A stretch of 64,000 bases of DNA, taken from contig CM097885.1 of assembly GCA_044892525.1 (NCBI GenBank), positions 267,592,001 through 267,656,000 on the forward strand. The letters are read 5' to 3'. This DNA is from Schmidtea polychroa (taxonomy: Eukaryota). Below, in pieces: positions 1 through 64,000 of the stretch. The notes below the pieces were generated by a model that was not told the origin of the DNA, did no database searches, and worked only from the letters and a program-made list of their open reading frames with translations. The position numbers and the translations under genes were made by a program. Position 1 is the first letter of the stretch; every line of letters starts with the position of its first letter.

Positions 1-489
1 TAATTTAACTAATAAGGTGCCCGAATAAAATATTTCAAATCTTTCAAAAACATCAAAAAGTCTTTATTTTAAAATTAAATTAAGATCCAATTTCACTTTT
101 AAACTATTTTGTGAATCAAATTGAAGGGGGTTATTTCATAGTCGAAATTTCTCATTTTGTTATTTAATAAAACTTGCAACTTACAACAAGGCTTACTNNN
201 NNNNNNNNNNNNNNNNNNNNNNNNNNNNNNNNNNNNNNNNNNNNNNNNNNNNNNNNNNNNNNNNNNNNNNNNNNNNNNNNNNNNNNNNNNNNNNNNNNNN
301 NNNNNNNNNNNNNNNNNNNNNNNNNNNNNNNNNNNNNNNNNNNNNNNNNNNNNNNNNNNNNNNNNNNNNNNNNNNNNNNNNNNNNNNNNNNNNNNNNNNN
401 NNNNNNNNNNNNNNNNNNNNNNNNNNNNNNNNNNNNNNNNNNNNNNNNNNNNNNNNNNNNNNNNNNNNNNNNNNNNNNNNNNNNNNTAA

Positions 490-3117
490 CTAACCTTGTT
501 CCTCATCAGCCTGACGGCGCTTCTTGACAAAGCAAATGATGGTTATCAAGAATATACCCAGGAAAAGGATAACGAATATAAGTACCATTATAATGGTAAT
601 ATTTTGGTCTACTGATTCATCTGGGATCTGTGTGTTCTCGGTTTCTAGATGAGGACCTTTATACTTCTTATTAGTAGAAGTATCCAAAAGACCTTGATTT
701 GGACGGTTGATCTCTTCGTTGATACTTTTGTGATATCTTTCATTTTCGAGAATTATTTGCAATATTGTAGAGCCTCGAAATAAAGGCTTCGTGGGATCGA
801 AAACTGAAATTTTGATTTCTACCTTTTCTTTATTGTTTGATTTAAAATTGCAGTCATTTTTTTTTACAGTCATCCCAATCGTTCCAGTAAGTTTATCAAT
901 CTTGAACATTGACTTGAACTCCAAAGGTTTAATGTTGTCTAACAGATAATGCATCTTTGTATTTTCTGGAGATTTGTCTTTATCCGTAGATGGGAAAAGA
1001 TTTTTGTCAATGGTTTGTGTTTGACATGAGAGGCTTAATGCAAAGAAGGGTTTCTCGAATTCTGGAGGATGATTATTGGAATCCAAAACCGCTATGAAAA
1101 CTGTCGTTGATGAAGACATTGAAATTTGTCGTCCTTGGTCTCTAGCAACGATCATGATCTGATGCATGTTCTGCTTATCAATGTCAAGCATATGAAATAA
1201 TCGAATTTCCCCATAGTTTGAAACCGTAAAGTAAAAGCGTTGATTTGAGATTTGATTCACTTGCGTATACGAGACTGTTCCGTTTTCCCCTAAGTCATTA
1301 TCAACAGCTCGAACTTGTCCTATGAATCCATCAACGGACGTATTTTCTGGGACCGAGAACGAATAGTGGGCATCAAAAACCGGCTTGTTATCATTGATGT
1401 CATTGATCCGAAAAATTACCTTTACCGTGTCGGTGAAATTGGCGTTATCCTTCTCCATGACTTGAACATCAAACGAGTATTCATCCTTGGTTTCTCTGTC
1501 AAACATTTCGTTTGTCGTCAAATAACCATTATTCGTGTCAATATTAACAAAACTGCAATTGCTAGGATGAACAAAAGAAAAGGCCACCTCGGATTTTTTA
1601 TCGAGATCAATCGTAGATATTCTAATTATTTCTGAGCCGATTGGAATATTTTCTGGAATGGAGATTCGAATGGTTTTCTGAGGGAAATAAACACGATTGT
1701 CATTCACATCAATGACATTCACAGCAATTCGTTTCTTTGATGTTAGGTTAGGTTTGCCTCCATCTTGACATTGAATGATCAAGGCAATAATTGACTGTTT
1801 CTCATAATCTAGCATTTGGGAGAGATATATTTCATATGTTATGGGAATATTTGCAGCGGATTTTTTCAAATGAAAATATTCCCCCGACTCGAGAATTTCG
1901 CACTCGATCTTTCCGTTCGCCTCTTCATCGCTATCGAACACCGTAAAGTAGTCGAGGTAATTTGGAGTAGTATTTTCCTCAACGTCTATTATCCCTCTGT
2001 TTATGTTGATTATTGGGGGGTTATCATTGAAATCTTCTATGTCGATGACAGCAGTCGTTGAACTGCTCAAAGAAGGGGTACCGTTATCCTTGGCTATAAC
2101 CGTGACAATATACTCCCGATTAAATCGTTCCTCGAAATCTATGTTTCCATTTAATTTCATGTCTCCCGTAATTGAGTCTATCGTAAAAAGATTCCCAGAA
2201 AATGTTTTCGGAATATCTCGAACAATTATTCTTCCAATGCTGTATGAGACTTTGCCATATACGGTGTCAGCATCAGTAGCTTGAAATGTATGAATAACTG
2301 AATCTAAAGGGATGTTTTCTTTGATCCTGATGTAATACTTGGAGTTCGGCCATTCAGGAGAATGATCGTTAATATCATTAACTTTCACTATAAGTCGCAT
2401 AGACGAGCTAGAATTTAGGTCCCAAGCCGTTAAGGTGCATTGGATCGGATCATATCTGAATGATATATTTTGGGTGACAATCATTTTCACTTGGTGGTTC
2501 AACTTGTATTGTTTATCTCTAAAGATATTGAAAGAGAGATTAAAGATATTTTCAGAGCATTTCATATCGTATTTAATAATTGCGTAATCCGACGAGTCTC
2601 GATCTTGAGCCGAGTGCAATTCCAATTCCGTACCAATCGGGGATTTTTCATTGATCTCAATACTTTGCGTCAGCTCCGGAAACGAAGGGGCATTATCATT
2701 GATATCTTCAATACATATCGTTTTATAAATTCGTTCCGGCGGTTTGTTTGACTGAATCAAATCGGAAGCAAATATCGTTAACTCCAATACGCACTTGCGC
2801 TTCAAACAGTCACAGTTATTGCTAGCATGGCAAAGGGCTTCTCTGTCAATAGAGCGAATCGTTTGAAGGAATCCCGTTGACGGATGAATCGTAAAGATAT
2901 TATGATGTTGGATTAGTTCGTATTTTTTCATAGATTTCCCGCGAGTTAAATTCAAATCTATTCCCATTTGAAAAATATCAAGCTCCTTAATTTCTGCATC
3001 ACAATGCAAATCCAGGCCGTTTCCATATCCGATTATGACGAGAGTCAGAGTAAAAGCGATCATTTGAAAATATTCTGGGAGCCGATCAGAAATCTGGATC
3101 ATTCTCATTGAAATCAT
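490..3117 (-). CDS. Protocadherin-like cadherin; signal peptide, about six EC repeats and TM in one large exon; cytoplasmic tail probably continues beyond the N-gap
   Basis: Repeated cadherin Ca-binding motifs (IDRE, DINDNAP, DINDHSP, DFE, DFNDNPP, DYE, DVNDN, FDRE, DINDNKP, DSNNHPP); N-terminal hydrophobic stretch; TM ITIIMVLIFVILFLGIFLITIICFV followed by KKRR. The ORF ends at a possible GTTAGT splice donor next to an assembly gap. The true start Met is uncertain. Confidence 0.9.
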   Translation of the reverse strand: MISMRMIQISDRLPEYFQMIAFTLTLVIIGYGNGLDLHCDAEIKELDIFQMGIDLNLTRGKSMKKYELIQHHNIFTIHPSTGFLQTIRSIDREALCHASNNCDCLKRKCVLELTIFASDLIQSNKPPERIYKTICIEDINDNAPSFPELTQSIEINEKSPIGTELELHSAQDRDSSDYAIIKYDMKCSENIFNLSFNIFRDKQYKLNHQVKMIVTQNISFRYDPIQCTLTAWDLNSSSSMRLIVKVNDINDHSPEWPNSKYYIRIKENIPLDSVIHTFQATDADTVYGKVSYSIGRIIVRDIPKTFSGNLFTIDSITGDMKLNGNIDFEERFNREYIVTVIAKDNGTPSLSSSTTAVIDIEDFNDNPPIININRGIIDVEENTTPNYLDYFTVFDSDEEANGKIECEILESGEYFHLKKSAANIPITYEIYLSQMLDYEKQSIIALIIQCQDGGKPNLTSKKRIAVNVIDVNDNRVYFPQKTIRISIPENIPIGSEIIRISTIDLDKKSEVAFSFVHPSNCSFVNIDTNNGYLTTNEMFDRETKDEYSFDVQVMEKDNANFTDTVKVIFRINDINDNKPVFDAHYSFSVPENTSVDGFIGQVRAVDNDLGENGTVSYTQVNQISNQRFYFTVSNYGEIRLFHMLDIDKQNMHQIMIVARDQGRQISMSSSTTVFIAVLDSNNHPPEFEKPFFALSLSCQTQTIDKNLFPSTDKDKSPENTKMHYLLDNIKPLEFKSMFKIDKLTGTIGMTVKKNDCNFKSNNKEKVEIKISVFDPTKPLFRGSTILQIILENERYHKSINEEINRPNQGLLDTSTNKKYKGPHLETENTQIPDESVDQNITIIMVLIFVILFLGIFLITIICFVKKRRQADEEQG

Positions 3118-6100
3118 CGGTCAGTGCGTTTAAACAATCAAAAAGAATAATTATTAGAATCCCAATATGTCATGAGCCTACAGGAAATTAAAAAAACAGT
3201 TAAACGAATAACAATGCCATTCTCAATTTTACTGGTTGATAAGGCAGCATTTTCATTAGCCACTCAATTGTTGTCGTTTACAATAGAATGGAGTATACGG
3301 ATTGAATATATACATATATTCTCATATATACATATATATACACTCTTATACTCTCATATACACTCATATACATCTATGTCAATCATCTACGATGTCGCTT
3401 TTCCCACTGGATATTTCCCATCATTTAATCTCCCTCTTATATTTTACAATATAAATAAATAATTTTCAAATTTATATAATGCCCGAAAATTTTTTGATTA
3501 TCCTATAGAGTTTTTATTTTAGAGAAATTAAATTTTTATAATTAATTATTTGTTTTAATAAGTGAATTGATTGATTTAATTTTTATTTAATTTTATTTAA
3601 TAAAACAAAAACAATTGGGATTAATAAATAAAAATTTATTTTTTTATTAAATAAATTACAAGTATTTTAAAATTAAAATTAGGATAAAGGAAAAATTTTT
3701 TTAATTAAAATAAAAATATATATTAGATTAATCATGATTCGTTAATAGTGTTTGAGTGTTTTTAAATAATTTTTTTGTATATTGTATGTATTGATTGTTG
3801 TCTCAAATTAAATAATTAATAAAATTTTTTAAATTATTAAATTAAATTCTGAATGCTAAAATTTTAAAAATAATATATTAATTTTATTATAATTTTTAAA
3901 AATAATTAAATTTTTTTTATTAAATAAAAATTTTTTTTTATATAATAATTAAATTAGCTTAAAATCAGTAATTAATATAGTTATTTTATCCCACTTGATA
4001 ATGATAGGAAAACTGCCGAAATATATCGTGAAAAGAATGTTTGATTGGCGTTATCTTATTATTCAACTATTTATTCAAAAGTATTTTTTATCTATTATTT
4101 CCACCCCCCCCCCCCCGTTAGGCGAGCGTGTGGGCCAGAGGCGCTTAAATTGGGATATTCCGGCAACATAGCAATTTTTCAAAGGGGTTAGAATTAATTT
4201 ATGGAATTAATTTGTGGACAATTTCGTGGATATATGATGTTTTAATATTTATTGGAGACTCAGAGGTTAATTGTGACATCCTAAATTTGTGATAAATAGA
4301 AAAAACCCTTGCAATTCGAAACATTAGTAATAATTATATTAAGAAATATGTTGGAAATATAATATAAGATCACAGATAAGACGGAATTCAGAAATCATAT
4401 AATCATATTCTGAGTCTTAAGTACTGTCTGGTGAAGAAAGTCACCCAGCTGGACATGGTCCGATATATCCTTCAAAGGTCTTTGGACTCTGCATCAATCA
4501 TTGAACTACATCAATTAAAAATTAGAATATAAATATGGGTAAATATAAGACACCCTTAAGCATTCTCCATGTCACATAACATGAAAAATAAATCAGTGCG
4601 ACACATACATTTACTACTTGAAAATTCTTGTAAATATTTTAATAAAAATATTTTAAAAAGAAATTATTCCAAATTGGTTTCTCAAAATTTTAATAATAAT
4701 CACTACTAAAATTGAAATGTTTAATATTTGGATCATATGAACATTCAAGGAAACTAGCAGAATTCAGGGATATTTTGTCCACAAAATAGTCAGTTGAAAC
4801 TGTTCACTGAGCCATGAAAGATCAACATTGAAGGAGAGAACTAAAATCATATTTAAATGAATTCAGGCACCTTTTAAGGCTTCTGTAACCCTTAGAATCG
4901 AATTATGNNNNNNNNNNNNNNNNNNNNNNNNNNNNNNNNNNNNNNNNNNNNNNNNNNNNNNNNNNNNNNNNNNNNNNNNNNNNNNNNNNNNNNNNNNNNN
5001 NNNNNNNNNNNNNNNNNNNNNNNNNNNNNNNNNNNNNNNNNNNNNNNNNNNNNNNNNNNNNNNNNNNNNNNNNNNNNNNNNNNNNNNNNNNNNNNAATAA
5101 TTATTAAGATTTTGTATTTCTTTTCTAAATGGAATAAATCTCAATAAATAACTCATAATAAGAGCTCATTGGATTCAGATATTTTGACATTAATTGTATT
5201 TTTTGATAAGCATTTGTTTTAAGTTTTACATTTTATTTATTCTAGCTAAAATAGCGGGAAATTTATTCATTTTTGGGGGAATTTTCAATCTGCAACACTT
5301 GAAAATATATTCAAAGATTTACTGCAATGTTTNNNNNNNNNNNNNNNNNNNNNNNNNNNNNNNNNNNNNNNNNNNNNNNNNNNNNNNNNNNNNNNNNNNN
5401 NNNNNNNNNNNNNNNNNNNNNNNNNNNNNNNNNNNNNNNNNNNNNNNNNNNNNNNNNNNNNNNNNNNNNNNNNNNNNNNNNNNNNNNNNNNNNNNNNNNN
5501 NNNNNNNNNNNNNNNNNNNAAACATAATAATAATATTAATAATAATAATATTAATAAAAATAATAAAAAATATGATGCATGAATCTTGATGTTATCATGT
5601 CAAATACTAAATAAAAATATACAATTAATAATAATAATCTTAATGATAATATAGGAAGAGAAACAAGTAAGGAATGATAAAGACGAAATTCATAAATCAT
5701 AATTTATTAATGAAGAACGTAACCCATCACGGAATGGGGATATTAATTGTTATTCTATGTTTAATCACGAAAATACAGTGAAATAAAAAAACTCAGATTT
5801 TATTTTTGTTAATTAATTATATCTAGAATTTATCTCTGACAAGTTTTCATTCAATTATGATATTTACTTTGGTGTAATGAATAGCCCCCCCCCTGCAATT
5901 AGCCATTTATGCCTTATCTAGATAACATATACTGAACTGCTTAAGGAGAACATTAACAATTATCGAAAGATATGATAAAAATTTGAGATATGAAAAATAT
6001 TAACTCAGCTTGTTAAGAGGACATTTTAAGTTATAATATTTAATAATACCGCAAAATTAATGTTGAGTTCCTCTGATAGAGGAGTTAATATAATAACTAT

Positions 6101-6432
6101 GTAATGAGCAATACAAACACACATTCTACATACATATAGTTGCACAATAATTGCATATTGATCATATATTCACATATGACACTATCATACAATCATCTAA
6201 TATATTATATGATATGCCCATATACTTGGCATTATGATATTTTGCTAAATTCATTTAATTAAACAATAAGATTAAAAATTAAATGTAATAAATAAAGATT
6301 CATCAGTAAAGGTACCCCTATTCAGCTTGGGGGGGGGGCAAAATTATTGATTATTGCCATTCATCGAGCAATGTTAAAAGTTGACACGGAAAAATAGTAA
6401 AAAATATTTTAGGATAATTAATAAATTTATTA

Positions 6433-6660
6433 TTAATTATTAACAATGTATATTACATAGAATATATTACAATATAATATTAATTCAGAAAGTATTTCAT
6501 TCGGACTTATTTTAATGTCTTGATGGATATATAGCAAAGCCAAACCGTTTAACCTGTTTTCATCCATGGTATTTCTTAGATATGACTTAAATATAAACCG
6601 GGCTCTCGTCTTGTATTTTTGTTGTACCGAAAAGACTGAAAAACTAAGGAAATAGCTCAT
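6433..6660 (-). pseudogene. hAT-superfamily transposase C-terminal (dimerisation domain) remnant
   Basis: KSYLRNTMDENRLNGLALLYIHQDI matches the hAT dimerisation-domain motif (KxYLRSTMxxxRLNGLALLxIH); G/C-tract TIR-like sequence nearby at ~6330 and ~6705-6731. Confidence 0.7.
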
Positions 6661-9600
6661 TTATATTTGATAATCTATAATTTATTTGAGGTGTGAGGGT
6701 ATTTGCCCCCTCTCCCAATAACTACGCCCTTGCCCCTATCTATTTGCACCATGGCCTCATTGTGTGTTCTATGGGTTATAATTGATATTACGATCTGTCA
6801 CGGCTTTTCCAAATCAACCAAACATTATAGAATATTATTAGGATTAGGAATTATATGACAATACTCCTAGGAATATCAGATCAGTGTAGGTTAAGACATT
6901 TCTTGATATTCGGCATCTAATTAGGATAAGACAATGACATTAAAACTTTGCAAAATTATTTTTATATCTAAAATAAATCTGTCAAAAAACGGTTCATAAA
7001 AGACACACATATTGTTCAATAAAAGTACCAAAACGTTCATACCAAAGGTACCCTAATATATGTTAGCGAAAGGCTTTTAAGTTGTTACTTATGTTAAAAT
7101 TTTAAAAATTATTTTCCGATTTAATTTGATTGAAATTTTGAAAGAAAATAGTTTGAATATTCATTTGTCAAGCAATACGGTAAATCCATTAATTTTACCT
7201 TTGTATAAAAGATGTTAAATATTTTTAGTTAATTATTTTTGAATAAACGCGCAATTTTTTGTTTAAAGCGATAATAAAAATAAATATTCCAAAATATATA
7301 ATTAACATGGCCAAAAGCGTTTATTAAAAAGAAACTAACAAAAAGGCTTCCTGAGGAAACTCTAAAATTAACAGTCAAGCCACCTTAACTTTAACCATAG
7401 TTGTGCAAGAAATTGGTCCACCCCTATATGCTGTATCAGTCACCCATAAATGATGATTCCCACTAGAACATTATTATAAGTTGTATTAGTCACTAAATGT
7501 TGTGAAGGAAAGTAACTGTAACCTATGGCTATATCATATCTCTCTAAGATTTATGGACGAGGCTTCTTTTTAATAATCTATTTTATTTTATTGTACTAAT
7601 TGAAAAGCTTGACTATGAATCGGTAAAGATGTTTTTTTGATATTAACGAATTTTCGGCACTGTCTTTTTCAAGTTATTTTATATTAAATTTTTGTANNNN
7701 NNNNNNNNNNNNNNNNNNNNNNNNNNNNNNNNNNNNNNNNNNNNNNNNNNNNNNNNNNNNNNNNNNNNNNNNNNNNNNNNNNNNNNNNNNNNNNNNNNNN
7801 NNNNNNNNNNNNNNNNNNNNNNNNNNNNNNNCCAATGTTTAATGACGAATGCAGGAAGATTGTGTGTGCCATGAAGTAAAGTAGGTGTGTATGTGATCTG
7901 TATCAATAATATTGCTTGAAATAATAATCCTCATTTTCGAAATTGTGCAATTAGAAGCATTTAAAATAATATTATAATTGCATATCCGGTTTAGAATTTT
8001 TAAATTAAATGCTGTATTACAATATCTTTTAACAATAATAATAATAAAACAATAAAAGGCTTAAGCCCTTATACATCCGTTCTATGACAGGCACTTATAC
8101 AATTTGAAGTTGTAAATAATCAATAATATGGGAACGATAAACAAATTTTGAGTGGTTAAAATAAACTCCGCAGTGACTCCTACACCGAAATATCCTTGTC
8201 AGTGTATTTAAATATAAAAATACAAGTTTAAGTACCAGGAAAAGAAATCCAACCAGCATTCGAAACAAACAAAGTTTAGACACGCCCGGAAAACAACAGA
8301 AATCATGGAATGGCTTGCGGGAATGATTAATATCATCATTAGAAATTCATCCAAACAATTATTCGGAATCCAGGAGAAATGAAATTTTGGGGAAATTCTT
8401 GAAATTTTCGAGCTCTCTAGTGAGGAGGAGTGATAATTATTTTTTGTAAAAACTGAATTACATATTACGACAAACCAGCCAAATTTTATGGAAAATTCTC
8501 AAGATGATAATACACTCACCGGCCTGACAGAGGCAGCCAGTTAGTCAGCCAAGCATGCGTGAGGTTCGGTATGGATGGCGGGTGAGTGGTGAAAACTTAC
8601 GAAAATTTAAATTAATTGTCCTGTAAAATTTTAATTGCGAACGAGATTAGTTGAGTTTGCCAGAATATTATTTAATTTTTTTTAATCAGACTTGTTCCCA
8701 AATGTTATTGCGCAAACATTATAATAGTCATTTCCCCTTAAAATTCACAAATGCATTGATGTTTGATAAAATTTTATTAAATTTTTCTTACTATTAAGTT
8801 TTACATTGATTTTCATCAATTAGTATGACCTTGACATTTAATGGTGTTAATTTCTAATTTTTTAGTGTTTTATTTTAATTTGGTTATGCTCATTTTCAGT
8901 ATTAATCATTAGTTCATCATATCAAATATATTTTTATGACTTTATTAGTAAAATAATTTTTTAAATCATAGATCTGTTTTTGTTTTCCTAATTGTTATTG
9001 ATCTATAGTTGTAATGAAAATAAGACAAATATTAAACGATTTTATTATAATCACATTATTAATAAATCAAATTATAATTTACATAATTCGTGTCCGTTAA
9101 ACTGTAAAATAATCTATATCATATATCTCGCTTTTCAAAATATCAACGACAAATGCATTTACCTTCCACCCCTACTGCATTTATGAAGTATTCCAGACCA
9201 TATGAAGAGAAATAATGTTCTTTGTAATTCCAAGTGTCATTTTAGTAATCCTTGTTGAAACAAATGATTTTATGGTACGTTTCCATAAATGCCATTTATA
9301 AGCTGCATAAATTAAATAAATTGCTTCTTTCTCATTTTAATTGCCTATCATTAGTTCATTTATAGAATACCTAGTTATTTCATAGAATAACTAGTTAAAG
9401 TGTCAAATTATTAACATATAACACACTTTAACGGATACGATCAGTTATTTCATGGAATAACTAGGTATTCTATGAAATAACTGCATTATATACCTTAACG
9501 GTAACATATGCATAATTTGTGAAAAATGAAAATAAAAAAAATAATAGAACACCAACAAAAAAATTCATAGAATATTGAAAATCGTGTTTAAACAAAGCAA

Positions 9601-12600
9601 TTCGTGTAAAAAGAGAAAAAGAAATTCTTTTTAATTCGTGGTAAATCAAATTCGTGTAAATTAGGTGTGAATTAGGTGTATTTGATCTATGTAGTCAGAT
9701 TTACTCACTCAGGAGTTTCTAAAACTTTAGATCAAAGTATAAGTTTGGTTCGCCTAATTACTCGAATGCATTGCCTTTATTTGTTTTAAGGTTTCTAATA
9801 TAATATCTGAAATATGAGTTGTACTGATCATTGGCCAATATAATTAATAACCCTTTAATGAGGGGTACTATATACACTATTCTTTATCCGTCTAGATTTG
9901 AATACCATTTCTTTTTATCTGTGTGTTTCCATGACATCGGCAAAATTACTTTTCAAACCGTTTAAAGTCGTTAACCTCTACACAGCTACCTGCATAATGA
10001 AATACTTTAACGAAACACATAAATGCAATATGTCACCAACACTTTTATATAATATAAATAAGCTGTCAATGCAATATATATATATATATATATATATACA
10101 AAAGCAAAAGTCTTCTTAATGGAATGAGAAATTAGTGGTCTAAGGAAAAATTAAAAGGATAGTCAGAATTAATTCGGAATTAAAGAAAATTAAAGAAATT
10201 AAAAGTGAAAAATTAGAAATTGGAAAGAAGAAAAAATATTGGAACTAACAGGCGCGATAAAATTTGGTTCAATGGGAAAGGTTTAAAGTATACTGAATAA
10301 AGTCAAGTCAAATCAAAGGAGAATTCAATTCAAGTCACCAAATTATTGAGCCAGATCAGCAGCTGGTGATTGTTCAGTAATTGGGAATTATGCGAGTAGA
10401 GCTATTCCTCGCGTAGTGTCGTAATAAGCTCTGTGTAATTACCTATTTGAGTATTGAATCAATCGCGTTGTTATAATTTGTGTAATCAATTGTGATAATC
10501 AATAAAGGTTTATATTATCTGAGAATTGTTATTTTGTAGATCAGATTAAGCACGCTTTGGAGTCAGAGATTCGATTGATAATTTTTAAATATTACCACCA
10601 TCCCAATAACCCCACATAAATTTAATTATTTTTGAAATTTTTTTATTTTTTGATATCCACTTCGTTCTGACTGCTTAAAATTAACTTTAAATTAATATTT
10701 TGTTTAAATTGTTATTATTTAGGTTAAATATTTCATTTAATAAACGCTGCAGGTATGACTCACCTAGTCATTTATTTTAAATATTTTATCAANNNNNNNN
10801 NNNNNNNNNNNNNNNNNNNNNNNNNNNNNNNNNNNNNNNNNNNNNNNNNNNNNNNNNNNNNNNNNNNNNNNNNNNNNNNNNNNNNNNNNNNNNNNNNNNN
10901 NNNNNNNNNNNNNNNNNNNNNNNNNNNNNNNNNNNNNAATAATATAAAATTAAGTGAAATGAATAATAATAAAATATTAAAATAAATATAACTAGATTCA
11001 AAAGAAGTTCTATGCCTGTGATGATTTAATCTCCTCTCTCGCATAATGCGAACAGGAACTGCTTCACTCGCTCATTACAGATGCTGCAGATGCATCTCGC
11101 ATTTACGCAATAATCCGTCTGCCACTGTTAACGACACTAATCGTATAATTAATTCAATTACCGTTAGTCTACATATCCAATAATCCAAATCCCGCTTTTT
11201 ACCTCGAGGCAGGATTTCACCTGTCACTAAAATGAACGCAAGTCTTTAAATCTTTCCCCTCTAATATAATTAACCAGTAACATCAGTTGGCTTTTTTCTC
11301 AAATATTTCCCATCATTTCTTTTTCTAAATTAATTTCAAATGAGAAAGGGCATGAGTGAGAATTTATTTATTTATTTTCCCTATTTTTGTCACTGTTTTC
11401 CATTTTCTAATGGTTGCATTATTTCTGATAATTGACAGGATAATATTTGAGATTTTCACTGGGATACGATTCGGGTGGGAGGGGGGTGCATGGAGCTGTT
11501 GGTGTTTTGTAGTTTCTGTTGATTTTGAATAGTTGCAGTGTTACATTGTCGAAGAGATTGGATCTTATATCCTAGAGGCTAAGATCAAGGAATTATATTG
11601 GAGGCCTTAAAGACCTATGCGAAATATTTATATAGAACTTACAAACTTAAAGAATAGTAGTAGTGAACATTGACAGTAAACTATTTTTTATCTAAGTAAA
11701 TAAAACCTCTTTAAGGTAGAAAACTTTTAATGAAGAAGTACTTTGGGAAATGTTTAGCCATTTNNNNNNNNNNNNNNNNNNNNNNNNNNNNNNNNNNNNN
11801 NNNNNNNNNNNNNNNNNNNNNNNNNNNNNNNNNNNNNNNNNNNNNNNNNNNNNNNNNNNNNNNNNNNNNNNNNNNNNNNNNNNNNNNNNNNNNNNNNNNN
11901 NNNNNNNNNNNNNNNNNNNNNNNNNNNNNNNNNNNNNNNNNNNNNNNNNNNNNNNNNNNNNNNNNNNNNNNNNNNNNNNNNNNNNATAACTGAAAACCGC
12001 TGAAGTTGTTGAAATAATAATTGTTGTATTTCACATTTAAAATTTCCTAAAATTAATTGTGGAAAATAATTAATTTAGAATTTCAAGAAAGTCAAAATAG
12101 AAACTCACCCCCCCCCCCTCCTTCCCCGAATTGCTGAACGAGTGGCATGATCAAATTTATCTGTAGTTTTCCTGTTAAATTATGAAAGATTGGAACAAGA
12201 AATTTATCTCATCCAAACATAATTTCTGTGAACTAGATTGTGGGAAATTCCAATTGTTGTCAATTATTTACATAATTTATAACTTTATTTTATAATTTAT
12301 TCATTTCCATGCCAAAATTTGGCATGATATATGAACGTTTTGCTGGCGTCATTTAAGTAAAGCTTAAATTTAAACTCTTACAATGTGATCCCCACCTGAT
12401 ATTTATTTGATGGACATCTTGTACGGGACCATCTTTAAAAATAATTAAAATTCCTCAGCTTTCATATAAAATCACAACCTGTGAAATGCCTAATATCAAG
12501 GGCAAATAGCCTAATAAAATAAAGCCTAGTAGTCACAAGACCAAATGCTAACTCAATATTTGGTGACCTATATACTCCTATCAAGGAACCGGAATTTCTC

Positions 12601-12881
12601 GTATTAATTTCTCATATTGTGAGTTGTCAGAGGGACATTAATACTGATATAAGTGTCGGATGCTTCACTGCTATTAGCATCACCATCAACTTCCATATTC
12701 ATTATTAGAAATTAGGCAAAACTGATATCAAATTTATTTAACTCAATACATTCAGTACATAGTTCAGTTTTTAAATTCCCCAAAATGTATTTACCTTACT
12801 TGATGTGGTAAAATAAAACAGAATAACTTAGAATCCTAGTAATACGCACAAGTAGGTAGATATTGGCTTACGGCAACAATT

Positions 12882-15800
12882 TGGTACCCTCCCCTCCATT
12901 ACTCAATAATTAATCAGAATTTCACAAATATTTTCATTAATTATTTCCTTTTATTTCATTATTTTTATTTAATTAAGTAATATAATTTTATTTCTCTATT
13001 TTATTATTTAATTAATTTAGTTTAAATTTAAATTATTAATTCTTATATGTAATTCTTATTACTCTTTTTTACTAATTTACGCAAACTGAGACAAAAATGT
13101 TCAAAATATAAAAATTTATTAGTCAAACTTATTATACATTTAATTCAAAAAAAAATCAATAAAAACAAATTTTTTAACAAAGATTTATTTAAATAACATC
13201 CGGTATATCATCAGCTGTTTCTTTGAGTTGTGAGTATGATGGATCCGGATCGAATTATTGAACAGCAAATGAGTCACCTCCCATATAATGCCCAACTTTT
13301 ATTTTTCTCCACCAAACCCTTTTATCATCTGCGTTGGTAAGTGCAGTTTTTTCATTTTTTATGGTGAATAGCTGGTGATTTTTGCTACTTATTCTAGTTT
13401 GCGGTATAGAAAAAATTTGGTTAGTATTATAACAATCCAGGTAAGAATGATGTTTTATGTCACTACCTTTCAATGTTACTCCTTTAGCCTTTTTAATCTC
13501 ATCATCACCTAACAAACTATAACATTTAGGTCTAATAGTAAATAAAATTGGTGAAAAAATAGTTTTACCTTGCTTCTTAAATAATTCCAAAAAGAAAATG
13601 GAATTTCTTTCTTCTGACCAAAAAAGATCCTTTCGTTCTTCAACCATTTGTTACTTGTGCAATAAACTATTAAAAAATCCAGTTAAAGATCATGGTCATT
13701 ACACGGGTAAATATTTAGGGTCTGCTTGTTTCAAATGTAATATTTCAAGACAAATTAGGTTTATTATGCCTGTCATTTTTCATAATTTACTAGGATATGA
13801 TTTACATCATATTCTTAAATATGGTTTAAATGAAATGAAAAATTGGGATATTAGTTGTATTCCTACCAGCAGCGAAAGGTTTTTGACTTTAGCAACAAGA
13901 GTTGATAGTTTAAGCATTAAATTTACCGATTCTTTTCAATTTGTTAGTTCCAGTTTAAATGACGCAGTAAAAACCCTGACATCTCTGCCTTTAACATCAG
14001 CTGAATTTAGGGGGACTATTGTTAATTCAAAGGGGATATTCCCATATAATTTTCAACATCTTTAGAAGTTTTAAAGGATGCCTATGACTTACCACCAATT
14101 CGGGAAGGAGTCACGGTCGATGAATATGAAAAGGTACAAAATATCTCGAAAGAATTTATTGTAGTTCATTGTTTTGATTACATGATTGGATGTTTTAAAT
14201 TGGATGTTCTCGTACTAGCTGACTATTCTCAACAATTTCGTTCAAAATCTATTGCATATAATCAACTTGAACCTGTTAATTTCTTGAGCATTCCAGGCAT
14301 GAGCTGGAGTACCGCTTTAATGACTTTTAAATCTCCTATCGAGCTGTTGCAAGATATGGAAATGTATAATTTTTTCGAAGGGGATATCCGTGGTGGATTA
14401 ACATTTGTTAACAAACACCATGTAGTATCCTCCGACAATACAGAACTTATTTACATTGATATAAATAATTTGTATGAGTGGGCCTTAAGCCAAAAACATC
14501 CATATAAGGATTTTAAATGGGTAACCAATAAAGAAGAGTTAAATAAAATAATTTATCTTTGTGAATCTGCAGATTTGGAAGTACTTCCATTTGGATTTAC
14601 CTTGGAGATTGATTTTGAAATTCCTGATTCGATTCACGACAAATTGGATGATTTTCCAGTTGTTGCTGAAAAGATGTATCCATCTGGTTCTAAAGTTGAG
14701 AAGTTGATGCTTACACATCATCCTAAGTAGAATTATGTTCTTCATTGGAGACTTCTCAAGCTTTTTCTTTCTCTTGGTGTAAAATTAATCCATGTACATA
14801 GGGCAATTAAATTCACAAACGATAATATTTTTAAAGATTATATCGATACCAATACCCGACTTAGGGCGGAATCGATTAATGCCTTGGATAAAAATTATTA
14901 TAAGTTATTAAATAATAGTCTCTACGGCAAAACCGTAGAAAATCTGAAAAAAACGCCTGAATTTGCGGCTATGCAATTTGGCTTCTAGGCTAATTACATA
15001 TACATCTAAACCAACGTTTAAAAGGACTTGTGAAATTGACAATGACTTAGTATCAGTCTGGCTAAATAAGGAAGCTATTTGTTTAAAAAGACCCAGCTAC
15101 ATTGGCCAAACTGTACTTGATCTATTGAAACTTAGAATGTATCAGCTGCAGTATGAAGAGTTACAAAAATATAGTAACGAATTCAACTGTAAAATTAATA
15201 TCGTTGCAGGTGATACGGATTCATTTTTCCTTGAAGTAATTAATTGTAAGCTTGATGTTCTTTTACCAGCAATGATCCGAGATAATTTACTGGATACTTC
15301 TAATTATGATCCTACTCATCCCTTATACAGTAAGAACCTTGATTCTGTCATTGGAAAGTTCAATGACGAGAATAAAGGTCTTAAATATAAGAAGTGGGTT
15401 TTTCTTAGACCTAAATGTTATAGTTTGTTAGGTGATGATGATATTAAAAAAGCTAAGGGAGTAACATTGAAAGGTAGTGACATAAAACATCAGTCGTACC
15501 TAGATTGTTATAATACTAACCAAATTTTTTCTATACCGCAAACTAAAATAACTAGCAAAAATCACCAGCTATTCACCATAAAAAATGAAAAGCTGTACTT
15601 ACCAACGCAGATGATAAAAGGGTTTGGTGGAGAAAAATAAAAGTTGGGCATTATATGGGAGGTGACTCATTTGCTGTTCAATAATTCGATCCGGATCCAT
15701 CATACTCACAACTCAAAGAAACAGCTGAAGATATACCGGATGTTATTTAAATAAATCTTTGTTAAAAAAATTACTTTTATTGATTTTTTTTGAATTAAAT

Positions 15801-16059
15801 GTATAATAAGTTTGACTAATATATTGTTATATTTTGAACATTTTTGTCTCAGTTTGCGTAAATTAGTAAAAAAGAGTAATAAGAATTACATATAAGAATT
15901 AATAATTTAAATTTAAACTAAATTAATTTAATAATAAAATAAAGAAATAAAATTATATTACTTAATTAAATAAAAATAATGAAATAAAAGGAAATAATTA
16001 ATGAAAATATTTGTGAAATTCTGATTAATTATTGAGTAATAGGGGGGGGGGGGGTACCA
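12882..16059. mobile_element. Foldback (long inverted-repeat) derivative of a second Polinton family, consisting mostly of pPolB sequence
   Basis: 12882-13535 is the reverse complement (with scattered mismatches) of 15405-16059. Both arms include the pPolB 3' end (RPKCYSLLGDD..KKAKGVTLKGSDIKH). No TSD found. Confidence 0.8.
13536..15684 (+). pseudogene. Protein-primed DNA polymerase B pseudogene (5'-truncated, frameshifted)
   Basis: ORF pieces 13598-14065, 14182-14730 and 14963-15640 carry CYLCNK..VKDHGHYTGKYLGSACFKCN, FHNLLGYD, YIDINNLY, KLLNNSLYGKT, AGDTDSF and RPKCY. Collinear with, but clearly divergent from, the pPolB at 42447-46286. Several frameshifts and a TAG at 14728-14730. Confidence 0.9.
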
Positions 16060-16106
16060 GAATCTGGTTGAATTTTTATCTTTGCAATAAATTTAATGGA
16101 AACAAT

Positions 16107-16410
16107 GAATTTGAGATATTTGCATTTCAAGTAGAAATCGCCCAATTGTTGAGCCTTATGATCAACATTTCATATTCCATCAAATAAATAATTATACCGA
16201 TCCATCAGTTCTCGACACTGCAAAGGATTTAATGATTAAAATTATTCCCAATAAAGATGTTGGAACTTTAACTATTATTGACACTGGAATTGGAATGACA
16301 AAGGGAGATTTGATTAACAATTTGAGAACAATTGCAAGATCTCAATGATAGGATAATTTGGTATAGGTTTCTACTCATCTTATCTGGTAGCATGCAAAGT
16401 GGATGTTATA
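16107..16410 (+). pseudogene. HSP90: Hsp90 N-terminal domain pseudogene fragment with internal deletions
   Basis: Hand translation gives [20 protein letters not shown], then [50 protein letters not shown], then MIG*FGIGFYSSYLVA. These are canonical Hsp90 blocks with the intervening segments missing and stops present. Confidence 0.85.
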
Positions 16411-18248
16411 TAAAAATGCACAAACATTCAGGCTGTTAAAAATATAATCAACAGAAATAATCACCATAATTTGATAAAAATCCATAGAAGTTAGAGTTCG
16501 TATGTTTATCATTTTATTATTTATTTTTTATTATACTTACAAAATTAAAACAAATAAATCATGCTCACGCACGCATACACACAAACACACAAGATATTTT
16601 CAAAAATCTTAAAATTCATACCTTGACAAAAATTTTTAAAAGAAATAACACGTTAGGAGGAGGTTAAACTCGTGAGAAAATTCTTAAAAAATCATTTGCA
16701 TTGAAATTTGATTTTGTCTGCCTCAGAAATGTGGGAGGGGGGGGTTGAACTATGGAGCTCACATCTTATATAAACAAAATGTCAAACGAAAAAGTTAATA
16801 TTTTTATTGTTTCATTTTCATTTTGAATTACCTTTTCCTTAAGAGGTTACCTTATACAACGGTCTATACTATGAGTTTCTATACCCCTATTGTGACTATG
16901 TGGGGGAATGCTTGGTGGGGAAATTTAAATTATCTTCACTTCTGCCAAACTTCATAGGACTGTTTCTATATTCCAGTAGTGACAGTCAGCATTCATCAAA
17001 TAATCGCAATAATTAAGCAAACATTCCAACAAAATTTGAAGTAAATTTGATTAATTTCCAATTTTAGGACATTTTCCTTATCCTGCGGTCCCCAGCTTTC
17101 CTAATGGATATTGGTAGGAATTGAAAGAGTATAATCAGTATAATCTCACTCCTTCTCATCCTAAATTAATGCCATTGAAATGACAAAAGAAGACTGGCAG
17201 TTGAAGAGACTTGCTGCGACAAGTTACTGGCGGGCTCTAAATGGGATTAGAACTTGATATAGATGAATCCCAATTACAATGAATTAATGAGTAAAATTTT
17301 AATTTAATAAGCCCGTTTCCAGAATTATTCTAAATGTTTAATTGGGACAATAATTGGAATATTTGATTATTTTGGCACTCGGCAAGGGAATTTATAGTTT
17401 TCTCCTTGGAAAATTTAATATAAACAAAACAATAATTAGATTTTACTACTAATAGGTCATTTATTANNNNNNNNNNNNNNNNNNNNNNNNNNNNNNNNNN
17501 NNNNNNNNNNNNNNNNNNNNNNNNNNNNNNNNNNNNNNNNNNNNNNNNNNNNNNNNNNNNNNNNNNNNNNNNNNNNNNNNNNNNNNNNNNNNNNNNNNNN
17601 NNNNNNNNNNNNNNNNNNNNNNNNNNNNNNNNNNNNNNNNNNNNNNNNNNNNNNNNNNNNNNNNNNNNNNNNNNNNNNNNNNNNNNNNNNNNNNNNNNNN
17701 NNNNNNNNNNNNNNNNNNNNNNNNNNATTGCTTATTTCTTATCAGTATTTATATCATGAAGTTGCTTACAAATTGTGAGTATGTGACAAGCGGTTTAAAT
17801 AATAACAATTGAAATAAATTCAACTCAATTTTATTGAAGTCCTGTCTGGCTTGAATTTAATTATTCAAAGCTGTTGGGCAGATTTCCCAGTTTTTCAATA
17901 TTGAAACGATAAAAGAAATTGAATTTGATCGCCTCTGACAAAACTATCGTGCATGATATTGAATTTGGGAAATCTCATTAAATGGGACTCATTCAAGTCC
18001 GTTATCCGACGGCCGATATAGTTGCATAGAATTTCCATGGGCTCCGATATTTCAACAGATTTGATGACTTGTTGAGATAAAATTTTAAATGCCAGCTGAA
18101 ACTGATCTGAGTTGGTTATGGATCAGTAAATTTATTTAGGTCTCGCATGTTGATACTCAACAATTTGCAAATAACTGGAATCCTCATGTGCGACGTGGAT
18201 AATGCAGTGTGAGCCTTCTAATTGGAGAGTTAATCCAACATTTCATTT

Positions 18249-18363
18249 AGTTATGATGTCCTCAACTTCTAAATTCATAAAATAAATCAATAATAATTCA
18301 ATAAAATATATTTTTCAAAAACACACTACAACGAATATTATTCAAACAAAACTTTACATAACT
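18249..18363 (-). repeat. 3' LTR of the Gypsy element
   Basis: Identical to 22684-22798; AGTTATG...CATAACT terminal inverted repeats. Confidence 0.95.
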
Positions 18364-18435
18364 CTCTCCTTCTTTAAGGAACTGCCCATCTCTTAAGCCA
18401 TTCAATTCGTCTGAGTTTCTTTGTCGTCCCGTCAC

Positions 18436-19893
18436 TCAATTCCACCTGGTGTTCTGTAAAAACTTTGATATGACAAACGGACCTTCATACTGTAGTCCAT
18501 CTTTGTCGCGATTTTGTGGTTCTTTCCGAACTAATACTTTCTCCCCCACCGTGAAACATCGATTCGTTCTCTTCTCTGTTTCCATCTCTTTCATTCGTTT
18601 AGCTGCTTTCTCACTGTTCTCTCTTACCAATCTATGTATCTCAACTGTATCCAATGTCGTCTGAGGCAATGTTGAATGAAGGTTAATCTTCCTCCCAAAA
18701 ACAATTTCAAATGTAGAAAATCCCGTCGCGCTCTGTTGTGTCACGTTGATACAAAATTCTACTCGAGGAAGTAACTCCGCCCAATTTCGCTCTCCTAGTC
18801 CACCTGCTAATGATGTCGCCAGCAAGTCTCTGACTGTCCGTATTGTTCTCTCAACTAAACCGTTAGATTGATGCTGATATGGTGAACTGAACTGTTGCGT
18901 AATACCCAGTCTTCCTAGAGTTGTTTTCATAAAACCACTATCGAAGTTCTTCCCTCTGTCTGACAGACAATTTCGCGGTTTTCCGAAACGGTATATCCAC
19001 TTCTCCAATATGGCTTTGAAAATCGATCTCTCGTCTTGTCTCTCCAGTGCGGTCAGACTGACCATTTTGCTAAAACGATCAATGATAACTAGCATATACT
19101 TGTACACTCCACCATTCTTCATGTGTGCTATATCAATGACCAACTGTTCTAAAAATTGTGAACTTATAATCGGCAACAATCGTTCCTTTGTCTTCTCCTG
19201 CACTATTTTCCTTCTGCAGCATATCTCACATACTCTCAAACAGTTTTGTATAGTTTCTTGCATGTTTGGCCAAAAAAATATGTTGCTCATATAGCTAATT
19301 AATTTCTTTACTCCAATGTGACACATTTCAGTATGTATTCCTTTAACTAACGTATTTGAGTAGTCTATCGGCACCAGGATGACATCTTTACCATTCTTCT
19401 CTAATAATAAAAACCCATCTTCTAATTTTATGTTGTTATGCAAATTGAAAGGAAATTTCTTTTTATTCAAGTCATCTTTTTTCTCTTCTCCCTGTAACAC
19501 TCTTGTCATGTGAATGAAATCTACATCATCTTGTTGCTTTTCTAAGAGTATTGTCATTGACTCAGTCTTCTGTAATGAGCTGATATGTCTTACTCTGGCT
19601 TTTTCTTCTTTTGCGTCTTCATGTCTAGTCTGGCATTGTGCACATAGCATCCCTTTAATCCTTGATATTCTGTCCGCATTTCCATGTTCCTCTCCTTTCC
19701 TATATTGAAGATCAAAATCATATCCGGAAAGGTTGGCTAGCCAGGTTTGAAATTGCGGGCTTATCGGTTTTTTTGTGTATCTCATGAAAACCAACGCCTT
19801 GTGATCCGTTCGTACTACAAATGACTTTCCGTATAGATATTGTTTAAAATACATTACATATTCGTGTATAGCAAGTAACTCCTTCCTAGTCAC
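18436..19893 (-). CDS. Gypsy pol 3' part (RNase H C-terminus + integrase)
   Basis: TRKELLAI, FVVRTDHKAL, IHTEMCHIG/CEIC HHCC motif, VIDIAH, LSDRGKNF, SPYQHQSNGLVER. Out of frame with the upstream pol ORF at ~19900. Confidence 0.92.
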   Translation of the reverse strand: MTRKELLAIHEYVMYFKQYLYGKSFVVRTDHKALVFMRYTKKPISPQFQTWLANLSGYDFDLQYRKGEEHGNADRISRIKGMLCAQCQTRHEDAKEEKARVRHISSLQKTESMTILLEKQQDDVDFIHMTRVLQGEEKKDDLNKKKFPFNLHNNIKLEDGFLLLEKNGKDVILVPIDYSNTLVKGIHTEMCHIGVKKLISYMSNIFFWPNMQETIQNCLRVCEICCRRKIVQEKTKERLLPIISSQFLEQLVIDIAHMKNGGVYKYMLVIIDRFSKMVSLTALERQDERSIFKAILEKWIYRFGKPRNCLSDRGKNFDSGFMKTTLGRLGITQQFSSPYQHQSNGLVERTIRTVRDLLATSLAGGLGERNWAELLPRVEFCINVTQQSATGFSTFEIVFGRKINLHSTLPQTTLDTVEIHRLVRENSEKAAKRMKEMETEKRTNRCFTVGEKVLVRKEPQNRDKDGLQYEGPFVISKFLQNTRWN

Positions 19894-21440
19894 ATAATAA
19901 CCTTTTTCATGTGCGACCCATATGCAATTACTAATTCAGTACCATCTTCTTTAGCTTGACATAAAACTGCTCCGATGGCCCAAAAACTAGCGTCTGTATC
20001 CAGAATAAAGTTTCTATCCATTCTTGGGTAATCTAGAATTGGAGCTTCACACAACTTTGTTTTAAGTAATTCAAAACTATTGTTGCAATCTTCTGACCAA
20101 TTAATCTTTTTCTCACAGCCGGACGTAGCTGCATGTAGAGGTTCCGCAATTTTCGCATAGTCTTTTATAAACTTCCTATAGTAATTGGTCATACCTAAAA
20201 AGGATCTTAATTGTTTGGCGCATACTGGTATTTCTGCATCTTGAATCTCTTTAATCTTCTTGTCGTTCGTTTTTATCCCACTTGCACTTACAGTGTGCCC
20301 TAGGAATGTCAATTCTTCTTTATACAGATTACATTTTTCTGGGTTAATTCTCAACCCCGCTAGTTGAATTCTTCTGAATACTTCCTCTAATCGGTTATTG
20401 TGTTCCTCTATGTCTTTTCCATAGACAAGAATGTCGTCGAGGTAGACAACAACACCCTTAAATAATATTCCATCCAACATTGAGTGCATCATTCTTTGAA
20501 ACGTCGCAGGGGCTGTTGCTAGTCCAAAAGGAAGTCGGTTAAAACAAAACTGTCCTTGCCTTGTACTGAAAGCCGTGACCTCTTGAATTTCCTTCGCCAT
20601 TCCAACTTGATAATATGCTTGACCTAGATCGATGGATGTGAAATATTTTGAATCTGCCAGACAATCCAGTAGAAATCGTGTATCTGGCATTGGAAAAGAT
20701 ATCTTTTCAGTGATCGCATTCAACCCTCTATAGTCGACACACATCCTTATTGATCCATCTTTCTTAGCCACAATCACTAGTGGCGCGTTCCATGCACTTT
20801 TGCATTTTCTAATAACTCTCGCTTCTAATAATTTTGTGACAAGTTCGTCAAGCTTTTGTTCTAAATGCATTGGTTGTCTTCTTGGCTGTAACATTACAGG
20901 CCCACCTACTATATTCATTTCATGCTGAACAACTTTCGTAAACCCGAGATCAAAAGTTGAAGCCATAAAAATACCTTTGAACTTCCGTAGCAATATGTCT
21001 AACTGTTCATTCTTCCTGTCTCCAAGCATTAATAATGCTTTCTCTTCTCGTTGTGAGTCCACATATGTCCTCCTTACCTGTGACGCTTCAATATTGTCTA
21101 CCTCTACCAGTTGAATACCAAATCTCTCCATTGTATCTACACCCCCAATGAAATCTGGACGTATATCTTTGACAACTATAACATTAATAATTCTTTTTTT
21201 CCCATTCCAATCAGCTTCTATCGTCATTGCTCCTAACGGTCTTTCCATTCCCGTCGAAAATACTCCACAAAGAGAAATTGTGCTCTGCTTCAACCTCGGT
21301 TTCCCGATCTTTGTCCAACTTTTTTCACTCATAACTGATACTGACGCTCCAGAGTCCCAAAGCATGTCAATCGCCGTCATGTTTATTACAATCTTACTCC
21401 ACTTTCTTCTGTCTGTCGTCTCATACATCTTCTGCATCAT
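19890..21440 (-). CDS. Gypsy pol 5' part (aspartic protease, reverse transcriptase, RNase H N-terminus)
   Basis: LWDSGAS protease motif; RMCVDYRGLN, LPFGLATAPATFQ, VYLDDILV RT motifs; FILDTDAS RNase H motif. Confidence 0.95.
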   Translation of the reverse strand: MMQKMYETTDRRKWSKIVINMTAIDMLWDSGASVSVMSEKSWTKIGKPRLKQSTISLCGVFSTGMERPLGAMTIEADWNGKKRIINVIVVKDIRPDFIGGVDTMERFGIQLVEVDNIEASQVRRTYVDSQREEKALLMLGDRKNEQLDILLRKFKGIFMASTFDLGFTKVVQHEMNIVGGPVMLQPRRQPMHLEQKLDELVTKLLEARVIRKCKSAWNAPLVIVAKKDGSIRMCVDYRGLNAITEKISFPMPDTRFLLDCLADSKYFTSIDLGQAYYQVGMAKEIQEVTAFSTRQGQFCFNRLPFGLATAPATFQRMMHSMLDGILFKGVVVYLDDILVYGKDIEEHNNRLEEVFRRIQLAGLRINPEKCNLYKEELTFLGHTVSASGIKTNDKKIKEIQDAEIPVCAKQLRSFLGMTNYYRKFIKDYAKIAEPLHAATSGCEKKINWSEDCNNSFELLKTKLCEAPILDYPRMDRNFILDTDASFWAIGAVLCQAKEDGTELVIAYGSHMKKVIM

Positions 21441-21465
21441 GTCTTCATTTGCTTCTTTCTACTGA

Positions 21466-22725
21466 TTATTGTGTCGACCCCACTGACGAAATGAAAGCAA
21501 TGGGATCGTCCTTGTTTTTTGGTTTATCCATTGATTTTTTTATCGTTTCTTCGTAATTACTGTATAAATCTTCTTTTAAATAACCATTATTTCTTTCGTG
21601 ATCTTCTTCGTAAATACATGCCACTCTCTTCTGATATCCATTTCTATTTTTAAGCAAAAAACAATCTCTGAATCCATGACCTTCTTTTCCACAGATTAGA
21701 CATTTGTCTTTCATTGGACATTCAAAACGCCGGTGCCCTTTTTCTCCACAACAAAAACACTGACCTGGTATCAGTTTCACTGGATGAGGCGAATCTCTTC
21801 CTTTGCTGTCATTAAATAACCTTCTTGCAATATCTTTAAGCGATACTGTAGGTATTCTTCTCTCTGGTTCTACTGTCTCATATCGTCCTCTATACCGCTC
21901 ATTTTCATTCTTGTCTTCATTTACAATTGGTACAAACCGACCATTACCAGGTCTATTCCTCTCATGATTAATCTCTCGGTGTTCGTCGCGTTGATGTGCA
22001 GTTGTCTTCACAATTGTTCTTTGGTCTCGTCTACCCTCGAATTTACCATTTTTCATCACTGATGCGTAGGAGTCTCTTCTTATGGCATCAATATTGAATT
22101 TATTGTCATTCGTCATCTCAATCTTCTCCTGAATTTTTGCCATATCCCTGGCATCTTCAAAACTTGTCACTTTCCCTGATAAGAATATTTCTTTTACTCT
22201 ATCGTCTTTCGCTCTGTTTGAGATAATGTCTCGAACAATCTGTTCATCAGACATTCCAGAGCTAAATACACTTTTAACTAAACTTCTTACTCGTATTTCG
22301 AAGACTTGGAATCTTTCATCTCTCTCTTGCTGAATTTGAGCTAGTTCCACAATCTTGTTAGTAATGGTTTTCCTTACTGTAAAAGTTTCTATAAACCACT
22401 CTTTTGCCATTTCATCGGTCATCTTCGCTATTTTCGCCGCTTCCCATAACATCGATGCCGCATCTGTCAACAAAAGATCCAATGCGTCTACTAGACTTTG
22501 ATCTTCTATTCTCAGCCATTCCATAATATCCTTTAGCCAAAGTTTGGCTTCAGATCCAACTTTTCCGTCAAACTTTCTGACATTAAAATTTAGCATCTCA
22601 CGTGCTTGTTTTGACAAGGAATCTAACATATTCTTAGTTCCTTTCTTTTTACCTATCGCATTGATTTCCTTGGCGTGGTCGCCAGTTATGATGTCCTCAA
22701 CTTCTAAATTCATAAAATAAATCAA
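21466..22725 (-). CDS. Gypsy gag with two CCHC zinc knuckles
   Basis: CFCCGEKGHRRFEC and CLICGKEGHGFRDC. The listed start lies inside the LTR; a Met downstream of the PBS is the more likely true start. Confidence 0.88.
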   Translation of the reverse strand: MIYFMNLEVEDIITGDHAKEINAIGKKKGTKNMLDSLSKQAREMLNFNVRKFDGKVGSEAKLWLKDIMEWLRIEDQSLVDALDLLLTDAASMLWEAAKIAKMTDEMAKEWFIETFTVRKTITNKIVELAQIQQERDERFQVFEIRVRSLVKSVFSSGMSDEQIVRDIISNRAKDDRVKEIFLSGKVTSFEDARDMAKIQEKIEMTNDNKFNIDAIRRDSYASVMKNGKFEGRRDQRTIVKTTAHQRDEHREINHERNRPGNGRFVPIVNEDKNENERYRGRYETVEPERRIPTVSLKDIARRLFNDSKGRDSPHPVKLIPGQCFCCGEKGHRRFECPMKDKCLICGKEGHGFRDCFLLKNRNGYQKRVACIYEEDHERNNGYLKEDLYSNYEETIKKSMDKPKNKDDPIAFISSVGSTQ

Positions 22726-22798
22726 TAATAATTCAATAAAATATATTTTTCAAAAACACACTACAACGAATATTATTCAAACAAAACTTTACATAACT
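22684..22798 (-). repeat. 5' LTR of the Gypsy element
   Basis: Identical to 18249-18363; followed on the minus strand by PBS (T)GGCGACC. Confidence 0.95.
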
Positions 22799-23080
22799 CA
22801 TTTAAATGCACCAATCATCAACAACATCAGGTTGAGTTTATATATAATAAATTTAAAATAAAATATATAATACATTTGTTTTGGGACACAGTCGATTTTA
22901 TATTACTATATTCATATATGTCTCATCATTTGCCACTCGCTCATATCCTTTTTTTTAAACCATATTAATTAATGTCCTTTTGTATAAAAATATATATTGA
23001 AAATTTAATAAACATAAAGGGTTCATTACATCATTTTAAATAAAATAGTGTTTGTGAAGCATTTTCATTAATGTAAAGTA

Positions 23081-23522
23081 CATGGGCGTCCGAAAGGGGG
23101 GCACTTGCCCCCCCCCTCCCCCATGAATTTCCAAAACCATTCTATTTTTTGATTAATTTAAACAAATTTTAATAGATGCACTCAAATAATGTTGGAAAAT
23201 CCAAGACAAAAATAATTAATAAAAAAAATTAATTTAAAGAAGCTTCCCGTTTTTTTAATGTTATTAATTATATCTGGAAATCAATGATGTTAAAAATCTT
23301 ATTTGTATAAAAACTTTCAATATTAACTGACGTTCTGGTTTTAAAAAAAGTGTTCTATTTTGTAAATAAACGAAAAAAAGTCCTATTTTGTGTAATGCCC
23401 CAAATATTTATTATACATATGGATTTTTTTTCAACTCTCTTACTCCCTACTTGTCTACTTGGTAAAAAATATATTTTTGCCCCCCCCCCCCCCCTTTGGA
23501 AAAAGTCCTGCAGACGCTCAAG
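23081..23522. mobile_element. Non-autonomous DNA transposon (MITE) with G/C-tract TIRs
   Basis: CATGGGCGTCCGAAAGGGGGGC at the left end, GCCCCCCC...CCTGCAGACGCTCAAG at the right; imperfect flanking duplication (TAAAGTA). Confidence 0.55.
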
Positions 23523-24115
23523 GTTAAAGTACATATTATATATTTACAACTAGCCACAAAAATATCGCAAAACAAATAAAAACAATTGTTCTTCGACTTA
23601 TTATATTAAATTAAACCTTCATACAAAAATCCTATTGCAAGTCAATGTGCTACACTTCAAATTTGTACTCAAATACCGTCATATCCCGATTTAATATTGT
23701 CTAACTTCATATAACAAATTCAAATTTTAATTTTTTTGAATGTGAATCTAATTTCCCTTTTTGAATTCCCAAATAATTTTACTTTCTCTAATTGTCTTTG
23801 TTTTGCACCAGTATTTAAAATAGAATCATAACATTGTAAATTCAACTTAAAAATTATCATTCAAGTCAATCACGCCAACATCTGTAAATCTATTTTATTA
23901 TTATGATGAAATTTTATTTTAATTTATAATTGAAAACAATGTTTACTTTAATATTAATTATATTAATGTAAAATAAAATAATTGTTTAAATACATTAAAT
24001 ATATTTTACTCTTGACAAATTAAAATTTAAGAGAATCGAATTATTTAGTGAAAATTTTTATCGGTTTCTATTTAATAATTCTGTTATTCAGATTGATTTT
24101 TAGAATTTTTGTTAA

Positions 24116-24536
24116 ATGTCAATAAATATATCTAATTATAATATACAAAATGAACCGGTGATTAATAATTGTGATCTAAATAGAAAGAACGAAATTAAAC
24201 AGCTCAATGTCGAAGTTGAAGTAGTAATGGAACAGATGAAAGAAAACGTTCAGAAAGCCCTTATTCGAGGAAATCAATTGCAAGATTTATCGGAAAGAGC
24301 AGGTGGCATATTATTGATGTAAAGTGAGAATGTAAACTAACCACAATGTCAACAGATGAGTTAATTGAAGGTGCCAATCAGTTCACTGCCGTCACAAGGA
24401 GGGTGCGGAAAAAGTTTTGGTGGCAAAATAAAAAAGTAATGTATGATTTAATCAGTAAATTGTTAATAAATGCGGTTTCAGATGCTAATAATTATCATTG
24501 CGATCATCAGTCTTGTCCTTCTAATAATTATTGGGG
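24116..24536 (+). CDS. Synaptobrevin/VAMP (R-SNARE); exons 24116-24302, 24356-24435, 24482-24536(+)
   Basis: Removing GT-AG introns of 53 and 46 nt gives ...VMEQMKENVQKALIRGNQLQDLSERADELIEGANQFTAVTRRVRKKFWWQNKK-MLIIIIAIISLVLLIIIG, with the zero-layer Arg, the WW motif and a TM helix. A GTAAGT donor at 24537 suggests a further small exon. Confidence 0.92.
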
Positions 24537-24599
24537 GTAAGTCTTTACTGGATTCATTGATTTTCATTTATATTAAATATTAATTTCTTTTGTAAAATC

Positions 24600-24926
24600 A
24601 CATTTTATAAATTGATAATTAAAAATAAATAAAATTTTAATTTAAAATTATTTTTTGACAATTTTGTATTTAAATATAATTTTTAATTAATTTAATTTAA
24701 TTTAATTTAAATAAATTTTAATTATATAATTTTTATAGATTTCAAATATATTAATTAAAAAATTTAATTAAAATTTTAATTAGGTTTCAAAATTGCTGAT
24801 TTTATTTCTGAATAAATATTTATTTTTAAAAGTTTGAACAAATATTATTTTAATTTTAATTTAAAAATTAAATAAAAAAAATCGAATTTTTTATTTTTAA
24901 ATTAAAAAATATATAAAGAATGTTTT

Positions 24927-24971
<45 letters not shown>

Positions 24972-25900
24972 TATTATAATTTAAAAAATTAAATAAAATT
25001 TTAACGAGGTTTCAAAATCGCTTATTTTATTTCCGAAAAAATATTTATTTTACGAGTTAAAATTTGTTAAATTAAATTTTCAAATAAAAAAATTCATTAA
25101 AAAGCAATTTAATTTCCTAGATATAATTTTTTAAAATTTTTTTAAAATTCAACTATTTATTTATCAATTATTTTAAAAAATTTTTCATTAAAAATTCTTG
25201 GACAAATATAATTTAAATTAATAAAATAAAATTTATTATTTAATTTAAATTATTTATTTATTTAATTTTTATAGATTAAAAAAATTTAATTAAAAAATAT
25301 AAAGAATTTTTCTTTAATTTACATATATAATTATTATTAATATTAATTAAAAAAAATTAAATAAAATTTTAATTTATTTTTTAAAAATTCAATTATTTAT
25401 TCATTTATTATTTGGACAAATATTATTTTAATTTTAATTTAAAAATTCAATAAAATAAAATTTGTTATTTAATTTTAATTATTTAGTTATATAATTTTTA
25501 TGGATTTCAAAATGTTTTTTTTCAAAAGATTTTTTTTTATAATTAAATTTATTTAATTTATTTATATATGTAGTTATTATTAAAATTAAAAAATCGTATT
25601 CAAAAACTATTTAAAAAATTTTTTATTAAAATTATTTGGACAAATATTATTTTAATTTTAAAATAGAAAAATCATTACATATTTTTATTATTAACAATTT
25701 ATATTTTTTAATTATTTAATAAAAAGATTTTTTTTTATTTTTTATTAAATATATATAATAAAAAGACTCAAAATATTGATAAATTAAAATAAAATTGAAT
25801 TTTTATAAAACTAAATTTTCTATATAAAAAAATTAAATGTTTATTCACATTTTTATATTTTTTTATTCTTTTCTGTTGAATAAAATATTATTTCAATTTG
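24600..25900. repeat. Extremely AT-rich degenerate tandem repeat / low-complexity region
   Basis: Recurrent blocks such as GGTTTCAAAAT(T/C)GCT and GGACAAATATTATTTTAATTTT at intervals of a few hundred bp; (TA)n at ~24935-24965. Confidence 0.55.
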
Positions 25901-27726
25901 TTTATTAACAAACATCAAATTATTTAGCTTAGGAAAATAATTGAATTTCATCACATGTACAAGCTATTATAATTAATACAAATTTCCCTTGCATTTCATA
26001 ATTTTCTCATTCCGACAGCACATTTATTACAATTTCATCCATTTCCGTCTTTTATTTTCAGATTATTGATCAATATTTTGTTTTCTATGTAAACAATAAT
26101 TGAAATGTAAAACCAAATCTAGATCGATAGGCAGATAAGAAATGAAGATAATAGAAAATGAAAAATTTTAAGGAATAAAATAAACAAATAAACAAGCGGT
26201 GAAATAAACAAATCATTTTGTAGCAAAAAACAAATCTAAATCACAACAATATTTATTATTTCTACAGCACATAAATGTCACTCTTGATAAATTTTGATTG
26301 AACTTTGGCCTTTCTTTGATATTCTTGAATTCTTTAATCAAATTTTCTGATTTCGCTATCAATAATGCGTTGTGGAAATGTTGTACATGTATTTGCATGA
26401 GTGGCAGCTCTGTTTGGTTGTGCGTTTATTCCACATGTCGACTTGCACTTGAGTTGCGCATGAATTGCCTTGAAGCAGAATTATAGAATTCTATGTTTTG
26501 ATTGGGGGTCGGCCGATCTCCAATCATTGATTATTAGCACCAGAAACAGCACGCTTTCATATCTTGGATTTTAAGCACAATTGACTGGAATATTTCATTT
26601 ACCTCTTAGTTTTTTGCTTTTGCTTTATTAATATCTTTCATATAGCATTTCCGAATAGACTGATACCTATCCATTGAAGGCCCTCGAGTTCTGATCCGTA
26701 TTACTATTACTATTACAATTTTGCTAACATATGCTACATATACGGTGGTATACGGTGGTGTAGCACCTTTTATTTCACACGCCAATGCGCAATTTCTATT
26801 AAAGGTGCCAGTTCTCAAGTTCTCAAGTTTGCAAATATAAAATCATATTTAAAATATCACAAAAAATAGAAATTCATAATATAACTGTCAAATTGTTGAT
26901 CAAACTAAATCAAGCGTGAAAGACGGGAAGGGCATCTCATGGTTATTGTGGTCAGCTGTGGCCATCACGGTCTGTGGCGTGGACTCGTACACGAAAGATC
27001 TGTTGAAGCCCCGATTATGAATTATATATTTGTTAGTGTGCATTTTGAGTGTAATGGATATATTAATATAGACAACATAAATATTTATATTTATCATACA
27101 TAACTGTATTCATAAATTAATATAAACAAAAATAGCAATGCACAACGCACAAAGTAATAGAAATATCATTTAATATCATTATCAAGTAAAAATATCGAGG
27201 TAGGGAGGACATGTACCCTTTGCTCATTCCTACATAGCTAATTATGGTTTGGATTTTCATCTGACTAGAGGGGTTCCATCTATTTCCCCTATGATGATAT
27301 TCTAATGAGAAGAACTTATGGAAACTGAAGATTCAAGTGATAATTTTGTGAGTGAATATCTGAATGTTCATATCAAACTTTCATCATATTGGTAGGATTT
27401 CTGTACAGAGAATTGTGGTCTCAGGATTTGAATATAATTTCTTAATATGTGGTCTTCGGTTATAATCCAAAACTAAGAAACAGTAAAAATATTATTATTA
27501 TTATTATTATAAGAATCCATGTACGGCCGATTTTTAAATCTGTACCCTTCAATGTTATTCTCTTAATGCTTTCCTTATCACTCAGCAATATATAACATTT
27601 AGGTACACTCACGCTTTTTATTAAAGTTTTTTATTCTTGTCTTTGAACTTTCCAATGATAGAATCACGATGTTTTGGGAAGCCAATCACAACAAAAGAAA
27701 GCTAGACTTTATCTAACCTACAATTT

Positions 27727-28185
27727 TTAATCTCATATGGCAGTCACTATGTTGGTTGCAACTTCACTTTTATTGTCCTTTTGGTTGAAGACATGCTTGG
27801 TATCATATTCTTTCTCTTCACATTCACTGCCATCACAGCTACCTATAATGTTTAATATTGCAGACCATTCTACTGCCAGTCTTATTCTTTTAGAAGGATG
27901 AAAGGCTTTGTCACTTGTAGCGTGACCTGTTGAATATCCAACTTCTCCATTGACTTTCACCACCAAGTAGTATAGGTTTTTTGTCTTCACTGGATTGCTA
28001 GCCACAATTAACTTGCATGATATCAATCAGTGCATTGAGTGGATCATAGGTTCGCCTCCTACGCATCGACTTTTGAAGCTGCCAAACACTTTTTTGAAAA
28101 AGTCATACCCCTAATGCACACACATCTCTATTGGTTATATGGCTGTATGTGGGTGTGGTATACAGACAGTATCTATGATCTAGAA
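27727..28185. repeat. Dispersed fragment with paralogous copies at ~30990-31380 and ~32490-32720
   Basis: Shared translated text (GSCDGSECEEKEYDTKHV vs GGCDGSECEEKEYDSKHV) and shared DNA blocks (AAAAAGTCATACCC..AATG.ACACACATCTCTATTGGTTATATGGCTG). Origin not recognised. Confidence 0.7.
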
Positions 28186-28316
28186 CAGTGGTACGCAAAC
28201 TATGTGCCGCGGCATATTAGTGTGCCGTAAAAGAATTTAAAATACATTCTTTCTATTTGTGCCTTGACTTTTTTTTTTAATTTTGTGCCGGGAGGTAAAA
28301 AGTTTGCGTACCACTG
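28186..28316. mobile_element. hAT (Charlie-like) MITE, 131 bp
   Basis: TIR CAGTGGTACGCAAAC; perfect 8-bp TSD ATCTAGAA (28178-28185; 28317-28324), matching the NTCTAGAN target preference. Confidence 0.9.
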
Positions 28317-28443
28317 ATCTAGAATCTAGATGCTGCATGCTAGCAACAGGCTGTAATTAATATTTGCAATATGTAAAATATTGAATATCGGTAAAGTTGA
28401 GTCAAATAATAAATTAATTTAAATTAATCTAGAATTATCGAGC

Positions 28444-29427
28444 CTAGGTAGAGATGGGAAATGCTGCCTAGGTAAAGATGGGAAATGCTGCCTAGGTAGA
28501 GATGAGAAATGCTGGCTAGGTAGAGATGGGAAATGCTGCCTAGGTAAAGATGGGAAATGCTGCCTAGGTAGAAATGGGAAACGCTGCCTAGGTAAAGATG
28601 GGAAATGCTGCCTAGGTAGAAATGGGAAACGCTGCCTAGGTAGAGATGGGAAATGCTGGCTAGGTAGAGATGGGAAATGCTGCCTAGGTAGAGATGGGAA
28701 ATGCTGCCTAGGTAAAGATGGGAAATGCTGGCTAGGTAGAGATGAGAAATGCTGGCTAGGTAGAGATGGGAAATGCTGCCTAGGTAGAGATGGGAAATGC
28801 TGCCTAGGTAGAGATGGGAAATGCTGCCTAGGTAGAGATGGGAAATGCTGCCTAGGTAGAGATGGGAAATGCTGCCTAGGTAGAGATGGGAAATGCTGCC
28901 TAGGTAGAGATGGGAAATGCTGCCTAGGTAAAGATGGGAAATGCTGGCTAGGTAAAGATGGGAAATGCTGCCTAGGTAGAGATGGGAAATGCTGCCTAGG
29001 TAAAGATGGGAAATGCTGCCTAGGTAGAGATGAGAAATGCTGGCTAGGTAGAGATGGGAAATGCTGCCTAGGTAGAGATGGGAATTGCTGCCTAGGTAGA
29101 AATGGGAAATGCTGCCTAGGTAGAGATGGGAAATGCTGCCTAGGTAGAGATGGGAAATGCTGCCTAGGTAGAGATGGGAAATGCTGCCTAGGTAGAGATG
29201 AGAAATGCTGGCTAGGTAGAGATGGGAAATGCTGCCTAGGTAGAGATGGGAAATGCTGCCTAGGTAAAGATGGGAAATGCTGGCTAGGTAGAGATGAGAA
29301 ATGCTGGCTAGGTAGAGATGGGAAATGCTGCCTAGGTAGAGATGGGAAATGCTGTCTAGGTAGAAATGAGAAATGCTGGCTAGGTAGAGATGAGAAATGC
29401 TGGCTAGGTAGAGATGGGAAATGCTGC
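28444..29427. repeat. Minisatellite: 41 tandem 24-bp units (CTAGGTAGAGATGGGAAATGCTGC)
   Basis: Exactly 984 bp with no indels; units differ only by point substitutions. Confidence 0.97.
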
Positions 29428-29932
29428 CTAGGTAAAGGGGAAATGATTGTTACTGATGTCTGATATGACAAACGAGCCGTCGAAATATATTGCAAAAATA
29501 TATTTGAAATAATTTTATCATATATTTTATATTTATTATTATTATAATTAAAACAAAAAATATTTGATAATAAGAACTTATGCAAAATTTCTATAATTTA
29601 GTAAAATTTTCTGTTGAAATTATCATTTTATTTTACGCTTCATTGATTTCGCTGTGCAAACTAGACAAATTTGTCATTGAATTTAGTGCTGATGATTTGT
29701 ATAAATGAAAATAATAATTGTTCTAATGAATATAATTTACTGCGGTTATATATATTCAGTATCAGTTGGAGTCGTCCTGTCCAAGTCATGAAATGTATGG
29801 CGGCACAGATGGAGGTTTTCACTATGTTTATACAAATGTCTTTTCATGACATTTTCATATTTCCATCAGCACGTATTAAATATATTCTGTGATCTGGGGT
29901 TGTTCATTCGTGCTTTATCTGAATTGCTATGA

Positions 29933-29970
<38 letters not shown>

Positions 29971-30738
29971 GAGGGGGAGGGAGGGTACGGGGGTTACTTA
30001 TTGTGGTTTATTTACTCGCTACATGAGATACAACGATGAAATGTTATAATCAAATGGAGCTGCAAATATGCAAGATCAATGATCCGATCAAATAGTTCAC
30101 AATGATTCAGTCAGTGGAATCAGATCAGCTGTTCCTTTACAAGTTTATTCTCGATGTAAATGATAGCAACCAATAACATTTTCACTAGGAACTTTATCCT
30201 TATACATTGTAATAGATTCGTATTCTTCCTTTAATTATTGTTTCGGCTTCCTCAACTGGCAATGAAACAAGTTCAGCAAATCATGTTCATAGCTTTATGA
30301 TATTCTCTCCAATGATCATGAGTTGCCACCTTGAATAGGGTATAAGATGATGCCTGTGTATATTGATGTAAGCAAATGGGCCATCGATGCATATTTGTTT
30401 GCATTTTGCACCATGTTTGAACTGTTTGTTAGCTTGCCTAAACCACCATCACCTATGCTTATTAGTCAATATCAATCAGAGATCATTTGCATTTGTTCAT
30501 GCATACATCATATAGCTTTTGTATCGCTTTGATTGCGCCTCCTGCTCTCTGTTTAGGCCGTTGTTTATTCAAAGAAGATGGTACTTTCTTCCAGTGATTC
30601 TCCAAACAGCATAATGCTTTATTATGAAACTTCAATACTTTTGACAAATTGTATGTCTGGTCAGCAAACCAGTAGGCTGCTCAAGCGTACCTATTGTGCT
30701 TGATAAATGTGTAGAAATGTAATCACCATTCTTTAAGC

Positions 30739-30951
30739 CAGTGTTTCTCAAACTATGGGTCGCGACCCATTTTTGGGTCGCGAAAGAATTTTTGGTGGGT
30801 CGCGATGACTTATGGAAAGATCTACAAATATAAATTTTGGAAGTTTAAGCCTTTTAAATTTATTTAATCTTTGTCATGTGGGTCGCAATAAAATTTTTGG
30901 CATGAAATGTCAAAAATTTGGGTCGTGATCAAAAAAGTTTGAGAACCACTG
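30739..30951. mobile_element. hAT MITE, 213 bp
   Basis: TIR CAGTG(T/G)TTCTCAAAC; perfect 8-bp TSD CTTTAAGC on both sides. Confidence 0.92.
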
Positions 30952-33900
30952 CTTTAAGCAATAGTTGTTAGGTCATTTCCTTCTTTAATTTCGAGGCTTC
31001 TCTCAATGTTGACTTATATATTTCTGACTGACAAGGTTTGGAATTTCCAAACCTTGCGACTATATCTTACATTTTTCACACATTTTTTGGTTGATACTCC
31101 TTTGGCAGTCACTATGCTGGTTGCAACTTCACTTTTATTGCCCTTTCTGCTGAGGACATGCTTACTATCATATTCTTTCTCTTCACATTCACTGCCATCA
31201 CAGCCACCAATACTGTCTATATTTTCGAATTCATTTAACGTTGAGTTCAATGTTGCCGACCATTCTACTCCCAATCTTATTCTTTTAAAAGGATGAAAGG
31301 TTTCGTTACTTGTAGCGTGTCCTGCTGAATATCCAACTTACCCATTGACTTCCACCACCAAGTACACCCGTTTCCACATGTTAAAAGTCTTTATAATACA
31401 TGTTGGTGTGTTCATCTATCGATGACTCACCATTTATGAGAATGTTTATTTCATTTTTTCATTCTCAATTCAATTTTATTTATGGTTTTAGAAGTAAGTT
31501 TTTTAAATTTAAGTATATTTTAAGGCTTGAATTTTGATTTCATATAATTATGAGATCATTATTCAAGCTCTTAAATATTACTTGTAATCAGCATTTATAA
31601 TATATTTATAATATATTGATAATTAAATTTCAGGTGCTTTTTTAGGTATTTTATGATATGTTATGAATTTGGAATTATTTCAATAAAATGTAAGTTATAT
31701 ATATTTTTAACTAAAAAGAAATAAAATAATCACCAAAAACATTTATTTTTTTAAGAAATAATGGTTCCAATCGATTTTTTGGAGATTCCCAGTAATCTTC
31801 CAAAATCTTTATAATTTTCTCTATTTTCATATGCATTGAGACGGATTTTGTCATTTTCTGAAATTCTTTGAAAATATTATTTTTTTTTAGTTATTAAAAT
31901 TTACGATTTTCGAATTTTTTTCTTCAATTCCAAAAATGTCGATGGAACTTGTTGAATATCTTCACACAAAGGCGTTTGACTAGAAATATCTGATATGCTG
32001 TAAAATATTTTAATTATTTGTAATTAAATAAAAAAATTCTTACATTGTCAGATCTTCACCTTCGCAAAATGGAAATGTCTCCAAAGAAATATCTGAAAAT
32101 CTAAAGAAATATTAACTTCAAAAATATTTTATAAATAGATCTTACGATGTTTTGTCGTCCATTTCTCAAAAACTCAAAGTTGAGTTGTCAGATTCAAAAT
32201 CCAAATTTTTTTCAGCCATGAATTTTAATAATTTTAAATTAATGATATGTTAACAGTATGTTAATGACTCTCTACTTTCGGAACAAAAAAAGCTATATTA
32301 AATTTGCGTGTATTTTATATTATGTGTCCTGTGTTTGTATGTAAAATTATTTTTCTGTCACTTTCTCAATTCCTATAATAAAACTTTCTACATTCGGAAC
32401 ATTAAATTTTTGCACACAGGTAAGTTTGTGTGTTGCTATAATATAATTTTATCGATTTTTTTTTTAGATTATAGAAACTTTTATATTGTGGAAACGGGTG
32501 TAGTATAGGTTTTTTGTCTTCACTGGATTGCCAGTCACAATTAACTTGTGTCATATGAAACAGTGCATTGAGCATATCATAATTCCGCTTCCTGACGCAT
32601 CGATTTATGACGCTGGCAAACATTTACTTGCAAAAAGTCATACCCTTAATGAACACACATCTCTATTGGTTATATGGCTGGATGTGGATGTAGTATACAG
32701 ACAGCATCTATGATCGAGAACAAGACCGCTGAGAACGAACGCATATTTATTTATCTTATATAACCGACTGAACTCTGTTGTTACTCGCACCACGCCAAGA
32801 TACGACCACTGTCTCTTTCTTGTACAGTACTTATTTTGGTATTCGGTTTGCCTTCGCTGCCCTTGACATGCGCTTGTATGCACAACGCCCTGAAGAAGTA
32901 ACAGGTGAGTAATATTTATCCCTAAATTAGTTATACTTACTTTTGGGTAGTAATAATATCAAAGTATTAGTAATGATCAGCTTGAAAATTTATATACATT
33001 AATCCATAAACAAAAATTGAATATGCATGCATTAAAACAATATATTATTAAAAAGAATTATTTGTTTATTCAAAAATAATATTTTTAAACAAAACACATT
33101 AACTTTGCTTAATTAATAATTCCACAGAATATGAATATGTTTTCCTGTAATAAAGTTAACCGTGAATCTAACTTACACTTATATTTTTATTAAAGGAGTC
33201 CGCGAGCTATCGAACAATTTTAAAAGGGACCCCGTGCAGTAATTTTTAAAAAGTTTCAGAACCGCTGCTCTAGATGCATGCTAGCAACAGGCTGCAATTA
33301 ATATTTGCGTTATGTAAAATATTGAATATCAGTAAAGTTGAGTCAAATAATAAATTAATTTAGAAGTATCGATTTTTCTTTATCACTTTGTCTACAACCC
33401 TGCCTTGATAGAGATGCCAAATTCCTCAAACTTTGAAAATTTCGAGTATTTGATTAATTATATACAAATATAATGATTAGTGTTAGCAATAATCCGTGTT
33501 CGCCCTTATCGTATGACTTTGCTAAAACCGCCATTAAATAAAGATTTTTTCATAGTTTTTATTTTTAATTCCAATTTAGATACAAAATTTCATATTTTAA
33601 TATTACAAAAATTAATAAAATCAGGTACAATTTATTAAAATAATATAAATATAGTTAAGCAAAAAAAATGTTTAATGAAAAATTTTACCCTTACTCTTTT
33701 AAAAAATTTGTGAAAATATTTCAAGTCAATAAAAATAATAATAATAATTCAACCAACAACAAAATACCAACAACTAGATACAAACTGGATACAAACAACT
33801 AAATACACCTAAATCCGAAATATAAAAGTTTCTATAATCTAAAAAAATCAATAAAATTATACTATAGCAACAGACAAACTGACCTTGTGTGCAAAAATTT

Positions 33901-34329
33901 AATGTTCCGAATGTTAAAAGTTTATAATTTAACGAAACTTATCTAACAATTAAAATCTCAATTGGCTAATAAATTAAAACATAACTTCAAATTATTTTTA
34001 TTTTAAAAGACAGCATAATAATTTTCATATTTAAATTTTTTAACTCATCAAAAAATGACTTCACTATCTTAAAAAAACACTAGTTGATGAAAAAAGAGGT
34101 TTCCAAGAAAAGTGAGAGAATATATATATTCAGTGTCTTACATGTCAATAGACAATCGCAGTAATAAAGGAGTTCAACCTTCACCATCATTACAACACCA
34201 TGCCCCGTGAAAAATATGATAAATTTACTGAAAAACTCAGCAATGAAAAAGTTAATCAAATTTTTTTTCTTATGTAAACAAGTTTGTTGAAAATTGTGTA
34301 AAAAACATTTTGAGCTAAGCAAGATGATA

Positions 34330-35100
34330 ACTAAGTCATCGCGACCTTTCACAGAGAGTCCCTTTCATTGTTTGCCATCGAAATTTTAATTCCTGATAAA
34401 AAGAAACATTTTGAAGGCATATGATTTTCTGCCAATACAGGTGCTAACAGGTTTGCAGATTTAGCAGATAATGTGAAAAAAATTGCTTTAAAAGTCTAAA
34501 GATTTTGAAGCATATTTGATCGCTCTTGATGAGAGTACTGATGTGGCAGATACCTTACAGCAGGGATATTCAACTAAATATTATGAAGGGCCAAATTTAT
34601 CTTATAACGGCAATCGAGGGCCGTATCAATTAAAAAGTAGTTAGTTTTGTAGCGGATTACAAAGTAACAAAAATAAACTGGTTTTAGTAATTGTTATTCT
34701 ATTACCAAGTATTATAATGGTTACCATTTATTTTTATATTATTATATATTTTCCTGGCGCATTTTAAATTAATAACTTTATTGCCATTTTTTCTTTTAAT
34801 TTTTCTGGTGTTAGACGCATTTTCCAAGAAATTTAAATGATCACAGCCGCTTAAACACATATTAATTTTATTAAATATTAAGTAAACCCCGTTTCCTATT
34901 CAAACCTACAAACACATTTTCAATACCTGTGCGTTTTTATGCAGATATCACCAAATATTTTTATAAATGTGTAATATTCCAAGATCTTGAAAGGGCCTTT
35001 TTCAAATTTCGGCGGGCCTGATCTGGCCCGCGGGCCGCCAGTTGAATATCCCTGCCTTACAGTGTGCAGTTTTCATTAAAGGAATGGGCGTAAACTGAAT
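34330..35100 (+). pseudogene. SPIN/Buster-like hAT transposase remnant interrupted by a MITE
   Basis: Removing the MITE and one TSD restores FEAYLIALDESTDVADTLQCAVFIKG (cf. SLALDESTDxxDTAQLAIFIRG); SRPFTE upstream. Confidence 0.7.
34561..35054. mobile_element. hAT MITE, 494 bp
   Basis: TIR CAGGGATATTCAACT with subterminal GGCCCGCGGGCC; perfect 8-bp TSD CCTTACAG. Confidence 0.92.
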
Positions 35101-35353
35101 GTAACTGAATTTTATACCCTTGGACTCGTTTTAACTTGACAGAAATGAATTCACATGGAACTTGGTTCTACCACTTAGACCTTTTTCATCATCATAAAAA
35201 TGAATAAACATAAACTAAAAGGAATTATATTGCATAAATTCACACTTCACCATTAACATATTTGATGATGCACAAAGTTTGAGTGCTCACCTTTACACTG
35301 TAGTTGGTTGAACCGTGAAAATGTTTTCGATGCTTCACATTTCAACTTTCGAT

Positions 35354-35770
35354 TTACTTTTCGAAGTAGTTAATAATTCTTTGTTTGGAATTGAGGTCTG
35401 CTATAAAGTTTAGGAGCTTCTCATTCTTCGCAATGGATTTTTTCACATTCAAGGAATACTTTTCTTTGACGGCCTGCAATCAATCGTTATATGTTCTATA
35501 TTAATGTAATATTCAGGTTACTTTAAATGTATATTTCGTAGATATAAAAATGTTGATAAGCATTTCCATGTAGATCAAAACGCATTCCTTCAACTGGGCA
35601 ACACTGTACAATGTATAATGTTGTAAGATCTTGCTCCAAGATGGATATTCGGTGTAGAATATAAATCTACCCATAAAAATTGCTGCTGCAGATTTACATG
35701 ACGACCTTATTCCTGGACTTGCTGGGTGAAGAATTATTAGGTCGAACATGAAATTGCAGAATACCTCCAT
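35354..35770 (-). CDS. 3' exons (35770-35522, 35473-35354) of the mitotic cyclin gene: C-terminal cyclin fold
   Basis: AG acceptor at 35772-35771; MEVFCNFMFDLII..SSCKSAAAIFMG..WSKILQHYTLYSVAQL resembles the cyclin B C-terminal fold; a 48-nt GT-AG intron leads to AVKEKYS..., stop at 35354. Confidence 0.8.
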
Positions 35771-36029
35771 CTAAAAAAATTAAAATTATAAAGCATTAAA
35801 ATGATTTACGAGCATAAATTGACCAATTAATATTCAATTTCCTATCTTTCTCTTAAGTTTCTCCTATGTAAAATTTCAGGCGCATCCCAGATGTAGAGAA
35901 GGTCCATTCATGGCCTTTTTTAATTAAATGCGTTTGAAAGATATTATCCAAATATATATCTTATTATGAACACACATACACACTAACATACAAAATATAC
36001 ACGCGAATACTCTCAGACACATACACACC

Positions 36030-37810
36030 AGTGTGACACCACCAAACACCACTGAGAACTGTTTCCTATAATATAAGAAAAAATCAATAATCTTACATAA
36101 TAGAAACATACATACTTACTTTGATTTAACAGTGATGTTCTCATTTATAGCTCAGTGAGATACACCTTATACTATAGAAATCTGAAAAGTGGAAGAAAAA
36201 TTAAAAACTATACATACAAGTGCAACACATACTAAAAAACACAATCAAACTTTTGATTTGTAGAAATGTAACGCTGAGATACGTTTCTATAATAACTTTA
36301 TTTTATACAATTGTTACAAAAAAAGATGGCTGAAAATTTTTAAAAAATATATTTTTAATGAAAATATCAAGAGTAGATGAATTTGATTCAATGTCTTTTC
36401 AATCCAGATTTTATTTCCTGAAAGAAGCCCTTCATATTGAGCTCAGAAAAAAAATTACAAAAATTAAAAAAATCATTTTATTATTTCGGCGCGTTTTCCC
36501 AAAATGTTTTAGAAAAATACATATTTTTGGTAATTGATTTATTTAATTATAATTAAAAATATATCTGACTCACATTTTTCGAAATAATTCCAAAATACTT
36601 AAAAATAAATGTCATAAAATTCCAAAAAACCCTGAAAATTAATTAAAAATAATTTATAATTATACTTTTGATTAAAATTAATATTTAAGAACACGAGATA
36701 ATGATCTCTATCTATATGGATCAAAACTCAAGTCTTAAAATTTACTTAAAATTTAATATCTTACCTGAAAGCCATTTGTAAAATGGCTAAATAAATTTCC
36801 AAAATATGATGAGAAATCCATGAGAAATTGATGAGAAATTCATTAAATTGGTGAGTGAGCAATTACTCTACACGCCAACCCCAACTATAGAGAATGTATC
36901 TCAGTGGTGTTTGGTGTATACAAATAATCTCATATGCGCACCAAAATACATACAGAAATACACAAAGACCTATGCCTAAACCAGAAACCGCTGAGATATC
37001 ATGCCTATAATGGTGGTTGACGTGTACAACAATTATTCGTGACTCACCATTTATCAGAAAATGAATTTTATTTTATGTAATTTATTTTAGCCATTTTAGA
37101 AATGGGTTTGAACTAAGTTTTAAAATTTTAAGTAATTTTTAAGGAATAAATATTAACTTTAAATAGATATAGATTATTCAAGTTCTTAAATATTGCTTTT
37201 ATTCAGCATTTATATTTTAATTTATTTTTATTTTCTTTTCAGTATTTTTTAGGATTTTGTGCATGAAATTTATTTTGGAGTTATTTCAATTTAATGTAGG
37301 ATAGAAAAATTTTGAATTATAATTAATTAAAGAAAGTAATTGCCAAAAATATATAATTTTCCAAAACATTTCGGGAAAAATCGCCGAGTATGAATAAAGT
37401 AATTTTTCAGATATTTTGTAACTTAATTTTAACTTAAATATAAATTCCTCAGTAATATTTTATCATTTTCATGACACCTTAACGTAGATTCTTCAAATAG
37501 ATTTCAAAATATTTTCAGCAATCTCTTTATTCTGAAAATTGTCTAAAATAAAGTTATTATAGAAACGTATCTCACTGACGCGTTTCTACATATCAAAAGT
37601 TTGCATGTATTTTTAGTATGTGTTGTGTTTGTGTGCAGTATATAATTTTTCTACCAATTTTTCGATTTCTATAGATTAAAGCGTATCTCATTGCACTATC
37701 AATGAGAACATCATCGTGAAATCAAAGTGAGTTTGTATGTTTGTATAACATAAAATTATTGATTCTTTTTCATATATTATAGGAAGCGTATCTCGCCGGT
37801 TTCTGGTGTA
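36030..37810. mobile_element. Foldback-type non-autonomous element (long diverged inverted arms); related pieces at ~39040-39280
   Basis: ~36100-36340 is a recognisable reverse complement of ~37500-37760 (TGATGTTCTCATT, GAGATACG, CAAACTTTTGAT blocks). Boundaries approximate. Confidence 0.6.
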
Positions 37811-39989
37811 TCAAACGTTACAAAAATTATGTAGTTATTTGACCATTGAAATTGAAATGCTCGTGCAGAATCGGTATATTTTACCGGAAAAGAAATGCTA
37901 TTTTATATGTAAAAAGAAATTTATATTATTAAAAGAAGAAAGTACTAAGTCAGTTAAATTCAAGCATATGTTCTAAATAGTTATATTAAATATCAGTTTA
38001 ATTTTACAGCTATTTATTTATGACACGTCTGAAACCCTGTTGGTGAAAAAGATTCTCAAATATTTGTCTTTCACATTCTATCTATCTAGGTTCTGATTAT
38101 ATAGCTAGTCTAACGGTCACAGAACGGGACACTGCATAAATGAGTCTTGAAATTTCTTGGGTCCTATAAATTCCTGGGGATAAAATTACATATTGTCCCA
38201 CTAAGACCTGACTGTATAAAACGTAGGGTAAGAAACAGACTAATATGAAAAGTGCAAATGAAATTCAGGCAAAATTTGTAATTGCAAAACTATGTAAACA
38301 ATTGCGTTTAGTAAATATTTCAGTTAAAAAGAGCTTATTCCATATAAGGAGAAATCACTTGACAATTGCTGTTTTGGGATTTATTTCAAAATTTGTTTAA
38401 ATGCATAATAGGTTTTAATTAAATATAATTAATTATTTCATTAAAATTTCATTAAATTGTCCAGATAATGTCATTAAGAACTAAATAATTTCCAGAAAAC
38501 AGTAAAGAAACAGAAAGTTAATTATTGTGGAAAAGATGAAAAAAAATATACAAAAAAGCAATCAACAAAATTTATACGCTTCTTATAATTTCCTGTATAA
38601 ATAAGTGAACAAATTAATTCANNNNNNNNNNNNNNNNNNNNNNNNNNNNNNNNNNNNNNNNNNNNNNNNNNNNNNNNNNNNNNNNNNNNNNNNNNNNNNN
38701 NNNNNNNNNNNNNNNNNNNNNNNNNNNNNNNNNNNNNNNNNNNNNNNNNNNNNNNNNNNNNNNNNNNNNNNNNNNNNNNNNNNNNNNNNNNNNNNNNNNN
38801 NNNCCAACAAAAGTAGGTAGATAATAGCTCACTGAACATCCAGTGCACCTCTTACCCCCCCCCCCCAAGTTGTTGCAGAAAGATACAAGGTATTTATTTC
38901 TAAGTCACACTATAATGAGGGGGTATTTTATGTTTTTGTAATTTTTTGTACAGAATTCATCTCACTAAATAGCAAAAGTATTAATTGGTCTGTTAAATTT
39001 TTTGTATGGAGAGTTAGATGATATGCCAATACATTATGAAGAAAGTATTTTTTCAGATTTTTGTAACTTAATTTTAACTTAAATATAAATCTTACGGTGA
39101 AATTTCATCTTTTTCAGCGAGCTTGTTTGTCTGAAATAAAGTTAATATAGAAACGAATTTCAGTGACGCGTTTCTATTAATCAAAAATTTGCATGCTTAT
39201 TTAGTATGTGTTGTGTTTGTGTGCAGTATTTATTTTCTCTACCACTTTTTCGATTTCTATAGATTAAAGTGTATCTCATTCCATAACTTTTTAAAACATT
39301 TGAAAAATGATGATAGATAGAGGAGAATCAAAAAGTTAATTATTTTTAACTACTCATAAATTGATAAATAAAATGATTGATTGATGTGAGGAACAATGAG
39401 AAAATTACTTTTGGAATATAATTTTATAATTCTTCAGATTGAAAAATCTCGTCAAGGAGATTCATTTAGTAATGAGTAAGATAAAGGTTTAATTACCCAA
39501 TTAAAGAAAATGAAATATGTAATTACTAAATTAATAACCAATCAAAATTCAGATAAATTGTAAAATATTAACATATAATAACATTTGATAACGTTTGAAT
39601 GTATTTATAAATATCAGTCCTGCCATACAAAGAGCCTTATTTCTTCACTAACTAAGCTGAACCCTTGTCATAAAAGGCTGTTGAACGATAATTGTTTGCT
39701 TATGAAATAGGCTTCCAAAAGAAAATTACATGCGAATACATAAACTCATCGTAATAAAAATGTGTTTTGCTAGTTTAATATATTACGTAACATAAACAAT
39801 GATTACTCCAAAAATCATTAAGAGAAGGGGAGCTTTCTTTAACTAATGTCCGGTTGAGGCAGCTTCATTTGCCCTCCTACCATATTTGTTTCAATTATTG
39901 TAATTCATGGCATATGGAAGTACAATGTCTTTACTGTCTGTATCAAGTCAAAAGGAATCATAACAAGCCAGTTTTTATTTTGATCAATA

Positions 39990-40530
39990 ATCATTTGTTC
40001 ATAAGTCAACAAAACATGAGCTCGAGTTTGACCATGTTTTGACCATGATAAGCACGTGACTTCCGCAGTTTCTTTTGATTTATTATCAATAACTTTAGCT
40101 TTTGAATCTCCAACCGAAACTTTATTTCTAAAGTGTTTAAATGTCTTCCTTCAGATAAAACCCATAACATTGCTTGTCCGTCTTTTCCACCACTAGCGCA
40201 CAATGAACCATCTGGTGAATCAGCAACAGTGTTTAAATATCCATTATGTCCAAAATGGTTAGTTCTTAACTTGCAGTTTGATAGATTCCGAAATTTAACA
40301 ACTTCATCCCAACCACAACTTACAATGCTTGGGTTTTCAGAAGTTGGAGAAAATCGAATACAGCTAATCCAATCAGTATGTCCATCTTATTGGATGGCGT
40401 ATTTACAGACACCCAAAGTGTTCCACAATTTGATGGACCTTCAATGATGGTACCATCTCTTGATCCGGAAATAAGAGTATTTGGATAAATTGGGTCAGTT
40501 GCAATCTGTGTAATAGGTCTTAATAAGTCT
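39990..40530 (-). pseudogene. RACK1: RACK1 (GNB2L1) pseudogene with internal deletions and a nonsense codon
   Basis: ITQIATDPIYPNTLISGSRDGTII joined to [42 protein letters not shown]...[39 protein letters not shown], then [12 protein letters not shown]. Confidence 0.9.
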
Positions 40531-40899
40531 GTGTAATAAGTCATGACTACTAAGTTATCCCCTCAGTCAATTGTTCAGTTATTCTTTTTTAATTTTTAAA
40601 TTCAAAATTCTTTCCAACAAAACGTTCTTTCAAACCAAATAAAACGTTTTTAACCAGAAACTCCAGAATTAAAATAATCAATTTGACAATTCACAATAAA
40701 ACATATATACCAATTCCTGCTTAAAAGGCACATATTCCGCTACTGTGTGCGCACACCAACACGAAAAACAATTTTAATAATGACGCGCACATAGACGCGA
40801 GGCCGAAATCGGCTGAAACACTGTCAAATAATTGAAGAATTTGGGAAATGGAAGTAAAAGTACACAGAATGACTTGCTGTATAATGAAACAACGACAGG

Positions 40900-41310
40900 G
40901 TATGGTATAGGATCGTTGTCCTGTTGAAATCTCCATTTATGAGGCATTCTTACCATGACATATGGCAATATTGCCTTTTCAAGGATGTAACGGTACACAA
41001 ATTTGTCCATGATGCCGGTGATATGTGTTAGTAGACCGGTTCCAGATCTTGAGAAAGCTCCCCAAACGACAACATTGCCATCTCCGTGCCTGACAGTTGA
41101 TTTTTGGTAGAGAGGATTGTACTTTTATCGATTTAAGCATAAAAATTTACATGGACCATCGGAACTAAAAAGGTTGAACTTTGATTCATCAGACCAAAGT
41201 ACAGTAGACCCTTGCTAATGTAGACCATTGACAAAGGCAATTCTTTCGCGACGATTTTTAACAGAAACATATGCCTTTTTAGCAGGGTTGTGTGCATGAA
41301 GTCCAACGCT
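40900..41310 (-). pseudogene. Tc1-like transposase, catalytic-domain part (downstream of the Polinton insertion; 3' end truncated)
   Basis: SVGLHAHNPAKK...VLWSDESKFNLF...TVRHGDGNVVVWGAFS...WRFQQDNDP, with in-frame stops. Confidence 0.9.
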
Positions 41311-42177
41311 AGTAGAGACAAGTGTGCTCCATGACTCATCGTTTTTTGTCATTTTTTTTGCACTACCCCCCCCCGATGACTCAGTGCAAAACAAAGACAT
41401 ATGACTCATCCATAGCAACAGTGGTAACTGGGTCAAGGTCATATGACTCATCCATAGCAGCGGCTACAACTAGGTCAAGGTCATTCTATTTTTAGTAACC
41501 AGGTCACATGACGTCATCGATGACTCATCAAGGTCATTCTATTTTTAGTAACTTGGTCAAGGTAATTCTATTTTTAGTAACACGGTCATGTGACGTCATC
41601 GATGACTCGTCAAGGTCATTCTATTTTTAGTAACAAGGTCATATGACTCATCATTTTTGGAACAAAGCCAACTGACTCATTATTAAAGTATGTATGACTC
41701 ATCATTTTTTAAACAAAGACATATTTAATATTTAAATAAATACATTTAAACAAATATTTAAACAAAGACATTTAATCAAATATTTAAACAATGACATGTA
41801 AACAAATATTTAAATAAATACATTTAAACAAATATTTAAACAAATACATTTAATCAAATATTTAAATAATGACATGTAAACAAATATTTAAATAAATACA
41901 TTTAAACAAAGACATATAGACAAAGACTCATCGATGACTCATAGTTTAAATAAGGAGTTATTATTTTTTTTGTGCACTAGCCCCCCCCCCTGTATGACTC
42001 ATCGATGACTTTTTTGAACAAAGACCAATCATTTATTTTTAAAACAAAGACTCATCACACGACTCTAATTTTTAGAACAGACTTCTTTTTTGGAAAACCA
42101 AAATTTATTGTATGTCACTACAGAATAATAATTATAATTATAAGTAATATTAATAATAATATATAATAATAGGTAAT

Positions 42178-42255
<78 letters not shown>
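41311..42255 (+). repeat. Left TIR of the Polinton (internally repetitive, ends in (AAT)n)
   Basis: Reverse complement of ~56745-57683 with a few substitutions and small repeat-unit indels. Confidence 0.93.
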
Positions 42256-42260
<5 letters not shown>

Positions 42261-42396
42261 GAAAAATAATATTCAACAAAATATATTTAAATTACAAATT
42301 TACAATTTTACATTGTCTTTTTTACAAATGTCGATTGCATTGATTGTTTCTTACAATCTTGGTTTCATTGACAACTAATAATAATAAAAAAAAAAA

Positions 42397-42429
<33 letters not shown>

Positions 42430-42446
42430 TATTATTACCGAAATGA

Positions 42447-45400
42447 TCAGTAATCTTCTCCGTCAAAATTGTCGTCATCATCATATATAAAAGTGTCCCT
42501 TATCCGATAATGCCCATATGCCAAACTCTTGTTTTTCGATTTCCAATACCGCTTGTCATCTCTATTTGTCAGCGCCTTCTTAATGTTTTTTATGCTGTAC
42601 AATTGATGATTTTTGGATGCAATGCGGAATTGTGGCACAGAGTAAACCTTATTGTTAAAATAACAATCACGATAGGAATTGTGATCTAAGCCAGTATCTT
42701 TCAACGTGACAGATTTTGCTTTAAGAGTTTCTTTATCACCTAATAAGCTGTAACGAAGAAACACCCACTCCTTATATCTCAATCCTTTATTCTCGTCTTT
42801 GAATTTTCCAATGACGGAATCTAGGGCTCTACTATATAAAGGATGTTGTGGGTTATAATTAGATGTGTCAAGCAAGGAGTCACGAATCATGGCAGGTAAG
42901 AGAATGTCAAGACTACAATGTTTAATTTCCAAAAAGAAAGAGTCTGTATCACTAGCTACTATATTAATTTGACAGTTAAACTCATCGCGATATTTTTGCA
43001 ATTCATTATACTGCAACTGATACATTCTCAGTTTAGAAAGATCAAGTACAGTTTGCCCGATGTAGCTGGGCCTATCTAAACATACAGACTCTTTCCTAAG
43101 CAAAACCGAAATCAAATCATCGTCTATCCTAGTAGATTTCTTAAATGCCGGTTTTGAGGCATATGTGATAAGTTTTTGTGCGGAATTGCATAGTCGTAAG
43201 TTAATACGTTTTTTCAAGTTCTCAACAGTTTTTCCATACAAACTGTTATTGAGCAACTTGTAATAGTCTTTATCGAGCGGTGTTATGGATGCGGCTCGTA
43301 GTTGTGTGTTGGTATCTATGTATTTCTTGAAGACAGTGCTTTGTGTATACCTAATAGCCCTATGTACCTTGGTAACAACAACACCTAACTGAAGAAAGAT
43401 TTGGAGAAGTCGCTAATGTAGAACATAGTGTGTTTTTGGATCGTGTGTAAGTAGCAACTTCTCCACTTTAGAAAAAGGTGGGCACATCTTACCAGGAGCT
43501 ACCGGAAAATCATCTAGTTTGTCATGGATAGATTTCGGTATTTTTAAATCTACTTCTATAGTATAGCCATAATCAAGTTGATTTAAATCTGCCGTTGTGC
43601 ACTCAATTAATAATCTCTCTAAAGCAATGTCATCAGTCACCCATTCAAAACCACCGTCGGGAAGCTTTTGTGATAAAGCCCATCCATACAGGTTGTTGAT
43701 GTCAATATACAACAACTCTGTATTTTCATCACTACTAACAAAATGTTTATTCACAAACGTTATCCCACCTCTAATCCCACCTTCAAAGAAATTATACATT
43801 TCCATGTCGGTGAGAAGCTCAATCGGTTTATCAAGACTTAACAAAGCAGAACTCCAAGAAAGACCGGGGATACCTAGGAAATTCAAAGGCTCAAGCCTAT
43901 TATGAGCAATACTCTTAGCTCGGAATTGCTGAAAAAAGTCAGCCAACAGAAATACGTCTAATTTCAAATAGACCATCATATAATCCAAAAGGGAATTACA
44001 TGATGTCTCTTGCCAGATTAGTTTTGCTTTATTGTATTCATCATCGGATACATCACTCCATTTAGGGGGCAATTCTAATGTAGAAATTAATACATCAAGG
44101 GAAGTTGCAACATCATAAGGGAAAATCCCTTTACTCTTAATAATAGACCCTCTAAACTCAGATTCTGTCAAAGGTAATGTGTTAAGGGTTGAGACAGCAT
44201 TTTTCAAAGACGAATTTACAAACTGACAAGAATCTATAAATTTCACAGTCAGGGAATCAATATGCACAAAAAGAGATAAAAATATTTCACTTGTCACCGG
44301 TATACAAGAAATACGCCAGGACTTATATTTAGCCAAGCCAAATTTGAGGATATGATGGAGATCATACCCTCTCAAATTATGAAAGACTACAGGTAGTGTG
44401 TGGTATATTTTCCTGGAAAGATTACAAGTGTTACAAGCAGCACCAAGGAATTGACCGGTAAAGTGATCATGATCCCTGACTGGTTTAACTAATAATTTTT
44501 TACACAAATGACAGTTTGTGCTGTTATTAAAATTAATTTGGTCATTTTCTGTGAATATCATTTTCTTATTTTTATTTTTATAATAATAGGGAGTTACAAT
44601 CTTTTTAGCGATATCATTAATTTATTTTAAAAATTCGTCTATACAAGAAAGGCCTATGAATGATTTATAAAATTTTGCGCCTGAATAATTATTTATACAT
44701 AAAAGTCCAGCCGAAATGGGTGAATGTTTCTGATAATATTTAGAATCTTTAGGAAGGATTGCCTCAAAATCGGCATAAATAACAAAAGGAGGAGTAATCA
44801 TTTTACTATAGTCTGTAAATTCTAATAATGGATCTTTGGGTAGTGTGTACATTGTGGTTCCTAATTGGTTTCGTTCGCAAAGACCTTGATGTTTAATAAA
44901 ACTATCTTCAAATCTGAATCCATTCAGACATCTAGGACACCACTTACAGTAAATACGAACAGAACTTATTGATGAATTTCGGCAATTAAGAAAGATGTTT
45001 AAATCAGATATAGCGACGTAATGGTAGGTTTTCCGATTCTGTAATAATAACAAATTTAGACAAGTACCTCCTACTATTTTACTGCGATAAATTATATCTA
45101 TAAAAGGATGTTTCATGATGGGGCCCGAAATTAACCCAGTTTCGTCGTAACTTAAAACATTAATTGAATAACCTGGGTTTTGTCGTTCAAATTTTGAGAT
45201 ATTTGATAATTTCATTGGCATATCTGTCGGGTTATATATCAGATCTGAAAGGTTATAAGAACTAGGCAGATGACGCAATTCATCAGGAGTACTATCATAT
45301 TTTATAAGAGCCAAAACCGAGTAAAGGAAACAAAATTCGTCATCATTATTTACATTTATTATACATTTTTTCCTGATTAATGTTTTCGGGGTTTCAATAT

Positions 45401-46286
45401 ATTTACGACCACTCAACCTACTAATCTTTGAATATTTTGTCACAATAAAACTAATGTATTCTATTTTGTTGATGGTCCAATTACTTCCCTTTTCATTTAT
45501 TTTACTAATTTTTTCATTTAAAAGAGAGATACCATCATCAATAAATGTGTCGCTCCATACACGAGCAGAGTTTGAGATTATGAAAGACTGAAATTCATCA
45601 TTTTTCTCAAACTCTACTTTAATACAAAATTGAATTTTTACTGATTTCATTTTATTTACAATTTCTAACAATTTTTCTATGAGAACGTCAGGAACAGAAA
45701 GAATTTTACAATTCAAGGAAGATATATCCAACTTAACTATTACATGTGAACTATTCAGGTCGGAAACTACGTCGACTATACCACTACCTACTTGGGGTAC
45801 AACATCACTATTTTCAAATTCACTATTTACAACTTCACTATTTACAACTTCACTATTTACAACATCATCGTCGTCATCACTAATGACTATTATTTCTTTC
45901 ATCTTTTTTGTGGGAATTTCTGTGGAAATTTCTAAATGTCTTTTATTACCTATTATTCCTATTAATCTATTGACTGTTTCCATTAATTGTCGATTTTGTA
46001 TCAACATGGCATTAATCATACTTTTGTTGGTGGTCCTATTATTGATTTTTGTTGATGTTTCCATTAATTGTCGATTCTGTAAGTTTTCGGTGTTCCTATT
46101 ATTAGTTGATGATATATATTTTTGATACGCAATTCTGAAAACTGATTTTTTAGAAGGCATATATTGGGTTAAATGGTTACGATGTATATCATAAAATTCG
46201 GTATATGTCGATGTTTCAAGAGTTTGGCATGTAGGACATAACAAGTATGTTACACTTTTATATTCATGACCATAATATTTTTCCAT
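42447..46286 (-). pseudogene. Protein-primed DNA polymerase B, one reading frame interrupted by two stop codons
   Basis: The three listed ORFs are in one frame, separated by TAA (44622-44624) and TAG (43413-43415). Motifs: YADFE, FHNLRGYD, YIDINNLYG, KLLNNSLYGKT, SDTDS, plus the endonuclease-VII-like CHLC..RDHDHFTG..GAACNTCN. Confidence 0.95.
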
Positions 46287-47369
46287 AATATCGTCACAGT
46301 CATGATGTGTAGCACTGTTACAAAAGGTTGGATATTTATAACCTATAAAATAGTATTATTATCAAAATTATTATTATTATTATTATTATTATCAAAATTA
46401 TTATTATTTATTATTACTATATAATCTGAGTTTATACGACAAAATATTCTGTCCCTCCCTTGCTCACAAGTGTATTATATTTAAAGTTATTTTAATTACA
46501 TAAAAACATATTCATTTTCTTTATAAAAATTAATTTCATTATTTGTTTCATAACAAAATTGACTTCATACATTTTCTTTATAACAAAATTGACTTCATAC
46601 ATTTTCTTTATAACAAAATTGACTTCATATTAATTTAAAAAATCATAATAATTTAAAGTAAATTAATTTAAAAATCATAATAATTTAAACCATATTAATT
46701 TTAAAATTTTAAAAAACCTACATTTAGGTTTCTTGCACGCGAGATTGTGTACAGCATTAATTACTAAAAAATCATAATAATAATAATAATTTAAAAATTA
46801 AATTAACCATAATTTCCGGAAACATTATTTTCAATTCCATTACTTGCTGAAAAATTATAAGTTCCCGAAACATTATTTTCATTAATGTTGACTAAAATAT
46901 AAATAAAAATAGAAACATATTAATAAAAAATTACCCATACGATTTCTTTGAATCATTTCCTTGATTTCATTTGAAATATTTTGCATTTTGAATAAATGAA
47001 AAAGAATTACAAAAACATAGATTATATATGTAACGTTTATCCAATCAAAATGCAGATAGGATAGAAAAAATTAACGCACACATATTCATGTCTTTGTTTA
47101 AAAAAGAATGAGTCATCGATGACTCACAAATAATGTCTTTGTTACTCACATAAAGACATGCAATACAAGTGCATGACATTNNNNNNNNNNNNNNNNNNNN
47201 NNNNNNNNNNNNNNNNNNNNNNNNNNNNNNNNNNNNNNNNNNNNNNNNNNNNNNNNNNNNNNNNNNNNNNNNNNNNNNNNNNNNNNNNNNNNNNNNNNNN
47301 NNNNNNNNNNNNNNNNNNNNNNNNNNNNNNNNNNNNNNNNNNNNNNNNNNNNNNNNNNTAATACATTTA

Positions 47370-47720
47370 TTAAACAAAATTATACATTGATAACAACCAT
47401 GCAAGGCAATGTTGGCCACAAGTAATTGAAAATGGATTTTGATACCGAGTTCGATTATATACAATAGGTTTACCAATAGTTTGCAATTTACTAATTAATA
47501 AATTTGGGTAATAATATCCAAAGGGATCGAATGCATATACTCGGTTTGGTTTCACATATACAGCAATCCAATGTTCACCTCCTAAACTAGATGTATGAGT
47601 ATTGACGATTATGGCTTGATTATTTCTCAAATATGGAATTTTATCCAGTGGATAAACTCCAAGAAATTGGTTTCCCAATAATTGAGTACCAATTCGAGAC
47701 ACCTGAATAGAACTAATCAA
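47370..47720 (-). CDS. Adenain-like cysteine maturation protease
   Basis: IIVNT..SSLGGEHWIA (His), FDPFG (Asp), YQ....ITCGQHC (Gln/Cys). Confidence 0.9.
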   Translation of the reverse strand: MISSIQVSRIGTQLLGNQFLGVYPLDKIPYLRNNQAIIVNTHTSSLGGEHWIAVYVKPNRVYAFDPFGYYYPNLLISKLQTIGKPIVYNRTRYQNPFSITCGQHCLAWLLSMYNFV

Positions 47721-47784
47721 TAAGTTAAATTATAAAATAAAAATCTTACTCCATAAAAAACTTTAATCTTTTAAATTTCTTCAT

Positions 47785-49011
47785 TTATACTAGTACAGTT
47801 CGATTTGCAGTAATTTGGATTTCATTTTCAAAAACCCCATAGATTATTACATGGACTGGTTCAGTAGTTGCTTTACCGAACTTAATATCCAATCTCAAAT
47901 TGCCACTTTGAGGTAATTGACTTTGATTTAAATCAAAATCTGGAGCCAGAACAAATGTGAAAAATGGATAGAATGTTTTGAATTCTTCCAGACTTATACC
48001 ACAATTAAGATTTTTATCCAAATATCCTAAATTTCTGACAAGACTTTGCATATATGAAGTACAATAATTATCATTATCAAAATCTTGAGTATAAGTTTCT
48101 CGATAATCAGTATTTTTCGATAATGAAAGAGAAGTTACACTAAAGTGTTTGAATTTTGATGAGGATGTATCATAAGATCCGTTATATTGAGTTTCACTTT
48201 GAAAAGTTACAAGGATAAAATTAGGCATTCTTCGATCTCCAAATATTTGCTCCTTGTAAAAAGATGATGCTCCTTTAGCAATTGCAAATGATACAATTTC
48301 TTTTGTTTTTATCGGATAAATTGCATGTTTGGTATTTAATCCAATTTGATGTCCCGCTAATACAGACGATTCACATCGAACTCTTCGAACCATTAATTTG
48401 GCATCGAGTAATATTAATTTAGGTGCTGCACCTGCAACTCCAGTTGATAATGACAATGCAGAATCAGATCTTTTCAATCTCATATGTACATTAACACCTG
48501 GTAGTAAATATTTGGGTTGATCCATAAAATCCAATTGTAGAGATGAACACATGTTGAAAGTTTTTGAGCCTTTAATCCATTTTTTTCGATCATCAGATAC
48601 ACCATATCCCATTGGTGTTAGACAAGTATCTTTAGTATCATTATTATAATTTAAAATAGTTTCGATAATTGCCTTGTGAGCATATGTATTGTTTCCACCC
48701 TCAATTTTAATGTTATTAAATCCAAGAATAACATCTTTAAAGAGAGTATGAAACAAGAAATTATTAGGTTCAGTTGTATCATCTGCAGTTAATGCTTTAT
48801 TGTCTTTATCTACAACTTTTATTTGAACATACAACAAAGTATCGTTCAAATCTAAATATTCTGTTTGAGAACCATTAATGTAAAATTCCACATCATTTCT
48901 ACTATCGGTAATAGAATTCATTGGAAATACATCTTCAAATGCTCCATATTCGATAACCGCCTGAGGCGATGGTCGATCAAATATACATAATTCAGATTTA
49001 CCGCAAATCAT
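47785..49011 (-). CDS. Major capsid protein (double jelly-roll, hexon-like)
   Basis: 408 aa; KSELCIFDRPSPQ..VEFYINGSQTEYLDLNDTLLYV and GNLRLDIKF C-terminus typical of animal Polinton MCPs; lies next to the protease gene. Confidence 0.85.
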   Translation of the reverse strand: MICGKSELCIFDRPSPQAVIEYGAFEDVFPMNSITDSRNDVEFYINGSQTEYLDLNDTLLYVQIKVVDKDNKALTADDTTEPNNFLFHTLFKDVILGFNNIKIEGGNNTYAHKAIIETILNYNNDTKDTCLTPMGYGVSDDRKKWIKGSKTFNMCSSLQLDFMDQPKYLLPGVNVHMRLKRSDSALSLSTGVAGAAPKLILLDAKLMVRRVRCESSVLAGHQIGLNTKHAIYPIKTKEIVSFAIAKGASSFYKEQIFGDRRMPNFILVTFQSETQYNGSYDTSSSKFKHFSVTSLSLSKNTDYRETYTQDFDNDNYCTSYMQSLVRNLGYLDKNLNCGISLEEFKTFYPFFTFVLAPDFDLNQSQLPQSGNLRLDIKFGKATTEPVHVIIYGVFENEIQITANRTVLV

Positions 49012-49397
49012 TCTTCAAATATGGTTCCGTGTCCTTTCATTCGTTTGTTTATATGCCTTCTCCCTCTCTTGCGTTTAGTTCCCATACTTGTTTTAATTTC
49101 ACTTTCAAATTTACGTTTTACTGGTACCGTTGCTGGTTCAGTTTTAAACATACCAGGTATTACTTTACTTATTTCAGCAATTGCATTTGATTTCAACGAT
49201 GGTAATATTTTCTTATCATTCATAATTACATCTTTTGCAGTTTTCATACCGAAATTACCAATACGTCTAAGAATTGGTAACGCAAATCTACCAATTGTTC
49301 TCAACCACCCACTTCCGTACTGTTTACCAACAAAATATGGTAATTCGCCACCACTTTGGCTACCACTATACATACTAATAATATCAGAATTAGCCAT
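49008..49397 (-). CDS. Small basic virion/core-like protein with Gly-rich putative cleavage sites and an amphipathic helix
   Basis: QSGGELPYFVGKQYGSGWLRTIGRFALPILRRIG; basic C-terminus (KRKRGRRH); lies between the two capsid genes. Confidence 0.65.
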   Translation of the reverse strand: MANSDIISMYSGSQSGGELPYFVGKQYGSGWLRTIGRFALPILRRIGNFGMKTAKDVIMNDKKILPSLKSNAIAEISKVIPGMFKTEPATVPVKRKFESEIKTSMGTKRKRGRRHINKRMKGHGTIFEE

Positions 49398-50409
49398 CTA
49401 CTTTACGAAAATGTAGTGTCAAATGAGTTTTTGAATCTTTTGCAAATTCGATTAATTGACCAGAATCATCTCTTATATTTATTTCGATATTGTTTATACA
49501 GGATGTTGAAACAGGCAAATACATGGGATTTTCTACATTGATTTGTACAACATCATCTTGTTCATGTTTCTCAACCCAAATAGATTTCAATAGAGGAACC
49601 AAAGAATCACCAACAATTATGGGTTCAATAATATTAGTATAGAGAAACATTTGATGATGAAGTTTAATTATTTTCGGTTTATTCATACCTACATTTAATT
49701 TTCCATCTTGAATATATGTTCCTTTTGATAATCCTAATGTTTTTATTAGATTTTTATCAAAAGTAATTTCAGTAATATCAGTATTCAAACTGAATTTGAA
49801 CAAAGTATTGTCTACTAATTCCAATGATTTAAATATTGATCCACAATTTTGAATTAAATATGATTGTAATTCCTCCAATTTAGAAATGTATAAATTCTCA
49901 TTAAACGTATATGTATTTTCAGTTTCACCCTCAAACTCAACTTTCATTGAAATTGTCTCATATCGCGCTGCTACTTTGGTAAATCTCGGCCGTAGTACTT
50001 GGAATATATTAGTATGATTTCTATTACTCTGACTTGTTAATTCCAATCGTTTTGCCATTGCTAAACTATCAAATTTTATAGTAAAGGGATGATATTTACA
50101 TTCATCTATTAAATATTGACGATCAATATACATTTTGACAATTGAATCGGAAGGACCAATATCAATTCGATCTTCTACATTATCAATGACAAAAGAGATA
50201 TTTCTTTGCGTCTCTTTCTTTTTATATTCAATTTTAGCTTTACTATAAATTGGAAAGAGATTGTACACAAATGTAAAGTCAAGGAGAGCAACTTCCCAAT
50301 TACCATTTAAATAAATCGGATTTTGGAGATTGACCATAAATTTACTGGCAGTGTTTTCTGGATGTATATTCGGACAACTATTACTTGGCAAAATAATGTA
50401 AAAATTCAT
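49390..50409 (-). CDS. Minor capsid protein (penton-like)
   Basis: MNFYIILPSNS..ENTASKFMVNL..IYLNGNWEVALLD N-terminus and EINIRDDSGQLI..HLTLHFR C-terminus typical of Polinton minor capsids. Start placed at ATG 50409 (the ORF track uses 50436). Confidence 0.85.
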   Translation of the reverse strand: MNFYIILPSNSCPNIHPENTASKFMVNLQNPIYLNGNWEVALLDFTFVYNLFPIYSKAKIEYKKKETQRNISFVIDNVEDRIDIGPSDSIVKMYIDRQYLIDECKYHPFTIKFDSLAMAKRLELTSQSNRNHTNIFQVLRPRFTKVAARYETISMKVEFEGETENTYTFNENLYISKLEELQSYLIQNCGSIFKSLELVDNTLFKFSLNTDITEITFDKNLIKTLGLSKGTYIQDGKLNVGMNKPKIIKLHHQMFLYTNIIEPIIVGDSLVPLLKSIWVEKHEQDDVVQINVENPMYLPVSTSCINNIEINIRDDSGQLIEFAKDSKTHLTLHFRKVDG

Positions 50410-51536
50410 TTTACGAGGTCTCGAGACGATATCCATGATGGGTTTTTATATCCATGCCATTTGACATAGTATTGTTTATCCTTACCCACCATTTTAGTTT
50501 TCAATATTTTTTGAATTCTAAATACTTTTGGGGGAGGAATTACTTGTAATTCTTGCTCATAAAATTTCCCTTGTACAATGTTATTTTCAGAATCTCTGAT
50601 GACATACATCACAGGGTTCTGGCTAGTATTTATTTTCGAAATTACAAAGACTTCATCACTCCAATTTGTATCGAAATTTTTAATAAATGGTGATGCACTA
50701 ATTTTACTAATTCTAACATGGTCACCAACTTTATATTTCGGTTTTGTAATTTTTTCAGATTTTTTAGAATAGAATGTTTTTGATGTGATATCAACCGGTC
50801 TCAATCCATTAAGTCCTCGATGTGATGAATTATTATAACTGGTTATAATTTTTGGTAAAACCAATACCCATTTTTTATTACCTTGATACACGAACAATTT
50901 CTTTAATCTATCTCTCAAGGTTCTGTTAAATCTTTCAACATGAGCAGCTTTGTATTGAGAATGTACCGAGTAGTGATTTATTTTCAGTTTATCGAGGATT
51001 TGCTAAACTTTACTGTTNNNNNNNNNNNNNNNNNNNNNNNNNNNNNNNNNNNNNNNNNNNNNNNNNNNNNNNNNNNNNNNNNNNNNNNNNNNNNNNNNNN
51101 NNNNNNNNNNNNNNNNNNNNNNNNNNNNNNNNNNNNNNNNNNNNNNNNNNNNNNNNNNNNNNNNNNTATTAGGATGTCCATTTTTAAATAAAATATTAAT
51201 AGCTTTGGACATTTCATCTGCAGATTTTGACTTGACTGGTATTGCTCGGGCAAACCGACTGAATACATCAATACATGTTAAAATATATTTATACCCCTTG
51301 TTAATTTTTGAATAGGGTATCATCTCCATCAAATCCATTTGCCACAAATCATTTATTCCATATGTTTTATACGCTCTTGTTGGAAATCTTTTCTGCATTG
51401 GTTTGTTCAAACTGTACGCGAGTTGATTTGATAACCACTTCTGGGTTTCTTTTTTCGAATTCGGAACTCTTTTCTTTAATTTTGCCACTCCACCGAAACC
51501 GGCTTCGTCTTCTGGGTTCGTCCAAATCTTCTCCAT
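50406..51536 (-). pseudogene. Retroviral-type integrase with C-terminal chromodomain; in-frame TAG and an assembly gap
   Basis: DLWQMDL, YILTCIDVFSRF, then (after gap 51018-51166) NSKV*QILDKLKINHYSVHSQYKAAHVERFNRTLRDRL, and chromodomain FRIQKILK..YYVKWHGY..PSWI. TAG at 51003-51005. Confidence 0.92.
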
Positions 51537-51591
51537 TACAACAGGAAGATTTAAAATTCAAATTAAGATTTGGTAATGATTGACCCATTGT

Positions 51592-52083
51592 TTATGATGA
51601 TGATTTTAATAAACCTGCCCCTCCCAATAAAGATAATGCTATTGGTATCAAGGCTGCAATGAAGCCTCCTTGTTGTTTATATATGATTTTACGCATACGT
51701 TTTTTATTTTTAGTATTTACTAATGATAATAATGGTTTCTTGTGTCTGTTCAAAATCTTTTTATTTGATGTACTTATACGGAATTTACCTTTAACAACTT
51801 TAATTAAAATAGCAAGTAAATCATCAATAACATAGTTTGGAAAAGACTGTAAAATATTCATTCTTCTCATACTGGGAGCCTTAAGTAATGCAATGAAAAA
51901 CGGAAAACTACGATGAGAATTACTCGGCGGAATATGATTACTCGGTGGAATACGATTACTCGGCGGAATATTATCAATAAGCAATTTTTTCGATGGTGTG
52001 AAACTAGTTTTTGGTGGAATCTTAACCACTTTTGCAGGTTTCCTTCTTGTAGGTTTTGTCTTTACACGAGTTTTTAGTAACAT
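51592..52083 (-). CDS. Basic core-like protein ending in QQGG + amphipathic helix
   Basis: Lys/Arg-rich; C-terminal KQQGGFIAALIPIALSLLGG; lies between ATPase and integrase. Confidence 0.65.
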   Translation of the reverse strand: MLLKTRVKTKPTRRKPAKVVKIPPKTSFTPSKKLLIDNIPPSNRIPPSNHIPPSNSHRSFPFFIALLKAPSMRRMNILQSFPNYVIDDLLAILIKVVKGKFRISTSNKKILNRHKKPLLSLVNTKNKKRMRKIIYKQQGGFIAALIPIALSLLGGAGLLKSSS

Positions 52084-52104
52084 GATTGATAATTTATTTT
52101 GGTT

Positions 52105-52728
52105 TTATCTTTGTTTATATACTATAGCTCCTTCCTTGTTAAATATATCTGTTCTTACTCGTAATTCATCAGGACACTGTTGTGTAAAATCTAGAAAAAT
52201 ATATCCATGTGGGGATTTTGTTGCATCGGCAAATGCATTCATTAAGAAATTTCGATTATTTGGATATGCTTGCCTTGCAAGAAAGTCAATCACTGTAGCA
52301 TCTCTCGGATTTTTGAAAACAACTAAATATTGAATATTCAAATTACGAGTTCGATGTGATCCACCTTGATGAAAAAGATTTTGAGTGATAAAAATTACAG
52401 TGACACCTTTATGTCTACTAATTTTTGTAAACAAATTATTAAAATCCTTTTCTTTATTTGCTTCTTGATATAAATCATCAATAATAATCACATCACCCTG
52501 TCGTAATCTAGATGACCAGTTTTTATCGAACCCTTTTATGATTGTCATTTTGATTTTACAAAACTGATCTTGTGTCATTCCGCTTTCATCATCAGCTCCC
52601 CTATGCCAATAAATTTTATTAAATTTTGACTTGAATAATTTTGATTGTAATAATTTACAAACAAACAATGTTTTCCCGCTACCACTCGGGCCAACGATTT
52701 GGTATACTGCATCATTTCTTAATTGCAT
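52105..52728 (-). CDS. A32/FtsK-like DNA-packaging ATPase
   Basis: Walker A GPSGSGKT, Walker B VIIIDD, SRH..VTVIFITQNLF and RTRNLN motifs. Confidence 0.93.
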   Translation of the reverse strand: MQLRNDAVYQIVGPSGSGKTLFVCKLLQSKLFKSKFNKIYWHRGADDESGMTQDQFCKIKMTIIKGFDKNWSSRLRQGDVIIIDDLYQEANKEKDFNNLFTKISRHKGVTVIFITQNLFHQGGSHRTRNLNIQYLVVFKNPRDATVIDFLARQAYPNNRNFLMNAFADATKSPHGYIFLDFTQQCPDELRVRTDIFNKEGAIVYKQR

Positions 52729-52836
52729 TTTTTATTTTTAATTTTAAAATATCTAGTTATTGTTTATATTAGATGATTTTAATGAACTCTTGCTAAAGTT
52801 GTATATAAAGAGTAAAATTTGATAAATGATTTAATT

Positions 52837-53274
52837 ATGCTTGCAAATATAAATTATCGAGGAAATTTTGATGTTTCAAAAATGAGGTTCCCACCAGGAA
52901 AACCACAGCAAATTGTCGATAGAAGCGGGAAATATCCGATAATATTTTTCAAGACTGGCAAATGCAAAATTATGGGATGTAAGGAACCATTGGATATTAA
53001 TAAATTACAATATCGAATCAATAATATTAAAATTCAATCAATTACCGTTACTATGGATATGGGAAATACTATCAATTTATACAAAATATCGAGAAAATGT
53101 GATTGTATGTTTGAACCGGAATTGTTTCCGGCACTAAGACTATTAAAATATAACCCTATATGTGTCAATGTGTTTTTAAGTGGAAAGGTTGTCATGCTTG
53201 GGTTGAGAAATTTAGACTATAGGGAATTTGTTAACAATGTTCGGAATGAGTTAAATTCATTGGTCGATTTCTAA
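52837..53274 (+). CDS. Miniature TATA-binding-protein (TBP)-like protein, 145 aa from ATG 52837
   Basis: Two TBP-like half-repeats: IIFFKTGKCKIMG (cf. LIFSSGKMVCTG) and KIQSITVTMD..INL..FEPELFPALRL..VNVFLSGKVVMLG (cf. KIQNMVGSCD..IRL..YEPELFPGLIY..LLIFVSGKVVLTG). TATATAAA at 52802-52809. Confidence 0.85.
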   Translation: MLANINYRGNFDVSKMRFPPGKPQQIVDRSGKYPIIFFKTGKCKIMGCKEPLDINKLQYRINNIKIQSITVTMDMGNTINLYKISRKCDCMFEPELFPALRLLKYNPICVNVFLSGKVVMLGLRNLDYREFVNNVRNELNSLVDF

Positions 53275-53723
53275 TTGGTTAATTTCTAATTGGTTAATAA
53301 TAATAATATTAACTGTTTAGATGTCATTAATACTAGCGCGGCAAAATCAATGTCTGAGATCGATAATTACGGTAAATTTTTAATTTATATATATTTTTTA
53401 TATATTTTATAGATGAATATTCCAAATGATTGCCTCAAGTATTTCTATCCTCAATTGAATGAAGGACAGAGATCCAGAGATTATACCAGATTTGGTATAC
53501 AAGAATCTGGATGTTCGATATATTGAATCAATTCCAATGAGTAGATCGACAGAATGCAGAAAGAAATGGAATATCCATGTATTATTGGATGCAGTTGGTC
53601 GTTATCAGCGATATGTAGAATGGAATTTAGTAAAAACACTTAGAAACTTATTCTAGGATTGTTGATTTAAATTAATAAATATTTTTTTATGTATTTTGTT
53701 TTTTTATATATTAATGACCAAAA

Positions 53724-53779
<56 letters not shown>

Positions 53780-53789
53780 TAATATTAAT

Positions 53790-53970
53790 AATAATCATAC
53801 ATGTGCAACATTAATGCAATTTAAACAAAGACACATTAATGCAAACCATGTGCAACATTGATGCAATTTAAACAAAGACATGTGCAATACAAATGCAAAG
53901 CATGTGCAACATTGATGCAATTTAAACTTTAATCTGATTGGTTGTTCCATTTATTTTGAAGGTATAAAAA
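53790..53970 (+). promoter_or_regulatory. Repeated motif array + CCAAT box + TATA box upstream of ORF 54004
   Basis: Three ~50-bp related units with (T)GATGCAAT/TAATGCAAT and AAACAAAGAC; CTGATTGG at 53934-53941; TATAAAAA at 53963-53970. Confidence 0.55.
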
Positions 53971-54003
53971 CCCTGTACCATTTCATTTTAATCATAATTC
54001 ACG

Positions 54004-54411
54004 ATGGTCAAGAAAAGCACTGAAAAACCGAAAGATGAACTTGTTCAGCCTGTTCGAATGTTCCACAACTACAAAATGTATTTTTTAAAAGAAGAAATCA
54101 ATATGAAATTGGTTGCACCGGTCAAGTTAATTCCAACTCAATTTCAATTCTTATCCGGCACGCTTTCAATGGTAGATGTTAAAACCATAGATGATGTTTT
54201 CAAACGGTTGAATTCAAATCTATCATGTAATCAAAATGCATGGTTCAACAACCGATTTGCACAATTTTATGATGCCTTTGATGAAATCAGTTTCAAAGAA
54301 AACGAAAATTGGTATATAACAATTGCAATCCAAGGATATAAAGTCGATAATAATGATGTGTATTCTCCAATTTGGAAAATTATGTCTGCTAGGCTTTCAC
54401 AACTATTTTAA
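54004..54411 (+). CDS. Hypothetical protein, possibly OB-fold ssDNA-binding
   Basis: 135-aa open frame with its own CCAAT/TATA promoter; aromatic beta-strand-like C-terminus WYITIAIQGYKV..VYSPIWKI. The fold call is inference only. Confidence 0.6.
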   Translation: MVKKSTEKPKDELVQPVRMFHNYKMYFLKEEINMKLVAPVKLIPTQFQFLSGTLSMVDVKTIDDVFKRLNSNLSCNQNAWFNNRFAQFYDAFDEISFKENENWYITIAIQGYKVDNNDVYSPIWKIMSARLSQLF

Positions 54412-54563
54412 TGTATTTAATAAATGTATATAATGTATTTTAATAAATGTATTTAATGTATTTAATCTTATTTATTTTATTAATATTAATGCAACAGTAA
54501 TGCAAATTTAACAAAGACATTCTATAAACAAACTTACATTATAGTTTAAAAGTGTTAATAAAA

Positions 54564-55022
54564 ATGACTACAGAAAAAGGTTAATTTTGATTAATAACTT
54601 ACCGAATTATTTATTATTTAGAAATTGTAATCAACTTTTTGTTGGAAAAATTGGCAGAAATAGCTGGTGTAAATGTTGAGGATATATTATCTGTTGTAAA
54701 TGCATTAAATATAGGCTGGATAGTTGAAAGTCAAGATTCAGGATTTGATGAAAGTGAAGTGAGTCAAGAAATTGATGTAGAAATTGATGGAGAAAAAACC
54801 CAAGAAATTAGTGAAAACACCCAAGAAATTAGTGAAAACACCCAAGAAATTAGTGAAAACACCCAAGAAATTAGTGAAAACACCCAAAAAATTGATGGAG
54901 AAAACATCCAAGAAATTGATGGAGAAAACAATCAAGAACAACCTAACGATTGTATAGATCATGTAGTTGATAATATTATGAAATGTGGAGATGACTATTG
55001 TGAATGTGTTAAAAAATGTTAA
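54564..55022 (+). CDS. Spliced acidic protein with 7-aa repeats; exons 54564-54579 and 54622-55022
   Basis: Removing a 42-nt GT-AG intron (54580-54621) joins ATG-ACT-ACA-GAA-AAA-G in frame to the TTG-started ORF (MTTEKEIVINFLLEKL...); TQEISEN repeats; Cys-rich C-terminus. Confidence 0.7.
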
Positions 55023-55083
55023 ATTTTAAAATTTGTTTTTTATACATAAGAAAAATAACAAAAATTAATATTTATTTAAATAT

Positions 55084-55245
55084 TTAAATAACATACAATA
55101 AAACAACTCCTGTTGTGAGTTTAATATAGTTTTTCATTTTTCTTTTGATTTCATCAGTTTCTTTAGCATTGCGGGCGAGTTGATTGAGTGTATCCCATCC
55201 GCCATTATCTTCTATCCATGGACTAAACTTGGATTTGATTATCTA

Positions 55246-55300
<55 letters not shown>

Positions 55301-55601
55301 TTACTTCTAAAGACCACTGATAATAATGTTCTGAGTCATGTTGGCTTTTCACAATGATTATCTTCATGTAGGTGAACCCTACAATAATTCTTGTCCATTG
55401 TATGTCTTCATCGCAGAGACATTGAAATATATTGTTAAAATAATTCTTCTTTGATTCAAGACAATCCATATCAAGCATGCTCTGGTAGTCGATATGGTTG
55501 CCTTCAATAATTTGTGTGGTCCGATTGACCAGGAAATTAAGGCTGTCGACTATATTCGCTGTGACTAGTCCATTTAGAACGTTTTCAATAAATTTAAACA
55601 T
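55084..55601 (-). CDS. Two-exon Bcl-2-family protein (151 aa); exons 55601-55305 and 55242-55084
   Basis: Exon 1 has BH1-like FNNIFQCLCDEDIQWTRIIVGF. A 62-nt GTAAAT...TTAG intron (55304-55243) leads in phase 0 to BH2 FSPWIEDNGGWDTL and a hydrophobic tail YIKLTTGVVLLYVI; TAA at 55086-55084. Confidence 0.85.
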
Positions 55602-55710
55602 TTTTTACAATAATTTTTAATATACTGTCTTATTTATACTACTGTGTGTGTAATATGATTCTGATTGGTTGATAGACTATAAATGTAAAACATAATAGAT
55701 TTGATACAAC
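55602..55710. promoter_or_regulatory. Compact bidirectional promoter (TATA - CCAAT - TATA)
   Basis: Minus-strand TATAAATA (55638-55631), central CTGATTGG (55661-55668), plus-strand TATAAAT (55678-55684) between two divergent ATGs. Confidence 0.6.
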
Positions 55711-56211
55711 ATGAAAACTATATTTCTATTGCTAATTATTATAAGGAATGTGTGCTCGCACAATACAACAATAACGGTGGAGTCTTTTAATAAATCAATA
55801 TGTATTTGTCCAAATACCGCCAAGTTGATGGATATTTTATATATTCTTGACAAACCAAAATGGGCAAAGCATCCAGGAAAAAAAATATCCCAAAGATTGG
55901 AGAATTTAGAAAACAGCTATGACCTATCTTTTGAATATATACAAAATATAAAATTTAAATTGATTGATCATATTGAGGTTTTCAATAACTCAATTGTTGA
56001 AAATAAAAAGAATATGAAAATTATTGATAAGAAACATGATCATTTGTTAAGAAAGATTGATTTAATAATATTCGAAATTCGAACAATAAAAGAATCGATA
56101 GAAAATTTGAAAGCCAATTCAACTTTACCAATTTCAAACAAGATGGCAGCAAATATGAGTACATCAATATTTAAATGGCCATTGTTAATTTTAAATTATT
56201 TCATTGTTTAA
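55711..56211 (+). CDS. Predicted secreted or membrane-anchored coiled-coil glycoprotein
   Basis: Signal-peptide-like MKTIFLLLIIIRNVCS; NxS/T sequons (NTT, NKS, NNS, NST, NMS); heptad-like region; hydrophobic C-terminus WPLLILNYFIV. Confidence 0.65.
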   Translation: MKTIFLLLIIIRNVCSHNTTITVESFNKSICICPNTAKLMDILYILDKPKWAKHPGKKISQRLENLENSYDLSFEYIQNIKFKLIDHIEVFNNSIVENKKNMKIIDKKHDHLLRKIDLIIFEIRTIKESIENLKANSTLPISNKMAANMSTSIFKWPLLILNYFIV

Positions 56212-56312
56212 TAAATGTATTAATTTAAATTATCTTTTGTCTGATATATTATTATTATTATTGGCATAAATATTATTAATTTAATTATTATTATTACTAG
56301 TATTGTCATAAA

Positions 56313-56381
<69 letters not shown>

Positions 56382-56742
56382 TTACATAAAGACATTTCAT
56401 GCACTTGTATTGCACTTGTATTGCATGTCTTTATGTGAGTAGAAATTACTGAGTTAGTAACAATGACTCATCGATGAGTCATATTCAGAGAACAAAGCAT
56501 CGATAATATCCAATTCTGATTGGTTAGATGTTATCGATACTTTGTATATATTTTTCAAATGAGGTAATTATTATTTTTATGATTTAATTTTTTTATAATT
56601 AAATTTCTTATGATTAATTTTAATTTTTATTTCTTTATGAAACCAGTTTTTATGAAAACAAATTATATGATTTATGAAATCAATTTTATGAAAACAAACT
56701 TTTTTATGAAGAAATGGGTATGTTTTTATAATTATAATTATA

Positions 56743-56744
<2 letters not shown>

Positions 56745-56808
<64 letters not shown>

Positions 56809-57683
56809 ATTACCTATTATTATATATTATTATTAATATTACTTATTATTATAATTATTATTCTGTAGTGACATACAATAAATTTTGGTTTACCAAAAAA
56901 GAAGTCTGTTCTAAAAATTAGAGTCGTGTGATGAGTCTTTGTTTTAAAAATAAATGATTGGTCTTTGTTCAAAAAAGTCATCGATGAGTCATACAGGGGG
57001 GGGGGCTAGTGCACAAAAAATAATAACTCCTTATTTAAACTATGAGTCATCGATGAGTCTTTGTCTATATGTCTTTGTTTAAATGTATTTATTTAAATAT
57101 TTGTTTACATGTCATTATTTAAATATTTGATTAAATGTCTTTGTTTAAATATTTGTTTAAATGTATTTATTTAAATATTTGTTTACATGTCATTGTTTAA
57201 ATATTTGAGTTAATGTCTTTGTTTAAATATTTGTTTAAATGTATTTATTTAAATATTAAATATGTCTTTGTTTAAAAAATGATGAGTCATACATACTTTA
57301 ATAATGAGTCAGTTGGCTTTGTTCCAAAAATGATGAGTCATATGACCTTGTTACTAAAAATAGAATGACCTTGACGAGTCATCGATGACGTCACATGACC
57401 GTGTTACTAAAAATAGAATTACCTTGACCAAGTTACTAAAAATAGAATGACCTTGATGAGTCATCGATGACGTCATGTGACCTTGTTACTAAAAATAGAA
57501 TGACCTTGACCTAGTTGCAGCCGTTGCTATGGATGAGTCATGTGACCTTGACCCAGTTACCACTGTTGCTATGGATGAGTCATCGATGAGTCATATGTCT
57601 TTGTTTTGCGCTGAGTCATTGGGGGGGGGTAGTGCAAAAAAATGACAAAAAACGATGAGTCACGGAGCACACTTGTCTCTACT
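56745..57683 (-). repeat. Right TIR of the Polinton
   Basis: Reverse complement of 41311-42255. Confidence 0.93.
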
Positions 57684-58075
57684 AACGCTCATCAGTGTGC
57701 TTGCCCAACTGATGGAGGTTCAAGTTGTCTTGAGTGACTAGCAGTTATGAATGGGTTTTTCTTGGACTCTTTCACGATAGTTCGATCCATGCGTTCGTTT
57801 GTTTTGCGAGGTCTCCCACATTTTTTGCATCTTGAACACATCCACAGTTTTGGTATTTTTTGATAACTTTAGTCACAGTACTGCGCTGGATTACAAAAGC
57901 CTTCGCAATGTCAATTTTCTTTCTTCCAACATTAATTCACAAATAGTACCATTTGAAAGCCCACATAAAACAGTGTTGATATATAAAAGGAGAGGATCCT
58001 AGGCATTAGTAGAACAAAATGGTTCAAAAAGAAACAAATTTCTATCACATGTTTTCATACTTTTTTTCCTCACTG
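57684..58075 (-). pseudogene. Tc1-like element 5' part: TIR and N-terminal HTH region of the transposase
   Basis: TA-CAGTGAGGAAAAAAAGTATG terminus (58075 downward); KKIDIAKAFVIQRSTVTKVIKKY and GRPRKTNERMDRTIVKESKKNPFITA; joins across the TSD to TLMSVGLHAH at 41310. Confidence 0.85.
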
Positions 58076-58328
58076 TAGCTATGAAGTCTCAACTATGGGG
58101 CATATTGTAAGTAAAGTCTGAAATTAAAAGCAATTTTCACATATTCTAAGAATCGACTTGATCTTTAAGGATTCCTAAAAATGTAACAGCTACTTCCAAA
58201 AATAAAAAAGTGCCTTGCGAGTAAAAACACAACCATAAAGGCTCTTAGCTACAGTGGGAGAATATTTATAAAAAATTAATTGTTGAATGCCTTTTATTTT
58301 AAGGAAAATGATTACGTAAAAATCTTAC

Positions 58329-59180
58329 TAAATTCGTGTCAATAATTTCAACACAAGCTAATAAACCGCGATGACAAAAGTGATTTGGAATAGGAACATT
58401 GACAAAGAAGTTCAATTTTTCCAGCATTATCCTTTCCATTTGCACCACATGTCCAGGTTTATAGCAGTCTTCAGTAAGATAACAAAACTCCTTGATTCTT
58501 GGATGAAACCTTTGCACAATTTTACAGGCAATTAACATTCCCGCAATACCAACGAGCTGATAGAAGGACTTTTTAATAAGCGCAATGGACGTGAACATGT
58601 CAATAAGCACCACTCCAACCTGTAGAGTTTCAGTGGTCATTTTCGAATATAATTGAACCTACAAATAGCTATGTCAATTATTAATCAGAAAATTATTTCA
58701 AAAGATTTTGCTCACATGAGCATGTTGGGATAACATTTAGAATCAAACAAACCCATTTTGACAACCTTTATCAGCCAATCCATTAAAGTAGATCGGAAGT
58801 TTTCTTCAAATCCATTCAGAGCTAAGTAATTTTTGTTGAACTTTATTGCTTCCTCTCTCTCATAGAGATATTTGAACATGTAAGGATAATATTCAAAAAA
58901 GTTTTCATCTATTTTCATATCAAATTGCTCCGATAAATCCGAAATTTCTTTTCTTTTTGGTGTTATAGTTCGTATAAGTAACAGCTGGCAAATCATTACT
59001 AAATTATCCTCATTTGAAAGGTTGGTGATATTTGAACCGTGTTTAAAACCTGAATATTATTAATAGTAATTATTAAGCTGATAACAAAATTTATTCCATT
59101 GCAAAATTTATTTTATTTAAATGCAAACTAAATTCTCAGATCTTACCGATCGAGAACGCCATTGGTGTGCCACCAATCAT
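58329..59180 (-). CDS. 5' exons (59180/59162-59147, 59049-58766, 58658-58329) of a mitotic A/B-type, probably B-type, cyclin
   Basis: Cyclin box FRSTLMDWLIK|VQLYSKMTTETLQVGVVLIDMF..YQLVGIAGMLIACK..MERIMLEKLNF after removing 97- and 107-nt GT-AG introns; GTAAGA donor at 58328. Confidence 0.85.
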
Positions 59181-59612
59181 ACTTAAACAAGTATCCAATG
59201 AAATTCAAGTATGCATTATAATACCATTCAGATATTATTTATTCACCAATTATCTCTCAGACAAGACTTTTATTATCACATTATTTATAATTATGATTTA
59301 TACGTTAATGACAGTGAATTTAATGTTTTCAAAAACAGTAGTCCATGAAAATAATTGACAATGAACAAGCAAAAAAACTATATGGCATTTGTTATGTCAA
59401 ATTTGCACTATTTAAATAAATGTTGTACTTTATAATCTCTTTGTAGTTTGCAGCTTTGGCATCAAAGGTACGTCGGTGTACATTTTCAACTATCTTGCTG
59501 CGGCGGTTTGGGCTATGAGAATAGCGAAAGGTGGCAAACAAACATATTTAGAGTTTTATATATAAGATGTAATTATATTAATTAAATTAAATTAATTTGG
59601 TAATAAGTAATG

Positions 59613-59657
<45 letters not shown>

Positions 59658-59753
59658 TATTAATTAGTAAAAACATACTCGTGTGTCTATGTGAAAAGGT
59701 AAAACGAGTAGGTTTTGAGGTTGGTGTATTTGAGACATGTTTTCGTTCACTTT

Positions 59754-60062
59754 CTATTCGAGGTTTTCAATAAATGTATGACAAATAATTTTACGTCTTC
59801 TTGGAATTGTTAGCTCCGGTTTTGGTTTGGATCTTTCTTTACTCCAAAAGTGTCGTAGTTGTGAAAATCGGTCTGATAGCTGTTTTGGTTTCTCCAATTC
59901 ATTGTTTGACTTACTTGACGAGAGTCTTGTTGATTTTGAATATCGTCGAATAAAGCATTTCATTCTTTTCACTTTTGACAATGAGATCTTAGATTTCCTT
60001 TTCTGCAAGAGAGAGTCGCTGGCAAATTCTAACTTGTTTTCGTTGACATTCTGAAGCATCAT
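59754..60062 (-). CDS. Hypothetical basic protein or exon (possibly an upstream exon of a host gene)
   Basis: 102-codon ORF with higher GC than its surroundings; no recognisable motif. Confidence 0.3.
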   Translation of the reverse strand: MMLQNVNENKLEFASDSLLQKRKSKISLSKVKRMKCFIRRYSKSTRLSSSKSNNELEKPKQLSDRFSQLRHFWSKERSKPKPELTIPRRRKIICHTFIENLE

Positions 60063-63000
60063 TAAAACAAATTTACCTTTATTTTTAATGTAATTTTTAT
60101 ATTTATTGTTAATATTGATAAGTTACAATTATCTCAAATACAGACCACCATTTTGGTACTTTCTATGTCAGAAATTTGGTTTTTTAAAATGCAGTTTGTA
60201 ATCTTTGCCGCACTTTCAAAAATGTTTCACTTAATTTCGCTTTTATTATTATTGTGTCATATTTTCGTTATATTCTTTAACTTTTTTTTTCTTTGTTTTT
60301 ATTTGATCACGCTGTTGTCAACATGGATTTTCGGATTGAAAGTAAATAGCAAATTGGAGAGTTAATGCATAACATCATTTGAAAATTGAATCTCATATAA
60401 GCGGAAAAATGAGTAAAGTCCTCGATGTATGGATAAATGCAGGCCAGTGACATCCAATCAGAACCAAGTGTTAAATAAATGAAAACAACTGTATTGACAC
60501 TCTTCTTACTTACTTATAACTGATTAAATACAACTTTATAATTGGTCAATTACTTACAATTTAATAATTCCACAAAAATCAATATAACCTTCAAATTATG
60601 TTCTTATAACAGATTCAATTTGGAATTGGTATAAAACATTTTGCAGTGATAGAATAGCTACAATAACAAATACGAATACTGACAAGAATCTAAAAGAGAT
60701 TATATCATTCATTCAACCAATTTCACTGGGCCCTTGCGTTTTTCCCGCTTCCAAATTCCGACATTATTGCGCCATAAACTCAAAATCAACGCTAATCAAA
60801 CGCAAATTCGACAAAAGCCACGAATATCTCAAATAAATAATATAATTAACATAAAATGTTATAAAGAATTTTTCAAACGAAATCCTCTACAAAATCTTTT
60901 TATGCATTCAAACAAACAAGAAGTTATTTTAATTCATTAAATAATTTAATTGATTTATAAACCTAATTAATTTGGGGGTCTTTTCCGGTCTTTTGAATTT
61001 CTCCAAATACAAGAATTATCAGATAATGAAATCTTCCTTTGATTAAATTTTAATAATTAAAATTTTAATTCGACTTTGTAAAAAATATTTTACTTTAATC
61101 ATTTAATTAATTGACATCTTNNNNNNNNNNNNNNNNNNNNNNNNNNNNNNNNNNNNNNNNNNNNNNNNNNNNNNNNNNNNNNNNNNNNNNNNNNNNNNNN
61201 NNNNNNNNNNNNNNNNNNNNNNNNNNNNNNNNNNNNNNNNNNNNNNNNNNNNNNNNNNNNNNNNNNNNNNNNNNNNNNNNNNNNNNNNNNNNNNNNNNNN
61301 NNNNNNNNNNNNNNNNNNNNNNNNNNNNNNNNNNNNNNNNNNNNNNNNNNNNNNNNNNNNNNNNNNNNNNNNNNNNNNNNNNNNNNNNNNNNNNNNNNNN
61401 NNNNNNNNNNNNNNNNNNNNACTGATTTCTTTTCAATTGACAATGTATTTATTAAAAAGCTTGACTATGAATCAATAAAGATATCGATGTGTTTTTGATA
61501 TTAACGAATTTTCGGCACTGCCTTTTTCAGGTGATCGATATCAAAACATCGATATATTTACTGATTCAGTCANNNNNNNNNNNNNNNNNNNNNNNNNNNN
61601 NNNNNNNNNNNNNNNNNNNNNNNNNNNNNNNNNNNNNNNNNNNNNNNNNNNNNNNNNNNNNNNNNNNNNNNNNNNNNNNNNNNNNNNNNNNNNNNNNNNN
61701 NNNNAAAACGGCCAATAAGATATGCAATATTTATGAAGCATTAACAGTTACCGTTGTGCAAAAATGATTCGCACGGTTTTTTAATGGGGATTTTTAAGTG
61801 GGCGCAATAACTGCTGTAGGAGACCAAAACCTCAACACTTTACCTTGCCAAAAGTTGCTGACGTTGTAGGAGTGTCCATATAACCGTTGAACTACACATC
61901 CGCGCAGAAGGATACGTCAATCGAGCTGATGTTTGGGTTGCGCATGAAATTAGTGAACGAAACAGAACACAACCTTTCTGCAAAATATGATCAGTGGAGA
62001 TGAAAATTAGATCATGTATAACAATATTGTACCCTGTAGACATTGTCAAAGGTAAACCTTCATTCTCGGAAAGTAATGCTATTGTTGGACTTCAAGGGTG
62101 TGGTTTATTACGAGTAGCTAATAAATTAATCAGACTATACATTGTACTAAGAACTGTGGACACCTTGTTAATTTGAAGACAGCTCTTACCCAAAAATGAC
62201 CATGGTTGGTTGATATGGTAAAAATAGTGTTTTGCCATGAAAACGCGAAACTCCGTAGGATTGTAACTGCTGTACAAAAACCGATGGAGTTTTTATGAAA
62301 TTTTTCAAGTTAATCTCCAAAATTACAAGTCTTTGGGAGACATCAAAATTCAGGGGGATGAACTTTTCAAGAGCAAAGACGAAACCTTATAGAGGAAATG
62401 GAATAAAGAATAATGAAGTTACGTGAACGTCGGGTCAAAAATTAATCTGTTTTAATTATATTTATTTAATTGAATAAATGATAAAAATACGAACGAATAA
62501 ATGTTACAATAATATAAAAAAGTAAATGAATGTATGTTATATTGATGTGATTGCAAATCTCTTATGCTTATATTACTTGACGTTGAATAAATTCCTCGTG
62601 GCAATTTGTTTAAATATTGCAAATAAATTGCATTGTTTTTGAATTTAATAAATATAAGTATTTGATAATGGATGTTATAAATACTATGAGTATAACTACC
62701 AACAATATATTTTAATGAATTTGTTCCCTGCGGATTTTGGGAATAATTTTTTATGAAATTAATCGAAATCGTGGAATGTGGAGAAAATTACTTCAATATT
62801 TTTCTATTCAATTTATAAATAGCTTAAAAACATTTAACTTTAAATTTAATAATTCCTATTACATTTTTCGATGCTTTTCTTCTATATTTTTCGTAATTGT
62901 AGGCTATTATGATTTTTAAAAATTTCTAAAGATGGCTTTAAATGGGAATTTTATAAAATAAATTATAATTTAAATTGCACCTTTCTGCTGATCATGGAAA

Positions 63001-63700
63001 GGTGGAATATAATAAAGCCCATAGAATGTCTTATTAAAAATGCCCAAAAAATGCGATTCGCAGAATAATTTACATCCCTTTTTGTTTGTATTTTATTTTT
63101 TAACCAAATAATTTTTGTTTATTTTATAGTAAATGCCCATAATTTTTGTCTTTATTTCAAGTAAGTGTATATTTTTCATATTGGACCTGAATTTGCGGCC
63201 TTTCTGCCAGAATTTATACGTTTTACTGTAAATTGTTAGAACTTTTATGAAATTTTTAAAATTAAATGGAAATTATTTTTTGTTTTGAAAAAAATAATCT
63301 TGCTGTATTTACATGTTTTATTTATTTATCCTGACAAATTTTGTAACTTATTATCGAATACAAATGAACGAAATAAGATGCCCTTAATTATTGTCCACTG
63401 ATTTTATTTTATGCTTTTATTTTAAAAATGAAATAGTTGTTCCTTGTTAAATATAAATTGGGATTCGATATCAATTGCAATTATATAAAAACAAAATGCT
63501 TCAACAAATACTTCATTTCCACGTACCGGATGCTGCTAATGAAATTCAGATAAATACAAGGATTTTCATGATTTAAACAAACATTTAATAATAAGTTTTT
63601 AAAAGTCAAATTTATTTTTAATTAGGATTTCATTTTTATATAAATTTTTAAAGACAAAATAAATGGAAAAGATTTTTTTTATGAATTAAAAACAATTTCT

Positions 63701-63766
<66 letters not shown>

Positions 63767-64000
63767 TAAAATGATGATTTCTTGGTAGCAGCATTTAATA
63801 AAATGATAATTTAAGCCTTTTGCTGCGAATAATGTATTTAATGAAAAAATTTTCGACTATAAGATAATCCTTGTCAATTGACAAAGATTGATTGGCAAGT
63901 AGATTGACAAGGACTATCTTATAGTCAAAAATATTTTCATTAAATACATCATTTGCAGCAAAAGGCTAAAATTATCATTTTATTGTTTTATATTATAATA

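Follow-up and report, generated by a model that had tools for sequence, protein, structure and literature searches.

A miniature TATA-binding protein encoded by a planarian Polinton and a private, oriented box upstream of most packaging and putative capsid genes

A TATA-binding protein (TBP) relative of only 145 amino acids is encoded by a Polinton/Maverick element of Schmidtea polychroa, and in this and related elements an oriented TATA-like box, YATAAACR, mostly precedes the genes for packaging, integrase and putative capsid proteins. It appears probable, though well short of certain, that the protein acts on these boxes as a one-protein switch from early to late gene expression. The features of the element, which lies in a window of 64,000 nucleotides (the whole stretch of DNA that was analysed), are collected in Table 1.

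The initial annotation had assigned the TBP-like gene to a Polinton, and this proved to be correct. The gene lies inside a whole element with long terminal inverted repeats (TIRs) and a 6-bp target site duplication (TSD), and the protein-primed DNA polymerase B (pPolB), RVE integrase, packaging ATPase and protease of the Polinton/Maverick gene set were all found by Pfam. Jelly-roll capsid proteins gave no Pfam match among the open reading frames of the element, and the two capsid genes are putatively assigned by position, size and homology. The 163 amino acid protein is a putative virion core or membrane-active protein. The TBP-like gene and the packaging ATPase are arranged head-to-head, and the gene for a 135 amino acid protein predicted to resemble single-stranded-DNA-binding (SSB) proteins is conserved beside the TBP-like gene in the short clade described below; its model has a pLDDT of 91 and the SSB of phage Enc34 as its best, weak match. 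Run X1 contains three joints with CT..AC ends whose places agree with introns of the protease and the polymerase on the minus strand, suggesting spliced 5' exons of pPolB (46340-46935) and a protease intron (47712-47750).

Table 1. Features of the Polinton element (positions in the window)
Feature	Position	Strand	Remarks
Whole Polinton/Maverick, 16,373 bp	41311..57683		TIRs and TSD
TIRs, about 850 bp	about 41311-42255 and 56731-57683		repeat ends
6-bp TSD	41305-41310 and 57684-57689		target-site duplication
pPolB, three separate frames in this copy	42447..46286	-	Pfam DNA_pol_B_2 3.6e-18
Adenain-type protease, short intron	47391..47784	-	Pfam Peptidase_C5 9.9e-07; no box before it
Putative major capsid protein, 408 aa	47785..49011	-	position, size, homology only
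ATAAACA box before putative major capsid gene	49046..49052	-	inside 129-aa gene
129-aa gene, between those for penton and major capsid	49008..49397	-	conserved across elements
ATAAACA box before 129-aa gene	49491..49497	-	inside penton 3' end
Putative minor capsid (penton) protein, 348 aa	49390..50436	-	position and homology only
ATAAACA box before putative penton	50473..50479	-	word search
Integrase of retroviral type, 5' part, some of it read as N	51003..51536	-	Pfam rve 1.6e-07
ATAAACA box before integrase	51589..51595	-	word search
ATAAACA box before 73-aa Met-Gly ORF (51367-51588)	51674..51680	-	word search
163-aa basic protein, C-terminal hydrophobic peptide	51592..52083	-	conserved across elements
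ATAAACA box before 163-aa gene	52112..52118	-	inside ATPase 3' end
A32-like packaging ATPase	52105..52728	-	Pfam Pox_A32 6.3e-07
ATAAACA box before packaging ATPase	52761..52767	-	non-coding head-to-head spacer
Canonical TATA box TATATAAAG	52802..52810	+	35 nt before TBP-like ATG; in 30/30 nearest copies
TBP-like gene, 145 aa	52837..53274	+	saddle complete, repeat-1 helices lost, F99 to P, polar DNA face, TFIIB stirrup kept
Canonical TATAAAA before 135-aa gene	53963..53969	+	sequence
135-aa gene, predicted Enc34-like SSB fold	54004..54411	+	weak match, E 0.04, prob 0.96

The relationship of the open reading frame to TBP, claimed by the initial annotation from the letters alone, was borne out by sequence and structure searches. 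Pfam TBP (PF00352) matched residues 63-125 only, with an E value of 9.8e-15, and all 35 PDB sequences returned by phmmer were TBPs or TBP fusions. An AlphaFold2 model built from a 27-row alignment reached a pLDDT of 94.2 and a pTM of 0.83 and showed the saddle of the PF00352 fold family, two repeats with a ten-stranded sheet. All 44 PDB matches listed by Foldseek at E<=0.001 were TBP chains. VIA-align placed 144-145 of the 145 model residues on residues 66-240 of yeast TBP (Z 12.4-12.5, rmsd 2.7-2.8), the first unrelated fold following at Z 6.5. As practically all residues superpose on yeast TBP, the likeness extends well beyond the short PELFP motif, and in the model alignment the TBP core covers the protein fully. 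The ESM Atlas yielded TBP-named clusters only, with taxa based on few members. Both half-repeats had been recognised, the second more strongly; repeat 2 is indeed the one detected by sequence, and repeat 1 is recovered by structure only.

The first repeat is short, as had been noted, because both of its helices are missing. Canonical TBP carries two convex-face helices per repeat; in the model the strands of repeat 1 are kept and no helix of four or more residues occurs before residue 81, the repeat-1 segments measuring 24 and 21 residues versus 34 and 34 in cellular TBPs. Since the frame is only 152 amino acids long from stop to stop, an N-terminal extension is likewise absent unless splicing provides one. 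Yeast residue numbers were transferred via cellular TBP aligned to PDB chains, and three of the four intercalating phenylalanines of canonical TBP were retained, F38, F97 and F113 corresponding to F116, F190 and F207. The fourth, F99, is replaced by P23 if the long members of the family define the register, or by I26, likewise not a phenylalanine, in the alternative register of MAFFT. Both the three retentions and the replacement had been read correctly by eye.

In a metagenome scan 132 relatives were found and 80 kept, of which 38 have at least one Polinton core gene on the same contig, the remainder being mostly short contigs; one of the 80, L135, is a cellular TBP. Protein searches added hundreds of further relatives. 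After clustering of 392 sequences at 62%, 204 were kept and 202 entered the tree, where 188 representatives formed one clade apart from the TBP paralogues of the host. In a maximum likelihood tree of 55 rows this clade had a support of 84.9/96, rising to 99.2/100 with one outside protein added, and one NCLDV-type TBP fell outside it. A single group of three copies from this genome with four host paralogues was rejected with a p-AU of 4e-29, a value which long branches may affect; on this value a recent capture from the host is ruled out. The identity to the host paralogues in the alignment is 18-23%. The phylogeny thus separates the Polinton proteins from host paralogues and points to no particular donor. 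The clade comprises 62 long forms, which keep the repeat-1 helices in partly shortened form, and 126 short forms without them, including the gene described here. As the short clade is nested among the long forms, miniaturisation is derived. In four long-form elements (L112, L114, L115, L125) two short related genes follow the TBP-like gene; they have a WYIDFEGY-type start and no Pfam match, and most are preceded by the box. Polinton contigs also occur inside bacterial GTDB MAGs (L156, L157-L160), one of them with a TBP-like gene. This is probably contamination, which may explain prokaryotic labels on TBP-like proteins.

With cellular TBPs and TRFs (PF00352; yeast, human, archaeal) the element protein shares the saddle, F116, F190, F207, N69, P191 and the E186/E188 stirrup. 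It differs from them by the exchange of F99 to proline, by V71N, V122R, T124M, N159S, V161T, I194R, V203C and L205N, and by the loss of the repeat-1 helices, which is confined to the short clade. Across the 188 representatives F116 is kept in 184, F190 in 187 and F207 in all 188, and the F99 register holds proline in 174 and phenylalanine in one. Arginine 122 (179), methionine 124 (186), serine or threonine 159 (183) and asparagine 205 (184) are fixed changes of the whole family, and N71 (118), R194 (122) and C203 (125) are found in the 126 short forms, of which 121 have arginine where this copy has K44. A DNA-facing surface which is conserved but rebuilt suggests a different target sequence rather than lost binding. 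Positions 194, 203 and 205 are the three changed in the yeast altered-specificity mutant TBPm3, and in canonical TBP the 5' half of the box is covered by the C-terminal repeat and its 3' half by the N-terminal one, as described in the available part of PMC1636458. In this geometry the changes at 194, 203 and 205 face box position 2, where the box has the canonical A, and they therefore leave the C at position 7 unexplained unless the protein binds reversed. The acidic C-terminal stirrup is retained at the level of sequence, with E188 in 186 and E186 in 173 of the 188 representatives, and a role of an acidic stirrup residue in TFIIB interaction is described in the part of PMC10005294 available.

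A candidate target emerged from non-redundant segments of 120 nt upstream of the element genes. The top 7-mer of an unbiased count was ATAAACA, present in 78 of 106 segments where about 4.8 were expected by shuffling. By gene it preceded the ATPase in 26/34, the 163-aa gene in 11/14, the integrase in 10/22, the penton gene in 9/12, the 129-aa gene in 7/7 and the major capsid gene in 15/17. Among the 97 segments from TBP-bearing elements 78 contained ATAAACA and none contained it in antisense orientation. With ATAAACR counted, 85 of the 97 have a private TATA-like box before virion genes of the kind that marks the late systems of herpesvirus-type viral TBPs. Without the host-genome loci ATAAACA still occurred in 53 of 70 segments from 31 loci. 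In the element itself seven of nine ATAAACA sites are on the sense strand upstream of the ATPase, 163-aa, 73-aa, integrase, penton, 129-aa and major capsid genes, and the word is not enriched across the whole window (32 seen versus 34.5 expected).

The box appears to go with the TBP-like gene. In four contigs in which this gene was not detected, all incomplete so that its absence is unproven, the box was found in none of nine segments. Eight of these nine control segments have a GC content of 0.49 or more; in TBP-bearing segments at a GC of 0.38 or above the box was present in 17 of 24. In all nine longer TBP-bearing elements the box was enriched upstream of open reading frames (P 2e-4 to 2e-8); two controls showed no such enrichment, and queries of viral contigs with ATPase and capsid sequences found no further control Polintons. 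The association has exceptions. ATAAACR is missing from 12 of the 97 segments of TBP-bearing elements, and in two of these elements it is absent upstream of the genes examined, the major capsid gene of L134 and the integrase gene of L129. The protein of L134 has a near-canonical repeat-2 face and is basal in the tree; the face of L129 is not near-canonical. A second type of box paired with another protein face was not found among the loci compared.

Many boxes lie inside the 3' end of the preceding gene, and the distances from box to ATG range from 24 to 112 nt overall. It might hence be argued that, instead of being a -30 element, the box serves as a signal for start-site choice, termination or RNA processing and is read by another factor. 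We regard this as quite unlikely, as the box also precedes the ATPase, where no gene lies upstream on that strand, and A precedes it in only 4 of 78 sites, so that it is not part of AATAAA. A reading as poly(A) signal is rejected on the same count. The distance to the ATG of the ATPase is 31-40 nt in 20 of 26 cases, and no initiator peak was seen downstream of YATAAACR in the analysis of upstream segments. Where boxes overlap genes, the use of box codons was compared with the codon background; comparison with the rest of the reading frame was discarded because of contamination by upstream sequence. Box codons were found at 15 of 15 sites in the 129-aa gene (background 0.08), at 23 of 24 in the ATPase (background 0.51) and at 14 of 28 in the penton gene, where every miss is an Ile-Asn-Ile site. 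Protein-coding constraint alone as the cause of these in-gene boxes is rejected by this codon use. ATAAACA also fits the Forkhead consensus, RYAAAYA, and could be the site of a host Fox factor. This seems very improbable, given that only one of 97 segments contains GTAAACA, the second frequent Fox word, that ATAAACA occurs in a single direction (78 sense, 0 antisense) and that ATAAACG is a tolerated variant.

The promoter of the TBP-like gene itself is of another type. Only 2-3 of its 64 upstream segments contain the box, 29 contain a canonical TATA (10.4 expected), and an initiator-like TCAYW follows this TATA at 30-32 nt in 16 of 25 hits. The SSB-like gene, which is expected to be early, has the box in three of eight segments; the protease gene has no box.

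Another possibility is that host TBP or one of its paralogues reads the box as a weak TATA variant, the element protein doing something else or merely helping. Host TBP may tolerate the box, since wild-type TBP has been crystallised with a C(-25) TATA variant, according to the title of PDB 1qn3, and a TATA-like distance together with the several TBP paralogue loci of the host would suit such a reading. It is nevertheless unlikely. The C does not vary among elements with ATPases only about 38% identical, while canonical boxes are retained at early-type genes, position 1 is other than T in 25 of 78 sites, and the four contigs without a detected TBP-like gene also lack the box. C in the 3' half is moreover called 'generally disfavored' in the available part of PMC1636458, there said of TBPm3 selections. 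No literature on Hoogsteen pairing and TATAAAC was found.

In the early-to-late switch which is favoured here, host TBP would read the canonical promoters of the TBP-like and SSB-like genes, and the TBP-like protein would be made early. The protein would then bind YATAAACR, bending it with its three phenylalanines; binding to the box is likely, judged from the sequences of protein and box. The C at position 7 might be read by the rebuilt N-terminal repeat with its changes V71N, F99P, V122R and T124M. The intact stirrup could dock host TFIIB and so bring in RNA polymerase II, with TFIIB as the inferred bridge. Transcription of the genes for packaging, integrase and putative capsid proteins would follow, and the boxed genes would be the late ones. 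In cellular TBP the repeat-1 helix surfaces are used by TAF1/TFIID, TFIIA, Brf1 and Mot1, and loss of these helices would free the element protein from all of them. The suggestion in the initial annotation that the element supplies its own TATA-recognition factor for late promoters is partly upheld and the better supported of its two readings: a private oriented box, an altered yet conserved DNA face and the stirrup speak for it, but the target is probably YATAAACR and not an ordinary TATA box.

The alternative suggested at the same time, a dominant-negative decoy, has become less likely. Such a protein would tie up host TFIIB or occupy host TATA boxes and dampen host transcription, the box being unrelated. 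The TFIIB stirrup is the best-conserved part of the protein, one intercalating phenylalanine and both repeat-1 helices are gone, and other host-directed cargo may be present in the form of a weak match to the Bcl-2 family (55239-55601, minus strand, E 0.002, below the cut-off). A decoy, however, would have no need of novel residues fixed over the entire DNA face and would not account for the oriented box that accompanies it, and there is little probability that it is the function of the gene.

The early-to-late switch has a counterpart in beta- and gamma-herpesviruses, where a TBP mimic is combined with a TATT(WAA) late box (PMC6541308, as far as available). The mimics KSHV ORF24, EBV BcRF1 and HCMV UL87 likewise have a TBP fold, a polar DNA face, a private TATA-like box and host RNA polymerase II. 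ORF24 needs its four phenylalanines, has a polar face without the acidic TFIIB residues and binds RNA polymerase II itself, according to the part of PMC12529657 at hand. It belongs to a complex of six proteins and is itself large, with several domains, whereas the element protein has 145 amino acids, keeps the stirrup and lacks F99. Homology to ORF24, BcRF1 or UL87 beyond the TBP fold, that is to their RNA polymerase II-binding and C-terminal domains, is absent from the 145 amino acid protein, and none of the five partner proteins of the herpesvirus vPIC gave a Pfam match among the open reading frames of the element. The structural match to herpesvirus proteins in BFVD is weak (E 0.014-0.018), which fits separate origins, and the Polinton protein with its box is probably analogous to the herpesvirus mimics and of separate origin. 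NCLDVs generally encode their own RNA polymerase; the Polinton element encodes none. In BFVD the element protein matches giant-virus TBPs best (E 1e-7); viral TBP folds are also found in NCLDV TBPs and in poxvirus VITF-3, a TBP/TFIIB-like factor (PMC12917281, in the part available).

The printed record of a Polinton-type TBP appears, in the parts of the sources available, to consist of one label, 'TBP', on MELD viruses with an adintovirus-like PolB in the legend of Fig. 5 of Starrett et al. 2021 (PMC8502044). In the available text it stands as a legend abbreviation with no family, structure, promoter or mechanism, and it may refer to a member of the same clade. The part of the PMC8502044 supplement at hand gave no TBP match, and other supplements may bear on novelty; the main text of PMC11071308 leaves TBP unmentioned. 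Within a search that left subscription journals and Repbase aside, no literature on a Polinton TBP family or a YATAAACR box was found.

A promoter factor that has a box of its own before packaging and capsid genes suggests that Polintons run an early-to-late cascade and, if this is true, that the herpesvirus strategy was invented separately in much smaller form. The protein is also a natural experiment on TBP, being a saddle without repeat-1 helices, with one phenylalanine fewer and with the TBPm3 specificity residues altered. Whether a broad lineage of animal Polintons carries the smallest known viral promoter switch, one TBP derivative of 145-180 amino acids redirecting host RNA polymerase II to YATAAACR with TFIIB alone and without TFIID, viral polymerase or partners, and whether face and box may co-vary in pairs from lineage to lineage, is in our view an evenly balanced question. 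If so, co-variation of face and box would provide pairs of TBP and promoter that are orthogonal by nature, together with staged expression of a virus-like kind.

The AT-rich host genome (781 Mb, four chromosome-scale contigs) contains at least 150 close copies of the TBP-like gene with 90-100% identity, and the factor could accordingly also touch host promoters with the same word. An internal stop is absent from 143 of the 150 matches listed. Subfamilies at 50-60% identity have the same arrangement in 14 of 14 loci chosen by a TBP profile. When host loci were picked by the ATPase alone, 20 of 20 carried the TBP-like gene. The initial statement that TBP is not a core Polinton gene thus holds across Polintons overall, one near-complete element being without it, but not for this lineage, in which it is fixed. 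A TBP-free Polinton family was not seen in the host genome with a distant ATPase query, all 20 fetched loci carrying the gene, and a distant protease query, its matches taken collectively and not singly, gave no sign of one.

For 13 pairs the ratio dN/dS lay at 0.11-0.44, and a 14th pair was unchanged in amino acid sequence; by this measure of sequence the gene is under purifying selection. Between the element and L047 and L141, dS was 0.25-0.43 for the TBP-like and SSB-like genes (52837-54411 of the window) and 1.06-1.16 for the ATPase and capsid genes. The lower values of the first pair of genes indicate module exchange between subfamilies.

An RNA origin is on record for none of the listed holders of the TBP-like gene, all runs being contigs. 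Contigs of runs X1, X2 and X7 cover the open reading frame, mostly from the sister subfamily at 90%, and X2 has poly-A/T loose ends. As some contigs span the promoter spacer too, and the contrast in depth between gene and spacer occurs in X4 as well, this coverage is a weak hint of expression only. Planarian Polintons are described as piRNA targets which are de-silenced during differentiation (PMC8532177, in the part available). Besides its TBP paralogues the host has an intronless, full-length and divergent TFIIB paralogue, with 13 matches in two clusters (G000:C1:23.85-24.19 Mb and G000:C3:38.2-39.1 Mb), of which the two fetched (L173, L174) are near-identical.

The TIRs contain 21 of the 27 TGASTCA sites of the element, compared with 9 in the 45.6 kb outside, as well as all four CRE sites and all eight TCAAGGTCA sites of the element. 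These are AP-1-type sites, CREs and nuclear-receptor half-sites, respectively, and on the strength of such words the TIRs could possibly act as a stress- or wound-responsive enhancer. Elsewhere in the window fragments of pPolB lying in both orientations, a Gypsy-type retroelement and a cadherin exon were found, and a cyclin gene lies directly to the right of the element (jointly at 13255-15640, 18436-22713, 490-3117 and 58299-60062).
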